From NCBI GenBank assembly GCA_000002435.2, contig CM018791.1: a stretch of DNA of 64,000 nt; one strand, 5' to 3'. Position numbers and translations under genes: made by a program. Under the pieces are notes generated by a model. That model was not told the origin of the DNA and made no database searches. It saw only the letters and a program-made list of their open reading frames with translations. Positions within the stretch are counted from its first letter, which is position 1. Each line of letters opens with the position of its first letter. This document shows, in pieces, positions 1 to 64,000 of the stretch. The stretch comes from Giardia intestinalis. Taxonomy: Eukaryota.

Positions 1-212
1 AAAAAGTCATGAACCGGGAGTGTCGGAGGGGTAGTTTGCCCACAGGTGTACAGGGGGGCCTCCAAGGTGACGTTAGGAATCGGGTTGGAGTCGATGAGAG
101 CCATCCACAAAGTAAATGACAGATGAAATAAAAGAAAAATGAAAAACCCAGTACAATTATTTTTCCACAAGACCATTACAATATGCTGTGGCCAGCTGTG
201 ACTCGTTGTGAC

Positions 213-1895
213 TCACCGGTTTCGCGCACCATTGGGGTCTGTCTTCTCTTTATCTTTCTCGCAGCACAATAACAACACCAGTTCTACGGTTATGCAGACA
301 CAGACGGCCAGACCCAGCAAAAGGAGCTGCCACAAAAGATCGTTCAGGACGGGACTGACTGAGATGAGCGTTACTAGGTAAATTGAATCTATATCATTGT
401 CGTAGTCTGGAGTGAAGGTGAGTAGCATTGTGTACGATCCCTCATCCTTTCGCAAGCGCGCCAGCCACTCTATGCACGCGGAGGCTAGGAAATTTGTGGG
501 ATCTGAGCAATAGAATTTAAAATTGGAAGGTGATAAATCTGTAACAGGAACCTTTAAACTTATTATTCTAGTCAGATTGTTCAAGCTCTTACTTTGCAGA
601 TACACGTTCACTAATAGTATCGCTTCACTCATGGATGTATCCTCTGCATTAGAATCCACTGGTAGCTGTAAGAGCTTCTGAGAGACGAAGGAGATGTGGT
701 CGCTGGCCACATAGGCGTTGATGAAACCCCAGGCGCCCAGTTTGGTGTTGGGCACGGGATAGCGAAGGACAAGGTCTTCTCTGGTACCCCCCGTGGTGTA
801 ATTGGGGAATGTCAGTATGACCTCAGACGTTATGATGTTATTGGAAGAGATCAGCTGCGTAAGTATGTTGCATATTAAAGTGAATCTGGGTGCATCGTGG
901 CAAATTGTGTATATAAAACTCAGTTGTGTGAGGAGCTTGAATTCTTGATAGGACGTCCACTGGAAGATTGGAATAGTTGACGAATAGTTTTTGTTGAAGA
1001 TCACGACTTGAATTTCCACTAGCTGATCGTCTGGCACCCTAATATTGGAACAGTCTTCTGTCTGGAGCAGCTCAATGCTTGTGCCAATATAATATGGGGC
1101 TATGGTGGTCAAGAAGTTGATGAAGCACGCGTGCCCGCGGTCGCTGAACACTTTCTGGACAGGGAATATCATGGCACCGCCGTAAATGGAGTTCTTGAAA
1201 TCTAACGTAAATACTCCATCAATCCCTGCCCTCCTAGTAACAGCAAAGATGGCTTCTCTGCAGGGAAAGATGCAGATGCTTTGGATTTCCGGCATGTTGA
1301 ACGAAAACTGAGCAAGGTCAAAGTTGGTGAATAGAAACTGTGCAGTGGAGTTGACTTCCATGTAAAGGGCGATCTTTAGTAACTGCGCGCGTGTCAGTGC
1401 CGAACACATGTAGGTAGGCTTTCCATGGATGGTTAAGGCAGATGTCAGGTAGTCATATGTGACCGTCACAACATTATTTTCATAGCAGTTGCTAAAGTCC
1501 AAGGTGTTGATGGTAACGGGCCCTATTGGTATCCACGTGTAGATGTTTAGATTATATATTGCCACAGACAGGACCTCTAAGCTACTGAGCGAATGGACGC
1601 ATTGGTCTATTGCATTAAGCTTATTGTTTGGCATGTTCGTAAAGCAGCTGAAGCAGATCTCGGCAGGATCTTCATAGCCGCTATAATTAAACACAGGAAA
1701 GACTCTGAAAAAAGAGTTGAAGTTGCTCGATATATTGAGCTCTGCAAAGCACCCGATATTGAGGATATTGCATTCTTGCTCTCCAGTTGCTTGAGCTAAA
1801 ATGCATATGGTGCCTCTGAGGGGATTCACGTTGACAACTCGAGCAGGGTACCAGCACTCCACGTAAGAGGGCACGGAAAAGATCACGCCAGACAT
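213..1895 (-). CDS. Hypothetical membrane protein with a C-terminal transmembrane segment (LLWQLLLLGLAVCVCITVELVLLLCC) and a short basic tail. The track ORF begins at a TTG; the first in-frame ATG is at 1895.
   Basis: A 1.7 kb open frame on the minus strand. The hydrophobic C-terminal stretch is seen directly. No conserved catalytic motifs recognised. Confidence 0.45.
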   Translation of the reverse strand: MSGVIFSVPSYVECWYPARVVNVNPLRGTICILAQATGEQECNILNIGCFAELNISSNFNSFFRVFPVFNYSGYEDPAEICFSCFTNMPNNKLNAIDQCVHSLSSLEVLSVAIYNLNIYTWIPIGPVTINTLDFSNCYENNVVTVTYDYLTSALTIHGKPTYMCSALTRAQLLKIALYMEVNSTAQFLFTNFDLAQFSFNMPEIQSICIFPCREAIFAVTRRAGIDGVFTLDFKNSIYGGAMIFPVQKVFSDRGHACFINFLTTIAPYYIGTSIELLQTEDCSNIRVPDDQLVEIQVVIFNKNYSSTIPIFQWTSYQEFKLLTQLSFIYTICHDAPRFTLICNILTQLISSNNIITSEVILTFPNYTTGGTREDLVLRYPVPNTKLGAWGFINAYVASDHISFVSQKLLQLPVDSNAEDTSMSEAILLVNVYLQSKSLNNLTRIISLKVPVTDLSPSNFKFYCSDPTNFLASACIEWLARLRKDEGSYTMLLTFTPDYDNDIDSIYLVTLISVSPVLNDLLWQLLLLGLAVCVCITVELVLLLCCEKDKEKTDPNGARNR

Positions 1896-1981
1896 GTCAA
1901 AGATGACCTGGTCAAGCCCAAAGGCTTCCAGGCCTAGCAAAATTGCACAAATCCACAGTATTGATCGTTTTTAAATTGGGC

Positions 1982-3880
1982 ATGACTAGTGGTAGCTCTA
2001 GTAAGGTCCGTCTTTTCTACACACAAGAGGGTGTACTTACCCTCACCGGGCCGTCTATCCCTGAAACGAGGGGGGTCGCTGCCCTTGCTCTTCTGCGTTA
2101 TCTCCCCACCTTGCAGGGGGTCCACTTCACAGAGCGGAGCCGTGACATCTTGGAGTGCAATGAAGCCACTGGCGAAGGCTTAGATGATGTGTACATATTA
2201 ACATCAGATGAGGAGAGCCTCCGTCTTCAAGACCTTGTGCAGGCGACCCTGGCAGAAGAGGTTACTCCGTGGGACAGCTTGCAACATCGACAGAGACAGA
2301 AGGCGAGCTCTCGCTATGACTGCGCGTTCAGTGTCTGTGTCCTTGTTGTAGGGTCTACCCTTCTATCAACCAGAGACAAGCAGAATCTTGTGATTAGCGA
2401 CCTCAACTTGCCTGGAAAATCTGATGTAACCCCCACGGCTAAGCTCAGCTTTTACGAGGCTCTTTACATGTATCCTGCATTAGATAGTAAACATTCGGGA
2501 GACACATCTTCACGTGGGGTTCCGAAGCTCATTCTGCCGGGGTATATGCTTCTTCTCAGCGACGTCTTCTTTAGCATGAAGGTCCCACAGTTTCCCAAGT
2601 TAATGATCAGGCCTCAATCGCAAGTGTGGAACCTGAGGGAAGATCTGCCACGTGACTGGTCTCTCAGCAAGCATCGAGAAGCAACAAGGCTCTTCAGCCA
2701 ACTCGGGTTTGTGCGCGCGTGCCACAGTAGTGCAGGTCAGACAACTATCCTGGGTCAGGAGATATATAACGGCTGCTTCCGAAATATGCATCTTAAGCCT
2801 CTTACATCTGAGCTTCTTGCTCGGGCGGGGGAGATCTACAAGAAGACAGTTGTTCCTATTGACGCTGAGATAGTAGACTCTAAGAGTGGAGCGATTCAAC
2901 TACACACCGGCGCTGACCACGGAAACGTCCCAGTGGTTATATCTGAAGTATATCATGGCGACTCCTATCTTAGAGAAGTCACGGTAGAGATAGCACAGTT
3001 GGCACGGCGGAATGCGTGCGTGCTAGTGCTCCTAAATAGCACCTTTCAGCAGGACTTCATCGCAGTCACTAATGCCCCAAATAAGTTTCTCCTGTACATA
3101 CGAGACCCGTTTGAAGAGCTGTTTGCCACAGCTTCAGAGTGTCCGCATGACAACACACTGAATACGGATGTGCCCGAACCTCTGCCCAAACGTGTTGATG
3201 AGAGTAAGCCCCTGTCAACGATTAAGGTCCATAGTGCTACAGATTGCAAGGATAACCCTCTCATAGAAGGCCCGCCTCTTGCTGCTCTCCTTCCGCCCTA
3301 TGCTATTACCAGTAGAGACATTTGCTATTCAGTCACGCCAGATCCTCTAGCATCTGCGTATCTCCAAGATATCGGTGAAGTAACAGATTGCACAATAGAA
3401 TTTCTTAATGTAACTTTATTATGGCAACACACAAAAGGGCATGTCTATCCCCATCACCGGTACACAAGACTCAAGGAGTCTCAGCACCTTATCTACTCCT
3501 CTAGTTCGAGTACACGCATATTAAGTACTACAACCCTTCTCACCGAGGTTACAGTGCTTAGCGACTCCACAGGCCCAGAGAAAGCTTACGTCGTCATCCC
3601 CCATGCTTTGTTTCACGAGCTTTTCCTTCAGCTTGTCCCATCGTCTGTGAGCCGGGACAACTTTGAACTGAGTGACCCCGAGACGGGTGCTGACATGCGT
3701 GACGAGCTGCCTTGTCTCTGGCCGCTGTGTGTTTTGTGTATAATCCACAGACTCAGCGTACCACGTGCCAAATTACTAATTCTACGCACTAAGTTTCCGC
3801 TGCCGCCAGATGAGGTCCCAACGAGTGCACAGCCCGGCCTCCGGTACCTTTTAGATTTAGATGCATCGAATATTAAATAG
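1982..3880 (+). CDS. Hypothetical protein of ~632 aa, divergently arranged with the preceding gene. The track start at 1943 is a TTG; the first ATG is at 1982.
   Basis: Long uninterrupted ORF. No recognisable domain. Confidence 0.45.
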   Translation: MTSGSSSKVRLFYTQEGVLTLTGPSIPETRGVAALALLRYLPTLQGVHFTERSRDILECNEATGEGLDDVYILTSDEESLRLQDLVQATLAEEVTPWDSLQHRQRQKASSRYDCAFSVCVLVVGSTLLSTRDKQNLVISDLNLPGKSDVTPTAKLSFYEALYMYPALDSKHSGDTSSRGVPKLILPGYMLLLSDVFFSMKVPQFPKLMIRPQSQVWNLREDLPRDWSLSKHREATRLFSQLGFVRACHSSAGQTTILGQEIYNGCFRNMHLKPLTSELLARAGEIYKKTVVPIDAEIVDSKSGAIQLHTGADHGNVPVVISEVYHGDSYLREVTVEIAQLARRNACVLVLLNSTFQQDFIAVTNAPNKFLLYIRDPFEELFATASECPHDNTLNTDVPEPLPKRVDESKPLSTIKVHSATDCKDNPLIEGPPLAALLPPYAITSRDICYSVTPDPLASAYLQDIGEVTDCTIEFLNVTLLWQHTKGHVYPHHRYTRLKESQHLIYSSSSSTRILSTTTLLTEVTVLSDSTGPEKAYVVIPHALFHELFLQLVPSSVSRDNFELSDPETGADMRDELPCLWPLCVLCIIHRLSVPRAKLLILRTKFPLPPDEVPTSAQPGLRYLLDLDASNIK

Positions 3881-4082
3881 AGAGCAATAGATTTTACGAG
3901 GATTGCTGGAGATATTATTTCGCCAAAATTAAAGTAACAATAATTCTTGTTTCTTGCAGCTATCTCTTGTAAATTCTTTGCTTGAAACATTGAAGAAAGA
4001 AAATAAGTAAATCTACAGCGCCACAAAATATTCCACTGTAGATATACTTTTTACATATTTTTTAGTTTACAGGACAAAAAGA

Positions 4083-7000
4083 ATGGCGACTGTGCAAGTG
4101 GTGATAAGTGACTTTGGGCGCAAGCTGAGTCCTGATGCGCCCATCTTCATTGATCCCTCCTCTGTTGCTATCCTTCGCGTGACGGTCCAGCCTTACGAGT
4201 TCATGCATTTGGCAGAGTTCTGTGAGGGTCGTTATCTGGAAGCACAGTGCCTCCACAATAAGCAGCTCTCTCTGAAACTTGACTTCTCTGTCATGGGAAC
4301 TGCTTTGAACTGTGACATACCGGTGGGTAAGCTTTCTCCGGGCCTTTATCAGATGCGTCTCCGATACCGTGAGATTGCCGTGCATGCCTTTCAGATTGCC
4401 CCGGAGCACAACCAGTCTTTCTTTGTGACTGTGAATCCTCCTGTCAGCACAGAGGGAATCTCTATGTGTACTGTTTACAGTCATGCACTTGGGCCCATTG
4501 ACAAGTGGAACGACATCCTTGGCAACATGATCGACTCCAAAGGCTTTAACATGATCCACTTCACACCTATCAATAGGTTCGGCTCCTCTGGCTCCTGCTA
4601 TTCTCTGAGCTCATGGACAGAGTGGCACAAGGCCGTCGGAACAGAGCTCAAGCTTCGCGAGTTCGTCTCGGAACGGTTGAATAAGAACGGAGTTCTGGCA
4701 ATGTATGATGTTGTGCTCAACCATGTTGCCCCGACATCGAGGATGATCCGCACAAACCCGAGCTACTGCTTCAATGTCGAAGACTATCCGTATCTTCTTC
4801 CTGCCGCCCTTCTGGACATGAATCTTCGAGTCATCGAGGCGTCCATCCTGCGCAATGGTTGGAATGGCTCGGGCACAGGGGTCTTTGGAGACGAGACATC
4901 TCTGACACCGGAAGTTATAAGAACATTCAGACAATCCAAGGACGCTACTGGGATACATGCTCCTGGACACGTGAAGGACGCGTACTACGATCTTCAATCT
5001 CTCCTTTCCGAGCATGAGAGAAGAGTCCTCACTCTCTATAATCTGCGCTGCTGCTACTGGGAGAGCGCTAGCGGTGAAGTTGGAATTCATCACGCGAAGG
5101 CATCTGAGTTCTGTCACACCCTCACGATGTTTGTCGGCAACGTTTTCGACCAGCTGCACCTTTATGAGTACGAGCTCCTTGATACCGACAGCGTCGTGTC
5201 ATCGTTTTTGGACATGATTGGGCATCTCCGAGAGAGCGAGATTCACAGTTTTGTAGAATTCTGCTACTCCACGGTTGTAGATCAATATGAAAAGTATACG
5301 ATTGTCGGACGTGAAAGGTGTGCCAGTACATTACGCATGGATAGAATTTTCCGGGCCATAGGGACCGCAAACAAGAATCTTTGGGAGCCTGTTGCGGTTG
5401 GGAGCTGCACGGATAGTCTTGTGAGCTCGAAGATAGCCGATAGCTTTTCCAGCAAGTCCACGGCGATCTCTCAGATTAAAAGCGTTCTTGACGATGACTC
5501 TGAAGGCAAGGCCATGACGGGAGATGAGCTCCAAGCCAAGTTACACCAGGTCACAGAGGCTATCAGGGACATCTGTAGAACTATCAATGAAAGAGTCTAC
5601 GTCCGCAGTAGGGAGGATCGCCAAGCAATTCTTTCGGCTATTGGTGGAGGCGTTTGGTACAGGTTGTTTGTAGACGTGAAGCCGGCGTTCCAGGCCCTCT
5701 GCTTCAGTGACAGGCCGCGATTCAATATTTTCTTACATGGTTTCCAGCCTGTTCTTTCTCACCTAGACGACAAGCTCTCCTCTGATGACATACTAAAGTG
5801 TCTCGAGATGAATCCAACGGAGACCCTTAAGCAAATGGAGTCGGGTAAGGTACTCTGTATGGCATGTAATGGCTGGGTTATGGGGGCCGCCTATGACTTT
5901 ACGATGCGCGAACACCGTGCTTACCTCCGTTGTAGCGTAATCACCTGGGGAGACTGCATAAAGCTGGCGTATTATCTCCCTGATGGGTCTCGAAATAAGC
6001 CCCTTTGGACCGCTGCTCTTGTCTACATTGAACGCTGTGCTAGCATCTTCAACTCTATCCGCATAGATAATGCACACTCCACAGACAAGACTCTTCTCCG
6101 ACATCTTCTCTCGGCAGCTCGCCGTGTCAATCAAGATATATACATCATGCTAGAATGCTTCCTAGGCAGCGCTGATGCAGATGCGAGCTTCCTTCAGGAG
6201 GTGGGAGCAAACTCCCTTGTTCATGAGCTCATCAACGTGACCAGCATAGGTGAGCTTTGTGGTACTGTTGTCTTTGGAGGCGAGCCTGTTGGGCAGGTTA
6301 AGGATAACTTTTCGCTCTGTGTTCCTGCACTGATGTTCGATGTTACTCATGATAACAATCCTCCAGGAGCTGAGGTCTCATATCACCAGCGAGAAAATCT
6401 GCTTGTTCTGGCAGCTATTGCGTGCAGCAACTGCAGGGGCGGGATGGCCACAACGTTTCTTATGGGCATAGGGTATCCAGAAAAGATTGAGGTCACGAAT
6501 CCAAGCGACTACAATACGCTTTGTAAGGATGGAAGGATTGAGATGAACAAGGGCCTTGGACTTATCCATGCACGCACTCTCCTGTCTAGGTTGCACGTTG
6601 AGCTGCTAAGGAATAAGTATACACAAGTCTATGCTCACTGCCACTACGACAAGCTCATGACTGTCGAGCGCATGAACCCCACGACAGGCGAGTCATATAT
6701 CTTTGTCCTTCGTCCAGCCTTTAAGTATAACTGTGCAGAGTGGATAGGGGTCATTGATATTGAGTTTCTCGGAAGTTATGTGCGTCCGTACATGTGTTAT
6801 CGTCCAGATGGATACTACAGGACAATAGACGACCTCCAGCCAGACAGGGTCCCGTTCGCGATCAGCTCTGAAGAGAATCGATTTGTGTTGAGCTTCAATG
6901 ACAGCAACTTCCCCAAGGGCAGCGTCCTCATTTTCCGCAAGAACTCTGCGCGAGAGTATTCAGAGATTATGAGCCTCGCCGTATCCGACGCCAGTGTTCA

Positions 7001-9278
7001 AACGTTTAAGAATAGCTTTATGAGGATTCCTCCATTCCATCAGAAATGGTTCCTTTGTCAGGTTTGTGAAGACGAGGGCGATTATGTGCAGCAGGGGCCA
7101 TATGTGTTTGCCAACGACCGCGGGTATCTCCTTCCCAGTTATAGCGGCTTTGATGGAATACGGGACTCCTTGTATGTCTCTGATGTTTCTGGCCCAGTTG
7201 CGGCGAACATTCGCTACGGCGACTGGCTCCTCGACTACATATGTGACAGGGACCAAAAGTACTACGAGAGATTCTGTGCCAACGATGTGGACACCAGTGA
7301 TGAGACTCGAGAAGCTGTGAGCTCGGTGCTGATGGCTCTCCACCGCTATGTCCGAATGATTAAGCGTATTCCAACCTCCTTGAGACCTAGATGCCTACGC
7401 CATGTCTATGCCGTGTTCGACGAAGCCATAAATACAGCCATTCTAGTGAAAGAAGGCTTCATTGCGCCATCCGCAATAAACACCGTCGCCAAGCTTACTG
7501 ACCTCCAGCTTGTCTTTTGCCATATGTACAGGGCGTCGTTATCCTTTATTGGCTTCGAGCCCTCGCACAGCAACGTTGACCTGAAGTATGCAAATGTTGT
7601 CCTGAGTCTCCTCGAGCAAATGGACACCTTTGCCAATGATGGCTTGCTGAATACGCTTCGTGAGGATCTCTACAACGAGGATTCTCGTCTGAACAATGTC
7701 TCTCTCTGCGCTGGATACCCGCACTTCTTCCGTGGAATGTTTCGCTCGTGGGGCCGTGATATCGCACTTTCGGTGACTGGGGTATGCACCATCCATAAGT
7801 CACGCCAAGCAATAGCGAGGCAGATCATTGTCACAAGCTTCTCGCTCCTGCGCCACGGGCTGCTACCAAATCTGCAGGACAGTGGCAGAAGGCCGCGCTA
7901 CAACGCACGCGACGCAGTCTGGTTTATGCTGTCTGCGCTTCTAGACTACATTCGATACACCGGCGACGAGTCCATCCTCGACCAGGCTGTTGTACGCTTC
8001 TACCCCAGTGATAGGCAGGAAGACTACGAGCTAGCTGATGGGTTCTATGTACTGAAGGACCTTGTCTCTGGGAACGAAACAGCCCTCTGCAGCCGTTACA
8101 TAGCTACAATAAGGGAGCTTGTAATAGAGATTCTCTCACGTCACCACGAGGGTATCCACTTCAGGGAGTGGAACGCTGGTTATCAGATTGATGAGCACAT
8201 GCGTGACGAGGGCTTCAACATTGATATCGTTGTAGATGATGTCTATGGTCTCGTGTCCGGAGGAAATGCAAGCAACTGTGGAACGTGGATGGACAAGATG
8301 GGGTCCTGTGATTGGGTCAACCGTGGTGTTCCAGGAAGCAGCAGGCACGGTGCCAATATCGAAATTAATCTGTGCTGCCTGGGTGTTTTGGACTTTATAT
8401 GTAAAAAGGGCAAGGCATTCATGCCTTCTGCTAAATGCACTGGCCATATCTCGTTTGAGGAGATAGAAGAATGGAGGAACAAGCTCAGCAGGACCATCGA
8501 AGATGCTGATGGGATCACCGCAACGCTTTCGACAAATCCCGGTACTGTCATATCCAGTGGAAACGACGCACTTATCCGCACCATTCACAGGCAGAGTAAG
8601 TCTAGGATGCTTCGTGACACCATCACTCCAGACTTTCTTCAGGCTTTTAAGGACTGTAAGAATGATAAGAGCAAGATGAAGTGGAGGCGCGTGGACCCAC
8701 AGAATACATACTTCAGGCCAAACTACTTCATTGGCCTTTCATTCTTGAAGGACAACGAGTCTCTACTGACCAGCTTGAAAACGGAGGTGTCGGATGGCTT
8801 ACATGAGCTCCATAATGGCGTCATGGAGGATCGCTATATCATCCACGCCCGCCGTCATCTCAAGGTCACGCATGCTGAGAGACAGTATGGCAAGCCACGT
8901 GACGTGGTGCCTTGGTACATGATTGGTATGAGAACAGTGCACCACCTGGACCTGGCCTTCCGCGCCTACTATGATCTTCATGACTCGTCATCATTTGAAA
9001 CGGCCGGAGGCATGTCGTATCACAACGGCCCTGCATGGACTCATGTCTATGCCCGCGCAATCACGTCGGCTATCCTTTCTGGGTATCATGAGCCTGAGAG
9101 GTTATTTATTAACCTGGTATCCTTCCTGAATAACCACTCTAACGTCAATGGCAGCTTTAAGTCAATCCCGGAGCTTCAGCAGGGCGATGGCAGCTTTTGC
9201 TATGCCTCGTGCACCTCACAGGCGTGGGCTGTAGGAGGGTTTGCGGAAGCCCTGGCTCTGCTCTTAAAGCGCGAGTGA
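4083..9278 (+). CDS. Glycogen debranching enzyme (4-alpha-glucanotransferase / amylo-alpha-1,6-glucosidase), 1731 aa.
   Basis: An N-terminal GH13-like region (VVLNHVAP, NMIHFTPI). The C-terminus ...FCYASCTSQAWAVGGFAEALALL closely parallels the human AGL C-terminus (...[20 protein letters not shown]), the GDE_C glucosidase domain signature. ATG at 4083 follows an AT-rich leader (acaggacaaaaagaATG). Confidence 0.85.
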   Translation: MATVQVVISDFGRKLSPDAPIFIDPSSVAILRVTVQPYEFMHLAEFCEGRYLEAQCLHNKQLSLKLDFSVMGTALNCDIPVGKLSPGLYQMRLRYREIAVHAFQIAPEHNQSFFVTVNPPVSTEGISMCTVYSHALGPIDKWNDILGNMIDSKGFNMIHFTPINRFGSSGSCYSLSSWTEWHKAVGTELKLREFVSERLNKNGVLAMYDVVLNHVAPTSRMIRTNPSYCFNVEDYPYLLPAALLDMNLRVIEASILRNGWNGSGTGVFGDETSLTPEVIRTFRQSKDATGIHAPGHVKDAYYDLQSLLSEHERRVLTLYNLRCCYWESASGEVGIHHAKASEFCHTLTMFVGNVFDQLHLYEYELLDTDSVVSSFLDMIGHLRESEIHSFVEFCYSTVVDQYEKYTIVGRERCASTLRMDRIFRAIGTANKNLWEPVAVGSCTDSLVSSKIADSFSSKSTAISQIKSVLDDDSEGKAMTGDELQAKLHQVTEAIRDICRTINERVYVRSREDRQAILSAIGGGVWYRLFVDVKPAFQALCFSDRPRFNIFLHGFQPVLSHLDDKLSSDDILKCLEMNPTETLKQMESGKVLCMACNGWVMGAAYDFTMREHRAYLRCSVITWGDCIKLAYYLPDGSRNKPLWTAALVYIERCASIFNSIRIDNAHSTDKTLLRHLLSAARRVNQDIYIMLECFLGSADADASFLQEVGANSLVHELINVTSIGELCGTVVFGGEPVGQVKDNFSLCVPALMFDVTHDNNPPGAEVSYHQRENLLVLAAIACSNCRGGMATTFLMGIGYPEKIEVTNPSDYNTLCKDGRIEMNKGLGLIHARTLLSRLHVELLRNKYTQVYAHCHYDKLMTVERMNPTTGESYIFVLRPAFKYNCAEWIGVIDIEFLGSYVRPYMCYRPDGYYRTIDDLQPDRVPFAISSEENRFVLSFNDSNFPKGSVLIFRKNSAREYSEIMSLAVSDASVQTFKNSFMRIPPFHQKWFLCQVCEDEGDYVQQGPYVFANDRGYLLPSYSGFDGIRDSLYVSDVSGPVAANIRYGDWLLDYICDRDQKYYERFCANDVDTSDETREAVSSVLMALHRYVRMIKRIPTSLRPRCLRHVYAVFDEAINTAILVKEGFIAPSAINTVAKLTDLQLVFCHMYRASLSFIGFEPSHSNVDLKYANVVLSLLEQMDTFANDGLLNTLREDLYNEDSRLNNVSLCAGYPHFFRGMFRSWGRDIALSVTGVCTIHKSRQAIARQIIVTSFSLLRHGLLPNLQDSGRRPRYNARDAVWFMLSALLDYIRYTGDESILDQAVVRFYPSDRQEDYELADGFYVLKDLVSGNETALCSRYIATIRELVIEILSRHHEGIHFREWNAGYQIDEHMRDEGFNIDIVVDDVYGLVSGGNASNCGTWMDKMGSCDWVNRGVPGSSRHGANIEINLCCLGVLDFICKKGKAFMPSAKCTGHISFEEIEEWRNKLSRTIEDADGITATLSTNPGTVISSGNDALIRTIHRQSKSRMLRDTITPDFLQAFKDCKNDKSKMKWRRVDPQNTYFRPNYFIGLSFLKDNESLLTSLKTEVSDGLHELHNGVMEDRYIIHARRHLKVTHAERQYGKPRDVVPWYMIGMRTVHHLDLAFRAYYDLHDSSSFETAGGMSYHNGPAWTHVYARAITSAILSGYHEPERLFINLVSFLNNHSNVNGSFKSIPELQQGDGSFCYASCTSQAWAVGGFAEALALLLKRE

Positions 9279-9475
9279 CATTCTTGTAAATACCTTCTTT
9301 TGATTAGAAGCCTTGCGCTTGTTGTCTGCACGTCCAAGACCGGACATGGGCTCCAAAAGTTCATCTTAGTCAGATCTCTTTGGTCTCGCAGTATGTGTAT
9401 TATGATACCGTTCTAATAGAGAGACGACTCCAACTAGGAGGCAGATGGGACGGATTTAAGTGACGAAGAAAAAAC

Positions 9476-10573
9476 ATGTCGGCTCAAGATGTATGCGACG
9501 ATGTTCCCGACTCCTGGTCTCTCCACCCCCTCGTCATCCAGCACGTGCCCAGTGAAGAAGACAAGCGCCGGTGTCCCGCTTTGGTGGGCGTCGAAGACAT
9601 TCTCTATGGGGACGGGCCTGCTTGTGTTCAGACCACCTACAGGACTCAGGGAAACAATGCAATAGAGTTAGCAAAGGGAGCAAAGACGGACGAGGAACGT
9701 CGTGAAAAACTAGATTTGGCACTGCGATTCTATGATGGAGCTCTGGAGGTTGACTTAACTTCAGACATCGAAAATGGTGTCATTACGCAGAAAGAGGCCG
9801 ATGAGCGTGCAGCAGCGTTACTCTCCAACAAGGCAGAGGCTCTACGCCTACTCGGACATCTCTCTGAAGCATACAAGGCGGCAACCCTGGCGCTTGCTCG
9901 TGATAAAGAGTGCTGGAAGGCATATCTACGACGGGCCCGCATATGTGAAGAGCTGGATGATATTGCAAGGGCAGTCAACAACTACAAGAGGGCCTACGAT
10001 ACGTCTTTTAGGGCGGATGTACTGCGATTATTGCAAAAGACACGCGACATCTATACAAAGAAGGCGCTGGAATATGCTGCTATTGCTGCATATTACCAGC
10101 AGCATGACCCGAGGACAGCTGGGCGCGTTGGATTAGTGCTTCCCTTTTGCAACCTAAAGAATACACTCTCAGACGCTATCGCCAATGCAAAAGTTTTACA
10201 CGTGGTTTACCCAGAGTTTGGGTCTATAGAGAGGATAGAGTCATTTGATTACACCACTCCTCTCGCTATCTACCTAGACATCCTCTATGGAACCCCTCGT
10301 GGAAACCAAGAGTTCGACACCAATTACAAGGCGGGTGAAGTAATCTTACTGTACGGAATTGGTTGGTGTGACATAATAGGGGCATCTGGGCACATAGAGA
10401 GCTTCAGCTCGATGTCTGCAACCTTTGTGGAGGCGGATCCTAGCTTCACCTTTGGCCAGTTACTCGACAAAGGATGCACAATACCTCTCGTGCCAACACT
10501 CTTCGCCGTTAGCAAAAACATAAAACCCTTATTCTTGAAATCATATTGCGGAACACAAGATTCTATAAGCTGA
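9476..10573 (+). CDS. Hypothetical protein with a TPR-like helical repeat region (AEALRLLGHLSEAYKAATLALARDKECWKAYLRRARICEELDD...AVNNYKRAYD).
   Basis: ORF with an ATG at 9476 preceded by gaagaaaaaacATG. TPR-like spacing of small and large hydrophobic residues. No further assignment. Confidence 0.45.
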   Translation: MSAQDVCDDVPDSWSLHPLVIQHVPSEEDKRRCPALVGVEDILYGDGPACVQTTYRTQGNNAIELAKGAKTDEERREKLDLALRFYDGALEVDLTSDIENGVITQKEADERAAALLSNKAEALRLLGHLSEAYKAATLALARDKECWKAYLRRARICEELDDIARAVNNYKRAYDTSFRADVLRLLQKTRDIYTKKALEYAAIAAYYQQHDPRTAGRVGLVLPFCNLKNTLSDAIANAKVLHVVYPEFGSIERIESFDYTTPLAIYLDILYGTPRGNQEFDTNYKAGEVILLYGIGWCDIIGASGHIESFSSMSATFVEADPSFTFGQLLDKGCTIPLVPTLFAVSKNIKPLFLKSYCGTQDSIS

Positions 10574-10666
10574 TAGAAGAAACCTAAAATCCAAAATTTA
10601 AAACATTTTAAATATTTAAAATCCCGGCATAAAAGTTATTTCTCCCAAAAAAGGCACTCGGCTGTC

Positions 10667-11572
10667 ATGGACCTACCTGACATTCAGCTGCGGGAAGACG
10701 TCTACGACATCTCTCAGAATAATCAGAATGACGGGAACCTCTTCCAGAACGGTGCCCTGGCCCCTTCGAATTCACTCTTGGCGACGTCCTTGGAGTCGCT
10801 TTCCTTCCAGCTGGCCCGCCAAAAACAGGTTGCAGGCGGTCAGGTACCGGACTTTGACGTGCTCGCCACGCGTCTTACCGAGTTGGCAACCTTCGCAGCT
10901 TCAGATGTTGTTGATTTAAAGTCCTACGTTGAGGTCATAAACAGCAACGCATCCGTGGCTGTAAAGATAAACGCTTACTACTTGGCGTCTATGAAGGCGT
11001 GCGCGCATTCCCAGCGTAACTATCGTATGACGTTGGCCTCTTTACGCGAGGATCTTGTTAGAACTTGTGCAGAGGTAGACCCCGCCTTTTGGGTGACCTA
11101 CTTCTCTAAGGTAACCTTCCCGATAAAGCTGACGGAGAATGATAAGAAGCATCTGATGATGGTAGACAATGCCTTTGTCGAGTATGTGGAGGCCGATTAC
11201 GAGGAGCTTGGTGCGGTTCTGCTCAAAGAGGAGACGTGCACTGCCCCGGTCTCCCAGGCCCACCTCCCGGGCTTCCGCATCAACTTCCAGTTTAAGGACA
11301 GGTCCGTCATTTCTAGTACGTGTCGCTACCAACTAGACTCGACTATTAGCTTAGTCGTAGAGCGCAATGTGGCAGGGCCAGATGCCCTAGGGGTCCTTAA
11401 TTCCCTGGGCACTAACTACTACGGCCTCTTTTCTATCTTCTGCCCGCCCTCGTCTGCAGACCTAGACCCTAATAATGGCAACGTTAGCGCCCACCAGATC
11501 GCGCTGACTCGGGCAAAGAAGATCGTTGAGACGGCTGTTATCTTAAAGGCGGCCCTTACCGACCATGTCTAG
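10667..11572 (+). CDS. Hypothetical protein, 301 aa.
   Basis: ORF with an ATG start. An AGTAAAC poly(A) signal lies 20 nt downstream of the stop (gcgaggcGAGTAAACg). Confidence 0.45.
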   Translation: MDLPDIQLREDVYDISQNNQNDGNLFQNGALAPSNSLLATSLESLSFQLARQKQVAGGQVPDFDVLATRLTELATFAASDVVDLKSYVEVINSNASVAVKINAYYLASMKACAHSQRNYRMTLASLREDLVRTCAEVDPAFWVTYFSKVTFPIKLTENDKKHLMMVDNAFVEYVEADYEELGAVLLKEETCTAPVSQAHLPGFRINFQFKDRSVISSTCRYQLDSTISLVVERNVAGPDALGVLNSLGTNYYGLFSIFCPPSSADLDPNNGNVSAHQIALTRAKKIVETAVILKAALTDHV

Positions 11573-11655
11573 TTGCGAGGCGAGTAAACGAAATTTGATG
11601 GCCACAAAAGCATAAAATCTGGAAAAATCTAAAAATATAAGGTGCAAGAGAGTCG

Positions 11656-13197
11656 ATGGAGTATCAGGACATTAGTTTAGATCAGCCGGATCCCGTTCCA
11701 AGTTTCCATCTTTGCATTGATGGGATTACCCGGCACATGCAGGCCTATGAGTCCTCTCTGTTTGCACTTGAAGCAGAAAACCGCATTCTTAGGGAGCGCG
11801 TCACGTACCTCACCCAACAACTGGAAAGCGCTAAGCAACAGCTAATCCACGGGTCTCAAGGCGTGACACTAAAGAACCGTACGTCCCTTGTCACCGATAC
11901 GCAAACTACTCTTGCTAATCTAGGTAATCTAAAGAGCGCATACTCTAACGTTATCCCTGCCCCGCCTGATGACCAAGCCAAGATACGTTCAGCTAGCAGC
12001 GATACGGCGACGCAGCTTCGCGTCTCTCCTGGAAAGCGGCTTCCATCCAAGCAGCTGACGCATCTCCGAACGCTCCAGATGCACTCGCGCGCGGTCTCTG
12101 CCGTTACCTGGGTTCAGGATTTCTTCATAACGGCGTCTCGCGACGCCTCGTGCCGCGTCTGGTATGTTCCCAAGGAGCAATCCGACTCTTCTAGGCCTGG
12201 GCCGCTTATGACATATCGGACGGCAGCCCCTCTGACCTCGGCGCGGTGCATTTCCAATCGCTACCTGATGCTTTCCAACACATCCTCCGAGGTCATCGTA
12301 CACAGCGTCTCAGCGCCTGCAATCGCATCCCTCGGTGTATATGCAAACGTGGAGAGCATGAACAGCACACTCATCAGGACAGAGACAGACGAGAAGTCCC
12401 TCAGCTTTAAGTCTCCTGTGTGGTCCATAGTCGAGCTAGACGGCCACGCCGTGTGTGTAGGGGCGGGATTTGCTGCACTTGTCGAGTTCAACGGAGAAAA
12501 ATGTGCTATTACGAAGACCATCAGACTTTTAGATCCGTTCTGTCCCAAGAACGACGAGCCAATGCTCTGTAGCTTTGTGACACGCGTGGGAGGAACCATA
12601 ATTGCCACTATTCGTGAGAGGTATATTAAGGCTGACGATTTACAGCCGCCAGGCTTCATTCCAGACCCGGCAGATGTCGTAAATTATCGCCGATCTGGAA
12701 TGCGTCTTGTCAAGATCAATCCAGAGGCGCTATCCAATAACGCCACAGTCGTTACATTTACCACGCAGAGTATGCAATGCATACAGGTAACAGGCTTGGC
12801 ACCCATATTTAATACGCACGTAATAGTTTCCACGACAACTCCAGACACGAAACTTTTATCATACAGAGTTGACGATCACTCTTCCGGAGCAATAAAAGTG
12901 ATATCAGCCACAGAATGCAATGACAGTGACATTTTTACTGCCATTTCAACGTGTGATGGATACGTGGTAACGGCAGTGAATGCAGCGATCAACGCACATC
13001 CACGCATCTACATCTTCCAGGCACACCTTCCACAAAATAGAGACGCCCCCATCGAGCTCAAGCGTGTAGATACCGCCGTTCTTGATTCTGTGTACGGGTC
13101 AATTACCGCCATAGGCACACGCAGGGTGGAGGATGGGATCGTTGTAGTGCTGTGCGGGTGTGACGGGGATATTCATGTGAAGTGCTACGGGATTTAA
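11656..13197 (+). CDS. Hypothetical protein with an N-terminal coiled-coil and at least one WD40-like repeat (HSRAVSAVTWVQDFFITASRDASCRVWYV).
   Basis: ORF with an ATG start. The motif H-x-x-x-V...ASxDxSxRVW is typical of WD repeats. Confidence 0.45.
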   Translation: MEYQDISLDQPDPVPSFHLCIDGITRHMQAYESSLFALEAENRILRERVTYLTQQLESAKQQLIHGSQGVTLKNRTSLVTDTQTTLANLGNLKSAYSNVIPAPPDDQAKIRSASSDTATQLRVSPGKRLPSKQLTHLRTLQMHSRAVSAVTWVQDFFITASRDASCRVWYVPKEQSDSSRPGPLMTYRTAAPLTSARCISNRYLMLSNTSSEVIVHSVSAPAIASLGVYANVESMNSTLIRTETDEKSLSFKSPVWSIVELDGHAVCVGAGFAALVEFNGEKCAITKTIRLLDPFCPKNDEPMLCSFVTRVGGTIIATIRERYIKADDLQPPGFIPDPADVVNYRRSGMRLVKINPEALSNNATVVTFTTQSMQCIQVTGLAPIFNTHVIVSTTTPDTKLLSYRVDDHSSGAIKVISATECNDSDIFTAISTCDGYVVTAVNAAINAHPRIYIFQAHLPQNRDAPIELKRVDTAVLDSVYGSITAIGTRRVEDGIVVVLCGCDGDIHVKCYGI

Positions 13198-13255
13198 ATT
13201 TAATGCTGCTTCAGAGTTAATTCAGAGCCTGTGAACATTAGTTGGCAGAGATTGA

Positions 13256-14854
13256 CTACAGCCTCGACTTTGCCTCCATAACCTCCTTTCTGAACCTCTT
13301 ATCAGTTATGTACTCGTTTAGGACCCTGTTGATTGTGCGCATATAAAAGCGCTGTTGCGCTATTTGCAAGGTGTAAACAAACAGGACCAGGACAGCTATT
13401 GCTACAAGCAGAAGCACAATCATCGCTATGATAAATGTCTTGTTACTGTAATGAAACGTAACAGCTATGGTATCGCGGACAAGGTTGGAGCCGTTGCGAC
13501 GCTTTATGAGTAGATAGTTGTCGGGCTTTGGCAAAATGCCGTCAGTAGATGTAAGGCCTATATACTTGCAATCTCGTGTGTTAAGATCTGCAAAATCCAA
13601 AGCTATATACAGGTCTAGGAGCACGTCCCTGTACTTGTGAGTCGTTTGTAGATAGATCTTGTAATTACAGCCCATGGTGTTGTCACAATAGAAGATTGGA
13701 CGAAGATCGACGGTCGTTCTATTTTCTAATATGTACTGCAGCGTGAGGCACGTCTCAAATTTCATTGGAAGGACTGGCGTGCTATCATCAGTTATAGGCT
13801 CCTCGAAGTTGTTTGTGCGGAGAATGCAAATCTTTTCTGAAAAGGGGAAGTGTCTGCTTACCAATGCGTTTGCGTAAAGATTGACAGAGGCAGGCATCCC
13901 GTTGCCTGCAAGGGAAAAGTTCACCGAGGTCGCTGTGGAGGAAAATGATAGTAGATAGGAGAGTGAACGATGCTCCGTGGTCCCATCAAGGTTCGTTATT
14001 GGCCCAGGGCGCTGGATACAGTGGTATACATCGACAGACCCTAAGCCGGTAAACTTACCATAAACTATGGAGATGTATTCTGGGCTTGGGAGCTTTTTAA
14101 TGCTAAGAAGCTTGCCGGCGTCAAACACATAGTCGGAGTTGGGAAGCATGGTGCATGCTTCAAAACTCTTGATGAACCTACGATAGAGATAGAAGCCCAT
14201 TAACCAACAGATAACTGTAAGTATGACAAACCCGACGAGGTAGAGAAGTGAAACATATGCAGCGATCTGGCCTCTCCACGATTTCGAGTACTCTAGCTTG
14301 CAGTTCATGATCAACTCATTGAAAATTGAGTGATTCTCTGGCAGAACAGTGTACCTTTTTGCTATTTCTCTTAGACGCTGATCGTAGAAATATTGCCATC
14401 GACAATACATGCTTCTGAAAGGCGGCAAGTTGTCCAGCGAAACGTTGCCTTCATTCTTGCAGTCAACGTTAGAATCAGCAGCGCTATATTCACTGGACTC
14501 GCTAGTGGAGCTAATAATGCTGGTGACGCTCTCTAGACTCTTGTGAGTGGTGCTTGATAGCCCTCTTTTTTCTGTTTTGGCAGTGGCCGTTGATGCTGCT
14601 GTTAGTGCCGTGCTGTTGGAGTGGGGATCGGTGATGGTATCTGTCTGCGTGCTGTACATATGCGTATTAAAAAGAGCCATCTCTTCTTGTTGTGGGACGT
14701 AAGTTCCTGCTATTTGCTTGGACAAGAATCCGGGCCGTTTAGATCGATGTTTGGTGGGTGCGTTTGGGTTTGGGCTTGGTAGTTTGGATACTGGGCTGGC
14801 CTTTCTTTTACCTCTTTTTGAAGAAGCACTCTGTAAACCAGGATTGTCACGCAT
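13256..14854 (-). CDS. Hypothetical membrane protein with two transmembrane segments (IAAYVSLLYLVGFVILTVICWLMGFYLY and IIAMIVLLLVAIAVLVLFVYTL) and a basic Ser/Pro-rich N-terminus.
   Basis: ORF with an ATG at 14854. Hydrophobic segments seen directly. Confidence 0.45.
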   Translation of the reverse strand: MRDNPGLQSASSKRGKRKASPVSKLPSPNPNAPTKHRSKRPGFLSKQIAGTYVPQQEEMALFNTHMYSTQTDTITDPHSNSTALTAASTATAKTEKRGLSSTTHKSLESVTSIISSTSESSEYSAADSNVDCKNEGNVSLDNLPPFRSMYCRWQYFYDQRLREIAKRYTVLPENHSIFNELIMNCKLEYSKSWRGQIAAYVSLLYLVGFVILTVICWLMGFYLYRRFIKSFEACTMLPNSDYVFDAGKLLSIKKLPSPEYISIVYGKFTGLGSVDVYHCIQRPGPITNLDGTTEHRSLSYLLSFSSTATSVNFSLAGNGMPASVNLYANALVSRHFPFSEKICILRTNNFEEPITDDSTPVLPMKFETCLTLQYILENRTTVDLRPIFYCDNTMGCNYKIYLQTTHKYRDVLLDLYIALDFADLNTRDCKYIGLTSTDGILPKPDNYLLIKRRNGSNLVRDTIAVTFHYSNKTFIIAMIVLLLVAIAVLVLFVYTLQIAQQRFYMRTINRVLNEYITDKRFRKEVMEAKSRL

Positions 14855-14896
14855 TAAGGAGCAAACTTTTCCAGCAGATATCTAAAATTTTAATCA

Positions 14897-17356
14897 ATGT
14901 CTCAAATCGAGGTTCCTCCACGCTCCTTACTCTGCAAGCATTTTGCAACCGAGGGCTCCCCTGATGTCTTCGACACAGCAGTCCAAACACTCTACACGCG
15001 TTTCTTCAACTCCATGCGCAAGATTGTTGCTGCCACAACCGGTCAATCTCATTTGGCTGCCCCTAAAATGTGCACTAGAGACACACAAACGTATTCGTTT
15101 AAGAACGCTATAGTACAAACCAAGCGAGAGGCCTTCACTCAGCCACAGAGAAGCACCCTACTAAATTCTGACAAAACGCCGGGAGAATACACTATGATCG
15201 GTCGGTCCGACCGTTACGAAACATCTGAGAAGTATCTACGGCGCAGAGACGCGGCCATCATTCTTATACAAGCGTGTTGGCGACGGTACAAGGCTATGTG
15301 CCGGGCAGATTCTATCCGTGTTGAGCGCGCTACGGTGCAGCAACAGCAGCAGGAGCTTGAAAATCAAACTGCCATAACTCGCGAGAAAGAGCGACAATTT
15401 CAACTGAACCGTCGCATCTGTCCTCGCACTTCTGAGGACTTTCAACTCCTGTACGATGAGGTGGCTGTTTGGGTTCGTCAGCAGACCTTTTCGATCAAGG
15501 AAGCAAATCTTCCTCCAGAGGCAAAACAGGCAAGCTTTGAGCTACTGCTAGAGAAGGAGACACGCCTTTTGCAGAATATCGATCTACTGAAGCGTCAAGC
15601 CCATTACTTAAACCGTTCTGACAGGGTCGGCCAGTTTTTCCACCGAATATCTAAGCCGCGAAAGTGGCAAATATCTGACGGAAGTTTTGTCGATGTGATG
15701 ACACCGTACAGTCTCAGAGCTGCTTCTTTGCGTGACCTATATTATGCCCTGGAAGAGTCTTCCTGCTTTGTTGGGCCGAATGCGGATACTATCAACTCTT
15801 GCGCAGGATACACAGTGACACCATCGTCAATCAGCAACTATCGAAAGACCATAGCAAGCAAATTCGAGGGCTCCATGATTGATCAGCGGCTGGACGTGCT
15901 TCTACAAGTTAAGTGGTGCCTAAAGGAGTTTGATTGTGACCTAACCAGAGAAGCCATTTCACTAATAGATAGGGAAGCCGATCTGCTAAGTAGAGGACGC
16001 TCTCAGACAAGTCTCGGAGGGCTCCGCAGGCGCCTTCTTGCTCTCTTTCTTCAGTTTGCAGAGACACCGGAATTTAATCCAGGGACACTAGAGCTCATCT
16101 CAGACGAGGCGGACTTGGTTTATAGGCCTAACACCTTGCCAATCATAGACTTTAGATCACTCAGTCCTTTGCATCGTGAAAAGCTTGCCCGTATCAAAAT
16201 GAGCAGACAACGCATGAAGCAGCTGAGCTCCGTGGATGAAGCCAGAGAGAAGATGCAACTCGTTGGCCGCGTCCCTACAGAGCCTGGAGCTGCTGACACT
16301 GCATATAAAGACTTATCCCACGTGGGGAAGTACGCCAGGCAAGACTCCGATACAGGCAGGTCGCCCATTTGCACTGATAGACCTGACGGCGCTGGCGATA
16401 GCGACAGTGACCTCTTCAATCCAAACATCGACCGGACCAACTTACGATTGGTTCACCTCAATTCTCCTTTGCGGAAGAAGTACCGTGGAATGTATGTGGA
16501 CGAGGACACATTTTGTGACTTTCCTGGAATAGGGATCCCACTGGTTTCTGAGGAGGCTTTTATCAACGATGGTATAAACTACGTGATAGAATACGTGGAT
16601 ACAAATACAGATGCAATGAAGATATTTGATGAGAACTACTATGGGGTAGGTCAATCCCCAGCAGGAGAGCAGGGCACTGTTTTGCCATCAACATTAGCAC
16701 CAAACCAAGCATTAGCAGAGCAAAGTACTATTTTAGAAGGAGAAGAGGGGTATGAAGAGAATTTAGATCATGATTTGATTAACGATAGTGGCTCGAGCGA
16801 CAGATATGGCCAGGGTCCCAACTTTGAGCCAGAAACAGTTGCGGTGATCGCACATCACCTTCACGGAGATGACCCAGATATTTTGGGTCACGTTATTGCT
16901 CAATCTGGGGAGGAGGCCGTTACTCCTCAGGATGAACGGAAGGATCTAGATGAATCCCTAAAGGTGGGTCACGTGGACATGGACGATGCTCCGATACGAG
17001 AGATAGAAGAGCAGGATATGGAAAGCATAGAAGATGATGAAGATATGCTACTTGAGGATATCGATAACGAGGCAGATATGAATGGTGCGCGTGGAGTCAC
17101 TAATGAGGGTTTTCGCAATGTAGACAATCTAAATCTAGTTGAAAGTATTGAAAACGCAGGACATGTGATTGATTCTCGCGTGAACTTTGAGGAACTTCGA
17201 GAGCACAGCGACCCAGGAGGCAGCAATAGCGATCCCGGAGTCGTGCTTAGCGAGGAACTTCCAGAAAACCAGGAGCTAAGGCCTGAAGGGCATCTAAATG
17301 AAAAGATCGATGAAGAAAACCGAGACGATGACTTCTTGGAGGACGAGATGGAGTAA
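14897..17356 (+). CDS. Hypothetical protein with an IQ calmodulin-binding motif (AAIILIQACWRRYKAMCRA) and a very acidic C-terminal third.
   Basis: ATG at 14897 preceded by aaattttaatcaATG. IQ consensus IQxxxRGxxxR-like motif. Acidic D/E-rich tail. Confidence 0.45.
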   Translation: MSQIEVPPRSLLCKHFATEGSPDVFDTAVQTLYTRFFNSMRKIVAATTGQSHLAAPKMCTRDTQTYSFKNAIVQTKREAFTQPQRSTLLNSDKTPGEYTMIGRSDRYETSEKYLRRRDAAIILIQACWRRYKAMCRADSIRVERATVQQQQQELENQTAITREKERQFQLNRRICPRTSEDFQLLYDEVAVWVRQQTFSIKEANLPPEAKQASFELLLEKETRLLQNIDLLKRQAHYLNRSDRVGQFFHRISKPRKWQISDGSFVDVMTPYSLRAASLRDLYYALEESSCFVGPNADTINSCAGYTVTPSSISNYRKTIASKFEGSMIDQRLDVLLQVKWCLKEFDCDLTREAISLIDREADLLSRGRSQTSLGGLRRRLLALFLQFAETPEFNPGTLELISDEADLVYRPNTLPIIDFRSLSPLHREKLARIKMSRQRMKQLSSVDEAREKMQLVGRVPTEPGAADTAYKDLSHVGKYARQDSDTGRSPICTDRPDGAGDSDSDLFNPNIDRTNLRLVHLNSPLRKKYRGMYVDEDTFCDFPGIGIPLVSEEAFINDGINYVIEYVDTNTDAMKIFDENYYGVGQSPAGEQGTVLPSTLAPNQALAEQSTILEGEEGYEENLDHDLINDSGSSDRYGQGPNFEPETVAVIAHHLHGDDPDILGHVIAQSGEEAVTPQDERKDLDESLKVGHVDMDDAPIREIEEQDMESIEDDEDMLLEDIDNEADMNGARGVTNEGFRNVDNLNLVESIENAGHVIDSRVNFEELREHSDPGGSNSDPGVVLSEELPENQELRPEGHLNEKIDEENRDDDFLEDEME

Positions 17357-17472
17357 GAAAGCGTGTCCTCAGTGTTCGGGATGAAGTTAAAGAGCCATAC
17401 CGGGGTTGAAAGACTTCTATGGTAAAATTGGTTGTACGTAGAAGAATGTTTCAAAAGGGTAGTACTGTTTGT

Positions 17473-18216
17473 TTACTCTGTCTGCACTGCAAGCTCCCCT
17501 AGGCGTCTATCCACCTCAATAGGAGTCAAGCGCTTGAGGCCGGTTTTGGTGTAAATGGCCACTTCGACGTCGTCCCCCGTGAGTCCGGTCGATATAACGT
17601 TCTGAAAGATCTTCAGGGCACAGTCTAGCCCCTTCTGTGTGCTTTCACAGATCCCGTTTGGAAAGCTCTTGACTTGTACAGTCAGGGCATCAGCGAGCTC
17701 AACCTCCTTTACACCAACTGCTATAGCGAAGTAACCCGTGTTGGTGCCTGCTGGATCTGTTTTAAATAGCAAAGATCGGTCCTGTTCTGGGTCCCATCCC
17801 GCAAACACCGCTATGTTTCCGAAGGGGCGTTGCCAGGCCTCTTGCGTATATATCTGGTTAATGTCTGCGAGACGGGTGCACAAAATGTCTGCTGTTGGTT
17901 GATAGTTCCACTTTCTGAAAAAGTCAACTGCCTCACTTCTGACTCGATCGATAACGCGACGACCGTCTGCAATGCGTCCGCATATCATGCACGCAGAAGT
18001 CTCGTTGATCTCGTGGATGAAGGTGTTGTTTGCTGTGTCAACCAACCGATCTGCACTTTGGAGCTGGGAGACAAGGACAACGCCATCGAGACAGCGAATG
18101 GCAACGTGGGACAGGCCGGAGGTCTTGACGGCCCGAAAAGCATATTCAACTTGAAATAGCTTCCCCTCTGGATTGAAAACGGTCAGCGCCTGGTCGAAGC
18201 CTTCAGTTGTTGACAT
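17473..18216 (-). CDS. 20S proteasome alpha-type subunit.
   Basis: The N-terminus MSTTEGFDQALTVFNPEGKLFQVEYAFRAV matches the alpha-subunit signature (YD..TVFSPEGRLFQVEYA). Length 247 aa. The stop codon is embedded in an AGTAAAC poly(A) signal (GAG-TAA-AC). Confidence 0.85.
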   Translation of the reverse strand: MSTTEGFDQALTVFNPEGKLFQVEYAFRAVKTSGLSHVAIRCLDGVVLVSQLQSADRLVDTANNTFIHEINETSACMICGRIADGRRVIDRVRSEAVDFFRKWNYQPTADILCTRLADINQIYTQEAWQRPFGNIAVFAGWDPEQDRSLLFKTDPAGTNTGYFAIAVGVKEVELADALTVQVKSFPNGICESTQKGLDCALKIFQNVISTGLTGDDVEVAIYTKTGLKRLTPIEVDRRLGELAVQTE

Positions 18217-18313
18217 TGCTCCTTATAGTTTTAAAAATTTAATGGTTCTTGTCACATATTTTGGCATTAAAAGATTAGAAATGATAACTGCGGGAACTTA
18301 AAGGAACTTTAAA

Positions 18314-19204
18314 ATGAGCAAACTTAACCTTGCCTCGCAGTACCAATCGCTCTGCTCCAGCATCCAGGGGCACCACACACCCCGGTCAGGGACACCATGG
18401 GGAACAATTTTGTCTGCTGCTGACCAATCTCAATCAGATTGCTCCTTTTCTATCGCGGAACCAAGAGAGCCGAGCTTTTGCCAGCGGAGTGCTCCGGCTG
18501 CTTGCTCTGATCCCTCACTCTTTACACCGAGGAGCAACTCTGTAGGCAATTTGCAAAGGATTGCGACTTCTGATTTACAACATGCACGGACAGCAGGCTC
18601 AAACATGCGTCCAAGGTGCATGCGATATACAGAAACGACCACAGTACGCTCTACATCTTGTTCTAAGGAAGACGGCTCCCAGCCCATAATACAAACAGTT
18701 CTAGTACCTTTGCCTCAGACCACGAAGCCACAGGTGCAGGTAGCCCGGACGAGCAGCCGTACCAGGACAGTCTATCCTGCTCCTCTTCCCCAGCTGCCCA
18801 CCTGTAGCACACCATTTTCTAAAAAGTGCTGGACTGAGTGGCGGTCAACTCCCGGCCCAGGAGAATACTCTGTCCAGTCACATAAGGCAATAGGAACCAA
18901 CAATCATGCACATAATTTTGGAGACGTCTATGTCAATGGAGTGCTCATTGAAAGAACAAGCAATGCGGTCCATGAGAAATTGGAACAGGAACGGCGCAGA
19001 CCAAACTTCTACTCATATTCGACCACTAAGAAATATGATAGTCCGTGCTATTTGATAAATCCTCTAGGTGAGCGTAAAGAAGGTGGAAAATTTCAAACAC
19101 GTGACCCGAAACAGACCCTCAGAGATGTTCGCTGCCACGACGGGGTCCGGCTCCGAGACATTATGCGGCAGAAGGCAGTGAAAGACATGGGTGTAACGTT
19201 TTGA
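18314..19204 (+). CDS. Hypothetical low-complexity (Ser/Pro/Thr/Arg-rich) protein.
   Basis: ORF with an ATG at 18314 after an AT-rich leader (ggaactttaaaATG). No domains recognised. Confidence 0.35.
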   Translation: MSKLNLASQYQSLCSSIQGHHTPRSGTPWGTILSAADQSQSDCSFSIAEPREPSFCQRSAPAACSDPSLFTPRSNSVGNLQRIATSDLQHARTAGSNMRPRCMRYTETTTVRSTSCSKEDGSQPIIQTVLVPLPQTTKPQVQVARTSSRTRTVYPAPLPQLPTCSTPFSKKCWTEWRSTPGPGEYSVQSHKAIGTNNHAHNFGDVYVNGVLIERTSNAVHEKLEQERRRPNFYSYSTTKKYDSPCYLINPLGERKEGGKFQTRDPKQTLRDVRCHDGVRLRDIMRQKAVKDMGVTF

Positions 19205-19274
19205 TTAGAATGTGAATTATTTTATTCTGCGAGGTGGACCTGCACTGGTATCTCTCCAATCATGGTTAGAATCC

Positions 19275-22061
19275 CTAGCTTTTATAAGCACTTCGAATCG
19301 CCTTGTATTTGTTCGCCTGGGCAGTTATATCGTCAAAATTCAGCTCCATCACAACTTGGGCACTCCGCTTGACTTCTGATGCAGCCAGAGATGCTTTTTC
19401 TGCAATGCTATCACAAAATGCACTAGAAACGGGCCTGGTTATATACCTGAAGTGTGTCGTGGCGTGTGTCGACGCGTCAACAGAGCTTTGGGCAGACTTG
19501 TCTGTGTGCTCCACGGTTTCCGTTCCAACTACAGCCTTAAAGGTGCTCTTTGCAGTCTGCGTAGTATGGGTTGCCTTCTGCTTGATCTGATAGAGCCTCA
19601 ACGCCCTTGCCCGCAATTCCCATTCGGACGAAGTATACCCCGGGACAATGTTTCGCTCATAGAAGTGCAGGGGGGTCTGTATAGCAGCCTCCTGTGGTAG
19701 CGCTGATGAGTACTTGGTAGCAGAAGGCCTGGTACCTTTGGCATCGTCACTTGGCCGCGGACGCCTGGATGTCCCATCAGCTCCAACTATGACGAGGTCA
19801 TCTGATGATATGGTTGAAAGCATGGAGTCCAGCCGTCGATACTGAACAAACACGTCCTCAGAACACATACTAGAGTACGCAGTTAGAAATGTATCACCCA
19901 AGACATCTTTAATGGTGAATGGCGAATTGAGCACGTAGTGGGTTGTCTCATTTGCGGTGAGGGCTTCTGTAAGAGACAAGTACTTGACCATGATTGTCTT
20001 ATTAACCAAAGGGACGAAGCCAGGAACACCACGAAGAAATGTACATGAGTCTGACTGCATCTTTTTGTCGCTGCTCTCTGTCAATACCATGCTTGCCATA
20101 TTGTTAACAGGTGGACTGACGTCCGTAACACCGTTGTGAAAACAGGGGTGGAGATCGATTTGATAATCGCCCTGCTCCTGCACGATCGCATCTTTATCTT
20201 TATTGAGGAGATCGTTCTGGAGAATGGTGCAGACACGGGACAAGTCCATGAGCAAGATAAGCGGTAGAAACTCTGGAGATGACAAGGACAGGGACAGAAG
20301 TGACGCCATGAACAATATAGGGTTCGCCAGGAAAATACTCCTAGTCAGAACAGAGGAGAACGCCACAAAGGCGTGGCCGTCTCCCTCTGGAAGAGAAAGG
20401 ATCTGTGAGGCGAGATCTGAAGGCGTCATTTTCAGCGCCTGACTCAGCTCCGCTTGGTCATTCCCTAGACTGAGGTTTGTAGTATTCATTGTTTGCACCT
20501 CACTGCCCTTCTTCAGAGACGTAGAATATCCTGGAAGGGCCACGGGGAAGGGTGCACCTGGCCTACTAACTGCGGGACTAAAACAAAGAACAGGGTCCAT
20601 GCCGCCAAACAGGTAATTAATTCCAAACAGATCTTCACCATCTAGCGGGCCAAAGTTGGTAAGGGTCTTGATGTATGGAAGGGGGTTTGCTGTAGTTCCT
20701 ATCTTGGACGACATGTTTATACTAAACCGAAGAATACGGGAATTAACCGTAGTCTCATCGAGCTTTTCAAGTACCGGAAAGATGGGTGTGGATGTGCTGA
20801 GGACACTGTACGTCTTTTGATACCATGTCCTGGCGACATTGAGTTCATCCATTGTATAAAGCGGGTACTTTGCGCTCACCTCTGGTAAGATTGTAAACCC
20901 ATAATCGTCAATGAATGCCATAAGCTTGGTATGCCAGTGCTTTAGTTGGTTCAGAGAGTTACATGCAAAGTATATCTCTCTGTGCTGGCGTGCAATCAGG
21001 GAAAACTTTGGGTATACGTGTGACTTCGGCACCGACTCGCGTTCGTTCAGCAACTTCTGCAACGCGGTTATTCCATGCCGAATATCCTCAGATGTCTTCG
21101 AAATAATGAGAGAGAGCACGCGGACTTCTCTGACAAAGTAAGCAAAGGCTTTTACAATGCTAACCCTGTTAATACTGTAAATTATCGTTTCGCGACACTT
21201 GGCCTGGAGAGAGGGATCTCCGCATGAGCCTAGGTCGATAGCAAATAACATCAGTGGTATGACAGAACCAGTATAAATCCCACATATTTGTGCATACTGT
21301 ACATCCACGGCTCGAACAAGAGTAGAGATGGAGTGTTCTAAAGCCTGTAGTTGAGATAGGGGAGGGTCTCCGACTACTGTAACTCCAGAAACAACATCTA
21401 CGAGCTCTCCAAGCTGCTTTATTCCCACGTGGTTCTGTTGTCCATTAGTGTCCAAGCTGTTCTCTTTTAGTAGCATGTCCCTGAAGACCAGAACGTCTGA
21501 GTGTGGCAGCACAGAGTTGAGGGAAACCTTGAGGGCATTTGACAGGAGCTTGCTATCAGACGTTGCGCCGAAAACATTTAGAGGCTGATGAATAGCGGTG
21601 ACTAGGGCTTCCAGGTGGGCATAGATGGAATCGACCTGGTCTGCACGAGAAAGTAACTCAAAGGTGTCTCTACATTGCTTGACGACATTTGAGCGGCTCT
21701 CTTCCAGCTGAGCATGATAGGACGTAAATTCGCTAATATGTGTGGCCAGTATCCGAAGAGTATGCGACGTGGTATCCGCTGGGGTTGTATGCGGGCCATT
21801 CGACCCCGTAATGAGGGACACAGATAAATTAAGCATCCTATCAAATTCTCCCCCAGACAAGTCAGAGGTACCGGGTGGAAAGCTTGCATATGCAAGTAAC
21901 ATGTAGCGCGCAACAAAATCTGCAAGAAATGGCTCAACGCTCATGCCTGCTTCATGGGACCGGTGTATTATCTGAGCAACTAGGGGTTTGAGGGCCTTGT
22001 CAGACATGATCCGGTTCCGTATTTTTTGAGAAGTTAGAAATTTGCTGGGTCCAGGCCTCAT
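19275..22061 (-). CDS. Hypothetical protein of 928 aa. An alternative start at the second ATG (22007, MSDKALKPLV...) is possible.
   Basis: 2.8 kb ORF. Only 11 bp separate its ATG (22061) from the stop of the upstream gene (22073). Confidence 0.5.
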   Translation of the reverse strand: MRPGPSKFLTSQKIRNRIMSDKALKPLVAQIIHRSHEAGMSVEPFLADFVARYMLLAYASFPPGTSDLSGGEFDRMLNLSVSLITGSNGPHTTPADTTSHTLRILATHISEFTSYHAQLEESRSNVVKQCRDTFELLSRADQVDSIYAHLEALVTAIHQPLNVFGATSDSKLLSNALKVSLNSVLPHSDVLVFRDMLLKENSLDTNGQQNHVGIKQLGELVDVVSGVTVVGDPPLSQLQALEHSISTLVRAVDVQYAQICGIYTGSVIPLMLFAIDLGSCGDPSLQAKCRETIIYSINRVSIVKAFAYFVREVRVLSLIISKTSEDIRHGITALQKLLNERESVPKSHVYPKFSLIARQHREIYFACNSLNQLKHWHTKLMAFIDDYGFTILPEVSAKYPLYTMDELNVARTWYQKTYSVLSTSTPIFPVLEKLDETTVNSRILRFSINMSSKIGTTANPLPYIKTLTNFGPLDGEDLFGINYLFGGMDPVLCFSPAVSRPGAPFPVALPGYSTSLKKGSEVQTMNTTNLSLGNDQAELSQALKMTPSDLASQILSLPEGDGHAFVAFSSVLTRSIFLANPILFMASLLSLSLSSPEFLPLILLMDLSRVCTILQNDLLNKDKDAIVQEQGDYQIDLHPCFHNGVTDVSPPVNNMASMVLTESSDKKMQSDSCTFLRGVPGFVPLVNKTIMVKYLSLTEALTANETTHYVLNSPFTIKDVLGDTFLTAYSSMCSEDVFVQYRRLDSMLSTISSDDLVIVGADGTSRRPRPSDDAKGTRPSATKYSSALPQEAAIQTPLHFYERNIVPGYTSSEWELRARALRLYQIKQKATHTTQTAKSTFKAVVGTETVEHTDKSAQSSVDASTHATTHFRYITRPVSSAFCDSIAEKASLAASEVKRSAQVVMELNFDDITAQANKYKAIRSAYKS

Positions 22062-22072
22062 CTCAGGTTGGC

Positions 22073-24181
22073 TTACGTAACTAGGTTATTTGTTCGTGCA
22101 CATATAAGTGCTAGCTCGACACTTTCTTCCATTCTTGTAGAGGCCCCTACCAACGCCACATGTACAGCATTTAATCCTCTAGATGACACCGACAGAAGAT
22201 CAGAGTATTGTGCCAACGCAGGGTCTGTCCCCAATCTTAAATCCCTCACGAGAGAGATATAGCTATAGTAGTCCATCGACATCATAAGACTTGCCAGGCT
22301 TTTTAGCCTAATTGATCGCAGAATGGTCTCCTCCAGATGTAAGGATTTGCAATAGTCAGTGTTTCGCAGAAGTGCAGGACTATACTGCTGGTCAGTTGCA
22401 GACGCTATACCCTGAATTATCAAATGCAGTGAATCCCCACTTAGTTGTAGTTCACCGTCTTGCACAGGACGTGCCTGCAACGTTAAGTCGTCGGCTACGT
22501 AGAGCCTTGTGTTCTTATCTGCAGTATTGTATATTTTGGTGTTGGTCACTGTTGTACATGGAACGCTTGCACAAACAGCGTATGGCCCACCGGTGTCATC
22601 ATCTGTTGGCGGGGGAGAGATAATCTGCTCGAATCCATCTATGATGAGATTGCTGAGGTAGATGGGAGACGGCTCGAACAATGAATCAGAGCCAGGGCCA
22701 GAGGGGAAAAAAGCTACCGAGACAGCTAGCTGCTTAAAGGGCAGATACTTTTGCGATCGCACCAATGAAAACTCACAGGTGGATGTGTTAAGAAAGACAA
22801 GCAGCCCCAGCTCCGTAGAAAGCCCATTTTCTGCAGTCGCTAATTTGAGCGATGGTGGTATTTGAATAAGTATCATCCTGCACACGGCTTTCAAAGAAAG
22901 AGTAATTGTTTGCAGGTTATGCGCCTGATTGAAGTGCTTCTTAACGTCCAGCTCAATGCTTGCCAAGGGAGTGTTCGCCCACGACGACGTGTGACGGGGA
23001 GATGGCGCTGGAGATGCATTGTTCATCTTTAAGCGGGCTTGCATATTTGCTATTTCTCTCTCTAGGCCAGCAACTTCCTTCGTTAGTGAAGATATCTTCG
23101 AAGATAGGCTTTTATTTGACATGGGAGGCGATGATGAAAATAGAAGGTCAATATCGCCATTCTCATGCACGGCAAGACAAGCTGCATCATGGAAATGCAT
23201 AGATATCTGTGGATCTAAAGAGTAGAGATGAGGAAGAACCTTTGGGTAGATAGTCTCTGCTACAGTGACACACGTGGCTGAACTGTGAGAGAGGGCCATC
23301 CACTGGACTTGTGTTTGCAGGCCTTTGTCACGGGATCTGATGATGAAGAACGTCGTCTCAGCTGGGGTCCTCGACGGACCCATGATGACACGCTCGTCAG
23401 GGTGAAGCTTGGTTAGCTCCACATGAGTATAAGGCTCTTTGAGCAGCAAGTAATATAGGACATCTGACCTGGATCGAAGAAGAATCTCCAGCGTATATGG
23501 ATTGCAATATATGTCCTTTATTCCCTCAACTTTTAATCTGTCTATAACAACCATGTCCAGTATCTCTGGCACAGATAGGTCAATGTTATATATGCACAGC
23601 TTACCTGTTTCGAATAGAGCCCAGAGCCTAAGATCAGTTTTTCCTTGATGCTCGTGGAGAAGGGGCACAACCTTCAGGAGCCTCTCGTCAAAATCTGAAA
23701 AGCGGTGCACAGCCTTTATCCTGGTATCTTCCTTTGCTAGCATGGCAGTAAACAAACTGGCGTGAGTGTGCCCAACAATAACATGGAGATGCTCTATGCT
23801 ATTCTCCTGCAGCAATCGCACAAAGGGTTGATGAGTCACGTACTGAGAAACAATCTTTAGAGAAAGACGTGCTGCCGACGCGTTAAGAAGGGGATCCGAT
23901 GATGTCAGTACAAGGTCTTTGTCATTATAGCGCAGCAGTCCGGTCTGTCTTGAGAACGAAAAGAATGTGTTTATGTTGTTAGATATGGGATAGATCGTGG
24001 CATTGGCGCTTGCAAGAGACGAGCTGAGCCGTACTGAGCCGTCGGCGTGAATGATTAGAGCATGACATCCATCATCGAGCAAAATCTCTCTCTTTGAGGG
24101 ATTCGTATGAACAGAGAATGCTTCCAGAACTCCATGCACATTCAGAAGAGGTATAATGGATGAGCGCTGAGGAGAAGACAT
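22073..24181 (-). CDS. Hypothetical protein of 702 aa with an internal coiled-coil (SLTKEVAGLEREIANMQARLKMNN).
   Basis: ORF with an ATG at 24181 after an AT-rich leader (ttgatttatcgatagATG). Confidence 0.5.
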   Translation of the reverse strand: MSSPQRSSIIPLLNVHGVLEAFSVHTNPSKREILLDDGCHALIIHADGSVRLSSSLASANATIYPISNNINTFFSFSRQTGLLRYNDKDLVLTSSDPLLNASAARLSLKIVSQYVTHQPFVRLLQENSIEHLHVIVGHTHASLFTAMLAKEDTRIKAVHRFSDFDERLLKVVPLLHEHQGKTDLRLWALFETGKLCIYNIDLSVPEILDMVVIDRLKVEGIKDIYCNPYTLEILLRSRSDVLYYLLLKEPYTHVELTKLHPDERVIMGPSRTPAETTFFIIRSRDKGLQTQVQWMALSHSSATCVTVAETIYPKVLPHLYSLDPQISMHFHDAACLAVHENGDIDLLFSSSPPMSNKSLSSKISSLTKEVAGLEREIANMQARLKMNNASPAPSPRHTSSWANTPLASIELDVKKHFNQAHNLQTITLSLKAVCRMILIQIPPSLKLATAENGLSTELGLLVFLNTSTCEFSLVRSQKYLPFKQLAVSVAFFPSGPGSDSLFEPSPIYLSNLIIDGFEQIISPPPTDDDTGGPYAVCASVPCTTVTNTKIYNTADKNTRLYVADDLTLQARPVQDGELQLSGDSLHLIIQGIASATDQQYSPALLRNTDYCKSLHLEETILRSIRLKSLASLMMSMDYYSYISLVRDLRLGTDPALAQYSDLLSVSSRGLNAVHVALVGASTRMEESVELALICARTNNLVT

Positions 24182-24362
24182 CTATCGATAAATCAACTTT
24201 TAGAATTGTGGGAGGTTTGAAGCACTGTCGAAGGCTACCTAAAGCACTTGCAAACTAGTATACGATATCAGCTTGATGCGGGCATATGCAAAAGCCACTA
24301 GAAGTTCTAGTATCTCCTCAGAGTTGCTCGGTAGAAAGAAAGATAGAAAGAAATAAATTGCC

Positions 24363-25301
24363 ATGTCCATCATTACTACGCGTACAGCTAATATTCATTC
24401 TGCTATCCGTGGTCACAAATCATGCACCCTAGATGGAAAGGTGTACTCTGTTTGTTCAAACCGTCTGCCAATAACCTCAGAGCTCTCTATCGCATGTACT
24501 GTTGCAAGGGACGGTCTCTTAAATGTTAGCTACCTTCGTTTCAACATCGCAACAGAGCTGGATGTGTCATCAGCGGCTATCTGTCGCTTTGGTACGGCTC
24601 TGCTGCTTGCAATACCTTCGGTTGACCGCCCCCTCGAGTTCTTCACGTTCTGTCCAGAGAGCAATCAGCTAAAGGAACTCCGAGGGCCAACAGTAGCCAG
24701 TAGGTGGCGCTTTTCGATAATAGAAGTGAGTCCAGATATTGTCCTCCTCTGCGGAGGTGACTTTGTTCGAAAATGCTACTTGCTGGACTTCGCTAAGAGA
24801 ACACTCTCCGAAACAGGTAAGCTTCCATTTGTTGCATCAAGCATGACTCTCATTACACTCAGTAATGGGCTTATCGCTGCTCCCACGTGCGCGGTAGCAG
24901 GACAGTTTCCAACCAATAAGTGTCTTTTCTATTCTGTATCCACAGGAACGTGGCGCGTCCAATTGCTCCCCATTCCTGAGCATGTCCACTATGGTGTTGT
25001 TGTTCTTGCAGATCAATTGCTACTTCTTCTGACTCCAAGAGCACAGCAGAAGGGCCTTCTAGAGTTCCGTGGATATGTTTACAATCACAAGACCAATGTC
25101 GTGTATAGGATGGAGAGGCCAGACTTTCCATCTTACTGTGATCCGGTAGTATTTGTGAACTCAGGGCGTCTTTACGTGGTGGGTGGCATGCAGAATGGTA
25201 AGGTATCTTCCACCGTTCATGACATCACCCTGACCGCGTTTGTCACATGTTTCAAAAACACAGAACTACGCTCCCTGTTGAAGGAGGAATTCGGTGTGTA
25301 A
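24363..25301 (+). CDS. Hypothetical protein of 312 aa, possibly a kelch-like beta-propeller fold (repeated ...VVGG... strands; RLYVVGGMQNGK).
   Basis: ORF with an ATG at 24363 after agaaataaattgccATG. The fold assignment is weak. Confidence 0.4.
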   Translation: MSIITTRTANIHSAIRGHKSCTLDGKVYSVCSNRLPITSELSIACTVARDGLLNVSYLRFNIATELDVSSAAICRFGTALLLAIPSVDRPLEFFTFCPESNQLKELRGPTVASRWRFSIIEVSPDIVLLCGGDFVRKCYLLDFAKRTLSETGKLPFVASSMTLITLSNGLIAAPTCAVAGQFPTNKCLFYSVSTGTWRVQLLPIPEHVHYGVVVLADQLLLLLTPRAQQKGLLEFRGYVYNHKTNVVYRMERPDFPSYCDPVVFVNSGRLYVVGGMQNGKVSSTVHDITLTAFVTCFKNTELRSLLKEEFGV

Positions 25302-25373
25302 CACCCAGAACAAAAGCAAGAGTCCAATTCACTATCACATAGCACGCACTTGATGCCACGCCATTACGGGACC

Positions 25374-27041
25374 TCACGGAGTCAGCCTCTCCTGGGTCCT
25401 TGGGAATAGACACGTCTGACGGCAGTTTTCAATTCCAAGCATCAGCATAACGATCCTTTCCAGACCAAGTCCTGCCCCGCCATGTGGTGCACATCCGTAT
25501 CTGAAAGCGTCTATGTATGACCTCAGAGACTCTGGATCCACGTTGCGCTCTCTGCACTGCTTCTCCAAGAGCTCCGGATCGTGAACACGCTGGGCCCCTG
25601 AGCATATCTCTTCGCCACGAATGAACATGTCATAACTATTAGAGTACCTGCCGTCGTGGGGATCGGGCATGGTGTAGAATGGCCTGGCATTCAGAGGGAA
25701 CTTGTCAAGAATATAGAAATCTGTGTTATACTTCTCCTTGATGAGTTTTCCTAGTGCCCGCTCATTTTCAGTGCTTAGATCATCCAATGGAGAGGCTTCA
25801 TATCCCGCCTCTTGGAGCATCTTGATCCCATCGCAGAAAGTGACAATTACAGTCTCATCTGCCCAGACAAGAGGCTCAGGAGCTGTCAGGTCGTATTGTG
25901 TGCGGACAATGGACATCTCCTTTGAACACCTCGCCTCTACCGCTTTGAATATGTGCTTCATAAGATCCCCTAACAGGACAAGGATCTCCGTGTACGACTC
26001 GTATATCTCCATTTCTAAATCAAGACCGATGAACTCACAAAGGTGACGGTGGGTGTGAGAATGTTCAGCTCTAAAGACAGGCCCAACTTCATACACACGA
26101 CCAAAACCACTCGAGATGCACATCTGCTTGTAGAGCTGCGGCGACTGGGCCAAGCATGCCTTAGTGTTGAAATAATTAACGTTAAAAACGGCTGCTCCGC
26201 CTTCTGACGTTCCGGCAACTATCTTGGGGGTATTGATTTCAATGAAGCCAGCCTTATCCAGGAAGGATCGGAATTCGTGCGCAATTGCGCTCCTCACGCG
26301 CATTATGGCTTGATTGGTCGGGGTGCGGAGATCAATGACTCTATAGTCTTGCTTGGTGTCCTTGCCCGGGCGCACATATTGACTGTCTGGTGCTTGATAG
26401 ACAGAGTCTGGACGCATAGCGTCATCCACCTGTAGAGGCATTTGGCTTGCTGCCCGCGATATAGCGTATATCTTTTCAAGTTGAAGCTCGTAGTCCCTAT
26501 GCTCTGCACTGGCCGTTTTAATTGGTGCATCCACAGAGGAGAGAGCTCCACAGACTTCCACAACAGATTCAGGGGGCAAAGAGTTGATGTATTTGATCAT
26601 TGCTCTGTACTCGTCTACTTTCTCAGCCGAACCCTCCGACTTTCCCGGGACGAAACAGCATGCCTGAAGAATCGCCATCTTTCCGCGGAGCATTAGGAAC
26701 GCGCTCTTTCCAGTAGCGCGGACCGTATGAATCCGTGCACGGACCCAAACCTTATGGCCAACAAGATGGGTAAGAGGCCTGTCTATATCAGTCAGCTTGC
26801 GGAATGATGATAGTTCCGGTTGTGACATGTGAAGAGGAGCGTCTCCAAACCGCAAGCGTCTAAATTGAGCGGTTGTGAGAACCGGAGGAATATACGCCTC
26901 TGCAAAGTCCACTCCAGCCTGCTTGCTTTTATTCTCTGCCCTCTTCGCTTGCTTTTCTGCCTCTTTTGCAGCCTTTTTCAGAGCCTTCTTGGACAGTTCA
27001 GCGGGCTGTTGGGGTGCTGGGTCGGCCATTTTAATTCGCAT
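25374..27041 (-). CDS. Cytosolic aspartyl-tRNA synthetase (class IIb). The real start is possibly the second ATG at 27029 (MADPAP...).
   Basis: Motif 2 GPVFRAEHSHTHRHLCEFIGLDLEME and motif 3 GGAGLGLERIVMLMLGIENCRQTCLFPRTQERLTP. Long colinear matches to human DARS (QSPQLYKQMCI..., KEKYDTDFYILDKYPL..RPFYTMPDP, SNSYDMFMRGEEI.SGAQRIHDP). Lys-rich N-terminal extension typical of the eukaryotic enzyme. Confidence 0.9.
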   Translation of the reverse strand: MRIKMADPAPQQPAELSKKALKKAAKEAEKQAKRAENKSKQAGVDFAEAYIPPVLTTAQFRRLRFGDAPLHMSQPELSSFRKLTDIDRPLTHLVGHKVWVRARIHTVRATGKSAFLMLRGKMAILQACCFVPGKSEGSAEKVDEYRAMIKYINSLPPESVVEVCGALSSVDAPIKTASAEHRDYELQLEKIYAISRAASQMPLQVDDAMRPDSVYQAPDSQYVRPGKDTKQDYRVIDLRTPTNQAIMRVRSAIAHEFRSFLDKAGFIEINTPKIVAGTSEGGAAVFNVNYFNTKACLAQSPQLYKQMCISSGFGRVYEVGPVFRAEHSHTHRHLCEFIGLDLEMEIYESYTEILVLLGDLMKHIFKAVEARCSKEMSIVRTQYDLTAPEPLVWADETVIVTFCDGIKMLQEAGYEASPLDDLSTENERALGKLIKEKYNTDFYILDKFPLNARPFYTMPDPHDGRYSNSYDMFIRGEEICSGAQRVHDPELLEKQCRERNVDPESLRSYIDAFRYGCAPHGGAGLGLERIVMLMLGIENCRQTCLFPRTQERLTP

Positions 27042-27177
27042 TGGTGAAAAATGCCTAAAAAATGAAAAAATTTAATATAAATCTTGATATCAATAATCCC
27101 ACAACAATCTCTTAAAAAATAATTTATTAGCTTGCAGTTAAATCAAGAATGCAGTAGTATTGCGATTACTTACACGG

Positions 27178-30114
27178 TTAGGCACTCATCTCATAGAACT
27201 TGAAAACAGCCGCTTGGCATCTGGAGGGGCAATCCAGATACAGATACAAGTCTCCCAGAAGGAGCTTCACGGCCCTTAGTAGGTGGGGACTTCCCCGTTC
27301 GCTCATAGGGATCAAGACCATCATTATGTCTAACAGCTCTAGCTCATGCTCTCCTTCGAATGATAGGCTTTCAATCGGCTTTGACTCTGCTAGCACGACA
27401 GGGATCGTGCTATAGGAAGACCTGCTAACGTCTACAAATTGGCAATCCTCAAACAGGACAGAACTAAAGAACCACATAACCACAAGCATGCAGCACAGCT
27501 CATCGGGATCGAAGCGACCCCACAGCTTGTTGCAATGCACATAGTAGATGGCCTTTCTCACGTCGTGTATATATGGAACTGATCCAACATCTAGTCCGCC
27601 ATGGACAAGCTTGCTGCCGACCTGCGAGGCCCAAAGGCGTAACTGAATTACGAGGGCATTGTCTGATGATAGGTCTTTAGTTGTCAATACGAGCGAGTCT
27701 GGATACTCCCGTGCCACAGCCTTATCACCGTCTACACAGGTTATGCACTTAACTTCTCCAGGTCCTGCTTTCTGTTTGGTTGTGCTTACAGGCTCATCCA
27801 ACCTGCTGCTTATGAAACTAGTGTTCTTAACAGTCATGGCACCAAGATGTCCGATGTAATTAAAGAGCTCTGTGATTGCACGGCCAATAAATGTTGCTGA
27901 GATCGCCTGTTTAATGGTGGACTCGGTTGTAAACAGGTAGCACGCATCCTCAATACTATGAATATCGTAAATGTCACGTATTAGAAAGGCCCGCGTGTAA
28001 ATAATAGACGTCAGAGCATGACGGATAGATGACCAAGACGAGAATGATGTGTAAAGGGCATAGTAGTAAGTCTCAGTGAGGGTCTTGATGTAGTCCTTTA
28101 AGTTCTGTGTACGCATCTTAGAGAGGGTGAAAGAGCGAGATGGCGGATAAATAGCAACGCTTGGCAGTCGCACAGTACCTGAGCCGGGCGGAGAGTGTGT
28201 TATGGTGTTATAGTTAGTGAAGCAATTCAGCTGCATTGGTGTACCATATGGAGCTTCAATCCATGCTTTCTTCGCCTGTATGTCATCTTTTGTCACGGTC
28301 TTCAAGTCATTGAGATAGGTTGGACCCCCAATGGTCCCGGGTGCGTATCTCTTCCCCACCTCTACCCTATTAAATCGCGTGCCTGGAGGGCAAATATTAC
28401 GAGGCTCTGTGCTGTTCCATTTTGATGGCATCGTCCCAGCAATCTTATCGAGTGTCTTGAGCGTATGAGGCACCAGACTGGAATCATAGCCCTCACGCAT
28501 CTTTGAGTAGGCTGACACTGTCTTACTTCTATCAACTGGAGGCTCGATTGAAAGTGGCTTTTGTATTTCTCCGACAGAGCGTGCCAGGTTGACCGTGGCT
28601 TTACCACCTCGTCGATGCGTACAGACAGAGGTACCAACCCTGTTGCTGATTGCATCTCTACTAGACTTTAGGTTCATTCCTCCAGAGAGCACGTTGTTGG
28701 GTGTGTCATCTTGTAAGGACACCTTTTTATGATACTCTGCGGTGGCTACTAATAGATCACAAGCCACCTTACACATCATGACAATAATGTCAGTGTCGGC
28801 AGCCTTGGAGTTCTCTATCATATTAATTGCATCTTCGTTATTAAGCTTATAGTATGTCCTGGGGTCTCGGATGTTAAACTGCGGGATTCCAGGATTGATG
28901 GCAGATATATCTGACACTTGTAAATTCTGTGTCGATTTGCTTAGTACAAGTCCGCGTCTACTTAACTTCAAAGGGATCTGCATCGGAGACTTGGGCATGT
29001 TTTGGTAAACAGACCCGCTTGCACCCAGGGCGTTTTGGATGAGCATACTCTCTGCGATCGTATGAGCCGGGCTCTCTTCTGGTTCGTCATCAATAGCAAT
29101 GAATTGCGATGAAGAAGAAAGGTCTTGCAAGGCATCTGACACGGAAAGGGCCATAGGGTTGCCAAGAAATTGGCGGTACGGCTCTAGGTTGATGGTTGTT
29201 TTGTTCTGCAGGCTCATAAGGTCAAATTCTTCCTCCTTATTATGCGATGCATGCATAGCCGATGAACCTTTGGTGTATGTGTGTCTTCGTGTTTGCCAAG
29301 TCTCACTAAGCTCCATGCCAGCGTCCGAGATTCGCAGCCACACATTGTTAAAGATAGTTATTATAAGCCCAAGGGACCTTGTGCAGAGGGACTCGTACTC
29401 CAGTTCGTTTTCAGAAATGATTTCGAGATGATAGAGTTTGTTTACGAGTTCCGCCGCGAGAAGTAGAAGATAGCATTCATTAGATAGCCCCAGAGACGTC
29501 GAGCTTATCTCTGCTTTAAAGACAGCAAGCGTGGGGAGCAACGAATTGGATATTCTTTGCCGCTCGTTGAAGTAAGCATTGCGTGGGTCAAGCACATTGG
29601 CAGTAGAGCTCTTCGCGCCTTTGGAGCCATGCTGCCCCGTGTTAGTGGTCTTTGTATTTGTCGTGAGAATTTGCTCCGTGTCACAGTGAAACGTAGTAAG
29701 ATAGGAGCCGGTCACGACCATGTTGCAGTAGCTCAAGATGTCCAGGTCACTGAGCATCCCCTTTCCATAGCTCCAAAAGACTGTCCGTATAATTTCGGGC
29801 TGGATAACCTCAGCACAATGGTATGGCATGAAAACTCGATTGCAGATGGAGAGAACATTTCTAATCGAGCATAACTCCGTGAAGTAAGCCATCAGGGCAG
29901 AGGCAATGGCGTTAACGATGTCTGTGTAATGAGCCTGCTCTTGCGCATTAAACTTGACAAGTACTCTGGGGTCTAGCTTCAGGCACGGCAGAATGTCAAG
30001 AAACCCCGCTAACGTGCCCGAAATCTCAGCCCTTACCTTGGGATGAGCAAGATTTTCCTGAAGAATTGTCTGCAAAGCGGCGTACTGGCTTTCTAACGAG
30101 TTTAAGTCTATCAT
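27178..30114 (-). CDS. Hypothetical protein of 978 aa.
   Basis: 2.9 kb ORF with an ATG start. No recognisable motifs. Confidence 0.5.
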   Translation of the reverse strand: MIDLNSLESQYAALQTILQENLAHPKVRAEISGTLAGFLDILPCLKLDPRVLVKFNAQEQAHYTDIVNAIASALMAYFTELCSIRNVLSICNRVFMPYHCAEVIQPEIIRTVFWSYGKGMLSDLDILSYCNMVVTGSYLTTFHCDTEQILTTNTKTTNTGQHGSKGAKSSTANVLDPRNAYFNERQRISNSLLPTLAVFKAEISSTSLGLSNECYLLLLAAELVNKLYHLEIISENELEYESLCTRSLGLIITIFNNVWLRISDAGMELSETWQTRRHTYTKGSSAMHASHNKEEEFDLMSLQNKTTINLEPYRQFLGNPMALSVSDALQDLSSSSQFIAIDDEPEESPAHTIAESMLIQNALGASGSVYQNMPKSPMQIPLKLSRRGLVLSKSTQNLQVSDISAINPGIPQFNIRDPRTYYKLNNEDAINMIENSKAADTDIIVMMCKVACDLLVATAEYHKKVSLQDDTPNNVLSGGMNLKSSRDAISNRVGTSVCTHRRGGKATVNLARSVGEIQKPLSIEPPVDRSKTVSAYSKMREGYDSSLVPHTLKTLDKIAGTMPSKWNSTEPRNICPPGTRFNRVEVGKRYAPGTIGGPTYLNDLKTVTKDDIQAKKAWIEAPYGTPMQLNCFTNYNTITHSPPGSGTVRLPSVAIYPPSRSFTLSKMRTQNLKDYIKTLTETYYYALYTSFSSWSSIRHALTSIIYTRAFLIRDIYDIHSIEDACYLFTTESTIKQAISATFIGRAITELFNYIGHLGAMTVKNTSFISSRLDEPVSTTKQKAGPGEVKCITCVDGDKAVAREYPDSLVLTTKDLSSDNALVIQLRLWASQVGSKLVHGGLDVGSVPYIHDVRKAIYYVHCNKLWGRFDPDELCCMLVVMWFFSSVLFEDCQFVDVSRSSYSTIPVVLAESKPIESLSFEGEHELELLDIMMVLIPMSERGSPHLLRAVKLLLGDLYLYLDCPSRCQAAVFKFYEMSA

Positions 30115-30149
30115 CAGAAGAGAAATCGGTTTACTTAAACACTATGTAA

Positions 30150-30764
30150 TTACGAGATCGCAGAAGCAACAGGAGGAGAGAGCATTCGGGCTAGTTCCGG
30201 TTCACAGAGCTTTATTGCTCGGTCGATCCTCTCATTGAATGTTTCTTCTATGGTCACGGCTCCAGAGGCGGAGTACAAGCGGATGCCCATTACATCTTCT
30301 GGAAGCGATTCCGTGGAGGACAACGTTACAGTATGACAAAACTGCCTACCGACAATATAGTTTCTGACATGATCTGAATCACATGCACGCGAAACCAAAA
30401 CGCAATCATCACCAAGAGTATCTATAGATTCCTGAATGATGCTGCAAAGTGCTGTGTAATAAGCTGGAGTGCGATCAATCTGCTTGAGGCTTGTTTTAGC
30501 GGCATCTCGCACCCTATCAATTATACCTTGAACGGCCTCTGCCATGCGAAAGGTACGCGTGATTTCAAGGCGAGAGATCTGGGAGGCACGGTCTTCCTCG
30601 AGGCTTCGGCGTTTTTCACAAAGTAGCTCCTCCACGCGCTCACGGTCAGCACGCTTCTGCGCCCGCGAGGCAATGAATCCCCGCATGGCGATTTCCGCAC
30701 GCGTCTCAAAGACAAGGCTGTCATGCTCGGAGATCGTCGCGTACAGCGAACCTGCGGTAATCAT
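30150..30764 (-). CDS. Probable V-type ATPase subunit E.
   Basis: 204 aa. N-terminal charged helix (QKRADRERVEELLCEKRRSLEE...). The C-terminal segment SLPEDVMGIRLYSASGAVTIEETFNERIDRAIKLCEPELARML aligns with the subunit E end ([42 protein letters not shown]). AGTAAAC signal ~17 nt past the stop. Confidence 0.55.
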   Translation of the reverse strand: MITAGSLYATISEHDSLVFETRAEIAMRGFIASRAQKRADRERVEELLCEKRRSLEEDRASQISRLEITRTFRMAEAVQGIIDRVRDAAKTSLKQIDRTPAYYTALCSIIQESIDTLGDDCVLVSRACDSDHVRNYIVGRQFCHTVTLSSTESLPEDVMGIRLYSASGAVTIEETFNERIDRAIKLCEPELARMLSPPVASAIS

Positions 30765-30784
30765 AAATCTAAATTAAGGGAGAA

Positions 30785-30791
30785 ATTCACT
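30785..30791 (-). terminator. Poly(A) signal AGTGAAT 5 nt downstream of the alpha-tubulin TAA stop.
   Basis: Reverse complement of plus-strand attcact. Confidence 0.5.
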
Positions 30792-30794
30792 CGC

Positions 30795-32159
30795 TTAGTA
30801 GGCGTCGTCCTCCTCCATGTCCTCGCCCTCGCCGTCGCCAAGGGTCTCGGCGCCGATCTCCTCGTAGTCCTTCTCGAGGGCGGCGAGGTCCTCGCGGGCC
30901 TCGGAGAACTCGCCCTCCTCCATGCCCTCACCGACGTACCAGTGCACGAAGGCGCGCTTGGCGTACATCAGATCGAACTTGTGGTCCATGCGGGACCAGA
31001 CCTCGGCGATGGCCGTCGTGTTGGAGATCATGAGGCAGGAGCGCTGGACCTTCGCAAGGTCGCCGCCGGGGATGACGGTCGGGGGCTGGTAGTTGATGCC
31101 GACCTTGAAGCCTGTCGGGCACCAGTCGACGAACTGGATCGTGCGCTTCGTCTTGATGACCGCGATGGCCGCGTTGACGTCCTTCGGGACGACGTCGCCG
31201 CGGTACATCATGCAGCACGCCATGTACTTGCCGTGGCGGGGGTCGCACTTGACCATCATGTTCGCCGGCTCGAAGACGGAGTTGGTGAGCTCGGCGACGG
31301 AGAGCTTCTCGTGGTACGCCTTCTCGGACGAGATGATGGGCGCGTACGAGCAGAGCGGGAAGTGGATGCGCGGGTACGGGACGAGGTTCGTCTGGAACTC
31401 CGTCAGGTCGACGTTGAGGGCGCCGTCGAAGCGGAGCGAGGCCGTGATCGAGGAGATGCACTGGGCGATCAGGCGGTTGAGGTTCGTGTATGTCGGGCGC
31501 TCGATGTCGAGGTTGCGGCGGCAGATGTCGTACATGGCCTCGTTGTCGACCATGAAGGCGCAGTCGGAGTGCTCAAGCATCGAGTGCGCGGCGAGGATCG
31601 TGTTGTACGGCTCGACGACGGCCGTCGCGATCTGGGGCGAGGGGTAGACGACGAACTCGAGCTTGGACTTGCGGCCGTAGTCGACGCTCAGGCGCTCGAG
31701 GAAGAGGGACCCGAAGCCGGCGCCCGTGCCTCCTCCGAAGGAGTGGAAGATCAGGAAGCCCTGGAGCCCGGAGCAGTTGTCTGCGAGCTTGCGGACGCGG
31801 TCGAGGACGAGGTCGACGATCTCCTTGCCGATCGTGTAGTGCCCGCGGGCGTAGTTGTTGGCGGCGTCCTCCTTGCCAGAGATCAGCTGCTCGGGGTGGT
31901 AGAGCTGGCGGTACGAGCCCGCGCGGACCTCGTCGACGACCGTGGGCTCGAGGTCAACGAAGACCGCGCGCGGGACGTGCTTGCCGGCGCCCGTCTCCGA
32001 GAAGAACGTGTTGAACGCGTCGTCGCCGCCCCCGATCGTCTTGTCGGACGGCATCTGGCCGTCGTGCTGGATCCCGTGCTCGAGGCAGTAGAGCTCCCAG
32101 CAGGCGTTGCCGATCTGGACTCCGGCCTGGCCGATGTGGACCGAGATGCACTCACGCAT
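30795..32159 (-). CDS. Alpha-tubulin.
   Basis: [30 protein letters not shown]..., [10 protein letters not shown], ...[25 protein letters not shown]..., acidic tail ending Y. 454 aa. GC-rich codon usage. AGTGAAT 5 nt past the TAA stop. Confidence 0.97.
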
Positions 32160-32466
32160 TTTTATTTCCGCCCGTCCAGACTCTGGAATTTGGCTGATTT
32201 AAATTTAAAATGATTTTAATCAGGCCCCAGAACGATCTCTCAACTTTCCTTATGATGCGTTTCAGTGCACAATCTTCGCATTCTGCCGGCACTCTGTCAC
32301 TCTCAACATTTCAGAACTGGCTCAAAAGACCAATCTCAATATAATTTTTTTAAGAGAAGAAAACTTAGTGCTCTTTGTGCCGCTGCGTCATTGCATTCTA
32401 GAATGATCAGTGACTCCTTACCAGGTCTTTTGGATTACTCGGTTAATTCAAAAATATACATTACAA

Positions 32467-34665
32467 ATGTCTTTGCTTGAAGATCAATCCTCATCATGCG
32501 TTCATGCGTCTGCGAAGCCCGCAGTCCCAGAGCGCGTTGGGCAGCGCTTCGCAGTTATCAACATGGTGTCCAAGTATGAGACGCAAGCAGGCCCCCAGCT
32601 AACGGATACCGTCGAAACGTTTGCTGGCAGTGAAATAAGCTTCCATGTGAAGCCATATATTCATGCAGTAGCACAAGGCAATGCATCACAGTTACCACAA
32701 TCACCCTCTCAACGGGAGTCGAGCCTAGGAGAGGCTCTTTTTAACCTCTCCTCGGCGCGGGCTCGCGACTCAGACTCAGAATGGGATGCAAACTTTATTC
32801 AACTGGAGCCCATGGCAGATGCTCAGAGCAAGCTGTCTTCCTGCAGCAGCTGTCTGCTACCTATTCTACCTTACAAGTTAAAGAATGAGAAGGCCAGCGT
32901 TCTCTATGACAGACTAAGACTAGCATCATACAGTGGTTCATCTGCAAGCCAGAAGAGCCGAAAGTATTACGTGTGGATGTCTCAGCTCATGGTTGCCCAT
33001 CATGGACCGATCTGGACATCCGAGTTCTCTCGAGATATGTCATTCTTTGCTACTGCAGGCCAGAACGGGTTTGTTAAAATATGGAAATACATAAATAAAG
33101 CACAGGTACACGTAGAACCATGTAAGCCATCGCTTGATGTCTCCACTCTCACCCATGTCAAGAAGCCTGAGCTTCTTTCACCCATTTGTGAGAGTCCCTC
33201 CAAGGAAAACCTATCTCAGTACATTGGTTCACCAGTTCTGAACCACTCTTCTAAGCTCTCTACACGCAGGTTATCCAAGGCTGCCGAAGCAGAAGCCAGC
33301 AGTGCAGCTAACGTGCCAAATAACCTGATACCTATACTGGAACCTTTGGATTGCAAGGACGAGAACTTTGATGACGAGAGTGCTAGCTCTCTTACAGACG
33401 AAAAGCCATATGAGATTGTTACTAGATCACAATCACAGTTGCAAGAGGGAGGTACATCTCCATTTAATTCTGTTATAAAGTTTAGACCCTCAAAGGCTCA
33501 ATTTTCTCAACTCTCTCAGACCGTTTCTCAGCACTCTACCCTGTGCTGTAAAGATGCTCCATCTAATAAGCCCTCAATAGACGCTCAGTCTCTGACTTCG
33601 GACAAACTGATAATGGATTTTTCCAACAGGCAATCCGCACTAGACAATAATCGTATCCCGTTTTTTCTGCCAGCCATAAGGGTATTTAAAGGACACATCG
33701 CAGACGTGATCTCGTGCTCCTGGTCGAAAAGTAACTTCTTAGCCACAGGCTCCCTGGACAAGACTGTTAAGATATGGAGCCCAATCAAGGGCTCCTGTTT
33801 AGAGATTTTGACCCATAACTCACCTGTCACGTGTGTCCTATTTCATCCTCTTCACGAACAGTTTTTGTACACAGGTACAAGTGCTGGCGATGTGTACCAG
33901 TGGGATGTCATTGGAAAGCGCAAGGTTTCCTGGACTGCCCCGCAAATGGTAACGAGCATAGCCTTTACAAAGAATAAGTTTTCTCCGCCCACAGGCGTCA
34001 TAATCGTAGGGACTGCCCATGGAAAAATATATATACTAGGTGCAGACACGTTGCGGCCCATCTATGAGTTCCAAACATATACCGTACAGCACAGGAAACA
34101 GACCAGCATCCCAGCCCCAAGGGTCCTGGCTTTGTCTGTCATTGATGAAACAAACGAATTGCTGGTGTCCACAGCAGACTCTCAAATTAAGCGGTATTGT
34201 TTACTCTCAATGCTGCAGACCAGAAAGTACAAGGCACACACAATATCTGGAATTTTTGGGGCAGCTATTCCCCGGATTCTGGCCTTAAGTGATTCAAAGG
34301 AGTCCACTCACGAGAAAACATATGAAGAAGACATCAGTCGCTTTCTTATCATCGGAGATGACAAGGGGTCTATTTGCATGTATCCTGACGAGTCCCCTGC
34401 TTCTGGACGATTAAGATCAGGTGCCTCTAAAAATTTCATCGGTATATCTAGTCACGAGAAGCTATCAAAACAGAGAGTCTATACAACACAAGGTACGGAC
34501 ACGGCAAGATCGTGCCTTAAGATCAACCTTCCGTCCAAGACTGTATGCACTACAATCAATGTCGTCCAGAGCAATCAGCATGTAACTGGTATACAGGGTG
34601 ATGCAAGAAAGAGCTCCATAGTGGTCACCACTGCGAACGGATCAGTGATATGCATCGACATTTGA
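32467..34665 (+). CDS. WD40-repeat protein. The track start at 32410 is a GTG; the first ATG is at 32467, preceded by aaaaatatacattacaaATG.
   Basis: Several WD repeats (LATGSLDKTVKIWSP; LYTGTSAGDVYQWDV). Confidence 0.55.
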   Translation: MSLLEDQSSSCVHASAKPAVPERVGQRFAVINMVSKYETQAGPQLTDTVETFAGSEISFHVKPYIHAVAQGNASQLPQSPSQRESSLGEALFNLSSARARDSDSEWDANFIQLEPMADAQSKLSSCSSCLLPILPYKLKNEKASVLYDRLRLASYSGSSASQKSRKYYVWMSQLMVAHHGPIWTSEFSRDMSFFATAGQNGFVKIWKYINKAQVHVEPCKPSLDVSTLTHVKKPELLSPICESPSKENLSQYIGSPVLNHSSKLSTRRLSKAAEAEASSAANVPNNLIPILEPLDCKDENFDDESASSLTDEKPYEIVTRSQSQLQEGGTSPFNSVIKFRPSKAQFSQLSQTVSQHSTLCCKDAPSNKPSIDAQSLTSDKLIMDFSNRQSALDNNRIPFFLPAIRVFKGHIADVISCSWSKSNFLATGSLDKTVKIWSPIKGSCLEILTHNSPVTCVLFHPLHEQFLYTGTSAGDVYQWDVIGKRKVSWTAPQMVTSIAFTKNKFSPPTGVIIVGTAHGKIYILGADTLRPIYEFQTYTVQHRKQTSIPAPRVLALSVIDETNELLVSTADSQIKRYCLLSMLQTRKYKAHTISGIFGAAIPRILALSDSKESTHEKTYEEDISRFLIIGDDKGSICMYPDESPASGRLRSGASKNFIGISSHEKLSKQRVYTTQGTDTARSCLKINLPSKTVCTTINVVQSNQHVTGIQGDARKSSIVVTTANGSVICIDI

Positions 34666-34681
34666 GGGATTTGTCATGCAG

Positions 34682-35449
34682 TTAAACGTTATCATTCATG
34701 TTAAGATACCCCACTGCAGTTTGTTCTACAATAGACAGCATGGTCTGCTCAATCTCTTCGCGCTCCTGTGTCTCTTTGGCAATCTGGGTGTCTAGCCGAG
34801 ACTGAACCTCAACTATGAGATTTTTAATTTGTATTTCAGCCTTCTTGCGTTCATGCTCTAAAGACTTTAGTCGTTGGCGTAACTCCGCGATGCTATTGCG
34901 TGCAGTCGTCTCGAGTTCTGATAGAATGGTGGAAGACATGAGCTCCTCCTGCTCTAATTCCTCCTGCAGCTGTAGGAGATCTGTCTCCATTGTTTTCTTA
35001 TTTCGTGCGTATGTCTCATTCTGCTCTGCAATTAAGGCCGCAACGAGTGTATCCATTTCTTCATAGTATTTTTCCGAGACAGTGGTCATCCTCGATGTGG
35101 ACTCCTTTTGTGACACCTTGAAGTCTCCTATTGTCGCCTGCATAACGTCATCAACATCACGGAGCTCTATCGTCTTGCTATCCTGGACATACGCCATTGC
35201 CCTCTTCTCGCTGCCAATGAGTTCGAAAAGCTTGACCAGATACTCCTTTATTTTCTGCATTTCGTCCTCTCGGTATGCTTCTGCTTCATCTAAACGCTCC
35301 TCGCAGTCCTCGATCTCTGTTTGTATTGCGTCTATCTTAGTTAGTCTGTTTTGCTCTATCTTTGACTGTAGGCGCACAAGTCTATCGGTTAGGATAGATA
35401 CCCTGTTCTCACCGCCATTTGTAGAGACAGTAGAGCGGTATGAATCCAT
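34682..35449 (-). CDS. Coiled-coil protein of 255 aa, a possible cytoskeletal or SMC-like filament protein.
   Basis: Heptad-rich sequence throughout (LQEELEQEELMSS...LEHERKKAEIQIKNLIVEVQSRL). Its stop is only 16 bp from the stop of the convergent WD40 gene. Confidence 0.5.
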   Translation of the reverse strand: MDSYRSTVSTNGGENRVSILTDRLVRLQSKIEQNRLTKIDAIQTEIEDCEERLDEAEAYREDEMQKIKEYLVKLFELIGSEKRAMAYVQDSKTIELRDVDDVMQATIGDFKVSQKESTSRMTTVSEKYYEEMDTLVAALIAEQNETYARNKKTMETDLLQLQEELEQEELMSSTILSELETTARNSIAELRQRLKSLEHERKKAEIQIKNLIVEVQSRLDTQIAKETQEREEIEQTMLSIVEQTAVGYLNMNDNV

Positions 35450-35681
35450 TTTGAGCCTTTGTTGAATCTTGGGATCTTTGATCTTTGTGATTTTAGTTAA
35501 ATTTTGAAATCTGTAAAATTATAACGAACTTTTCCAAAAGCTGATTCTTGTGAAAGGGTTTCAGGCTTTCCTGTAGCGGCGCCACCAGGTATCCAAGAGC
35601 ACTTCAGGGGCTTCAGCGTGGATCAGGGCTTTTTGCGGCTACACTTTGTGTTTCTTTAAATCTGTTGCGCAACGTTTTTAA

Positions 35682-38132
35682 ATGGCCATTGTGTGCGTTA
35701 ATCAGATGCTTTCTGATATAGATGTTGACGCTTCTGCACTTTATTCTCGAACTATTTCTGTAGATGGGCTGCCAGACACCATGAAAGACGGCGTCCTCTT
35801 TACCTGGGCCAAATATTTATTCAATAAAGAAGATCAAAGCGCAATCAACCACGCGCTACCATTCTTGCTTTCGCTAAAAACTGCAACCATGGATGAGAAC
35901 AGATACCTGATTAGGCTACGGTACCGTTTCTCCAGAGGGGTACCTTTGGAGGCAGTTGTAGCACATCATATCAAATTAGGAACCTATGTGAGTGAGGACA
36001 TCATCGTGTATCTGGCTCGCGTGGTCTTAGCTGATATGAGCATCGGGATGGAGTACAATCTTCTCTACGGATTAAGCCAAAAAGCTGTTCTAGTAGATCA
36101 GAACTTTGATAAATTCATATACACCGTCTACGCCCCTGTCAGCATCGTTAGTGAAGGTGCTTCAAGTACCAAAGATCATAATTCAATTGTCAATCCAATC
36201 ACCAAAAAGCAATTAATAGAATATAGTGTATCAAATTTAGGGGCCTTGTTATTCGAACTTTGCACTCTATCGTCGAAAGGCACAGCTGAGCATACCTTAG
36301 ACCCGACGATTCTTCTGGAGTGTACCGATAGATTGTGTGGCTGTGGATACTCCAGAGTCCTGGCGACATTTATTATTAGCTGTCTTACCTTTCCGCATTC
36401 TATTGATTTGGCCGGGACAACCTCGGGGTTTTCTTTCAGTTCTTTTGGAGATGCCATATCAGCAATAGATGCCGTCACGAAGACAGCTGCCCGTGGCACA
36501 GCTTGCAGTACAGATGAGTCTTTTCCTGATACAGCACACAGAACGATACCTACAACTTTATGTTCAGAACCTGGTGCTGCACAATCTGACAATAGTGAGC
36601 AGAGCCGTGAACAGGAGCGAAGTGTGATTCAGAGCCTGATAGCCTCCCAGAGCATTAAGTGCCTTGCAGAACACGTTACAACAGAATCTGGGGCCTCAAT
36701 ACTGTCATCTATCTTAGAAGATAAGTTAATTTTAGCCAAAAAACAATATACACCAGAGTTGGCGACTATCGTTCAAGCATGTGTCACAGATAGAGACCTC
36801 TGTATCCGCGTCAACGCGAGGAATCCTGATCTGTCACCAATCAGAACGTACTTAATTTCTGCAGCACAGAAAGGTGACGTTAAAGCACTCTTGAAAAACT
36901 ATAATGAAATAGGGTTTATCTATGGAAAATACACGGCCCTGATGGAGGCTGCTCGAAGAAACAATCTCCACGTGATCCCCTTCCTACTAGGTGAGCTGGG
37001 ATGCGTTAACACTACTGGCCAAACTGCGCTGATGCTGGCAGCACACTTTAACAACGTTGAAGCTGTAAAGCTCCTTCTCATGGAAGCAGGCATTGCTGAC
37101 AATTGGGGGACAACTGCTCTAATGATGGCATGCATGAGGGGCCACGACACGATAGTGGAACTCTTGCTACCAGAGAGTCGAAGGCAGGACGAATGGGGCA
37201 ACACAGCCATGATATACGCAGCCCAGAACGGGCACCTGGATTGCGTCAAGCTGCTACTTTCAAGAGAAATCAAGATGGTTACCAAAATTTCAAGCACTGC
37301 ACTTTCGCAAGCCATGATGTGTGGTCACAAGGATTGTGCATGTGTACTGCAGGCAGAAGAGCAGATGTCCAATATTACTCCCTTAATGCGCTCTGTCTTC
37401 TTCAACGAGTGTGAAGGGGCGTTAGCTCAAAGTATCAAAGAGTGTGCAGACACTGTTTCCTATGCAAACAAGGCGGGCTTTACAGCGATAATGTTTGCCG
37501 CTGCAGGCCACAACTGGGATGCTGTGAATCTCCTCTTGCCATATGAGGCACAGCACTCACCAGACTTGGCTGGTCTTTACACTAAGAACGTAGATGAAGC
37601 AGCCTGTAGTTTCTTTTCAGAGGCTGTGCAAGGGAGATACATCCATCTGGTCTTTGTCTTTGCAACTTATTTGCACTACCTTCTTGAGCACGGAAAGATA
37701 GATGCGTTCAAGCAGAAGTGCGACTCTGGCATCTTGCATGCATGGTCGGGCATACCAGTTCTGCACCGCACAGGCCTAATGGAATGTGCAAAGCGTGGGG
37801 ATGTAATAGGGGTACGGGCATCTCGAGAAGACTATTGTAAGGTTTTTGACGGCTACACGGCCCTGATGTTAGGAATCATCAATCGTATGGCAATTTGCTC
37901 TCGTCTGTTACTTGTGGAAATGGGGATCCAGGGAGCTGAGGGAATGACGGCACTTATGCATGCAGTAGACAGCGGGCAAGTAGATCTTGTTTCTCTCTTA
38001 CTCGCAGAAGCACCAATCAAGAATGCAGCTGGGGACACAGCCCTTGATATAGCCAGGCGGCGAGCAAAGAGTCACCCTCCAGACTCACCCTATAATCAAT
38101 GCGTCTCCATGCTGCTCAGTTTTCAGTGGTAG
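35682..38132 (+). CDS. Ankyrin-repeat protein of the Giardia Protein 21.1 family, with a possibly degenerate kinase-like N-terminal region.
   Basis: Multiple 33-aa ankyrin repeats (TALMEAARRNNLHVIPFLL; TALMLAAHFNNVEAVKLLL; TALMMACMRGHDTIVELLL; TAMIYAAQNGHLDCVKLLL; TALMHAVDSGQVDLVSLLL). ATG after the AT-rich leader caacgtttttaaATG. Confidence 0.8.
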   Translation: MAIVCVNQMLSDIDVDASALYSRTISVDGLPDTMKDGVLFTWAKYLFNKEDQSAINHALPFLLSLKTATMDENRYLIRLRYRFSRGVPLEAVVAHHIKLGTYVSEDIIVYLARVVLADMSIGMEYNLLYGLSQKAVLVDQNFDKFIYTVYAPVSIVSEGASSTKDHNSIVNPITKKQLIEYSVSNLGALLFELCTLSSKGTAEHTLDPTILLECTDRLCGCGYSRVLATFIISCLTFPHSIDLAGTTSGFSFSSFGDAISAIDAVTKTAARGTACSTDESFPDTAHRTIPTTLCSEPGAAQSDNSEQSREQERSVIQSLIASQSIKCLAEHVTTESGASILSSILEDKLILAKKQYTPELATIVQACVTDRDLCIRVNARNPDLSPIRTYLISAAQKGDVKALLKNYNEIGFIYGKYTALMEAARRNNLHVIPFLLGELGCVNTTGQTALMLAAHFNNVEAVKLLLMEAGIADNWGTTALMMACMRGHDTIVELLLPESRRQDEWGNTAMIYAAQNGHLDCVKLLLSREIKMVTKISSTALSQAMMCGHKDCACVLQAEEQMSNITPLMRSVFFNECEGALAQSIKECADTVSYANKAGFTAIMFAAAGHNWDAVNLLLPYEAQHSPDLAGLYTKNVDEAACSFFSEAVQGRYIHLVFVFATYLHYLLEHGKIDAFKQKCDSGILHAWSGIPVLHRTGLMECAKRGDVIGVRASREDYCKVFDGYTALMLGIINRMAICSRLLLVEMGIQGAEGMTALMHAVDSGQVDLVSLLLAEAPIKNAAGDTALDIARRRAKSHPPDSPYNQCVSMLLSFQW

Positions 38133-38186
38133 ATTAGTCAGTCTGCAAAGAACTTGTAAACTTTAGCTAAACTATTTAAAAAGGAA

Positions 38187-41100
38187 ATGACCCGACGCCA
38201 CCAGGCCGACACGGGAACCGCGGACTACACGCAGTACAGACAGGAATTCCCAGAGATTCCATTCGACAGGTACAAGATAACGCAGCACGTAGGGAAGGGC
38301 GCGTTCTCAAAAGTTTTCTTGGCCTATACACCAGAGTTCCAAAGGCGTGCCATCAAGCGCATCAGATTGACAGCCAAACCGCACCAGCTCCTCAAGGAAA
38401 TAGAGTTTCTCCGTCGATTGGAGGGGAAGTCGCATATCGTGCAAATCAAAGAAATTCGCTTCTCTGACGCCACGCTGCAAACAACCGTCATCACTTCCTA
38501 CTCAGACACGGATGATTTCAAGTCTGTTATACTGGACTTCACCCCAAGAGAAATCCAGGCCTATATGCGCTCCATTTTGACTGCCCTCTCTCATCTAGAG
38601 AAATTGAAAATAATACATCGTGATATAAAGCCTGGCAATTTCCTCTTTGAGCGAAAAACAGGAAAAGGGCTGCTTATTGATTTTGGCCTCGCCCAAACGC
38701 TACGCGAGGTCCGAGAGTTTCCGCTTCTCCGAGGCCAGTCGAAGTCGCGCAAGGGTGTCATACACATTAACTTAGACCGTCTTATGCGTCAAAGCAATCA
38801 GTATCTGACCGACCTGACAGCCCAGGGAGAGGAGACATACTACACTGCGCGCATGTCTCTCAAAGAAGGACAGACAGTACCGGCTGCACATGTCACAGGC
38901 TCGAATGCTGCCGCATCAACGAATGTTGTTCGACCCAATGACGACACGGCTGAGCGACTTCCCATAGCGGGCTACATAAACAAGGATCATTCAACCTTCC
39001 GCCCGCTTCCACCATCGGCACATAGTGGAACTCACGGGTACAGAGCGCCTGAGATCCTTGTTCCAGTTCGAAACCAGGATTGTAAGATTGATAGCTGGAG
39101 TGTCGGTGTTATTCTTATACAGATCCTGACGGGGAAAACGTCGCTTTTCCGTGGCAATCCGACTGTGGATATTTATGAGATCCTGGCTATTCGCTCGATA
39201 ATTGGAACAGACAGGTTCATTCAGGGCATGTCCAGGCTCAAGGCTGACTTTAGTCTCACAGCTGGTGCTCCGATGCCGCAAGCTATCGCCCTGGAAGAGC
39301 TTGCTGAATGGTATAATCCGGATCTCCTGGCAGTACTGCCTGCTTCCTGCTTTGATCTGTGCAGGAAGCTGCTTGAGTTTGATCCTGAAAGCCGACTAAG
39401 TGCAACAGAGGCTCTTTCACACCCCTTCCTCGCCATGGACGAAAACCTACTTCCTAATTACCGCTTCCAGGATGGCGCCCACAGCAAGAGCCTTTTAAGT
39501 TTTACAGGATATGCCAATGCAACGAACAGTCAGGACAGCATGAACCGTGAGGAGGAGACTCTGCAGGCTCTTCGTAAACGCGGAAGTGAGATCGCTGAGC
39601 GACTCGGTCTTTGCCGCGTGACTTCCGAGACCTTAGCCGATGAATATTCCACCATGTCGCCACAGTCTATGATCCCTCTACCCCGTGACTTGAGAAAGCA
39701 AGCTATGAAATCAGTCCAAAAGTTTGCCTTGGATAAGACAGTACAGGGGCCGTCTGGGATTATTGTAGAACGCTCAAAGACAAGCGACTACAGCTTCCCG
39801 AGCAATTCTTCGGTGCAAGACCTTTCCTCGTGCGGGGGCGTGACATTGAGCCGTCCGCGTCTTGCCGCAGCCCCTGGTAGCCATGCAAGACACTGTGCAA
39901 TTGATGCAGCGATGCGGCAGAAGATAGCATATTACAAGGAGAAGGGCATCAGGGTTACCCTGGATGATCTACATCGAGAGGTGCTTGACCAACAATGGGA
40001 GATAGCAAACAAGGACAAGGAGACCTTCGAACGCGCTGTGCGTGCTACAGCAGTGCGACGAAGACTGGATCCGTGGGTTCAGCCTCTTAAAGCCTTAGAT
40101 AAAGAGCTCAGGATCTGCCAGAAGGATGTGCGGAAGGCTGCTGAAGAATATCGACGAACCGTTCTCTCTCTTGGTATTATAGATCTGGAAACCAAGACCG
40201 CCGATGAAGGCCACCGCCACAAAGTTTCTGCCGGACTGGACGGCGACAAGGACAAGCTAGATGCAAAGAACGAGCAAGGACGCACTCAACTTTCTGGTGC
40301 AACTGGAATTACTGTTACTGGGCAGGGGGCAGGAGCTTTCACAAACTATCACAGTTATTTGTCGGCTCTTATTCCGTCCCCGAATGCTCTTAAGACAGCT
40401 GTGAATATAAAGCTCGCATCAGATGCCAAGATTCAAGTTGCGAAGACTATGGACGTAAAAACAGTGGAGTCTTTCTATTATCCGAAGTACTATGCCATCA
40501 ATAAGATTAGAACGCATCGCCTGCTTAATTTTATCGTCAAGTCTGAGCTGGCGCAGACTGCAGCCCTTGACACTGGGAATAGTGTTGGAGTTGCAGGCGT
40601 GACCACCTGCACAAACCATCTGACTAAGACCCTTGCAACTGTGATAGCTACGAAAGCATGGGAAGTTGTTCACTCCAATTCTTCCAAGAATATGATCACT
40701 AAGGAGAAGTCCCGGTCAGTATACGACTTGACAATGAAGGCTGCCAAGATCGCCAGTGTTTCTCATCGCCTTGCACTATCTGGCCCTGATGCATGGGAAG
40801 CAAAGGGAGAGTCCTTCTTCTTGTCACCTAATTCTCGATTAGGGATGATAGAGATCAAAGCTGATGAGTGCAAGTTTCGTGTCCACGACTTTAACACAAA
40901 GATCCTTCAACATCAGCATCACGCTTCCCAGTGCCAATTTATCATTCAGGAGCGCACAGGTTTCCTCAGTAAGATAGCACAGCTTGAAGAGTCCATAAGG
41001 AGCAAAATGAACGCAAATACAGAACAGATTAAGATTTTGCAAGGTACTCTGAAGTCGTCTGCCAATAAGAACGACACAATTCAGGAGGAGATAAACTATC

Positions 41101-43280
41101 TTACGGCTCAGAAAGAACAGCAGGAGGCGGCCATCTCCAAGTTTGTAGCGGTCGTTGCTGACAATAAAACGCTCATTGCTCAACATAAGGAAAGCTACGC
41201 AAATCTTACTTCCGAACTTTCAGTAATGATTGCAAACAAAAATGAATGGGTGAAGGAATACAAGCAAATATATGAGCGGGATATAAAGGATGCTGACTAC
41301 TCCTTTGGGGAGGAACATGAGCACCTTCTTGAGAACTTTTCAGATTGCTGGAGCGAGACCATTTCTGTGAGTGACGAGGGAGTTGAGGCACGACCTGCAT
41401 TCAAGCCATTTGGAGTGTATAATCCTTCGGAGCTCCAAGAACCATACTTCACCTCCATGGACGAGATGAAGACAGCTCTAAGGCAGCAGGATGCCGCAAT
41501 GGACCGACGAAAGAGCAGAAGAGAGCAGCGTCGTCGGCTAGAGTGTCTGATAGCAAAAAGAAGAGACCCTATTTTAGAGCAGCTTCGTCAAATGAACGAC
41601 GATATCCAGACTGCTCGCGCAGAACTTCTGGACTCAATGATCACTGGAGAAGGAATTTCTCCCGCGCCAACAGACAAAACGGACAAGACTAAGCACAATT
41701 CTTTGATGCCAAAGCAGGCGCTGTCTGTGTCGCCGTCCATGCTCGCACAAGCTGTTGCAATAAAGTCTCTTGCTGCCAAATACGCTACTGTCATGGGCTT
41801 CTTCACTAAACACACACTTAGTGGGGCATACTGTGTTACCTCCACTTTTGAGCCTGGGCGTACTCGACAACCTGCAGAGGTAGGATTGCTAAGTTTCCGA
41901 AACGGAAACATCACTGGAGAGATGCACCAGACTGATGGAGGCGCTAAGCGTGCATCGTCTACCGGTCCTAATTCACGCGGCAATACAACTGTCGCCGGAA
42001 TGTCTACAAATGCATCCATTAATCCCAATGCAAATAGAGGGTCTGCAGGAGGTTTATCCAATGATAATAAGCAGCTTCATGCTCTTAAACCTTATGCTCG
42101 GAATGCCCTTGCTTACATTTCACAACAACTGGAGGTTGAGCGAAAGGCGCATGCCTTACTTACGCTGATATCATCTCCCTATGGACGTTATCTAATGCCT
42201 TTCCATAAAATACTATCGGACGGGGCACCGTTCCCCAGTGGAGCTCGGTCGAACTCCTTTTATATTATGTGTTCAAAGAGTGATCTATTTATTCCAGCAG
42301 AGCTCCAGGAAGCCATCTTAACGCTGCAGAATCTTTCGGAACGCTATTTCCGCACATCTATTGGTCGTAAAGACCTTTATCTAATTGCAGCAGCTTGTCA
42401 GACTGAACTGGATCTGCGAGCCCAAAATGCGACCAACACTAATAATCCCAATAATGCCAATAATGAACTTCAGCACCTTGGATTGAGCAGGAGGCCTCCA
42501 AACTTGGATTACATGCTTCTTTTGCAAGGGAAGCTAAACAACTTGATCCCTTATTTTGAGGACACCCGCTCTACGTCTGCCATCTCCGGTCTTAATAAAA
42601 GCGCCACGCACCGATCTCTTGCTGACCCCGGCAGGACGTCGCAGCGCTACCCCCAGACCTGCAAGTACATCCAGACCATCCTGGAGCAGGTGATGCGCCG
42701 CTTTGTGGCGATGCCCGGGGTCCTTTCGGGCCTTTATGAGGAGTGCATTGAGGGCATCAGCAACATCAAGGGCCGCATCCTGGAGGCCGTCGTCATAGAG
42801 CTGATCAATATCCTGCAGACCGGGTCCACTGAAAATGTCGATAGGGTTCGCGGCGGCTGCTCCTTCTACGAAAATAACGTGATGCTCCTGCGCTGCCTCC
42901 GCCTGCTCCAGACCGCCATAAACACGCTGGGTGCCGGGACAGTCTTTGAGATACTGCGCGGCCTTGTCTACCCCGTGACTCTTTTGCGCGGCAGCGGCTT
43001 CATCAATGGGGTGGAGAAGACTCAGAAGCCGGTGGCTGAGTCTGACAGCCCAGACAAGAAGCCTCGGAGGTTCAACTACCTGACAGAAGAGGATGTCAAG
43101 AGCGTCGCCAAGATGGTGTCCAAGCCAGAGAACATTACCGGGAGCTTCGACGCATCGCTGCTGCAGAAGATAGACGATAGCAATGCGCGCAGGCGTCTGC
43201 TTCTACAGACACAGTACGGCGGCCGCCATCACCTCAATGCAATAAGACAGCGCAGGCGTCGTGCCGAGATATACTTCTAA
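38187..43280 (+). CDS. CDC7-like Ser/Thr protein kinase (N-terminal ~430 aa) fused to a ~1250-aa C-terminal extension with coiled-coil and low-complexity segments.
   Basis: IIHRDIKPGNFLF and LIDFGLAQ (compare CDC7 IVHRDVKPSNFLY / VDFGLAQ). Large kinase insert before GTHGYRAPEIL. DSWSVGVIL. Terminal LLEFDPESRLSATEALSHPFLA. The ORF continues uninterrupted to 43280. AGTGAAT overlaps the stop. Confidence 0.8.
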   Translation: MTRRHQADTGTADYTQYRQEFPEIPFDRYKITQHVGKGAFSKVFLAYTPEFQRRAIKRIRLTAKPHQLLKEIEFLRRLEGKSHIVQIKEIRFSDATLQTTVITSYSDTDDFKSVILDFTPREIQAYMRSILTALSHLEKLKIIHRDIKPGNFLFERKTGKGLLIDFGLAQTLREVREFPLLRGQSKSRKGVIHINLDRLMRQSNQYLTDLTAQGEETYYTARMSLKEGQTVPAAHVTGSNAAASTNVVRPNDDTAERLPIAGYINKDHSTFRPLPPSAHSGTHGYRAPEILVPVRNQDCKIDSWSVGVILIQILTGKTSLFRGNPTVDIYEILAIRSIIGTDRFIQGMSRLKADFSLTAGAPMPQAIALEELAEWYNPDLLAVLPASCFDLCRKLLEFDPESRLSATEALSHPFLAMDENLLPNYRFQDGAHSKSLLSFTGYANATNSQDSMNREEETLQALRKRGSEIAERLGLCRVTSETLADEYSTMSPQSMIPLPRDLRKQAMKSVQKFALDKTVQGPSGIIVERSKTSDYSFPSNSSVQDLSSCGGVTLSRPRLAAAPGSHARHCAIDAAMRQKIAYYKEKGIRVTLDDLHREVLDQQWEIANKDKETFERAVRATAVRRRLDPWVQPLKALDKELRICQKDVRKAAEEYRRTVLSLGIIDLETKTADEGHRHKVSAGLDGDKDKLDAKNEQGRTQLSGATGITVTGQGAGAFTNYHSYLSALIPSPNALKTAVNIKLASDAKIQVAKTMDVKTVESFYYPKYYAINKIRTHRLLNFIVKSELAQTAALDTGNSVGVAGVTTCTNHLTKTLATVIATKAWEVVHSNSSKNMITKEKSRSVYDLTMKAAKIASVSHRLALSGPDAWEAKGESFFLSPNSRLGMIEIKADECKFRVHDFNTKILQHQHHASQCQFIIQERTGFLSKIAQLEESIRSKMNANTEQIKILQGTLKSSANKNDTIQEEINYLTAQKEQQEAAISKFVAVVADNKTLIAQHKESYANLTSELSVMIANKNEWVKEYKQIYERDIKDADYSFGEEHEHLLENFSDCWSETISVSDEGVEARPAFKPFGVYNPSELQEPYFTSMDEMKTALRQQDAAMDRRKSRREQRRRLECLIAKRRDPILEQLRQMNDDIQTARAELLDSMITGEGISPAPTDKTDKTKHNSLMPKQALSVSPSMLAQAVAIKSLAAKYATVMGFFTKHTLSGAYCVTSTFEPGRTRQPAEVGLLSFRNGNITGEMHQTDGGAKRASSTGPNSRGNTTVAGMSTNASINPNANRGSAGGLSNDNKQLHALKPYARNALAYISQQLEVERKAHALLTLISSPYGRYLMPFHKILSDGAPFPSGARSNSFYIMCSKSDLFIPAELQEAILTLQNLSERYFRTSIGRKDLYLIAAACQTELDLRAQNATNTNNPNNANNELQHLGLSRRPPNLDYMLLLQGKLNNLIPYFEDTRSTSAISGLNKSATHRSLADPGRTSQRYPQTCKYIQTILEQVMRRFVAMPGVLSGLYEECIEGISNIKGRILEAVVIELINILQTGSTENVDRVRGGCSFYENNVMLLRCLRLLQTAINTLGAGTVFEILRGLVYPVTLLRGSGFINGVEKTQKPVAESDSPDKKPRRFNYLTEEDVKSVAKMVSKPENITGSFDASLLQKIDDSNARRRLLLQTQYGGRHHLNAIRQRRRRAEIYF

Positions 43281-43287
43281 GTGAATG
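43279..43287 (+). terminator. Poly(A) signal AGTGAAT overlapping the TAA stop of the CDC7-like kinase gene.
   Basis: ttcTAAGTGAATgaag. The Giardia AGTRAAY consensus. Confidence 0.5.
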
Positions 43288-43404
43288 AAGCACTTCGTTC
43301 GCCCCCGGGTAGTCCTAGCGATCAAAAAGCTGGTGTGGTGTTGGCCTCGAGTGCAGGTGCTAAGGGGCTATGCAATATACACCAGTGAAAATATTACGTG
43401 GTGG

Positions 43405-46335
43405 TGCTGCTGGGGCCTGCCTGCGGGCGCTGTCCGCAAATCTCGCGAGTAAATTCCCGCTCAATTTTTGGCGATGTCCGGAGACGAGGGTTGGTCGTGT
43501 ATCAATATAAAGACCACAGTGGTGGTAGGGAGGAGCTGTCTGCATTCCTCGGCTGTTCTGCGGGTGTGTGCTCGGTCTAGGTGTGCACATAGGTCCTTTT
43601 GGAGATCAAGCCGTCCTGCAGGCTCGCTGGTCTACTAGGGTGCCTCTTCTTGTTCTCCCTTCACGGTGAGTGAAGCTCAGGTCTTTGTTGTCATTCTCAA
43701 TACTGTCCATACAGATCAGCAGCAGCTAACGGGGCGTTCTCTCCTGGTTGGGATTCCACTCGACTGCGTGTCCAGTCTTGGGCCCCTTCTCGATCGTTGT
43801 CGTCGGGTCCCGGGGATGGGCTCATTCGGTTGTCAGAAGTAGGATGACAGGAGGCGGTCGCTCTGGGTGACCAGGCTTTCGGCCCGGCCCGTCTGATCAG
43901 CTTCGTCGGGTGCTCGTTCGCCTCTGCAGCCATGTGGGCGATGGCGAAGGCAGCCCGGACAGAGAGCTTCTCGACGTCCACGTAGAGCTCCTCGAGGTGC
44001 CTCTTGGACTTGGGGTGGAGGGATCCGTCTGTCTCGTCCCTGTACTTCTTGACCTTCTCGTTGTAGTAGGCATCCATCTGGCGGGGCTGGATGACGCCCA
44101 CATCTATCGCCTTGCACTTGTCGACGAGCCAGATGTCGGGCTTCTGGTTCTGGTCGCTGAGGTGGCTGTGGGTCTTGACCTCCAGCTCTGCGTTGAACTT
44201 CCCTGAGACGCGGAGGTACAGGCACGCGACGATCATGTCGTGCCTCGTGGCAGCCCGGGCAGGTGCCTCTTGTCTGCGCCATGATCGAGCCATCTCTCTC
44301 CTTCAGGGCCCTTTCCTCCTCGGTCAGCACGCCGCCGCTCTGTCCGGAAGCTGGTGTATGCGTGAGGAGGCGGTTGAAGTAGGTCCCTTCCCCTGCAGTG
44401 CCTGGCCTTCCACCGACAGCTCCACCGGGTCTCTGGCTCCCTTGTTGACGTCCGGGGAGGCCCATACCCTCCGCAGCTCGTCGTGGCAGAGCCCCGGCAT
44501 GAGCAGGCCCGGGCCGCCCTTCTCCTTCGGGTACGCCAGGAAGTCGACCAGGCGATCGCAGCTTCTGTTAGTTATTTTGCTGAAGCCTTGTGCGATGTCT
44601 GTCGAGCTCCTCGTAGTCCGCCTTGTCCGATGTTACTTCGACCAGGGGGGCGTAGTTCACCATCGGGACCACACAGAGTGACACCAGGATGAGCTTCTGG
44701 TGGGTGGTTATGGGGGCAGTCTCAGCACCTGCGATGGCCTTCGGCGCGGGACTGGCAGGGGTGGGGGACACCGGGTGGTTGAGGAAGGTCACCTCCTCGC
44801 CCGCCATGGTGGACTTGCATTTGTCGCTCCTGATCGTCAGGCCCATGGTCTGCTGTGTTATCGCGCCTGCCGGGTAGGCCTCGTCGTGGAGCGTCACGAT
44901 GTCGTCCGCTAGGCAAGGAAGGTGATGCCCCTCTCCCTGAGGCGTCTCAGAGGCGCTCGGTAGCCATGCAGAAGAGGAACATGCTGAGCGGGTCGCCCTG
45001 GGGGACGCCGCAGACCTCGCACTTCACGTCCCGGCTGTGCCTCAGGTCGAGGAAGTTCCTGATGTAGTCGACCAGGACCTTCGGGACGCCCGCCTCGTTC
45101 AGGGCTCTGACGACCTCCGCCCTTGGGAGCGAGTTGAAGGCCTTCTTTGTGTCGAGGGAGACGGCGTGCATCCCCGGCCTGCTGATGAGCTCGTGGGCCC
45201 TCCTCACGCCTACCGCGTATGCGTTCTGCATGAAGGCGATCTGTTCGCACGAGAGGTAGTTGGCATGCTTGATCAGCCGCTTCAGCAGGACGCGGTGGAA
45301 GATGTTTGTCACCGTCTTGCCTATCGCGATCGGACGGTATCCGTCGGACTCCTTCGGGATGAGGATCGCCCGGAACTCGAACATGGCCGTCACCTCGGGC
45401 ATCGCCTCGGGGTGGGTGGTCAGCTCGTTGTACGCCTGCGTGAGGTACTTCACGAAGCTATCGTTCTGCTTCATCGCTTTGAGCTGGACCGGCCCGAGAC
45501 CAGACAGGCCTTGTTGAGGGTTCCAAACAGGACCTTCCTCATTTCTTCTTCGGTTGCCACTCCAGCCCCGTCGAGCTCATCGATGGAGGGCAGTCAAGGC
45601 CAACGTGGCCTTTGGGAGGACGCACGGGTGTCTCATCAAGGGCGCGGAGGGCCTTGGCAACTGCTCCGAAGCTCAGCGCGTTGTTCACCCTATTTGGAGC
45701 GGTGTCTCCTTCTGGGTCTGCTATGCTGTGCTGCTTGCTCCGGGCCTCCTACCAGGGTGTTCAGGCCCTTGTTAACGAGGAGCGCGACCCCAGTCCCGGC
45801 CTGCTCGATGCTCGCGATCATGCGCGCACCCTGGTGGATGAGCATGGCAAGCTCTGTCTGGTTCGGTATATGGGATGGAATGATCAGTTTGTCGTCGCCT
45901 AGCATTCTGTGTCTGTCATCGTTTGCTTCTCTCAGGTGCTCGGTCAGTTGCTTGGCGCTCTCGCACGGTAGGCCACAGAGCCAGCGTGTGTGTCCTGCTG
46001 AGAGAGTAAATGTCTTCGGAGTGGTCTCCCAAGTAGAGACTCACGGCTTGCTCTCTGGGTGTCCCTGAGGTACGATTTTGCATTCGTAGTGCAGATCTGG
46101 TCCTCGCGGGCTCTCCTTCGCCTCAGGTCCAGCTGTGCTCACGCCCGTAGAACAGCCGTGGAACGCACAGACCCCAGATCCACACGTGGAGGGAACCCCT
46201 CTTTGCCCCCGCTGTGGTTATCGTTGCAACCCGCGGCCAACCCTCATCTCCGGACTGGCTGGGAATTGAGCAAGAGTTTACCCGTGAGACCTCTGGACCA
46301 TACCTGCAGACAGGCCTCAGCGGCACACCACTGGA
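43405..46335 (-). mobile_element. Degenerate copy of an RLE-clade (R2-like) non-LTR retrotransposon in minus orientation, truncated at both ends relative to the second copy. Compatible with a Giardia GilD/GilM/GilT-type element, but the family is not determinable here.
   Basis: Reverse-transcriptase motifs in fragmented frames (RPIAIGKTVTNIFHRVL; SLDTKKAFNSL; GVPQGDPLSMFLF; LADDIVTL). C-terminal CCHC and PD-(D/E)xK endonuclease remnants (CPGCH..., KPDIWLVDKCKAIDVGV). Translated ORFs identical to the copy at 54.7-57.7 kb. GC-rich. Confidence 0.75.
44947..45474 (-). pseudogene. Reverse-transcriptase fragment (motifs 1-5) of the minus-orientation retroelement copy. Frame is broken on both sides.
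   Basis: 175-aa ORF MKQNDSFVKYL...RPIAIG...SLDTKKAFNSL...GVPQGDPLSMFLFCMATERL. The YxDD-equivalent LADDIVTL continues in another frame (44568..44897). Confidence 0.7.
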
Positions 46336-47030
46336 AGCAACCGGTGGATGGAGTGAATGTGTCCATGAGCAGAAGGGCGGGCCGGGCGTCTCTTCCGCAC
46401 CAACCAGGGATCGACCTGGGGGTCCACGGGCACACGCTACAGTCCAGGAGGACACATGGTGAGCGCACCCCGACGGCAGGATCGATGGTCCACTCCACGA
46501 GGAGGCGAGAAGGAACCCGAGTAGACATTCCAAGGCCATGACACATGCGACCTTCATCATGTAGCACCGAGCGACTCTGGACTACATGCAGGGATCATTG
46601 CTGCCAGGGCCAGATCGTTGCAACTGACAATAGGGCCTTGGGGTAGCGGTGCTTACCAGGTGTCAGGCAGCAGCCGACCCCCACAGAAGTTGAACGAAGG
46701 AAAGGAGAAGCCCTTGGAAGGCACTGCGAAGAACATGCAGTGACCCCGAAGGGCGAGGAGGCATAGGGGTCTTCTCTCGCTAGAGTTAGATGGCACCTGA
46801 GTGAAAGACCCTCTTGGTGAAATGGCAACTCGCATGAAGGACTTACTCAAGCAGCAGCTAATAAACTAGCTTCGGTGACACAGGGTAAATTTCATAAATC
46901 AAGATTTGTTTTATAGTATTTTGGCACGGGCTGGGAATGTGAGGTACTCCTCTTGTAAAGTCTATCTTCCAGAGTTCTTTGCTCCTTTTGAAGAGACACG
47001 ATAGGTTTACTTGTGAGGTCACAAAGCAGT

Positions 47031-49232
47031 CTAAGGATCATTATGACCATCGACACCAAGTGTACTACTGCTGCTAAGGAGAGACAATATTTCGGAATAG
47101 CCCCTAGTCTCAAGCTCACTAAAAAAGAACTTGTTAGATTTGTCTACTAGGTGTCCCTCCTTTTCAAATAGCAGTTTTACTATTTCTAAGTGGCCAGTAA
47201 ATGCTGCATACATGATAGCAAGCATACCATAATTGTCCTCCATACCGTTTTCATACTTCATTAGCAGTTCTACTATTTCTAAGTGGCTATTAAGTGCTGC
47301 ATACATGAGAGCAGTCTTATTTTTACTATCTTTCATTCCAGCCTCACACCCCAGCAATAGTCTTACTACCTCCAGATAGCCATCAGAGGCCGCCCTCATA
47401 AGGGCTGTTACGCCATTGAGGTCCTTCATAGTGCTCTCACGGTTCATTAGCATTTTCACTATCTCTAAGTGCCCCCTAGATGCGGCCTCCATGAAAGCAG
47501 TTGTTCCAAAAACATCTTGTGCACAACTTTCATGGTCTATTAGTAGTCTTGCTACCTCTGTGTGGCCGCCTATTGCTGCTCGCATTAATGCCGTGACACC
47601 AAATTCATCGGTTGGCTCAAGAATATCCATAACAATTTTGTGCCCTGCATCCCTAGCAATCGTCAGGGCCGTATTACCTTCGTTGTCGACTAGGTCCCTC
47701 TCGTACGGGATCAAAATGGAGGCAGTTTCTGCGCTACCATTCTCTGCAGCGATCATTAGGGCAGTCCAGCTACTGTTATTCCTCTTTCCATGCTCATGAG
47801 GGACGAGAATTTCAACTACCTCAGGGTGGTTGCTGTGTGCGGCGTGCATGAGTGCAGTCCAGCCATTCTTGTCTCTGAAGCCATTCTCCTCCTCAACAAG
47901 CAGCTTGACAGGACCGATGTGCCCCTGCTGGGCTGCGTGCATGAGGGCCGTCATCTTCTGCTCATCGCGCTGACCAATATTGAATCCCTCGTTGACCAAG
48001 GTCCAAACGGCCTCCATGTCATTCGTGTGTGCAGCACGTATCAGCCTAGGGAGCAAGAGGAGATTGAACTGAGAGTTGGATGTAGCTAATCCAGTGCTAA
48101 GTTGTGCGATTCTATTTTCTAGTACTCTTATTATGGCTAGGTACTCTTTATCCCGATCTTCAAGCGCATCAATCCTGGTGAATTTAATTCGAGGCTCCTG
48201 TCCCAAACTGTCGATTTTACTTTGCCTACTCTCGAGGGCTGTCTCAAGAGCAGTGATCCTGTCCAATTTGGCCTCCGCATCCGCTTCCAGAAGTGCGATC
48301 CTGGTATTAATATTACTTAGCGCATCCTCCAAGGAGCCGCATTTGCCTTCTAGTACCACTTGCCGAGGTTCTAGCTCACTAACTGGGACGTCGAATGTGG
48401 TGAGCATTTCATACAGCTCCTTGGCTGTCAGTCTTTCCTCAGGATCTAGTACAAATATCCTCTTTAGAATGCCCTTTATGAAGTTACTAGTTACACCGCT
48501 CAGGTCTGGCCTCCACCCGTCGACGAAGACCTTTGCCGGCTCCTCACCCTCCAGGAAGTCCGGTCTCCTCAGAGTTACTAGTTCATAAATGATGACCCCG
48601 AGGCTCCACATGTCGGAAGCATGGCTGGTCTCATTACGGAGGAGAATCTCGGGGGCCATGTACGCCACTCCCATGATAGTGCTCTCACTCCACAGGGCGT
48701 CTATGCAGAGGCTAAGGCCAGCAAGGACGACGTGTTTGTTATCTGCGCTGATGAGGATATTGGTAGGCCTAAGATCGCAGTGAACAAGCTCCTCAACATC
48801 TACCTCACTAACGCTGTGGAGATAGGCGAGGGCGGCAGCGATCTGTTTCACAATGAAGAGGATCACGCTAACAGAGATAAAGTTTCTCTTTCGTTTGTAC
48901 TTGGTGAGAAGACGCTTGAGAGTCTTGTCGTGGCGATCCATGACAATGTAAATGAAGCCCTCGTTCTCAATAATTTGATGGTACCTGAGGATCCCTGGGT
49001 GGGAGAGCTCGGGGAAGGTAATCAGCTCTAGTCTGCTGGCATCCACGCTGCTCCTGTCCAGATGATCGAGGATGATCTCCTTCACGGCGAGACTCGGATA
49101 GCCCTTGAGGGAGTAGACTGCGCCCGTGATGCTTTCATTAAGCACGTCGTCTATCAGCTCGTGGAGCTCCCTGGGGGTGAACATAGGCACCCTGAGAGCC
49201 ACCGTTGCAGACTCAGATGAAGCAGCGTGCAT
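47031..49232 (-). CDS. NEK-family kinase-like protein with a central coiled-coil and C-terminal ankyrin repeats. Probably catalytically inactive.
   Basis: N-terminal kinase fold with VAIK-like LAVKEI, HCDLRPTNIL in place of HRDLKPxN, AGL in place of DFG, no GxGxxG, and APE present (YMAPEIL). Coiled-coil LEADAEAKLDRITALETALESRQSKIDSL. At least 8 ankyrin repeats (TALMHAAQQGH..., TALMIAAENGS...). ATG after aaaataataaaacgggATG. Confidence 0.75.
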   Translation of the reverse strand: MHAASSESATVALRVPMFTPRELHELIDDVLNESITGAVYSLKGYPSLAVKEIILDHLDRSSVDASRLELITFPELSHPGILRYHQIIENEGFIYIVMDRHDKTLKRLLTKYKRKRNFISVSVILFIVKQIAAALAYLHSVSEVDVEELVHCDLRPTNILISADNKHVVLAGLSLCIDALWSESTIMGVAYMAPEILLRNETSHASDMWSLGVIIYELVTLRRPDFLEGEEPAKVFVDGWRPDLSGVTSNFIKGILKRIFVLDPEERLTAKELYEMLTTFDVPVSELEPRQVVLEGKCGSLEDALSNINTRIALLEADAEAKLDRITALETALESRQSKIDSLGQEPRIKFTRIDALEDRDKEYLAIIRVLENRIAQLSTGLATSNSQFNLLLLPRLIRAAHTNDMEAVWTLVNEGFNIGQRDEQKMTALMHAAQQGHIGPVKLLVEEENGFRDKNGWTALMHAAHSNHPEVVEILVPHEHGKRNNSSWTALMIAAENGSAETASILIPYERDLVDNEGNTALTIARDAGHKIVMDILEPTDEFGVTALMRAAIGGHTEVARLLIDHESCAQDVFGTTAFMEAASRGHLEIVKMLMNRESTMKDLNGVTALMRAASDGYLEVVRLLLGCEAGMKDSKNKTALMYAALNSHLEIVELLMKYENGMEDNYGMLAIMYAAFTGHLEIVKLLFEKEGHLVDKSNKFFFSELETRGYSEILSLLSSSSTLGVDGHNDP

Positions 49233-49544
49233 CCCGTTTTATTATTTTGGTACTTTACTGTTTTAGAAACGGGTCGTTTTACATAGGTTAATATCTACAG
49301 GTCTATAGCGATCCCATGTCTGTGGAGAGCTTCTGCATAAGAGGCGAGAAGGCTGCCTGTGCAATCGTTTCACCTACCCCTGGTGTTCCAGTGCTGGCCG
49401 GGGGTGAGAAGGCCAGCCCCCTCTGACCTCTGTGGAAACGGATGGTTGTGTGACCCACTGACAGCCATCACTTCACCCTAGTGGCTGGCCATCCCTTTGC
49501 ACAGCTGGAGGGGACTACGATCTATCATCAAATTCGATCAACAG

Positions 49545-50222
49545 TTAAGCGAGTTCACTCACAGGTTCTTTAGGCGGTATCCTCAAGTAGGGATCCACTA
49601 GCCTAATACCATTGCTTTCAAGAAGAGATACTACCCTAGAGTGATTCCACCTATTAGCCATACGGATGGCAGACTCGCCACCGACATTCTTCTCCCTCTC
49701 CAGCAGTAACCTGACACAGTCTAGATGATTATAGCCTGCTGCAACCGTGAGAGCAGTACAGCCCTTACCCTTCTTCATGCCACCTTCAGTCCTTAAAAGT
49801 AGTCTCACGACCTCAGCGTGGCCAATAAATGCTGCCCACATAAGGGCTGTCCATTCATTACTGCTCCTCATGCAACTCTCATGCTTTCTCAGCAGCCTCA
49901 CCACCTCAGCGTGTCCAAGCACCGCGGCGACCATCAGGGCTGTCCCCTCATATATATTTATGCCTCCCACATTGACAAGCTTCGCCACCATTCTTGCCTG
50001 ATAAGGGATGTAGCGCTTCACCGCATCCACATCGTTCCTCTTAGCTGCCTCCATAAGTGTGGTGACGCCGTTTCCGTCCACGCTGCCTTCATCATCTAGT
50101 TCTGAAGACTCAGTAAGACTGTTCTTGCCCGCGCCCTCTTCGCTCGTGTCCTTCTCTGGCGCGAGGGGCGGGGCGCAGTCGTGCTTCTGAAGGAACTGAC
50201 CTAAATCATCCGCAGACGACAT
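49545..50222 (-). CDS. Small ankyrin-repeat protein (Protein 21.1-like). The start is placed at the second ATG (50222, MSSADDLGQ...), which is preceded by cgaaataaaaATG. The track ORF extends to 50294.
   Basis: Ankyrin repeats (TTLMEAAKRNDVDAVKRYI; TALMVAAVLGHAEVVRLL; TALMWAAFIGHAEVVRLLL; TALTVAAGYNHLDCVRLLL). Confidence 0.65.
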   Translation of the reverse strand: MSSADDLGQFLQKHDCAPPLAPEKDTSEEGAGKNSLTESSELDDEGSVDGNGVTTLMEAAKRNDVDAVKRYIPYQARMVAKLVNVGGINIYEGTALMVAAVLGHAEVVRLLRKHESCMRSSNEWTALMWAAFIGHAEVVRLLLRTEGGMKKGKGCTALTVAAGYNHLDCVRLLLEREKNVGGESAIRMANRWNHSRVVSLLESNGIRLVDPYLRIPPKEPVSELA

Positions 50223-50622
50223 TTTTATTTCGTAGTCACAAAGGAAACGCGTGTAACGGTAAACTTGCGATTCACGGTATTGTTTACAGATCATCCAAGA
50301 TAGTTCGCTTCACTGACTATTCACTGTGCCGTGCTCCTCTGTAGTAACAAGTTGACTGTTTAGGGGTAATGAACTTTATGGGGCCTCTCTTCGGCAACCA
50401 GGAGCTCCCGGCTCTCGTAAGTGGAAACAACGCCAGAGCTAGTGCTCGTGGCGATCCAAGCAAGCCTCGCCCATCCGAGCAGGCCTGCGTCGTCCTGTCC
50501 TACGAGGAGTACTTGATGGGTGAATTGCAATAGCTGATCATTACTAGAGGGTTCCGTGGACATGCATTGCTCGAGCGTGTCTCAGAGCACTGCCTACAAG
50601 TCTATATACGGCACCAGTATGC

Positions 50623-50636
50623 GTTTACTACCTAAG
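50623..50636 (-). terminator. Conserved VSP 3' element and poly(A) signal CTTAGGTAGTAAAC downstream of the VSP at 50649..52748.
   Basis: Reverse complement of plus-strand gtttactacctaag. Matches the AGTRAAY Giardia polyadenylation consensus and the extended motif seen after the other two VSP stops. Confidence 0.6.
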
Positions 50637-50648
50637 TCACATCTAAAT

Positions 50649-52748
50649 CTACGCCTTCCCGCGGCAGAGGAACCACCAGCAGAGGAAGCCGACGAGACCC
50701 CCAACGACGACGATGACTGCGACGGAGATGCCGGCTATGGCGCCCATGCTGAGGCCACTCTTGTTCGTGCTTCCGCCAGTATTGTCGCCGGTATTATCAT
50801 CCGTTTCGAAACATATGAACTTGCCGTTAACAGGTGTCGCGCACTGCCTGCATCCAGCCAGCCCCTCGGAGCACCTCTTGCACAGCCCATTACTGCTACT
50901 CTCCTTGTAATATCCAGGAGCACATACCTTGCATGTAGTAGCACCGGCTTCGCAGGTGTAGCAACTTTCGTGGCATTTCGTGCAGGCACTGCCAACCTTC
51001 ACATATCCGTCCATACACCTAGAACAGTCCTTAGTGGTGGTGCACTCAGCGCACCCAGTGTAGCAAGCCACAAGGCTCTCGCCTGTCAGGCTAAATCCTT
51101 CTTTCGGAGTCTTGCAGGTGCCGCCTGTACTCTGCGCACTCAAGCACACTGTCGACCCCGGAAGCTGGCTGGTGGAGTAGCAGCCGCCGTTCATCTTGAA
51201 GAAGCCGTCTGCGCAGACATTGCACACGCCACCGGTAATGCTTCCATCTTTGCACTTATCTGTGCGACTGACTTTAACAGCACAGACACCGTTCTGGGGA
51301 TACTCGTTGTTTTGACTACAGACAGAGCAGTATTTTGTCCCCTCAACAGTCAGACCGCACTCCCTGCACTTACCTGTGCCTGTGCCCGCCGCGCACTCGG
51401 CCCCACATGTGCCAGTGTTTCCTGTGGATCCGTAGGTGAGCGCGCTTCCAGACTTACAGCTTGTGCAATCATTGGCAGTATTTCCGCTACATGTCTTACA
51501 GCTGGAATCGCAAGGGGAGCACGCTTCGCCGTAGAAGCCGTCCTTACAGAGACCGCACCCGCCATTTTCACTGCACGCGAGACAGTTGGCGACCTCGCAC
51601 TTCTTGCAGACCCTCTTGTTGCCCTCTGTGCTACTGTAGTAGCCTAGAATATATTCGCAGTGATCTATGCACTGGCTTGTTGGCGCCAGATACTTGTTGG
51701 ACAGACATTCGGTGCAGATCTCTTTGTTTGTTTGTGCACCACTGCATGCCTTACAATCCTGAGTATTGCATGGATTTGAAGGGGAATCATTTGGCACGCA
51801 TTGTGTTTCTTCTTCGTTAAGCTTAAATCCATCATTGCACGTGCAAGTATTCTCGGTCTTGGCTTCTGAGTTATCAGGGCAGCTACTAATGCACGACTTC
51901 TTTCCGAGTCCAAATACCATATTTGCCTTACACGCTGTGCAGGTAACGGAGGTGTCACTTTTGGTGCATGTTTTGCAGTTCTCAAACGTTCCTGCCGTGC
52001 ACGGCTTGCAACTCTTAGGCTCGGTATCATCTGGGTAGAGGGTAGAATCGGTGGAGCACTGATTTCCTTCTACACATATCCCCGTTAGACTACCGCTTTC
52101 CTTCTTTAAATACATCTTACCGGTAGCCTTGCACTTGCTGCACTTCTTTGTGGTTGTCGCCTCTGTACATGTAGCGCAGTTCTCGTCGCCGCAAGCTGTG
52201 CAGGTCGTAGTACCTGCGCCGAAATAGCCTTCATCACACGCGGTGCATGTAGCAGGGCCAGTATTGCTTGGAGGAGTACATGTTTTACATTGATCTACAC
52301 CTTGGTATTGATCTGCCCCCGTCGTGTCATTACAGGAGATGCACGATTGCTTATTAGCGGCTGCCACTGGACTCTTAAAGAATCCTTCCACACAATCCTT
52401 ACAAACCCCTATTACCTTATCGCTTGCCGCTCCCCCTACTGGATCGGCACAGATAAGCCCGCCCAATTCGCCAGCAAATTCATAACATCCGCCCTTGTAC
52501 ATGAAGTATCCATCGCCGCAAGAGCCACACTTTCCTTGAGCAGGGGAAGCGCATTTAGCAGCTGCTTGGTCAGTCCCTGCTGGTACACATTCTCCATCAA
52601 TAAGGTGGTCTGTTTCGGTTTTACACTGTGTGCAAACTTCCGTTTTGCCAATCATATCACACTCACCATCTTTACACTTACTTGCAGTTGGCCCACTGCA
52701 CGATGCTGCAAGAGCACTTATCAAAAGGCAGGGAGCTAGTAGCAACAT
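50649..52748 (-). CDS. Variant-specific surface protein (VSP), complete, ~699 aa from the ATG at 52748 (signal peptide MLLLAPCLLISALAASC). The track ORF extends artefactually to 52835.
   Basis: About 12% Cys with many CxxC and GGCY motifs, a C-terminal transmembrane segment, and the invariant tail GGLVGFLCWWFLCRGKA. Followed by TGACTTAGGTAGTAAAC 9 nt after the TAG stop. Confidence 0.9.
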   Translation of the reverse strand: MLLLAPCLLISALAASCSGPTASKCKDGECDMIGKTEVCTQCKTETDHLIDGECVPAGTDQAAAKCASPAQGKCGSCGDGYFMYKGGCYEFAGELGGLICADPVGGAASDKVIGVCKDCVEGFFKSPVAAANKQSCISCNDTTGADQYQGVDQCKTCTPPSNTGPATCTACDEGYFGAGTTTCTACGDENCATCTEATTTKKCSKCKATGKMYLKKESGSLTGICVEGNQCSTDSTLYPDDTEPKSCKPCTAGTFENCKTCTKSDTSVTCTACKANMVFGLGKKSCISSCPDNSEAKTENTCTCNDGFKLNEEETQCVPNDSPSNPCNTQDCKACSGAQTNKEICTECLSNKYLAPTSQCIDHCEYILGYYSSTEGNKRVCKKCEVANCLACSENGGCGLCKDGFYGEACSPCDSSCKTCSGNTANDCTSCKSGSALTYGSTGNTGTCGAECAAGTGTGKCRECGLTVEGTKYCSVCSQNNEYPQNGVCAVKVSRTDKCKDGSITGGVCNVCADGFFKMNGGCYSTSQLPGSTVCLSAQSTGGTCKTPKEGFSLTGESLVACYTGCAECTTTKDCSRCMDGYVKVGSACTKCHESCYTCEAGATTCKVCAPGYYKESSSNGLCKRCSEGLAGCRQCATPVNGKFICFETDDNTGDNTGGSTNKSGLSMGAIAGISVAVIVVVGGLVGFLCWWFLCRGKA

Positions 52749-55533
52749 TGTGGCTCTGCTCAGATTGTTAGGTACATGCGAATGGGGAACCATTCGTAAC
52801 CTGACCTCTAGCCATCCAATGCTAGAGCTTACCAATCCAGTAGCATAGCAATTACTTTAGGAATGCTGATCTATTTATAGAGTACATCACACAAAATAAC
52901 TATATGACGTTTACTTAGGTAGCCGATGCATCAGTTATCGTATCATTATAGATTTATAGGTTGCACCATAAAAGTTATGCGCAAACCTCCACATAGATGC
53001 CTAAGGCCACAAGTCGAAGACGAAAAGCAGAAGCTAAAAAGCAATTCCCCGTGACTCTTGACCCCCACTTCTGCACCGTCCCCATTCGATGCAGGACGCC
53101 TCATCATCCGGTCCTTCCAAGTCTCTATGCATGATCCGTGGCCTTGTGTTCCGCACTGTGCCTTGCATCCTGGTAGTCACCTCCACCGGGTCCTTGCCAG
53201 CGGGGCCGACGGTCTCACAGCGATCGCGTATGACAGAGCAGTCACCATCTGATGTGCGAGCCCTGTGATAGGCCGTGATGTTGGAAGGCGACATCGGTTA
53301 AAGAGGAGGCATGGCCACACATTACGAGCCACGATGACATGGCACATTGCATAGCATCGTGATATATGCGTGCATAACCGGTACACCAATAGGCATAGAA
53401 ACAGCACACCAGTGCCACCAGGTCATGATGACCACTCTACCCACCAGTTATTTTTAAGACTGTGCTACTGGAGCCTACCTACAGGCGTGGTCCAGAGACT
53501 TCAGAAGTAAGTCTCACCCAAGTCATGGTCAGTGTGGAGACAAGGGTTGATCGTTGATGGTATATTAAGGGAATTTCCCTCCATTTGTATATTAGAGTCT
53601 CTTGTATTCCTCGGTCGCTTCATGCGATGTGCGTGTCCAGGGGTGCTCGTGTGTCTGTCCAGGGTTCAGACCTTTGCAAGGACACACGTTGTCCATTAGT
53701 ATGCCTCGCTTTTTAATCTGCCGTCTGGTGAACGAGCCTGGGTTGTCACTTCTTTTTCAATAGAAGTCTCCTCTGTCGCGACGGCTGCTATCGAGGTCTG
53801 GCTTTACTGGCTGGGGTCGTCTCTCGGTGACCGTCCAGCCGTGGTCCCGGAGGCCGGCGTTCCCTCCTGTTCGTAGTCCCCCAGGTCAGTGGGTCCAGTC
53901 GACAGTTAGAAGCAGGCCGGCAGGAGGAGTTGCCGGGTGGACGCCACAAGGTAGTGAAGGCCAGACAGAGCGCTCCCGGCGTCGCTGGGCCCCTTGAACT
54001 TAATTTACTCTCCACTTCACCGGGGTGGGGTTGTCCCCTGCTACCTGAGCGACCTCCCATGCGAGCTACTACCGCCCTGGACAGGTGGATCTCCCGCTTA
54101 CTCCCAAACAGAGTCCAGAACCCAAAATCCAAACCTAGAATCCGGTGCCGTAATTCCGGCGGAAAAAGACGCCCTAACGTCCAGCCTTCATCAAACAACA
54201 GACCCGCGGCTGCTCCCATGAAAGCGCCACCGAGGAAACCTCACAGAACCCTGAAGCGAAAAGCCAAGAAGGCACCCAGCAGCGTGAACGAAAGGGCGTG
54301 GAGACGAAAGCAGGGAAGCTCCGCACCTCCCTCCACCGAACCTCCCTGTCATGGAGAGCGGTGCATGGTGGCAGGCCCTCAATGGTCCCAACGGGGTCAA
54401 TCACTGACTACACGAACTGGCTCAAGGATGCTGGAGTTCACTCAAGGTGCTGCGCCTTCGGATCTCTCCTACGCGATCTGCAGCACGAGGAGCCGCCACA
54501 CCTTCTTCATATCACCGGAGGGCCTCGAGCGGCACGTCTGGGGAACTCTCTCCCGTCCGGGCACCTCCTGCAGCCTTGTGACAAGCAGACAGTGCCAGCC
54601 CACGCACCAGGCCCCGGCGCTCGAGCGCAGTGTCCTACGCGGGCCCTCGCCGTTGCCTGCCGTGATGCCCCGGACCAGTGGGTGCCGCTGAGGCCTGTCT
54701 GCAGGTATGGTCCAGAGGTCTCACGGGTAAACTCTTGCTCAATTCCCAGCCAGTCCGGAGATGAGGGTTGGCCGCGGGTTGCAACGATAACCACAGCGGG
54801 GGCAAAGAGGGGTTCCCTCCACGTGTGGATCTGGGGTCTGTGCGTTCCACGGCTGTTCTACGGGCGTGAGCACAGCTGGACCTGAGGCGAAGGAGAGCCC
54901 GCGAGGACCAGATCTGCACTACGAATGCAAAATCGTACCTCAGGGACACCCAGAGAGCAAGCCGTGAGTCTCTACTTGGGAGACCACTCCGAAGACATTT
55001 ACTCTCTCAGCAGGACACACACGCTGGCTCTGTGGCCTACCGTGCGAGAGCGCCAAGCAACTGACCGAGCACCTGAGAGAAGCAAACGATGACAGACACA
55101 GAATGCTAGGCGACGACAAACTGATCATTCCATCCCATATACCGAACCAGACAGAGCTTGCCATGCTCATCCACCAGGGTGCGCGCATGATCGCGAGCAT
55201 CGAGCAGGCCGGGACTGGGGTCGCGCTCCTCGTTAACAAGGGCCTGAACACCCTGGTAGGAGGCCCGGAGCAAGCAGCACAGCATAGCAGACCCAGAAGG
55301 AGACACCGCTCCAAATAGGGTGAACAACGCGCTGAGCTTCGGAGCAGTTGCCAAGGCCCTCCGCGCCCTTGATGAGACACCCGTGCGTCCTCCCAAAGGC
55401 CACGTTGGCCTTGACTGCCCTCCATCGATGAGCTCGACGGGGCTGGAGTGGCAACCGAAGAAGAAATGAGGAAGGTCCTGTTTGGAACCCTCAACAAGGC
55501 CTGTCTGGTCTCGGGCCGGTCCAGCTCAAAGCG

Positions 55534-56061
55534 ATGAAGCAGAACGATAGCTTCGTGAAGTACCTCACGCAGGCGTACAACGAGCTGACCACCCACCCCG
55601 AGGCGATGCCCGAGGTGACGGCCATGTTCGAGTTCCGGGCGATCCTCATCCCGAAGGAGTCCGACGGATACCGTCCGATCGCGATAGGCAAGACGGTGAC
55701 AAACATCTTCCACCGCGTCCTGCTGAAGCGGCTGATCAAGCATGCCAACTACCTCTCGTGCGAACAGATCGCCTTCATGCAGAACGCATACGCGGTAGGC
55801 GTGAGGAGGGCCCACGAGCTCATCAGCAGGCCGGGGATGCACGCCGTCTCCCTCGACACAAAGAAGGCCTTCAACTCGCTCCCAAGGGCGGAGGTCGTCA
55901 GAGCCCTGAACGAGGCGGGCGTCCCGAAGGTCCTGGTCGACTACATCAGGAACTTCCTCGACCTGAGGCACAGCCGGGACGTGAAGTGCGAGGTCTGCGG
56001 CGTCCCCCAGGGCGACCCGCTCAGCATGTTCCTCTTCTGCATGGCTACCGAGCGCCTCTGA
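55534..56061 (+). pseudogene. Reverse-transcriptase fragment of the plus-orientation retroelement copy.
   Basis: Identical 175-aa ORF to 44947..45474. Upstream motif-0-like sequence (GLGPVQLKAMKQ) is in a different frame from the preceding EEMRKVLFGTLNKACL, showing a frameshift. Confidence 0.7.
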
Positions 56062-56542
56062 GACGCCTCAGGGAGAGGGGCATCACCTTCCTTGCCTAGC
56101 GGACGACATCGTGACGCTCCACGACGAGGCCTACCCGGCAGGCGCGATAACACAGCAGACCATGGGCCTGACGATCAGGAGCGACAAATGCAAGTCCACC
56201 ATGGCGGGCGAGGAGGTGACCTTCCTCAACCACCCGGTGTCCCCCACCCCTGCCAGTCCCGCGCCGAAGGCCATCGCAGGTGCTGAGACTGCCCCCATAA
56301 CCACCCACCAGAAGCTCATCCTGGTGTCACTCTGTGTGGTCCCGATGGTGAACTACGCCCCCCTGGTCGAAGTAACATCGGACAAGGCGGACTACGAGGA
56401 GCTCGACAGACATCGCACAAGGCTTCAGCAAAATAACTAACAGAAGCTGCGATCGCCTGGTCGACTTCCTGGCGTACCCGAAGGAGAAGGGCGGCCCGGG
56501 CCTGCTCATGCCGGGGCTCTGCCACGACGAGCTGCGGAGGGT

Positions 56543-57367
56543 ATGGGCCTCCCCGGACGTCAACAAGGGAGCCAGAGACCCGGTGGAGCTGTCGGTGGAA
56601 GGCCAGGCACTGCAGGGGAAGGGACCTACTTCAACCGCCTCCTCACGCATACACCAGCTTCCGGACAGAGCGGCGGCGTGCTGACCGAGGAGGAAAGGGC
56701 CCTGAAGGAGAGAGATGGCTCGATCATGGCGCAGACAAGAGGCACCTGCCCGGGCTGCCACACGGCAGACCCTCGACCACGACATGAACTGCCCGAAAAC
56801 GGCGTGGACCAGGACCACGAGGCACAACATGATCGTCGCGTGCCTGTACCTCCGCGTCTCAGGGAAGTTCAACCGGAGCTGGAAGTCAAGACCCACAGCC
56901 ACCTCAGCGACCAGAACCAGAAGCCCGACATCTGGCTCGTCGACAAGTGCAAGGCGATAGATGTGGGCGTCATCCAGCCCCGCCAGATGGATGCCTACTA
57001 CAACGAGAAGGTCAAGAAGTACAGGGACGAGACAGACGGATCCCTCCACCCCAAGTCCAAGAGGCACCTCGAGGAGCTCTACGTGGACGTCGAGAAGCTC
57101 TCTGTCCGGGCTGCCTTCGCCATCGCCCACATGGCTGCAGAGGCGAACGAGCACCCGACGAAGCTGATCAGACGGGCCGGGCCGAAAGCCTGGTCACCCA
57201 GAGCGACCGCCTCCTGTCATCCTACTTCTGACAACCGAATGAGCCCATCCCCGGGACCCGACGACAACGATCGAGAAGGGGCCCAAGACTGGACACGCAG
57301 TCGAGTGGAATCCCAACCAGGAGAGAACGCCCCGTTAGCTGCTGCTGATCTGTATGGACAGTATTGA
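56543..57367 (+). pseudogene. Zinc-finger (CCHC) and restriction-like endonuclease region of the retroelement, frameshifted.
   Basis: CPGCH...(frame switch)...LDHDMNCPKTAWTRTTRHNMIVACLYLRVSGKFN...(frame switch)...KPDIWLVDKCKAIDVGVIQP. Compare R2Bm C..C...H...C / ARHNCVVNRI / KPDLVALRQNHIDVIDVQV. Confidence 0.65.
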
Positions 57368-59188
57368 GAATGACAACAAAGACCTGAGCTTCACTCACCG
57401 TGAAGGGAGAACAAGAAGAGGCACCCTAGTAGACCAGCGAGCCTGCAGGACGGCTTGATCTCCAAAAGGACCTATGTGCACACCTAGACCGAGCACACAC
57501 CCGCAGAACAGCCGAGGAATGCAGACAGCTCCTCCCTACCACCACTGTGGTCTTTATATTGATACACGACCAACCCTCGTCTCCGGACATCGCCAAAAAT
57601 TGAGCGGGAATTTACTCGCGAGATTTGCGGACAGCGCCCGCAGGCGAGGGCCCCGGCAGCTCGTTGCAGGCGGTGACAGAAGGGTCTCTCTGGCCAGTTG
57701 GGCAAGCATCATCCTATGCTTGCCACGGCCGCTGGGAATGCCGGTGTCACGTGTGTAGCTCGTAGGGTGAGCTCTTTTCGGAGCGCCCAATCTCCTTTTT
57801 ATCCGTGAAGGCGAGACCTGCTCACAACAGACCAATGACGACAGATAGATGGCTCCATATTGTTCACTCAGGCTGTCTACCCCAAGCAGTAGGGCCGTTC
57901 TCCTTCGTGAGGCAGAGGAGGCCATGTACCCACAAAGATACCCTTAAGTGAAGTGGCTTGGATGTGATATGTGTTTTCGGAGACTCTAGTGTACACAGTT
58001 GCTCATCCTCCGACACTGAGCCGGTCCGCAAGCCGCTGGCCACGCTGGAGTGCCCCGAAGCAGCCCAGGAGAGTGCGTGTGCTGATAGCTTGTCCGCCAG
58101 ACCCTCCTAGCAGCAGAGCGCCGTCGTGGCAGGAGAGCCTGCCCCTTGCATCGGCCGATCGGTTGCTGAGACCCCTGGTGCTCTGTCTGGAGCGGAGACT
58201 GTCCATGAGGGCCCTGTACGCTGCTCCCCTGCACCGACTGGCACAGCAGGGGGACCGGATGCCGAGGGACACCTCCAGCGTCTCGGGTCTCTACAGGACA
58301 GGACACACGGCAGGGACATCTGCATGCGGGCCAGAAGTCCTGCTCGGCCCCGTCCCTCGGCTGACGCCTTGGCCCCTCGGGAGCCCTGTCAGCACCACCG
58401 GAGGCAAGGACTCTCCAGGAGCGCTGCACCGGGCCCGCATGGAGTGGATGGCCCCACAGCCACTGCACGGGCCTCTCGGGCAGGGGGTCTCTTGCCGTGG
58501 CGGGGCTTCAGGCATGCCATCGGGACTGTCCGACGGTCACCGGTTGGGCCCTGTGTGACAGCAACAGACGAGAAGACTGTCCCACAACGAAATATCCCTC
58601 GCTGGAGGACTGTCAGCAGGGCAGGGGAAGCTGTGGCCCACTGGGGGAGTGAACGATCTCAGTGGGTCCAGGCGCACTGCACTGCGGGCCCCGTCGGGCC
58701 GGTCTCTGACGGGCGCCGCGATCACTCTGCCCGGTCTGGCAGATCACGAGGGGTCTGAGGCCGGCCTATTGGGAGGAGGACCAGGGCCCTCGCTGATGGT
58801 CGAGCAGAGTCACCACAGGGGGGCACGAGCTCGAGTGAATGAGGGCCCTCTTAGCAGCGCGCATGTCAACCGAGCGAGGAGAATGACATGGCAGTCACCA
58901 AGGAGCCATGACTTCTGAGCCTTCTGGGCTCTGCGCCGGGCCGGACATCAGCACAGCCCGCCTGCCGGTAGCACTGCCGCGGGGGTCTCCGTCGTGTGAG
59001 TGCCTGGGGTGAGCCGCTTGGGCACGGAGACGGGCTGTGCGGCGCCCAAGAGTGGAAGACCACCGCGCTCTGGTGCTGTGGGCCGAGTCGAGACAGGGGC
59101 CTCCAAGGCAGGGGTGGAACAGCGCTCCCCCCGTGTGCCGTGCTGGGTGGCCACAGACGGGGCAGGGGCCACCGCAGAGGACCCTCTA

Positions 59189-61351
59189 ATGTTCCAACTG
59201 ATACCCCTGTTCGTAGCGAGCGCGCTCATGGCGGCCTGCCAGCAAGACGGGAACCACCTGACCACCTGCGCACACGAAAAGTGCGAGACGGTCGGTAGCA
59301 CAGAGATCTGCACCCAGTGCAAGGCCGGAGGCGTCCCGGTCGACGGTTTCTGCCGGCCCTTCGGCTCCCCCCAGGCCGCGGCAGCCGGGTGCACCAAAGC
59401 AGACGGGGCTGCCCTCGACAAGACGGCAACCACCTGCGAGAAGTGCGGCGACGGGTACTTCCTCTTCATGGGCGGGTGCTACAAGACAACCGACGGGCCC
59501 GGCAGCGAGATATGCACAGCAGCCAGTAATGGAGTATGCACTACTTGTAAGGCAGATAACGGCCTGTTCAAGAACCCAGTTACACCTCAGAAGCCTGGTA
59601 GCGAGTGCATCTTGTGCTCCGATACTATAGATAGAAACGGGGTCATGGGAGTCGCTGGATGCTCAGAATGCTCCCACACGGGCACTAGCGGACCGGCCAC
59701 GTGTACAGAGTGTCAAGCAGGGTTCGTTACGAAGGACAGTGCATGTGTGAAGTGCGGAGACGGCTGCTCTGCTTGCTCAGCTGATACTCCGACTCAGTGT
59801 ACCGCCTGCGTTGAGGGGAAGTTCCTGAAGGATGGTAACACTTGTGTAGAGGCTACTGAATGTGGTGCTGATAAGTACGCAGACAAGAAGACCTGGACCT
59901 GCAAGGCATGTGATCCCGACATAGCTGGGTGCACCGCATGTGAATATAATGATGCCACGGGGAAGCCAAGGTGCACCAACTGCGGGACCAATAAGACCCC
60001 CAGGACGACCCTTGATGGGACCTCGACCTGTGTGACAAAAGACTACGCTGGATGTAAAGGCGCTGACGGGGCCCTATTTATGAAGGAGGACAAAACATGT
60101 GTTTTATGCAGTACCGTTTCAGCTGGAGCCGATCCAAATGACCAGGGCATTGCCGGGTGTAAGAAGTGTACCAAGGACTCGGCGACACCGCCAACCTGCT
60201 CGGAGTGCCTCGACGGATATTACAATAGCGCAACTGGTGGTAGTGGTACGGCTACATGTGAAGCTTGTGGTGATAATTGTGCCACCTGTGCTAAGGATAC
60301 AAAAGACCAATGCATGACCTGTAAGCCCGGGTTCTTCATGAAAGGTAGTGGTCCTGGCACATGCGTCCCCTGTGATGACCAAACAGATGGAGTGCCTGGC
60401 TGTGCAACGTGCACCTTCTCTAGCTCGTTGACCTGCAACTCCTGTAAGCCCAACTACAAGCAGAGTGGTACCGGTCCTTTTACATGCACCAAGACTTGTG
60501 AAGACCCCACTGCCTGCGGGGGCACTTCTGGTGCCTGCGATGCCATGATAATTGATGATCAGGGCACCACAAAGCACTACTGTTCCTACTGTGGAGAGAC
60601 CAATAAGATACCAATTGATGGGAAGTGTGTTGATAGTGGTAGTATAAATGGTAATACTTGTGCTAAAGGTGTATGTACACAGTGTGCTCAAGGATACTTC
60701 TTATACATGGGAGGCTGTTATAAGGTAGCAAGTCCACCCGGTAACCTCATGTGCACTGAAGCAACAACAGCTGGTGTCTGTGATACACCCAATGCCAATA
60801 ATAAGTACTTCGTAGTCCCAGAAGCAAAGCCTACTCAACAGTCTGTGTTGGCTTGTGGTAACCCCCTGGGCACACTAGTAGGCACTGATAGTACCGCTAA
60901 GGCATATGTGGGGGTGGATGGCTGCTCCCAGTGTACAGCCCCAACAGCTCCATCTGAGGGTGGCATGACTGCCGCCACGTGCACAGCGTGTACCAACAAC
61001 AACAAGCCCAACCTGGCTGGGAGCGGGTGCTTCCCATGTACCGTTAGTGGATGCTCGCACTGCAACAGGGATGACATGTGCGAGGCATGCAGTAGTGGTA
61101 AGAAGGTGAGCCCTGGAAGGAAGTCATGCGTGGATAGCTGCCCCAGCAACTCCACTGATGATAACTCTGTCTGTGTGTGCAACGATGGATATAGCCCTGA
61201 CAGCAGTGGGACCTCCTGTGTGTCCTCTGGCGCCAACAGGAGCGGCCTCAGCACAGGGGCCATCGCGGGGATCGCCGTCGCCGTGGTCGTCGTTGTGGGG
61301 GGCCTCGTGGGCTTCCTCTGCTGGTGGTTCATATGTAGAGGGAAGGCGTGA
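59189..61351 (+). CDS. Variant-specific surface protein (VSP), complete, 720 aa from the ATG at 59189 (signal peptide MFQLIPLFVASALMAAC). The track ORF starts at a GTG at 59000.
   Basis: CxxC-rich with GGCY motifs, a transmembrane segment and the tail GGLVGFLCWWFICRGKA. The stop TGA is part of TGACTTAGGTAGTGAAT. Confidence 0.9.
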   Translation: MFQLIPLFVASALMAACQQDGNHLTTCAHEKCETVGSTEICTQCKAGGVPVDGFCRPFGSPQAAAAGCTKADGAALDKTATTCEKCGDGYFLFMGGCYKTTDGPGSEICTAASNGVCTTCKADNGLFKNPVTPQKPGSECILCSDTIDRNGVMGVAGCSECSHTGTSGPATCTECQAGFVTKDSACVKCGDGCSACSADTPTQCTACVEGKFLKDGNTCVEATECGADKYADKKTWTCKACDPDIAGCTACEYNDATGKPRCTNCGTNKTPRTTLDGTSTCVTKDYAGCKGADGALFMKEDKTCVLCSTVSAGADPNDQGIAGCKKCTKDSATPPTCSECLDGYYNSATGGSGTATCEACGDNCATCAKDTKDQCMTCKPGFFMKGSGPGTCVPCDDQTDGVPGCATCTFSSSLTCNSCKPNYKQSGTGPFTCTKTCEDPTACGGTSGACDAMIIDDQGTTKHYCSYCGETNKIPIDGKCVDSGSINGNTCAKGVCTQCAQGYFLYMGGCYKVASPPGNLMCTEATTAGVCDTPNANNKYFVVPEAKPTQQSVLACGNPLGTLVGTDSTAKAYVGVDGCSQCTAPTAPSEGGMTAATCTACTNNNKPNLAGSGCFPCTVSGCSHCNRDDMCEACSSGKKVSPGRKSCVDSCPSNSTDDNSVCVCNDGYSPDSSGTSCVSSGANRSGLSTGAIAGIAVAVVVVVGGLVGFLCWWFICRGKA

Positions 61352-61365
61352 CTTAGGTAGTGAAT
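61352..61365 (+). terminator. VSP 3' conserved element and poly(A) signal CTTAGGTAGTGAAT.
   Basis: Immediately follows the TGA of the VSP. AGTGAAT fits the AGTRAAY consensus. Confidence 0.6.
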
Positions 61366-61374
61366 GCTGTACAG

Positions 61375-61430
61375 TGATAGTGATAGTGATAGTGCTATGT
61401 GGTGTGTGGGGTGATAGTGGTGGTGTGGGA
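61375..61430 (+). repeat. GTGATAG-type short repeat tract, (GTGATA)3 then degenerate GTGRTRG units, forming the junction between the complete VSP and the first truncated VSP copy.
   Basis: cagtgatagtgatagtgatagtgctatgtggtgtgtggggtgatagtggtggtgtggg seen directly. Confidence 0.8.

Positions 61431-64000: not shown

Follow-up and report, generated by a model that had tools for sequence, protein, structure and literature searches.

The Giardia intestinalis gene GL50803_112076 encodes, with very little room for doubt, one polypeptide in which a CDC7-type kinase is joined to a translated tail; purifying selection on the tail matches that on the kinase, and the tail is confined to diplomonads and at least Kipferlia. 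The gene itself is known, and the tail, which comprises 1,280 residues C-terminal to the kinase domain, is an uncharacterized lineage-specific variant. In canonical CDC7, nothing follows the kinase domain, and the protein depends on a second subunit, Dbf4/Drf1, carrying motifs N and M and a zinc-finger motif C; the kinase normally cannot function without Dbf4, whose cell-cycle-regulated abundance sets the time of origin firing. Giardia, for its part, replicates its DNA and runs its cell cycle with a reduced set of components. Because no Dbf4 is recognizable and CDC7 carries a large, lineage-restricted tail under extreme constraint, this tail is the obvious place to seek the activation or targeting of the kinase. 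The explanation toward which we lean, overall, blends the observed architecture with a Dbf4-like mechanism of the tail.

Gene boundaries and coding status

An open reading frame (ORF) scan of the window, that is, the whole analyzed stretch of 64,000 nucleotides, recovered a single ATG-to-TAA frame of 1,697 codons at exactly 38187..43280 (+), in agreement with the uninterrupted 5.1-kb ORF recognized in an earlier, sequence-only reading, and no ORF longer than 157 aa in the other frames at 38187-43280. Given the base composition here, a stop-free run as long as the whole ORF would arise by chance with a probability of ~1e-36, and one spanning the 1,280 codons of the tail with a probability of ~1e-27, so that the 3.7-kb open frame beyond the kinase indeed exceeds chance, as that reading had maintained. 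The product (1,697 aa, 189.9 kDa) is identical to XP_001705714.1/A8BPA7 of G. intestinalis WB, annotated as “Kinase, CDC7”; the gene was already annotated at full length before this analysis. The complete coding sequence is supported by the ORF, by this identity, and by published TMT proteomics, in which the GL50803_112076 entry (1,697 aa, 189.9 kDa) is represented by 14 unique peptides with 12-13% coverage, peptide positions not being given. A kinome paper lists GL50803_112076 as the sole Giardia CDC7, a metamonad replication survey treats it as the Cdc7 ortholog, and one paper names it as a possible inhibitor target with a small gatekeeper residue, aligned to CDC7 structures. In the searchable literature, only one paper carries GL50803_112076 in its text, and we found there no functional study of it, no experiment tying the kinase to Giardia replication, and no phosphoproteome or localization data.

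The gene lies 55 nt from the end of the upstream gene and has a putative AT-rich initiator-type promoter, …CTATTTAAAAAGGAA-ATG (38167..38186 (+)), directly 5' of the start codon. The last 20 nt before the ATG are 80% A+T and include a 10-nt A/T run, and other genes of the window begin in a similar context; in Giardia, short AT-rich initiators act as promoters. At the opposite end, the TAA stop overlaps the polyadenylation signal AGTGAAT (43278..43286 (+)), which fits AGTRAAY, the consensus of Giardia mRNA 3' ends. This is the only match to AGTRAAY on the + strand of 38187-43286, none being internal to the ORF, and none of the internal Met codons of the ORF has an initiator-like context. An Rfam search of the whole window returned no structured RNAs.

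Selection on the gene was assessed against an assemblage-B-like isolate, at which distance synonymous divergence is near saturation. The comparison gave pS of 0.58-0.77 versus pN of 0.003-0.11; dN/dS was 0.016 over the entire gene and as low as 0.001 at aa 418-670 and 0.002 at aa 1301-1600. In this genome pair, the tail is 94% identical, compared with 71% for the neighboring ankyrin gene, and conservation runs on uninterrupted across the kinase/tail junction. Very strong purifying selection, together with the same architecture across diplomonads (see below), indicates that the tail is coding and functional, as expected from the earlier suggestion that the extension is translated. The unusual length of the ORF and the missing peptide positions in the published proteomics could be taken to mean that it is an artefact, either of two merged genes or of an untranslated stop-free run after a CDC7 of normal length. 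Against this stand the improbability of such a run, the low dN/dS at near-saturated synonymous divergence, a kinase-tail layout conserved in >10 orthologs and paralogs, the absence of an internal poly(A) signal and of initiator-like contexts at internal Met codons, and the unbroken conservation over the junction. We consider the artefact effectively refuted by the dN/dS values, the conserved layout, and the absent internal signals, and give it a negligible probability. Neither a stop after the kinase domain nor a second gene that initiates at an ATG within the frame, the scenarios named earlier as contrary to a single long product, draws support from the poly(A) scan, the dN/dS values, or the Met contexts.

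The kinase domain and the modules of the tail

The first ~417 residues form an intact CDC7-type kinase domain (aa ~26-417), matched in two parts by the Pfam Pkinase domain. All CDC7 motifs quoted in the sequence-only reading are present, namely HRDIKPGNFLF (aa 144-154), IDFGLAQ (aa 164-170), an insert of ~100 aa before GTHGYRAPEIL (aa 281-291), and SATEALSHPFLA (aa 405-416). The catalytic set is complete (GKGAFS 36-41, K57, E71, HRD 144-146, DFG 165-167, and APE 287-289) and invariant in 8 diplomonad sequences. The N-lobe and catalytic loop (aa 26-177; 38262..38717 (+)) contain the Pfam Pkinase match at aa 29-174 and align to human CDC7 residues 16-172, and the C-lobe (aa 278-417, GTHGYRAPE…SHPFLA; 39018..39437 (+)) aligns to residues 218-353. 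The CDC7-type insert in the activation segment (aa 178-277; 38718..39017 (+)) separates the two and accounts for the gap against human CDC7, the alignment breaking at aa 177 and resuming at aa 278; DFG-to-APE spacing is 120 residues, and conservation is 0.36-0.38 in the variable center of the insert (aa 201-250). Both lobes are 74-96% identical among diplomonads, and identity of the domain to non-fornicate CDC7 is 33-38%.

Judged from these sequence comparisons, the kinase is a member of the CDC7 family. Were it instead a divergent CMGC/CK2-like or lineage-specific kinase that had been misnamed, the comparison with Dbf4 would be irrelevant. CK2 alpha chains do score just ~20 bits below CDC7, the identity to non-fornicate CDC7 is modest, and the domain has changed remarkably little among diplomonads, contrary to what is typical of CDC7. 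However, human CDC7 tops the solved structures by six orders of magnitude (6ya7, E 3.5e-33, versus 7e-27 for CK2 alpha) and matches both sides of the insert at the CDC7-specific position, and the named non-fornicate best database matches are all CDC7, both for GL50803_112076 and for its short Aduncisulcus relative. Moreover, two independent published classifications call the protein CDC7, and a third paper aligned its gatekeeper to CDC7 structures. On the strength of the human CDC7 top match, the insert position, and the published classifications, we reject the possibility of misnaming as improbable.

The tail is modular, with a conserved proximal part, a linker, a coiled coil, an acidic/basic block, a second linker, and a predicted all-helical region with a basic end; self-BLAST detected no internal repeats in the protein. 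Its length is 1,280 aa rather than the ~1,250 aa estimated before. The proximal part (aa 418-660; 39438..40166 (+)) is contiguous with the C-lobe, has a dN/dS of 0.001 and many invariant columns, and is present in Kipferlia KIPB_010927 and in 3/3 Spironucleus paralogs. Its conserved blocks include LLPNYRFQDG (a motif common to short fornicate CDC7), LGLC..T.ETL..EYS.M…MIPLP, RPRLAAAPG, and, at aa 606-660, the basic helical block ERAVR..RRR.DPW.QPLK.LDKELR…AEEYRR. Helices are predicted here, with pLDDT reaching 73-81 only around aa 570-600; the AF2 model of aa 1-670, built from a 7-sequence alignment, has a mean pLDDT of 38 and is of low confidence even over the kinase domain.

A variable polar linker (aa 661-850; 40167..40736 (+)) follows, with conservation of 0.26-0.46, a length that differs between species, and a dN/dS of 0.057, still purifying. 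It leads to a short conserved block (aa 851-875, KAAKIASVSHRLALSGPDAWEAKGE; 40737..40811 (+)) with conservation of 0.78 and invariant S859, H860, R861, A863, G866, P867, and W870, and then to the central coiled coil (about aa 882-1052; 40830..41342 (+)), defined by PDB profile matches and heptads. In the PDB, the tail profile has 27 matches, every one of them between profile positions 452 and 625 (aa ~882-1052) and nearly all to known coiled-coil or long-helix proteins, including ELKS (E 1.6e-5), gp26, SPC25, sigma-1, myosin, and GCN4; a heptad pattern free of proline spans aa 921-975. The acidic-then-basic block (aa 1051-1127, NFSDCWSETISVSDEG…ELQEPYF…RRKSRREQRRRLE..AKRRDP; 41337..41567 (+)) shows conservation of 0.70-0.76 and a dN/dS of 0.015, with W1055, S1056, E1057, S1062, D1063, E1064, R1108, K1109, R1111, R1112, and E1113 among its invariant residues.

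The second linker (aa 1201-1300; 41787..42086 (+)) is of low complexity, variable, and rich in Ser, Thr, Asn, and Gly (28 of the 50 residues at aa 1251-1300 are polar or Gly), with conservation of 0.26-0.35 and the highest dN/dS in the protein, 0.108. The conserved C-terminal region (aa 1301-1600; 42087..42986 (+)) is predicted to be all-helical, on the basis of an AF2 model of aa 1296-1697 from 9 sequences with a pLDDT of 55 (low confidence), and contains the blocks SSPYGRY, CQ.ELDLRAQNA, LGLSRRPPNL, RSTSAISGL.KSATHRSLADP.RTS.RYPQT.KYIQ, IKGRILE, and LGAGTVFEILRG, as well as an Asn/Thr-rich stretch, NATNTNNPNNANNE, around aa 1415-1428. The protein ends in a basic segment (aa 1601-1697, …DDSNARRRLLLQTQYGGRHH…RQRRRRAEIYF; 42987..43277 (+)) with a net charge of +6 over the last 47 residues, whose ARRR.LL…Y/FGG..H motif is retained in Giardia, three further diplomonads, and Spironucleus paralog 1. 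The texture of the extension noticed from the letters alone is therefore recovered in full, as the coiled coil at aa ~882-1052, the Asn/Thr-rich stretch at aa 1415-1428, and basic clusters at aa 1107-1127 and the C-terminus.

Phylogenetic distribution of the tail

The kinase-plus-tail layout recurs in G. muris, three further diplomonads, Spironucleus (three paralogs), and Hexamita, and partly in Kipferlia. G. muris GMRT_10351 (1,700 aa) has the same architecture and conserved blocks; S. salmonicida SS50377_16552 and its two paralogs (1,348, 1,090, and 853 aa) have tail blocks in common with Giardia; the H. inflata CDC7, whose gene model is split, is organized like the Giardia protein; and the partial Kipferlia KIPB_010927 shares the proximal part of the tail. 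The hexamitid proteins differ from Giardia in that much of the linkers is absent, and in Spironucleus paralogs 2 and 3 the distal domains are eroded, whereas the kinase is kept. Comparison of orthologs from Giardia assemblages and Spironucleus, proposed in the sequence-only reading as a check, accordingly finds the tail conserved, with the kinase-tail layout in all three Spironucleus paralogs.

A profile search with the tail against 1.84 billion representative proteins yielded only 21 matches, of which the named ones are all from fornicates, most others are short fragments from metagenomes, and two are spurious coiled-coil matches; no free-standing homologue of the tail was present among these representatives. 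A homologue search aimed at CDC7 of Carpediemonas, Trichomonas, and other metamonads matched only Aduncisulcus-like proteins and short non-fornicate CDC7s. Among proteins from outside the tail-bearing clade, the nearest are “Kinase, CDC7” of Aduncisulcus paluster (406 aa) and its counterpart in the Carpediemonas-like organism CLO NY0171 (409 aa), which have no long tail. They resemble Giardia CDC7 in the insert position and in the LLPD.R motif just past the domain, and are 49-60% identical to it over the kinase domain, but end 26-27 residues beyond that domain. In Aduncisulcus, the gene next to CDC7 encodes a cyclin-like protein and no tail homologue. Among the fetched non-fornicate relatives, those that align as far as the last part of the kinase domain stop 0-13 residues beyond it, the sole exception being P0058, which looks like a fusion model that includes a methyltransferase domain. 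A kinase domain at the extreme C-terminus is thus an observed trait of the fetched CDC7 relatives, with no formal definition behind it, and one that GL50803_112076, with 1,280 aa following, does not share. The extension is lineage-specific, as had been surmised, being absent from the short Aduncisulcus and CLO NY0171 proteins and from non-fornicate CDC7.

A possible Dbf4-like role of the tail

The published metamonad replication survey detected Dbf4 in T. vaginalis alone among metamonads, its negative list covering Giardia, G. muris, Spironucleus, Trepomonas, Kipferlia, and Carpediemonas, and this matches the missing activator presumed in the sequence-only reading. The same survey noted that detections of Dbf4 are rare beyond plants and opisthokonts. 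Because Dbf4 is a fast-evolving protein recognized by short motifs and rarely detected, its absence in fornicates may be a detection failure; because the survey did not find it in Carpediemonas and other metamonads either, the lack of a recognizable Dbf4 is not specific to the tail-bearing lineages. Searches for Dbf4 signatures in the Giardia protein were negative: zf-DBF (motif C, CCHH) had no Pfam match in the whole protein at E <= 1 or in six tail sequences at E <= 10, where no other Pfam family matched at that threshold; the tail contains neither a CxxC pair nor a CxxC…H…H pattern; no Dbf4 chain occurred among the PDB profile matches of the tail at E <= 10; and motifs N (BRCT-like) and M had no Pfam or PDB sequence match outside the coiled coil.

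Since no Dbf4 is reported from fornicates and other CDC7 proteins end right after the kinase domain, the role for which we would look to the tail before any other is that of Dbf4/Drf1, supplied in cis. Such a mechanism, which we put forward tentatively, would have the tail do within one chain the work that Dbf4/Drf1 does as a partner protein: activation through a grip of the proximal segment on the kinase lobes, dimerization of the enzyme through the coiled coil, and recruitment to the substrates, presumably MCM2-7 on chromatin, through the distal helical and basic modules. In its strongest form, diplomonads and Kipferlia would possess a single-chain DDK, the tail having taken over both the activating and the substrate-targeting roles of Dbf4 with no separate subunit; this is conceivable, though on balance rather doubtful, and would account for the near-frozen kinase domain, as most of its surface would be engaged by its own tail.

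The tail could also be a scaffold or localization module apart from kinase activation, which would anchor or dimerize the protein at a structure specific to the lineage, for instance chromatin, basal bodies, spindle poles, or other parts of the cytoskeleton, with activation left to a divergent, undetected Dbf4-like protein in trans or the kinase being constitutively active. The sole recognizable element of the tail, a coiled coil of ~170 residues, is a typical scaffold or dimerization feature, long variable linkers separate the conserved blocks, Dbf4 motifs are lacking, the survey authors call Dbf4 hard to detect, and much of the distal tail is gone from the Spironucleus paralogs, which keep the kinase, as would be expected of modular targeting domains. 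Yet aa 418-660 are constrained like the catalytic domain (dN/dS 0.001) and are the very part kept in every paralog and in Kipferlia, a combination that accords better with close functional coupling than with a simple tether, and no localization data were found in the searchable literature; we hold a pure scaffold to be a real but minority possibility. Gene fusion, an origin raised in the sequence-only reading, would mean that a once separate gene, perhaps one for a replication or checkpoint factor, was joined to CDC7 in a common ancestor of diplomonads and Kipferlia and that the function of this partner lives on in the tail. The modularity of the tail, its length far beyond typical domain accretions, the short CDC7 of other fornicates, and the start of the tail just past the ancestral C-terminal LLPD.R motif, common to the short forms, are compatible with this origin, but it is not borne out by the database search, in which the tail had no free-standing homologue, and appears unlikely.

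If the tail is a cis activator, S-phase timing in Giardia would follow another logic, with regulation of the whole 190-kDa protein or intramolecular release, and the parasite-specific interface between tail and kinase would offer an angle for selective drug targeting of a kinase to which its small gatekeeper residue has already drawn attention. If it is a scaffold only, an annotated gene would simply have acquired extra domains in one lineage, an unremarkable event.

Among known systems, the human and yeast CDC7-DBF4 complex (DDK; 4F99, 6YA7) includes the human CDC7 domain that the Giardia kinase resembles most among solved structures, and, like the Giardia protein, its kinase has intact catalytic motifs, the KPGNFL and GT.G.RAPE signatures, and a large DFG-APE insert. 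Unlike DDK, Giardia CDC7 has 1,280 residues past the domain, carries no Dbf4 motif, and belongs to a lineage from which no Dbf4 gene has been reported. Long CDC7-like proteins of 777-1,187 aa also occur in Mucoromycota; they are members of the CDC7 family and, as in Giardia, exceed the usual 500-600 aa. In the Podila and Mortierella representatives, the BLAST match covers only part of the kinase domain, whereas those aligned through to the domain end, such as the Rhizopus and Choanephora proteins, unlike Giardia CDC7, carry their extra length at the N-terminus and end 3-10 residues past the domain.

Identity and surroundings of the CDC7 gene

The gene GL50803_112076, at window 38187..43280 (+), is one ATG-to-TAA open reading frame (ORF) of 1,697 codons, as the sequence-only reading had described it (one uninterrupted 5.1-kb frame). 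Given the local base composition, a frame without stops would arise by chance with a probability of ~1e-36 over the entire ORF and ~1e-27 over the 1,280 codons past the kinase domain (aa 418-1697, the tail), and no ORF longer than 157 aa was found in any other frame of the CDC7 region. All CDC7 motifs quoted in that reading occur at their expected positions. Pfam finds the protein kinase domain as two pieces, and human CDC7 (6ya7, E 3.5e-33) leads the solved-structure matches ahead of CK2 alpha (E 7e-27), its alignment covering aa 22-177 and aa 278-415 and skipping a ~100-residue insert between them. The assignment to CDC7 agrees with the published Giardia kinome, where the gene is the sole CDC7 (PMC3218828), and with a metamonad replication-gene survey, where it is entered as the Cdc7 ortholog (PMC8516963, supplementary file 4); a drug-target paper treats it as a CDC7 homolog with a threonine gatekeeper (PMC5091913).

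The translation is identical at every residue to the GL50803_112076 product, XP_001705714.1 / UniProt A8BPA7 ('Kinase, CDC7', G. intestinalis WB). A TMT proteomics table lists it at 1,697 aa, 189.9 kDa, and pI 9.14 (PMC5913674, supplement S1), with 14 unique peptides, 25-27 peptides, and 12-13% coverage in two experiments, these being whole-entry counts without positions (PMC5913674). The gene is thus already known at this length, since database entry, kinome, survey, and proteomics all contain it, and a literature search found no paper discussing its tail. This analysis adds evidence of selection, a division of the tail into modules, its phyletic boundary, and its lack of any relative or known domain.

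Upstream of CDC7 lie genes for a WD40 protein (window 32410-34665, +) and an ankyrin-repeat protein of the Giardia 'protein 21.1' type (window 35682-38132, +). The ankyrin gene is likewise directly upstream on the assemblage-B-like contig, and in G. muris two small genes separate CDC7 from a WD40 gene ~2 kb upstream. ORFs of 496 and 454 aa at window 30723-32213 (+) and 30795-32159 (-) overlap almost fully in antisense. The ~3.7 kb directly 3' of CDC7 (window 43300-47030) are GC-rich (55-63% vs ~49% in the gene), carry on each strand nothing longer than short, overlapping ORFs, among them an RT fragment (window 44947-45474, -; Pfam RVT_1, E 4e-15), and look like a decayed non-LTR retrotransposon remnant; a NEK-type kinase-plus-ankyrin gene follows (window 47031-49232, -).

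Translation, constraint, and anatomy of the tail

Several independent lines of evidence indicate that the tail is translated within the same protein as the kinase. We compared the gene by the Nei-Gojobori method with its 94%-identical ortholog in DNA of another, assemblage-B-like G. intestinalis isolate. Synonymous sites are near saturation (pS 0.58-0.77) and pN is low everywhere in the tail (0.003-0.11), yielding dN/dS values of 0.005 for the kinase domain, 0.016 for the whole tail, 0.001 for aa 418-670, 0.002 for aa 1301-1600, and 0.057 and 0.108 for the linkers at aa 671-850 and aa 1201-1300. Protein identity between the two genomes is 94-99% for CDC7 (kinase 98.6%, tail 94%) and 71% for the adjoining upstream ankyrin-repeat gene, our benchmark. 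An AT-rich initiator-type sequence directly precedes the start codon (TATTTAAAAAGGAA-ATG). The Giardia poly(A) signal consensus is AGTRAAY, and its sole plus-strand match in the gene, AGTGAAT, overlaps the stop codon. Conservation is unbroken over the kinase/tail junction in the diplomonad alignment, and the only Met there, M417, follows 20 nt of just 40% A+T. The proposal that the extension is probably translated is therefore upheld by dN/dS, by architecture shared among orthologs, and by start and stop signals. Neither scenario named as refuting it finds support: no internal Met codon has an initiator-like context, as a separate gene from an internal ATG would suggest, and no internal plus-strand AGTRAAY points to termination after the kinase domain.

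Tail modules were delimited by conservation over eight diplomonad sequences together with the selection profile. The proximal segment (aa 418-660), conserved as strongly as the kinase, begins with ~15 residues common to short fornicate CDC7 proteins (LLPNYRFQDG) and closes with a basic helical block (aa 606-660; ERAVR..RRR.DPW.QPLK.LDKELR…AEEYRR) kept in Kipferlia and 3/3 Spironucleus paralogs. A variable linker (aa 661-850) and a short invariant block (aa 851-875) lead to a coiled coil (aa ~882-1052, with a heptad pattern at aa 921-975), the only region matched when the tail profile was compared with the PDB (coiled-coil chains only, all at profile positions 452-625). Beyond it lie an acidic-then-basic block (aa 1051-1127; WSETISVSDEG … RRKSRREQRRR), a variable Ser/Thr/Asn/Gly-rich linker (aa 1201-1300), a strongly conserved region predicted to be all-helical (aa 1301-1600), and a basic C-terminal tail (aa 1601-1697). 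No internal repeats were found. The Asn/Thr-rich stretch NATNTNNPNNANNE (window 42429-42470, aa ~1415-1428) is low in complexity, yet G. intestinalis and G. muris carry it unchanged; in other diplomonads it is replaced by a shorter sequence.

A possible substitute for Dbf4

In GL50803_112076 an intact CDC7-type kinase carries, covalently attached, a large and modular tail that is translated, very strongly constrained, and lineage-restricted. The sequence-only reading offered, as one example, replacement of a missing Dbf4-type activator, and the published survey indeed lists Cdc7 without Dbf4, the separate activating subunit of canonical CDC7, in Giardia (assemblages A and B), G. muris, Kipferlia, Spironucleus, Trepomonas, and Carpediemonas, reporting Dbf4 for Trichomonas alone (PMC8516963). 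As a leading but tentative explanation, we suggest that the tail might perform in cis the trans-acting role of Dbf4, because the survey finds no Dbf4, the proximal segment is frozen like the catalytic core and retained in every paralog and in Kipferlia, and the remaining modules could plausibly serve in dimerisation (the coiled coil) and targeting (the helical and basic modules farther along). Such freezing and retention of the proximal segment, which is contiguous with the C-lobe, are what would be expected if it packed on the kinase. One idea is that the tail largely covers the kinase surface, which would account for the frozen kinase domain (window 38262-39437): identity is just 33-38% to non-fornicate CDC7 and 74-96% within diplomonads (G. 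muris 96%, diplomonads from metagenomes or read archives 87-95%, Hexamita 79-85%, Spironucleus paralog 1 74-76%).

Against a Dbf4 substitute counts the lack of any sequence trace of Dbf4 in the tail: Pfam and PDB profile searches found neither its zinc finger (zf-DBF) nor another Dbf4 motif, and no CxxC pair capable of forming that finger is present. Nor is the absence of Dbf4 tail-specific, since the survey, which itself calls Dbf4 notoriously hard to detect, misses it in other metamonads too (PMC8516963). Nearly as probable, in our view, is that the tail acts purely as a scaffold or in localisation and that the kinase is activated in some other way. An origin by gene fusion is compatible with either function and thus not exclusive of them, but no stand-alone precursor of the tail occurs among 1.84 billion representative proteins. 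The AF2 model of aa 1-670 was of low confidence (pLDDT 38). The substitute hypothesis is clearly testable.

Phyletic boundary and departure from other CDC7 kinases

The tail profile (six sequences, aa 418-1600) matched only 21 of the 1.84 billion representatives at E <= 0.001. All named matches are fornicate (G. muris, Spironucleus, Hexamita, and Kipferlia KIPB_010927), the others being mostly short metagenome fragments and two low-scoring coiled-coil proteins. The HMM scan suggested for the extension, run with Pfam on six tails, gave no family even at E <= 10. Judged by these searches, the tail has no detectable relative beyond fornicates and no known domain.

With just the tail as query, the proteins retrieved were full-length ones in which kinase and tail are joined: from G. 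muris (1,700 aa; 64% identity, 100% of the tail covered), three diplomonads represented in metagenomes or read archives (1,744-1,760 aa), Spironucleus salmonicida (three paralogs of 1,348, 1,090, and 853 aa), and Hexamita inflata. The extension is conserved both in Spironucleus and in all G. intestinalis assemblages (1,695-1,702 aa), the comparison the earlier reading had called for. Across the three S. salmonicida paralogs (P0006, P0018, and P0043) the tails are eroded stepwise; P0018 and P0043 share one 1.88-Mb contig. In Hexamita the annotation splits the ortholog into two genes (P0007 and P0010; contig L004, 4001-7759 and 8951-9562). Between '…PNLEY' and 'LLQIHG…' lie ~1.1 kb without Ns, which may represent an intron, an insertion, or a disrupted copy, and the TAA/TAG codons found in frame in the second part are consistent with the alternative genetic code of hexamitids.

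Shorter relatives, retrieved with an aa 1-670 profile, include Aduncisulcus paluster 'Kinase, CDC7' (406 aa, genome-derived) and a Carpediemonas-like NY0171 ortholog (409 aa, transcriptome-derived). On the Aduncisulcus contig (L003), CDC7 (998-2312) is followed 360 bp downstream on the same strand by a cyclin-like, not tail-like, gene (2671-3497; PF08613, weak match). Among the fornicates sampled (Giardia, Spironucleus, Hexamita, further diplomonads, Kipferlia, Aduncisulcus, and NY0171), the distribution of the tail seems to reflect either a gain in the ancestor shared by Kipferlia and diplomonads or a loss along the Aduncisulcus branch. The claim of lineage specificity holds: the C-terminal module of this CDC7 is fornicate-specific. 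Aduncisulcus and NY0171 CDC7 end 26-27 residues past the kinase domain, just beyond the LLPD.R motif common with Giardia CDC7, vs 1,280 residues in Giardia. Fetched non-fornicate relatives aligned through the domain end terminate 0-13 residues beyond it, with the sole exception of P0058, an apparent fusion model carrying a methyltransferase domain, and the CDC7-like proteins of Rhizopus and Choanephora (935-1,187 aa) carry their extra length N-terminally, whereas that of Giardia is C-terminal. Because its relatives stop near the domain end, the C-terminal extension is a real departure from the CDC7 pattern.

Follow-up and report, generated by a model that had tools for sequence, protein, structure and literature searches.

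Two inverted, dead GilD/Genie 2-type retrotransposon copies 8.3 kb apart on Giardia intestinalis chromosome 3, probably homogenized by gene conversion

GilD, an RLE-type non-LTR retrotransposon family of Giardia, was reportedly described by Arkhipova and Morrison in 2001, and we take it to be the same family as Genie 2 of Burke, Malik, Rich and Eickbush (2002), in which terminal inverted repeats (TIRs) of up to ~170 bp are said to occur; the 878-aa RT/endonuclease AAM12686.1 is presumably the database entry for it. Pairs of inverted repeats that evolve in concert or invert the DNA between them are known from transposon-flanked inversions in Drosophila, yeast Ty elements and palindrome arms. 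GilD copies adjoin VSPs in gene-poor regions and are disrupted by microhomology-mediated deletions (PMC2861651), and in gene-poor VSP regions of isolate WB an RT remnant can lie between two diverging VSPs, in modules written as "VSP <- psiRT -> VSP" (Xu et al. 2020, Sci Data, Table 2; PMC7000408).

The stretch analyzed here (the window) comprises 64,000 nucleotides of chromosome 3 in the WB C6 reference genome, and within it two copies of such an element face each other across three genes:

38187-43280, plus strand: CDC7 kinase (KAE8303321.1), last gene in the cross-assemblage conserved order before the variable region
43396-46360, minus strand: left GilD/Genie-2-type pseudo-retrotransposon, TIR to TIR (homology with the right copy, 43406-46334)
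47031-49232, minus strand: NEK kinase with ankyrin repeats, in the bracketed block (Pfam Pkinase and Ank)
49545-50222, minus strand: ankyrin repeat protein 1 (KAE8303323.1), in the block (Pfam, exact protein match)
50649-52748, minus strand: VSP699 (699 aa, KAE8303324.1), in the block, 5' end toward the right copy (Pfam VSP, E=1e-133; exact protein match)
54675-57660, plus strand: right GilD/Genie-2-type pseudo-retrotransposon, both ends truncated relative to the TIR consensus (blastn, end alignment)
59189-63308, plus strand: downstream VSP array, VSP720 and then a VSP-like ORF that lacks a proper start
59189-61351, plus strand: VSP720 (720 aa, KAE8303325.1, GL50803_00114674)

The pair sits at the border, on WB chromosome 3, between a conserved gene block and a variable region rich in VSP, NEK and ankyrin genes. 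CDC7 and its upstream neighbors keep their order in DH (sub-assemblage AII), P15, GS-B and BAH15c1, and the sole close relative (99%) of the NEK-ankyrin kinase was found in ENA contigs, all its other matches being at most 62% identical. An earlier, sequence-only reading of this DNA had placed an 8.3 kb block of three minus-strand genes between the two copies, with plus-strand genes on either flank, and the gene calls bear this out.

That reading had further described the copies as near-identical inverted segments of ~2.9 kb, a description upheld by repeat search, blastn and exact-match extension alike. When aligned, the segments prove to be inverted homologues of ~2.95 kb each, bounded by 43406-46334 on the left (minus) and 54675-57660 on the right (plus). 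Repeat search returned two inverted matches at 100% identity, one of 2086 nt (44241-46326 / 54682-56767) and one of 770 nt (43419-44188 / 56876-57645), while blastn of 54682-57660 against 46326-43406 gave 97.8% with one indel counted. By exact-match extension, the longest identical tract measures 2080 nt (left 44247-46326, right 54682-56761) and the second 761 nt (left 43419-44179, right 56885-57645). ORFs of 343, 175 and 109 aa translate identically in both arms, as had been claimed, and so does one of 113 aa; the 343-aa ORF runs antisense to the RT, matched no family in Pfam and is probably spurious. The homology ends at the element ends, flanking DNA not being included.

Both arms contain the remains of one and the same enzyme, whose recognizable parts are the following:

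44947-45474, minus strand: RT fragment of the left copy, identical ORF
55534-56061, plus strand: RT fragment of the right copy (Pfam RVT_1, E=4.2e-15; same as XP_001705711.1)
56747-57025, plus strand: RLE region of the right copy (frame reading), broken by frameshifts

XP_001705711.1, an exact match to the arm RT ORF, is annotated as "Reverse transcriptase/endonuclease, putative", and the 2007 annotation gave the name "reverse transcriptase/endonuclease" to the arm fragments. Among solved structures (PDB), the best matches of the RT fragment are R2 proteins (E=6e-12), followed by a group II intron RT and LINE-1 ORF2; a second stretch aligns weakly to the R2 endonuclease region with the RLE motifs in register, these being, in the right copy, a CCHC knuckle (CPGCH..H...C) and then RHN, KPD(x12)D and K..KY. 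The RLE region is intact in two copies from isolate DH. The 175-aa RT ORF of the arms falls into one 90% cluster with AAM12686.1, and tblastn with that protein covers its residues 9-878 in each arm, at 54-83% identity per segment, spread over six frame segments in the left copy and five in the right (frames 1, 2, 3, 1, 2). At least four frameshifts, plus stops, are common to both arms, and neither can encode the enzyme. Besides the reconstructed AAM12686.1, only fragments of up to 292 aa and no intact family member were found among 5.8 billion proteins. Compared with four unlinked copies in DH, the right copy is 84-88% identical. The arms are thus two ancient, dead copies of the known GilD/Genie 2 family, and the RVT_1 match, the RLE motifs and the shared frameshifts confirm their initial description as decayed RLE-type non-LTR retrotransposons.

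As an element, the pair is no different from GilD/Genie 2: it shares the order of RT and C-terminal CCHC plus PD..D..K endonuclease, a length of ~3 kb, the occurrence as degenerate copies only, a gene-poor location next to VSP genes (the right copy has VSPs to either side), an internal deletion flanked by microhomology, and TIRs, which are ~100-190 nt in the family. Particular to this locus are the facing arrangement of two copies, 8.3 kb from one another, and their identity outside a 127-nt patch; the family is known already, and such an inverted pair is an ordinary repeat phenomenon. The domain order is also that of R2, NeSL and CRE, site-specific non-LTR elements bearing an RLE, of which R2 supplies the best solved-structure matches; the resemblance is a remote one, the arms show no evident target specificity, and TIRs such as theirs are unusual for that class. 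With the "VSP <- psiRT -> VSP" modules the locus shares the RT remnant between diverging VSPs, VSP699 (minus) and VSP720 (plus) pointing apart at 6.4 kb from start to start. The paired VSPs of those modules are duplicates, whereas VSP699 and VSP720 are only 32% identical, and here it is the RT remnant that forms the repeated unit, with genes between the repeats (PMC7000408).

The ends of the two copies were then compared with the TIR consensus:

43396-43500, no strand assigned: 3' TIR of the left copy, CDC7 side, with a diagnostic 2-nt deletion (GGC--AGG)
46235-46360, no strand assigned: 5' TIR of the left copy, complete to the consensus end ...GAAGCAACCGGTGGATGGAGTGAATG
54675-54775, no strand assigned: 5' TIR of the right copy, truncated at CCACTGG, 26 nt short of the consensus end
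57567-57660, no strand assigned: 3' TIR of the right copy, truncated at ...GGCAGC, 2-nt deletion absent

End alignment shows that the left element extends past the arm homology by ~10 nt on the CDC7 side and by 26 nt on the NEK side, and that all four termini are unlike in truncation point and small indels. The 3' ends of the two arms are unlike each other. Scanning of three DH copies gave TIRs of 186 nt at 100%, 170 nt at 98% and 125 nt at 90%, compared with which those of the window copies (~57-94 nt at ~77%) are more degraded. A DH contig downstream of CDC7 carries the same junction with the same 2-nt deletion as the 3' TIR of the left copy, an unrelated open reading frame following this TIR in place of the element body. 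Judged by this shared junction sequence, the CDC7-side junction is older than the AI/AII split, and it is at this end only that the left copy is demonstrably old. The NEK-side junction of the left copy recurs in two ENA contigs whose strain matches the window at 98.2% identity. No target-site duplication and no significant flank similarity emerged for the window copies in any pairing or orientation (best z=2.1), nor were target-site duplications seen around the DH copies.

Within the arms, differences are confined to a single place:

56758-56884, plus strand: patch holding the sole interior arm differences, apparently unconverted (left counterpart 44180-44251)

Here the left copy is without 57 nt present in the right (56758-56814), and three substitutions and one 1-nt indel accompany this deletion, so that all five interior differences lie inside one 127-nt span and the remaining 2080 + 761 nt hold none; by chance, five events would all land in a single 127-nt stretch of the 2964 nt with a probability of ~2e-5. 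CCAC microhomology borders the 57-nt deletion, which is shared with an unlinked DH copy; the right copy shows several private changes in the patch relative to all other copies. Independent decay of both copies should have produced a patch-like density of differences over the entire arm; for comparison, adjacent intergenic DNA differs by ~3% between WB and DH. Considering that (i) the copies are old and dead, (ii) their interiors are identical, and (iii) their edges and one heterology are not, the arms are probably two old inverted copies, 8.3 kb apart, homogenized by gene conversion, a process to which the distribution of differences points. Intrachromosomal homologous repair would have copied one arm into the other and left unconverted the 127-nt patch around the 57-nt heterology, plus the last few nucleotides at each end. 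This pattern, homogenized arm interiors with diverged edges and one diverged heterology, is the one met in the inverted repeats of Drosophila, Ty elements and palindromes, where inversion of the spacer is likewise possible in principle; unlike in those systems, only the conversion half is evidenced for the Giardia pair, at which neither an alternative orientation nor exchanged target-site duplications nor polymorphism was observed.

Conversion between inverted repeats can end in a crossover, through which the 8.3 kb block could also invert, and a crossover between the two copies may have set its present orientation, with further flipping among genome copies conceivable. This is a plausible but doubtful extension of gene conversion, mechanistically possible though not evidenced. 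In its favor, the arms are inverted, ~2.9 kb long and have, by the account above, already recombined; nanopore work led to a prediction of 162 inversions within the WB isolate and found VSPs over-represented among structural variants (PMC7048089); and in P15 the VSP most similar to the genes of the downstream array lies on the minus strand after CDC7, so that orientation varies between assemblages. The sequence-only reading went further and took the configuration as the signature of an inversion, in part because a flip would restore a single-strand gene layout. This goes too far: gene strand changes about a dozen times over the window's first 43 kb, which makes three consecutive minus-strand genes unremarkable and strand colinearity uninformative, and no polarity marker is available, as neither target-site duplications nor flank homologies were detected and the local junction sequences would be identical in either orientation. 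Nor would a flip set the internal VSP head-to-tail with the VSP array, as had been proposed, because by the coordinates it would bring NEK beside the right arm and move VSP699 to the CDC7 side, away from the array. Further observations weigh against an inversion. In GS-B (assemblage B), CDC7 is immediately followed by a VSP on the minus strand that, of all the window's genes, most resembles VSP699 (42% identity over full length), which weakly fits the present orientation being old; the accession order of 2007 suggests that CDC7 flank, left arm and NEK side were linked then as in the 2020 assembly; and the layout of minus-strand VSP, RT remnant and plus-strand VSP matches the divergent pattern known four times elsewhere in WB (PMC7000408). 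All the assemblies compared (DH, P15, GS-B, BAH15c1, the two ENA contigs and short-read contigs from two independent WB read sets) break at the arms, and the genes of the block do not figure among the published structural variants covered. A working flip-flop, in which the block would invert measurably among the four genome copies or the two nuclei, appears distinctly improbable. If true, this would give the RT remnants and the VSP array different neighboring genes, and read-through across the inverted copies might produce long double-stranded RNA as input to the RNAi pathway proposed for VSP control.

A recent inverted segmental duplication, in which 2.9 kb were copied in reverse 8.3 kb away and have gathered few mutations since, would readily explain why two copies of a dead element are almost perfectly identical, and it would suit a genome that is 6.9% duplicated and in which 19 VSP pairs are inverted duplicates (PMC7000408). 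We nevertheless consider it unlikely: the homology is confined to the element and takes in no flanking DNA; the left copy extends further at either end but lacks 57 nt kept by the right, so that neither is a simple copy of the other; five differences within 127 nt are unlike the scattered mutations that follow a duplication; and the two ENA contigs, whose strain differs from WB by 1.8%, already branch precisely at the inner edge of the arm. Formally, a very recent DNA-level copy of one element laid over the site of the other would count as one long conversion tract, indistinguishable from repeated short tracts.

The repeat is not an assembly artefact. Misassemblies of the reference at retrotransposon repeats are known, as in the GilM region of Chr5 (PMC11169602), and one copy placed twice, or a block mis-oriented, in the PacBio assembly could mimic such a pair; this is most improbable here, given that arms of 2.9 kb are well under PacBio read length and that the 2007 Sanger annotation already has arm-specific ORFs, each beside its own outer flank. 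XP_001705713, with the left-arm deletion, adjoins CDC7 (XP_001705714) in that annotation, and XP_001703946, the right-arm allele, adjoins the VSP XP_001703945. Short-read contigs argue in the same direction by ending k-1 nt into the identical tracts at both the CDC7-side and NEK-side junctions: the independent WB contigs (Logan SRA-run assemblies) end ~30 nt into the identical tract starting at 43419, and the two ENA contigs reach 140 and 54 nt into the arm before ending, the behavior expected of k-mer assemblies at a repeat.

Two recent, independent retrotranspositions of an active master in opposite orientations would account for homology that terminates at the element termini, and are close to refuted by the frameshifts and stops that both copies share, by the lack of an intact family member in the protein search, by 3' ends that differ and carry no poly(A) tail or target-site duplication, and by a CDC7-side junction that predates the AI/AII split.

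Beyond the right copy, the downstream VSP array contains direct repeats with a period of ~1.95 kb.

Two near-identical inverted segments had been recognized by the sequence-only reading as decayed non-LTR retrotransposons of the restriction-like endonuclease (RLE) type, carrying ORFs whose translations are the same in both, and all of this was borne out. A repeat search returned inverted arms of 2086 nt and 770 nt, both at 100%; exact extension of these matches delimited two tracts free of differences, one of 2080 nt and one of 761 nt, and blastn aligned 54682-57660 with 46326-43406 at 97.8%, including one indel. Neither blastn nor tblastx detected a third copy or remnant of the element in the window. 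Ten ORFs in the left half match exactly WB C6 proteins of chromosome 3 in the 2020 PacBio reference (KAE8303304 to KAE8303319), and the genes around the arms were assigned as follows:

38187-43280, plus strand: CDC7 kinase KAE8303321 (exact match; Pfam kinase)
43406-46334, minus strand: left arm
47031-49232, minus strand: NEK-ankyrin kinase, within the block (Pfam kinase, ankyrin)
49545-50222, minus strand: ankyrin repeat protein 1 KAE8303323 (exact match; Pfam ankyrin)
50649-52748, minus strand: variant surface protein VSP699, KAE8303324 (exact match; Pfam VSP)
54675-57660, plus strand: right arm
59189-61351, plus strand: VSP720, KAE8303325 / GL50803_00114674 (exact match; Pfam VSP)

The right arm encodes on its plus strand an RVT_1 domain (Pfam, E=4e-15), followed by a frameshift, an xADD motif, a CCHC knuckle and then RHN, KPD..D and K..KY motifs, the last three belonging to the restriction-like endonuclease that R2-type elements carry. 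When the frame-repaired translation was compared with solved structures, R2 proteins ranked best (E=6e-12), with a second, weak stretch over the endonuclease motifs. The 175-aa reverse transcriptase (RT) ORF matches XP_001705711.1 exactly, which the 2007 annotation names 'Reverse transcriptase/endonuclease, putative', and falls into one 90% cluster with AAM12686.1, the published 878-aa reconstructed RT/endonuclease. Residues 9-878 of the latter are covered by tblastn in each arm, split into five or six frame segments; thus, each arm is a full-length but dead element. The 343-aa ORF of the sequence-only reading (45037-46068, plus, and 54940-55971, minus) runs antisense to the RT region, shows no family match, and has most likely arisen by chance in DNA that is GC-rich.

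Four unlinked copies in DH, a sub-assemblage AII isolate, are 84-88% identical to the arm, one of them adjoining an SLFN_AlbA_2 gene. Terminal inverted repeats (TIRs) of 125-186 nt were found in the three of these copies that were scanned, the longest being 186 nt at 100%, and those of the window copies are degraded, at about 77% over 57-94 nt. The TIR pairs include:

DH copy L014: 8806-8991 / 11768-11953
DH copy L013: 8878-9047 / 11839-12008
Window, right copy: 54675-54775 / 57567-57660

In L014 the palindromic symmetry runs on into the flanks, and two alternative terminal sequences recur among element copies. Long TIRs are unusual for non-LTR retrotransposons; inverted terminal repeats were reportedly noted by Burke et al. 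in 2002 in Genie 2, which we take to be the same element as GilD. GilD adjoins VSPs and carries microhomology-flanked deletions (PMC2861651). The window copies resemble it in being dead, about 3 kb long and composed of RT plus RLE, as well as in their position beside VSPs, a microhomology-flanked deletion and inverted terminal repeats. Both the element family and these very fragments are already known and annotated.

All differences in the interior of the arms are confined to one 127-nt patch, containing three substitutions, one 1-nt indel and a 57-nt stretch deleted from the left copy, with several changes private to the right copy; the probability of five events falling within one such span is about 2e-5. 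The deletion, of 57-59 nt with CCAC microhomology on its flanks (left arm 44247-44251 versus right arm 56758-56814), also occurs in the unlinked DH copy L012 (about 5649); either microhomology-mediated deletion recurred here, or the deletion marks a shared sublineage or ectopic conversion. When all element ends were aligned, the window's four termini proved different. At its inner end the left copy continues for 26 nt beyond the arm homology, reaching the consensus end (...GAAGCAACCGGTGGATGGAGTGAATG, about 46360), and at its outer end it is about 10 nt longer than the right copy and bears a 2-nt deletion (GGC--AGG); both ends of the right copy are truncated, and that deletion is absent from it. 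Since the left copy extends further on both sides and the right one keeps the 57 nt, neither was simply copied from the other.

The CDC7-side junction, including its 2-nt deletion, is also present downstream of CDC7 in DH, so at least that end is older than the split between AI (WB) and AII. The NEK-side junction was found in two ENA contigs (L001 and L002) from a strain close to WB, 98.2% identical to the window, which break off 140 and 54 nt inside the arm, as is typical of k-mer assemblies at a repeat. Gene conversion between two old copies in inverted orientation best accounts for the near-identity of the arms: the interiors of two dead elements would have been overwritten, with the 57-nt heterology and the extreme ends escaping conversion. 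Recombination between the arms clearly occurs. A recent arbitrary segmental duplication and a fresh retrotransposition both fit worse than gene conversion, and so does an assembly artefact, against which speaks the 2007 annotation, where ORFs specific to one arm or the other already stand next to each outer flank. This locus neatly exemplifies gene conversion keeping dead Giardia retroelements identical.

The arm configuration had also been read as the signature of a retroelement-mediated inversion of the 8.3 kb block. Inversion is plausible, because recombination between the arms happens and many intra-isolate inversions have been predicted in WB from nanopore data (PMC7048089), yet the configuration is no signature of it, and we regard a derived present orientation as rather unlikely. 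The argument that flipping would bring all genes onto one strand is weak, since the coding strand switches about a dozen times among the genes of the first 43 kb. Nor would flipping set the internal VSP head-to-tail with the array: by their coordinates, NEK would come to adjoin the right arm and VSP699 would move to the CDC7 side. The current arrangement, VSP (minus) / RT remnant / VSP (plus), repeats a divergent pattern described four times elsewhere in WB (Xu et al., PMC7000408), although here VSP699 and VSP720 are only 32% identical.

No evidence for inversion was found. A crossover within the arms keeps all four local junction sequences, so that orientation is readable only from a molecule spanning a whole arm, and every other assembly reached breaks at the arms. 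A search for target-site duplications and a comparison of the 200-nt flanks, with shuffles, gave nothing significant that could serve as an exchange marker. The accession order of 2007 (XP_001705706 ankyrin, 705711 RT, 705713 left-arm-specific ORF, 705714 CDC7) suggests, from the numbering, that the flanks joined across the left arm in the Sanger assembly were those joined in the 2020 assembly. If the block flips, it would offer a concrete case of retroelement-driven structural heterogeneity beside antigen genes, in a parasite that is tetraploid and for which no sexual cycle is established.

CDC7 and the genes next to it on the upstream side are conserved in DH, P15 (assemblage E), GS-B (assemblage B) and BAH15c1, and the conserved order stops right after CDC7. 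None of the contigs of this neighbourhood (DH, P15, BAH15c1, GS-B, GS and WB short-read Logan assemblies) crosses an arm; each ends there or continues into unrelated DNA. In DH (L003 15266-17011, AHGT01000021.1), a ~100-nt GilD terminal repeat lies by CDC7, followed by an ORF 'X' of 582 aa or more, still open where the contig stops. ORF 'X' matches no Pfam family, does not occur in the WB window and has one relative among 5.8 billion proteins, an ENA fragment with 97% identity; it therefore does not clarify the ancestral state, and may be either a gene specific to AII or another cargo carried between GilD-type ends. In P15, an unrelated 490-aa ORF occupies the position after CDC7. Since CDC7 is followed by other ORFs in DH and P15, the retroelement end is a rearrangement border between sub-assemblages. 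Dead retroelements mark the borders where the gene order shared by assemblages ends, which is of use for Giardia genome assembly and comparison, even if specialists would find little surprise in it.

The first gene after CDC7 in GS-B is a minus-strand VSP (L006 15450-17504) that, among the window's genes, matches VSP699 best (42%), and P15 has a minus-strand VSP fragment after CDC7 (L004 21188-21850) most similar to the array VSPs of the plus strand (51-52%), so the outgroup signal is mixed. The minus-strand position of this first VSP is shared by both assemblages and WB. Some 50 genes upstream, beyond the window, chromosome 3 holds two paralogs of VSP699 more than 90% identical to it, which adjoin another RT/endonuclease fragment (locus of KAE8303272, KAE8303273 and XP_001705781.1), and DH contig 21 (143 kb) joins VSP fragments of this cluster to CDC7. 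Modules of VSP plus RT remnant may hence bound the conserved block at both its ends.

Neither the 733-aa and 717-aa NEK products nor the 249-aa ankyrin product has an exact database match, the WB gene models being different, and since both NEK products are off record the reference gene model must differ. The only close match of the NEK-ankyrin kinase (47031-49232, minus) is in ENA contigs (99%); across P15, GS and other named genomes, no homolog exceeds 62% identity. No ORF spanning an arm junction is on record in the protein collection, Pfam scans of spacer, flank and GC-rich ORFs returned zero families, and an Rfam scan of the whole window zero matches. Between the right element and VSP720 (57900-59500), 1.5 kb at 66-68% GC carries several long ORFs on both strands, with no Pfam family and no similarity to the retroelement. 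The second unit of the VSP array lacks a proper start codon and a signal peptide; the array itself (59189-64000, plus) is made of tandem VSPs and pseudo-VSPs in direct repeats with a period of ~1.95 kb (families D1-D4, 80-94% identity).

What the first reader, a model, noticed from the sequence alone, without database searches (positions are those of the whole stretch)
43697..44465. Retroelement remnants retain a recognisable R2-type CCHC plus PD-(D/E)xK endonuclease signature; the two copies have decayed differently
Reading across three frames at 56.7-57.0 kb gives CPGCH / LDHDMNCPKTAWTRTTRHNMIVACLYL / KPDIWLVDKCKAIDVGVIQP. This parallels the R2Bm C-terminal domain (C..C...H...C, ARHNCVVNRI, KPDLVALRQNHIDVIDVQV) and places the element in the restriction-like-endonuclease clade to which Giardia GilM/GilT/GilD belong. 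The 43.4-46.3 kb copy lacks a ~57-bp segment present in the 54.7-57.7 kb copy (CHEARHDRRVP versus CHTADPRPRHELPENGVDQDHEAQHDRRVP). Conversely the 54.7-57.7 kb copy carries a ~69-bp insertion in the antisense ORF 56327..57154 relative to 43910..44681. Neither copy can encode an intact RT-endonuclease protein.
Basis: partly seen in the sequence, partly recalled or inferred. Interest (0 to 1): 0.5.

Follow-up and report, generated by a model that had tools for sequence, protein, structure and literature searches.

The report
Two dead Giardia retrotransposon copies
These are two inverted, long-dead copies of a known Giardia jumping gene (the GilD-type "reverse transcriptase/endonuclease" remnant), already annotated in the reference genome. 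The one small new point is that the copies have been kept almost identical by DNA copying between them.

Summary
The window is Giardia intestinalis WB chromosomal DNA. It holds two inverted ~2.96-kb copies of a degenerate non-LTR retrotransposon: A at ~43398-46366 (minus) and B at 54682-~57660 (plus). They flank a NEK kinase gene and a VSP gene. Frameshift-corrected translation gives Pfam RVT_1 (E=1.6e-19). A family profile of the C-terminal domain hits the CCHC plus restriction-like-endonuclease region of R2 proteins (E=4e-10). The RLE-clade assignment therefore holds.

The "~69-bp insertion" is the same indel seen from the other strand. The copies have not decayed independently: 2,841 aligned bases are identical and all five differences lie in one ~125-bp patch. 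At least eight frameshifts and seven 10-49-bp deletions are shared. The outermost ends differ, and another WB copy shares the deletion junction, so the best reading is old separate copies homogenised by gene conversion.

The 2007 WB annotation already calls the ORFs "Reverse transcriptase/endonuclease, putative". Size, location beside VSPs and microhomology deletions fit published descriptions of GilD. Verdict: already known, low interest.

The parts
43398..46366 (-). Copy A of the degenerate ~3-kb non-LTR element (GilD-type). Its core, 43419-46326, is near-identical to copy B.
   Evidence: for the core. for the ends: the 5' terminal repeat runs ~40 nt beyond the identity block, and the 3' end stops at ~43398.
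54682..57660 (+). Copy B of the same element, in inverted orientation relative to A.
   Evidence: Homology to DHA2 copies runs to 57660. The 5' end is cut at 54682.
44180..44247 (-). Copy A side of the only patch where the copies differ. It holds substitutions at 44180, 44189 and 44239, an extra base at 44191, and a deletion junction at 44246/44247-44250.
   Evidence: The deletion is 59 bp relative to the family, with CCAC microhomology at the junction.
56762..56884 (+). Copy B side of the patch. It includes the 57 bp absent from A (56762-56818), a 2-bp deletion just after CPGCH, a G>A change at 56826 (RHD>RHN), and a 1-bp deletion after ..KFN (~56874).
   Evidence: Copy B carries the derived states relative to six other copies.
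56747..56792 (+). CCHC zinc knuckle of copy B. CPGC (56747-56758) and H-x3-C (56778-56792) are split between two frames by the 2-bp deletion. The family consensus is CPGCHTARTLDHDMNC.
   Evidence: It aligns to the R2 CCHC.
56820..57010 (+). Restriction-like endonuclease core of copy B: RHN (56820-56828), KPD (56921-56929), D of IDVGV (56960-56962) and K of NEKVKKY (57008-57010). A 1-bp deletion interrupts it.
   Evidence: alignment to R2Bm RHN / KPD / DVQV / EKRNKY.
43697..44293 (-). 198-aa ORF of copy A. It holds an uninterrupted RHD...KPD...D...K nuclease core, preceded by 16 out-of-frame residues. Annotated in 2007 as XP_001705713.1.
   Evidence: No PDB or Pfam hit on its own. dN/dS against other assemblage-A copies is 0.57-1.07.
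55534..56113 (+). RT domain remnant of copy B. It comprises the 175-aa ORF 55534-56061 (XP_001705711.1) and an ADD box at 56099-56107, with the Y codon lost to a stop and a frameshift. The copy A equivalent is 44895-45474(-).
   Evidence: (RVT_1).
54682..54871 (+). 5' terminal inverted repeat of copy B, an imperfect inverted copy of the element's 3' end. The copy A equivalent is 46137-46366.
57460..57660 (+). 3' terminal repeat arm of copy B. The copy A equivalent is 43398-43571.
46367..54681 (.). 8.3-kb segment enclosed by the inverted pair. It holds NEK kinase 47031-49232(-) (XP_001705707.1) and VSP 50649-52835(-).

Best explanation
The window holds two copies of a dead, internally deleted (~3 kb) member of the Giardia 'Genie' clade of non-LTR retrotransposons. 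Its features fit published descriptions of GilD, the dead family.

**What the ancestral element was.** It was about 5 kb long with an ORF of about 1,550 aa. It encoded N-terminal zinc fingers, a reverse transcriptase, and a C-terminal CCHC knuckle plus a PD-(D/E)xK restriction-like endonuclease. By analogy with R2, it would have moved by target-primed reverse transcription: the endonuclease nicks the target and the RT copies the RNA from the nick.

**Why these copies are dead.**
- They lack the N-terminal ~714 aa.
- They have lost the Y of YADD to a stop plus a frameshift.
- They carry at least eight shared frameshifts.
- They carry seven shared 10-49-bp deletions.

**How they relate to each other.** A and B are separate, old insertions with different outer ends. 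Their interiors were recently homogenised by ectopic gene conversion between the inverted repeats. Conversion left one ~125-bp unconverted or separately converted patch beside a 57/59-bp heterology.

**Basis.** Shown here: sequence identity, domain homology, the lesions and the end differences. Inferred: the TPRT mechanism (by homology), gene conversion (from the pattern) and the GilD name (from published descriptions, not from direct alignment).
For: **Organism and prior annotation**
- Exact matches to G. intestinalis WB proteins, including three 'Reverse transcriptase/endonuclease, putative' entries for ORFs of these copies.

**RT domain**
- Pfam RVT_1, E=1.6e-19 on the stitched translation and E=3e-28 on the family's conceptual translation AAM12686.1.

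**CCHC plus RLE**
- The best PDB hits are R2 proteins, with a collinear C-terminal stretch.
- The domain profile gives E=4.3e-10 (9nl3), 5.5e-10 (9dou) and 7.9e-8 (R2Bm 8gh6, residues 933-1050). Influenza PA endonuclease comes next.
- KPD aligns with the position that reads KPA in the 8ibw variant.

**Death of the copies**
- tblastn against AAM12686.1 and the 1548-aa relative shows repeated frame changes and stops, with coverage of aa ~715-1548 only.
- Shared deletions are listed.

**Homogenisation**
- Zero mismatches over 2,080 nt and 761 nt, with all five differences inside about 125 bp.
- The chance that four point differences all fall within 68 nt of the indel is about 5e-6 (my arithmetic).
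- The termini differ: A keeps ~40 nt more of the 5' repeat, and the last ~20 nt at the 3' ends differ by indels and substitutions.
- The flanks are unrelated.
- Other copies are only 75-91% identical to these.
- A third WB copy (XP_001705782.1) reads across the same deletion junction and also shows the B-type shifted reading (NRSWKSRPTATS) after the FN/LN position, which implies exchange among copies.

**Fit to GilD**
- PMC7000408 gives GilM as 5,474 bp and subtelomeric, and notes RT remnants beside VSP pairs.
- The window has no telomere repeat.
Against: - The published GilD, GilM and GilT consensus sequences could not be obtained. The family name therefore rests on described properties, and on AAM12686.1, whose element name the databases do not give.
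- Gene conversion is inferred from the pattern alone. No reads were examined, so over-polishing of a repeat by the assembler cannot be formally excluded.
- The third WB copy was seen only as a protein, not as DNA.
- Microhomology at several shared deletion junctions is short or imperfect, 0-4 nt by strict count.
Confidence: 0.85

Rival explanations
1. A recent inverted segmental (DNA-level) duplication of one dead copy, followed by a few private mutations that happen to cluster.
For: The interiors are near-perfectly identical and all other lesions are shared.
Against: - The identity stops inside the element. The outer 15-40 nt of both ends differ, and each copy retains terminal sequence the other lacks.
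- No flanking DNA is duplicated.
- Five differences inside 125 bp against none in 2,841 bp is not what post-duplication drift gives.
- The deletion junction is shared with a third WB copy.
Confidence: 0.1
2. Two independent retrotranspositions of an already defective master RNA, mobilised in trans by an active Giardia element.
For: The 3-kb form keeps both termini of the 5-kb element and occurs in many copies that share the same internal deletion. This fits past spread as a non-autonomous derivative.
Against: - This explains the family but not this pair. Fresh insertions should have identical 3' ends, yet here the 3' ends differ by indels.
- No poly(A) tail or target-site duplication was evident.
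- The other copies are 9-25% diverged, so no near-identical master is visible.
Confidence: 0.03
3. An assembly or polishing artefact. Either the two copies were made falsely identical, or the patch is chimeric.
For: Repeats of ~3 kb are a classic source of such errors. No reads were available here.
Against: The exact products of both patch versions and of the shared RT ORF are in the protein set of the earlier, independently produced WB annotation (XP_001705713.1, XP_001703946.1, XP_001705711.1). The differences are not in homopolymers.
Confidence: 0.03
4. The 198-aa nuclease-core ORF of copy A is a domesticated, functional gene.
For: It is uninterrupted from RHD through KPD, D and K. It was once annotated as a gene.
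Against: - dN/dS against other assemblage-A copies is 0.57-1.07.
- Its first 16 residues are an out-of-frame reading of the knuckle.
- The identical region is frameshifted in copy B.
- It has no hit of its own in PDB or Pfam.
Confidence: 0.02

Closest known systems
GilD (Arkhipova & Morrison 2001), probably the same as Genie 2 (Burke et al. 2002); that equation is from my memory
   Same: - Giardia WB non-LTR element with only dead copies.
- Not telomeric; lies beside VSP genes.
- Disrupted by short deletions with junction microhomology (description in PMC2861651).
- About 3 kb long with terminal inverted repeats of ~170-190 bp. My recollection is that Genie 2 has inverted repeats up to 172 bp.
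- Falls in the same 90% cluster as the deposited conceptual translation AAM12686.1.
   Different: Nothing that was tested differs. Direct alignment to the named consensus sequences was not possible. The near-identity of this particular inverted pair, and the patchy conversion, are details I did not find described.
R2 elements (R2Bm, R2Tg and related; PDB 8gh6, 8ibw, 9dou, 9nl2/3)
   Same: Same domain order: RT, then a CCHC knuckle, then a PD-(D/E)xK restriction-like endonuclease. The RH(N/D), KPD, D and K motifs align. N-terminal zinc fingers are present in the full-length relative (seen by eye).
   Different: - Only ~25-30% local identity.
- A separate ancient clade (GENIE versus R2; PMC2790886).
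- Not inserted in 28S rDNA.
- Has terminal inverted repeats.
- The knuckle spacing is C-x2-C-x7-H-x3-C.
- The copies here are dead.
GilM / GilT (Genie 1-type telomeric Giardia elements)
   Same: Same host, and the same general RLE-type architecture.
   Different: - GilM is 5,474 bp, encodes an RT and sits in subtelomeric arrays (PMC7000408, PMC10999387).
- The element here is 2.96 kb, has no telomere repeat nearby and is dead.
- The only other long Giardia-like RLE ORFs recovered (P0045, P0046; identity unconfirmed) are 29% identical.

Membership tests
Non-LTR retrotransposon (RT-bearing) | Reverse transcriptase domain with motifs through the (Y)ADD box | tested here: met
   RVT_1 E=1.6e-19 on the stitched window translation. 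PQGDPLS and ADD are present, though Y is lost. The domain is recognisable but not functional.
RLE-bearing clades (R2/R4/NeSL/CRE/Genie) | C-terminal CCHC motif followed by a PD-(D/E)xK restriction-like endonuclease | tested here: met
   The family profile hits R2 proteins at E=4.3e-10 to 1.8e-5, over R2Bm 933-1050. Copy B keeps all motif residues but in split frames. Copy A has lost the H..C half.
RLE-bearing clades (R2/R4/NeSL/CRE/Genie) | No N-terminal APE (Exo_endo_phos) endonuclease | tested here: met
   Pfam scans of AAM12686.1 and of the 1548-aa relative give RVT_1 only, with no PF03372.
RLE-bearing clades (R2/R4/NeSL/CRE/Genie) | N-terminal zinc-finger DNA-binding region | tested here: inconclusive
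   C2H2-like strings are visible in P0056 and P0044 but gave no Pfam hit at E<=0.001. The window copies lack aa 1-714 and keep only one finger-like remnant.
GilD | All copies dead, with multiple frameshifts and stops | tested here: met
   Both window copies and the DHA2, GS and WB relatives are fragmentary or frameshifted.
GilD | Interstitial location next to VSP genes, not in subtelomeric arrays | tested here: met
   VSPs lie at 50649-52835 and from 59000 onward. There is no telomere repeat or rDNA. VSP fragments flank L004 and L006. Description from PMC2861651.
GilD | Disruption by microhomology-mediated deletions | tested here: met
   The 59-bp deletion has a CCAC junction. Seven further 10-49-bp deletions show 0-4 nt exact, or longer imperfect, junction repeats. 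The strength of the microhomology is modest.
GilD | Sequence identity to the published GilD consensus | not testable with these tools
   The paper and its sequences are not held. AAM12686.1 falls in the same 90% cluster, but its element name is not given.
GilM | ~5.5-kb element with an intact RT ORF in subtelomeric head-to-tail arrays | tested here: not met
   The element is 2.96 kb, dead and an inverted pair, with no telomere repeat. The GilM description is from PMC7000408.
Genie 2 (Burke et al. 2002) | Terminal inverted repeats of up to ~172 bp (feature recalled from memory) | tested here: met
   The 5' ~190 nt is an imperfect inverted copy of the 3' end in both window copies, in DHA2 copies and in the 5-kb relative. 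The defining feature itself could not be checked against the paper.

The most novel reading that the evidence does not exclude
The 2.9-kb near-perfect inverted repeats are not just debris. They may act as a recombination and/or hairpin-RNA module around an 8.3-kb VSP-NEK cassette. In that reading they flip the cassette by homologous recombination, or give rise to double-stranded RNA that feeds Giardia's small-RNA pathway. Continual gene conversion would keep the arms identical.
Probability: 0.07. Interest if true: 0.5.

Novelty: already known. Interest (0 to 1): 0.15.

Why it matters
It mostly does not matter. The element family, its RLE-type architecture and its dead state in isolate WB were published in 2001-2002, and these ORFs were already annotated.

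Two points have modest value. First, this pair is a clean example of patchy ectopic gene conversion between inverted repeats in a genome where recombination and homozygosity are debated. Second, a nearly intact 1,548-aa relative in assemblage-B-like metagenome contigs suggests that the 'dead' family may have been active recently, or may still be active, outside assemblage A.

Tried and rejected
- **Rfam and tandem repeats.** An Rfam scan and a tandem-repeat scan of the window found nothing relevant.
- **Papers.** The Arkhipova & Morrison paper is not held, by DOI or by PMC id. Searches for Genie 2 or AAM12686 in papers gave only noise.
- **Exact-protein look-ups.** Look-ups for the 198-aa ORF, XP_001705782.1 and the NEK kinase found no contigs, so the DNA of other WB copies could not be fetched. 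A look-up with a flanking gene returned only short-read contigs that stop short of the repeats.
- **Orthologous locus.** None of the fetched DHA2, GS or metagenome loci is orthologous to this locus. Only the element matches.
- **Nuclease domain in Pfam.** Pfam has no model that detects the nuclease domain. The uncorrected copy A ORF alone finds nothing in PDB.
- **Antisense ORFs.** The long antisense ORFs (56327..57154 and 54940..55971) have no Pfam hit. I treat them as by-products of GC-rich coding DNA, like the antisense ORF over the tubulin gene.
- **Domestication.** This was rejected on dN/dS.
- **Not run.** Structure prediction and the exhaustive representative search were not run, because the sequence-profile evidence was already decisive.
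Full report
**Source and setting**

Exact-sequence look-ups place the window in Giardia intestinalis WB clone C6.
- The NEK kinase at 47031-49232(-) is XP_001705707.1/KAE8303322.1, on a 1,973,847-bp contig.
- Two other window proteins are GL50803_0010883 and GL50803_0010871.
- Pfam finds Giardia VSPs at 50649-52835(-), 59000-61351(+) and 61158-63308(+), and NEK/ankyrin kinases around the finding.
- The window has no rRNA or other Rfam family and no telomere repeat.

**What is at the coordinates**

The repeat finder shows two inverted arms. An exact pairwise alignment defines copy A as 43419-46326, with the element reading on the minus strand, and copy B as 54682-57645 on the plus strand. There are no mismatches over 2,080 nt in the 5' part or over 761 nt in the 3' part.

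The only differences between the copies are:
- substitutions at A44180/B56884, A44189/B56875 and A44239/B56826;
- one extra base in A at 44191;
- 57 bp present only in B, at 56762-56818.

The alleged converse '~69-bp insertion' in the antisense ORF is the same indel seen from the other strand: 828-772 = 56 = 57-1. In copy A that region is in fact two ORFs.

**Domain identity**

- A frameshift-corrected translation of copy B gives Pfam RVT_1 at E=1.6e-19.
- Against PDB sequences, its best matches are R2 retrotransposon proteins (9nl2 at 1.3e-9, R2Bm 8gh6 at 4.9e-8). LINE-1 ORF2p scores far weaker.
- A second, collinear stretch aligns CPGC..H..C / RHN / KPD / DVGV / EKVKKY to R2Bm 932-1032.
- The KPD aspartate aligns with the residue that reads alanine in the 8ibw variant. 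I infer this is the engineered catalytic mutant.
- That second stretch is marginal on its own (i-E 0.05). I therefore built a profile of the C-terminal domain from better-preserved relatives (alignment A3).
- The profile alone hits the C-terminal region of R2 proteins: E=4.3e-10 (9nl3), 5.5e-10 (9dou) and 7.9e-8 (8gh6, residues 933-1050). The influenza PA endonuclease, a PD-(D/E)xK enzyme, comes next at E 0.015-1.
- Invariant columns in A3 are C, C, C of the knuckle, RHD, and the two aspartates.
- Pfam has no model that detects this domain. The uncorrected 198-aa ORF of copy A finds nothing in PDB.

At the finding's own coordinates in copy A, however, half of the knuckle is deleted and the rest is out of frame.

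**Family**

- Homology searches recover only Giardia sequences at high identity: DHA2, GS and WB gene calls, plus human-gut metagenome contigs.
- The ORFs of these very copies are already in the 2007 WB protein set as 'Reverse transcriptase/endonuclease, putative': XP_001705711.1, XP_001705713.1 and XP_001703946.1.
- A deposited 878-aa conceptual translation, AAM12686.1, falls in the same 90% cluster and aligns along the whole element.
- Six further copies fetched as DNA are 75-91% identical to copy B and end at the same 3' terminus.
- A 5,019-bp metagenome contig (L014) carries a nearly intact 1,548-aa ORF of the family. The window copies correspond only to aa ~715-1548.
- L014 has, in its 5' UTR, an inverted copy of the 3' end. 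The window and DHA2 copies have the same ~170-190-bp imperfect terminal inverted repeats.
- The 3-kb form is therefore an internal-deletion derivative that keeps both termini.

Published descriptions fit GilD.
- GilM, by contrast, is 5,474 bp and subtelomeric (PMC7000408), and GilM and GilT sit in the telomeric region (PMC10999387).
- The 2020 WB reference also tracks pseudo-reverse-transcriptases and notes RT remnants between divergent VSP pairs (PMC7000408).
- The Genie clade is one of the ancient clades grouped with R2, R4, NeSL and CRE (PMC2790886).
- The equation GilD = Genie 2, and the '172-bp inverted repeats' of Genie 2, are my recollection of Burke et al. 2002. I could not check them, and the primary GilD paper is not held.

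**State of the copies**

- Relative to AAM12686.1 and P0056, both copies change frame at least eight times in the same places.
- Both have a stop where the Y of YADD should be.
- Both lack 21-bp and 20-bp in-frame-like segments (ALRKIE., GTLPIIY).
- Relative to four other copies, they share seven deletions of 10-49 bp.
- A majority consensus of the copies restores an uninterrupted ~420-aa C-terminal ORF, which includes CPGCHTARTLDHDMNCPKTAWTRTTRHDMIV...KPDIWLVDKCKAIDVGV...NEKVKKY.
- dN/dS of the 182-codon nuclease ORF of copy A is 0.57-1.07 against assemblage-A copies and 0.34-0.58 against assemblage-B copies. This indicates neutral decay after an older period of constraint.

**The patch**

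In the multi-copy alignment, copy B carries these derived states:
- a 2-bp deletion directly after CPGCH, which splits the knuckle between frames;
- a G>A change turning the family's RHD into RHN;
- a 1-bp deletion after KFN;
- an A>G change.

Copy A is ancestral at three of the four point differences, the fourth being variable among copies, but lacks 59 bp relative to the family. That is 57 bp relative to B, because B's 2-bp deletion lies inside the stretch. The junction shows a CCAC repeat. So copy A keeps RHD-to-K in one frame (the 198-aa ORF), while copy B keeps every knuckle residue.

Four point differences falling within 68 nt of the indel, out of ~2,900 aligned positions, has a chance of about 5e-6 (my arithmetic).

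The WB protein XP_001705782.1, from a third copy, reads '...AQKEAPARAATRHDMIV...'. That is the same deletion junction as copy A. It also reads '...LNRSWKSRPTATS...', the B-type frameshift. These lesions are therefore shared among copies rather than private to each one.

**Relationship of A and B**

- The identity block ends inside the element.
- Copy A continues ~40 nt further into the 5' terminal repeat (ATTCACTCCATCCACCGGTTGCTTCCAGTGGT...), where copy B has unrelated DNA.
- At the 3' end, the last ~20 nt differ: A reads GCAGGC-AGG-CCCCAGCAGCACCACCAC and B reads GCAGGCGAGGGCCCCGGCAGC. Each copy keeps family sequence that the other lacks.
- The flanks are unrelated.

This is the pattern of two old, separately truncated copies whose homologous interiors were recently homogenised by ectopic gene conversion. 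The region next to a 57/59-bp heterology either escaped conversion or was converted separately. A fresh segmental duplication, fresh retrotransposition or an assembly artefact each fit less well; see the rival explanations. The presence of both patch versions as exact products in the earlier WB protein set argues against a sequencing artefact.

**Verdict**

It is wrong about a second indel and about independent decay. The object is a known, already annotated dead retrotransposon family in the reference strain. Novelty is 'already known' and interest is low.

Noticed in passing
L014:1-5019 (ENA ERZ28578994 scaffold_4674): A nearly intact 1,548-aa ORF of the same family, assemblage-B-like. It has N-terminal C2H2-like fingers, an RT and CCHC plus RLE, interrupted only by two compensating frameshifts in the nuclease and one near the end. 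The family that is dead in WB may have been active recently in other Giardia lineages.
   Followed up: partly
window 54682-54871 and 57460-57660; 46137-46366 and 43398-43571; L001, L004, L014: This non-LTR element has imperfect terminal inverted repeats of ~170-190 bp. The 5' end is an inverted copy of the 3' end, and this also holds in the 5-kb full-length relative. That is unusual for a non-LTR retrotransposon. I recall it being reported for Genie 2 but could not verify this.
   Followed up: partly
L004:860-900 and 4015-4080 (G. duodenalis DHA2 AHGT01000170.1): The DNA immediately outside both ends of this copy is mutually reverse-complementary (GTTGCACTCCCGAGACAGAGGTC / GACCTCTGTCTCGGGAGTGCAAC), with a VSP fragment at 2-238. 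It may be one of the divergent VSP pairs with an RT remnant between them that are described for WB.
   Followed up: no
window 59000-64000: A head-to-tail array of VSP genes or pseudogenes with a ~1.95-kb period. Repeat families D1-D4 are 80-94% identical, and ORFs 59000-61351 and 61158-63308 hit Pfam VSP.
   Followed up: partly
window 50651-50770, 61230-61349, 63187-63306: A conserved 120-nt stretch (81-82% identical) at the 3' ends of three VSP genes, in inverted orientation between the isolated VSP and the array.
   Followed up: no
window 30723-32213: The GC peak (0.59) at 30-32 kb is a tubulin gene at 30795-32159(-). A 496-aa ORF on the opposite strand has no Pfam hit and is probably spurious. 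This illustrates why the long antisense ORFs over the GC-rich retroelement are not evidence of genes.
   Followed up: partly
window 53930-54691: A 253-aa ORF with a TTG start runs into the 5' end of copy B and has no Pfam hit. Its significance is unknown, and it is likely non-coding.
   Followed up: no
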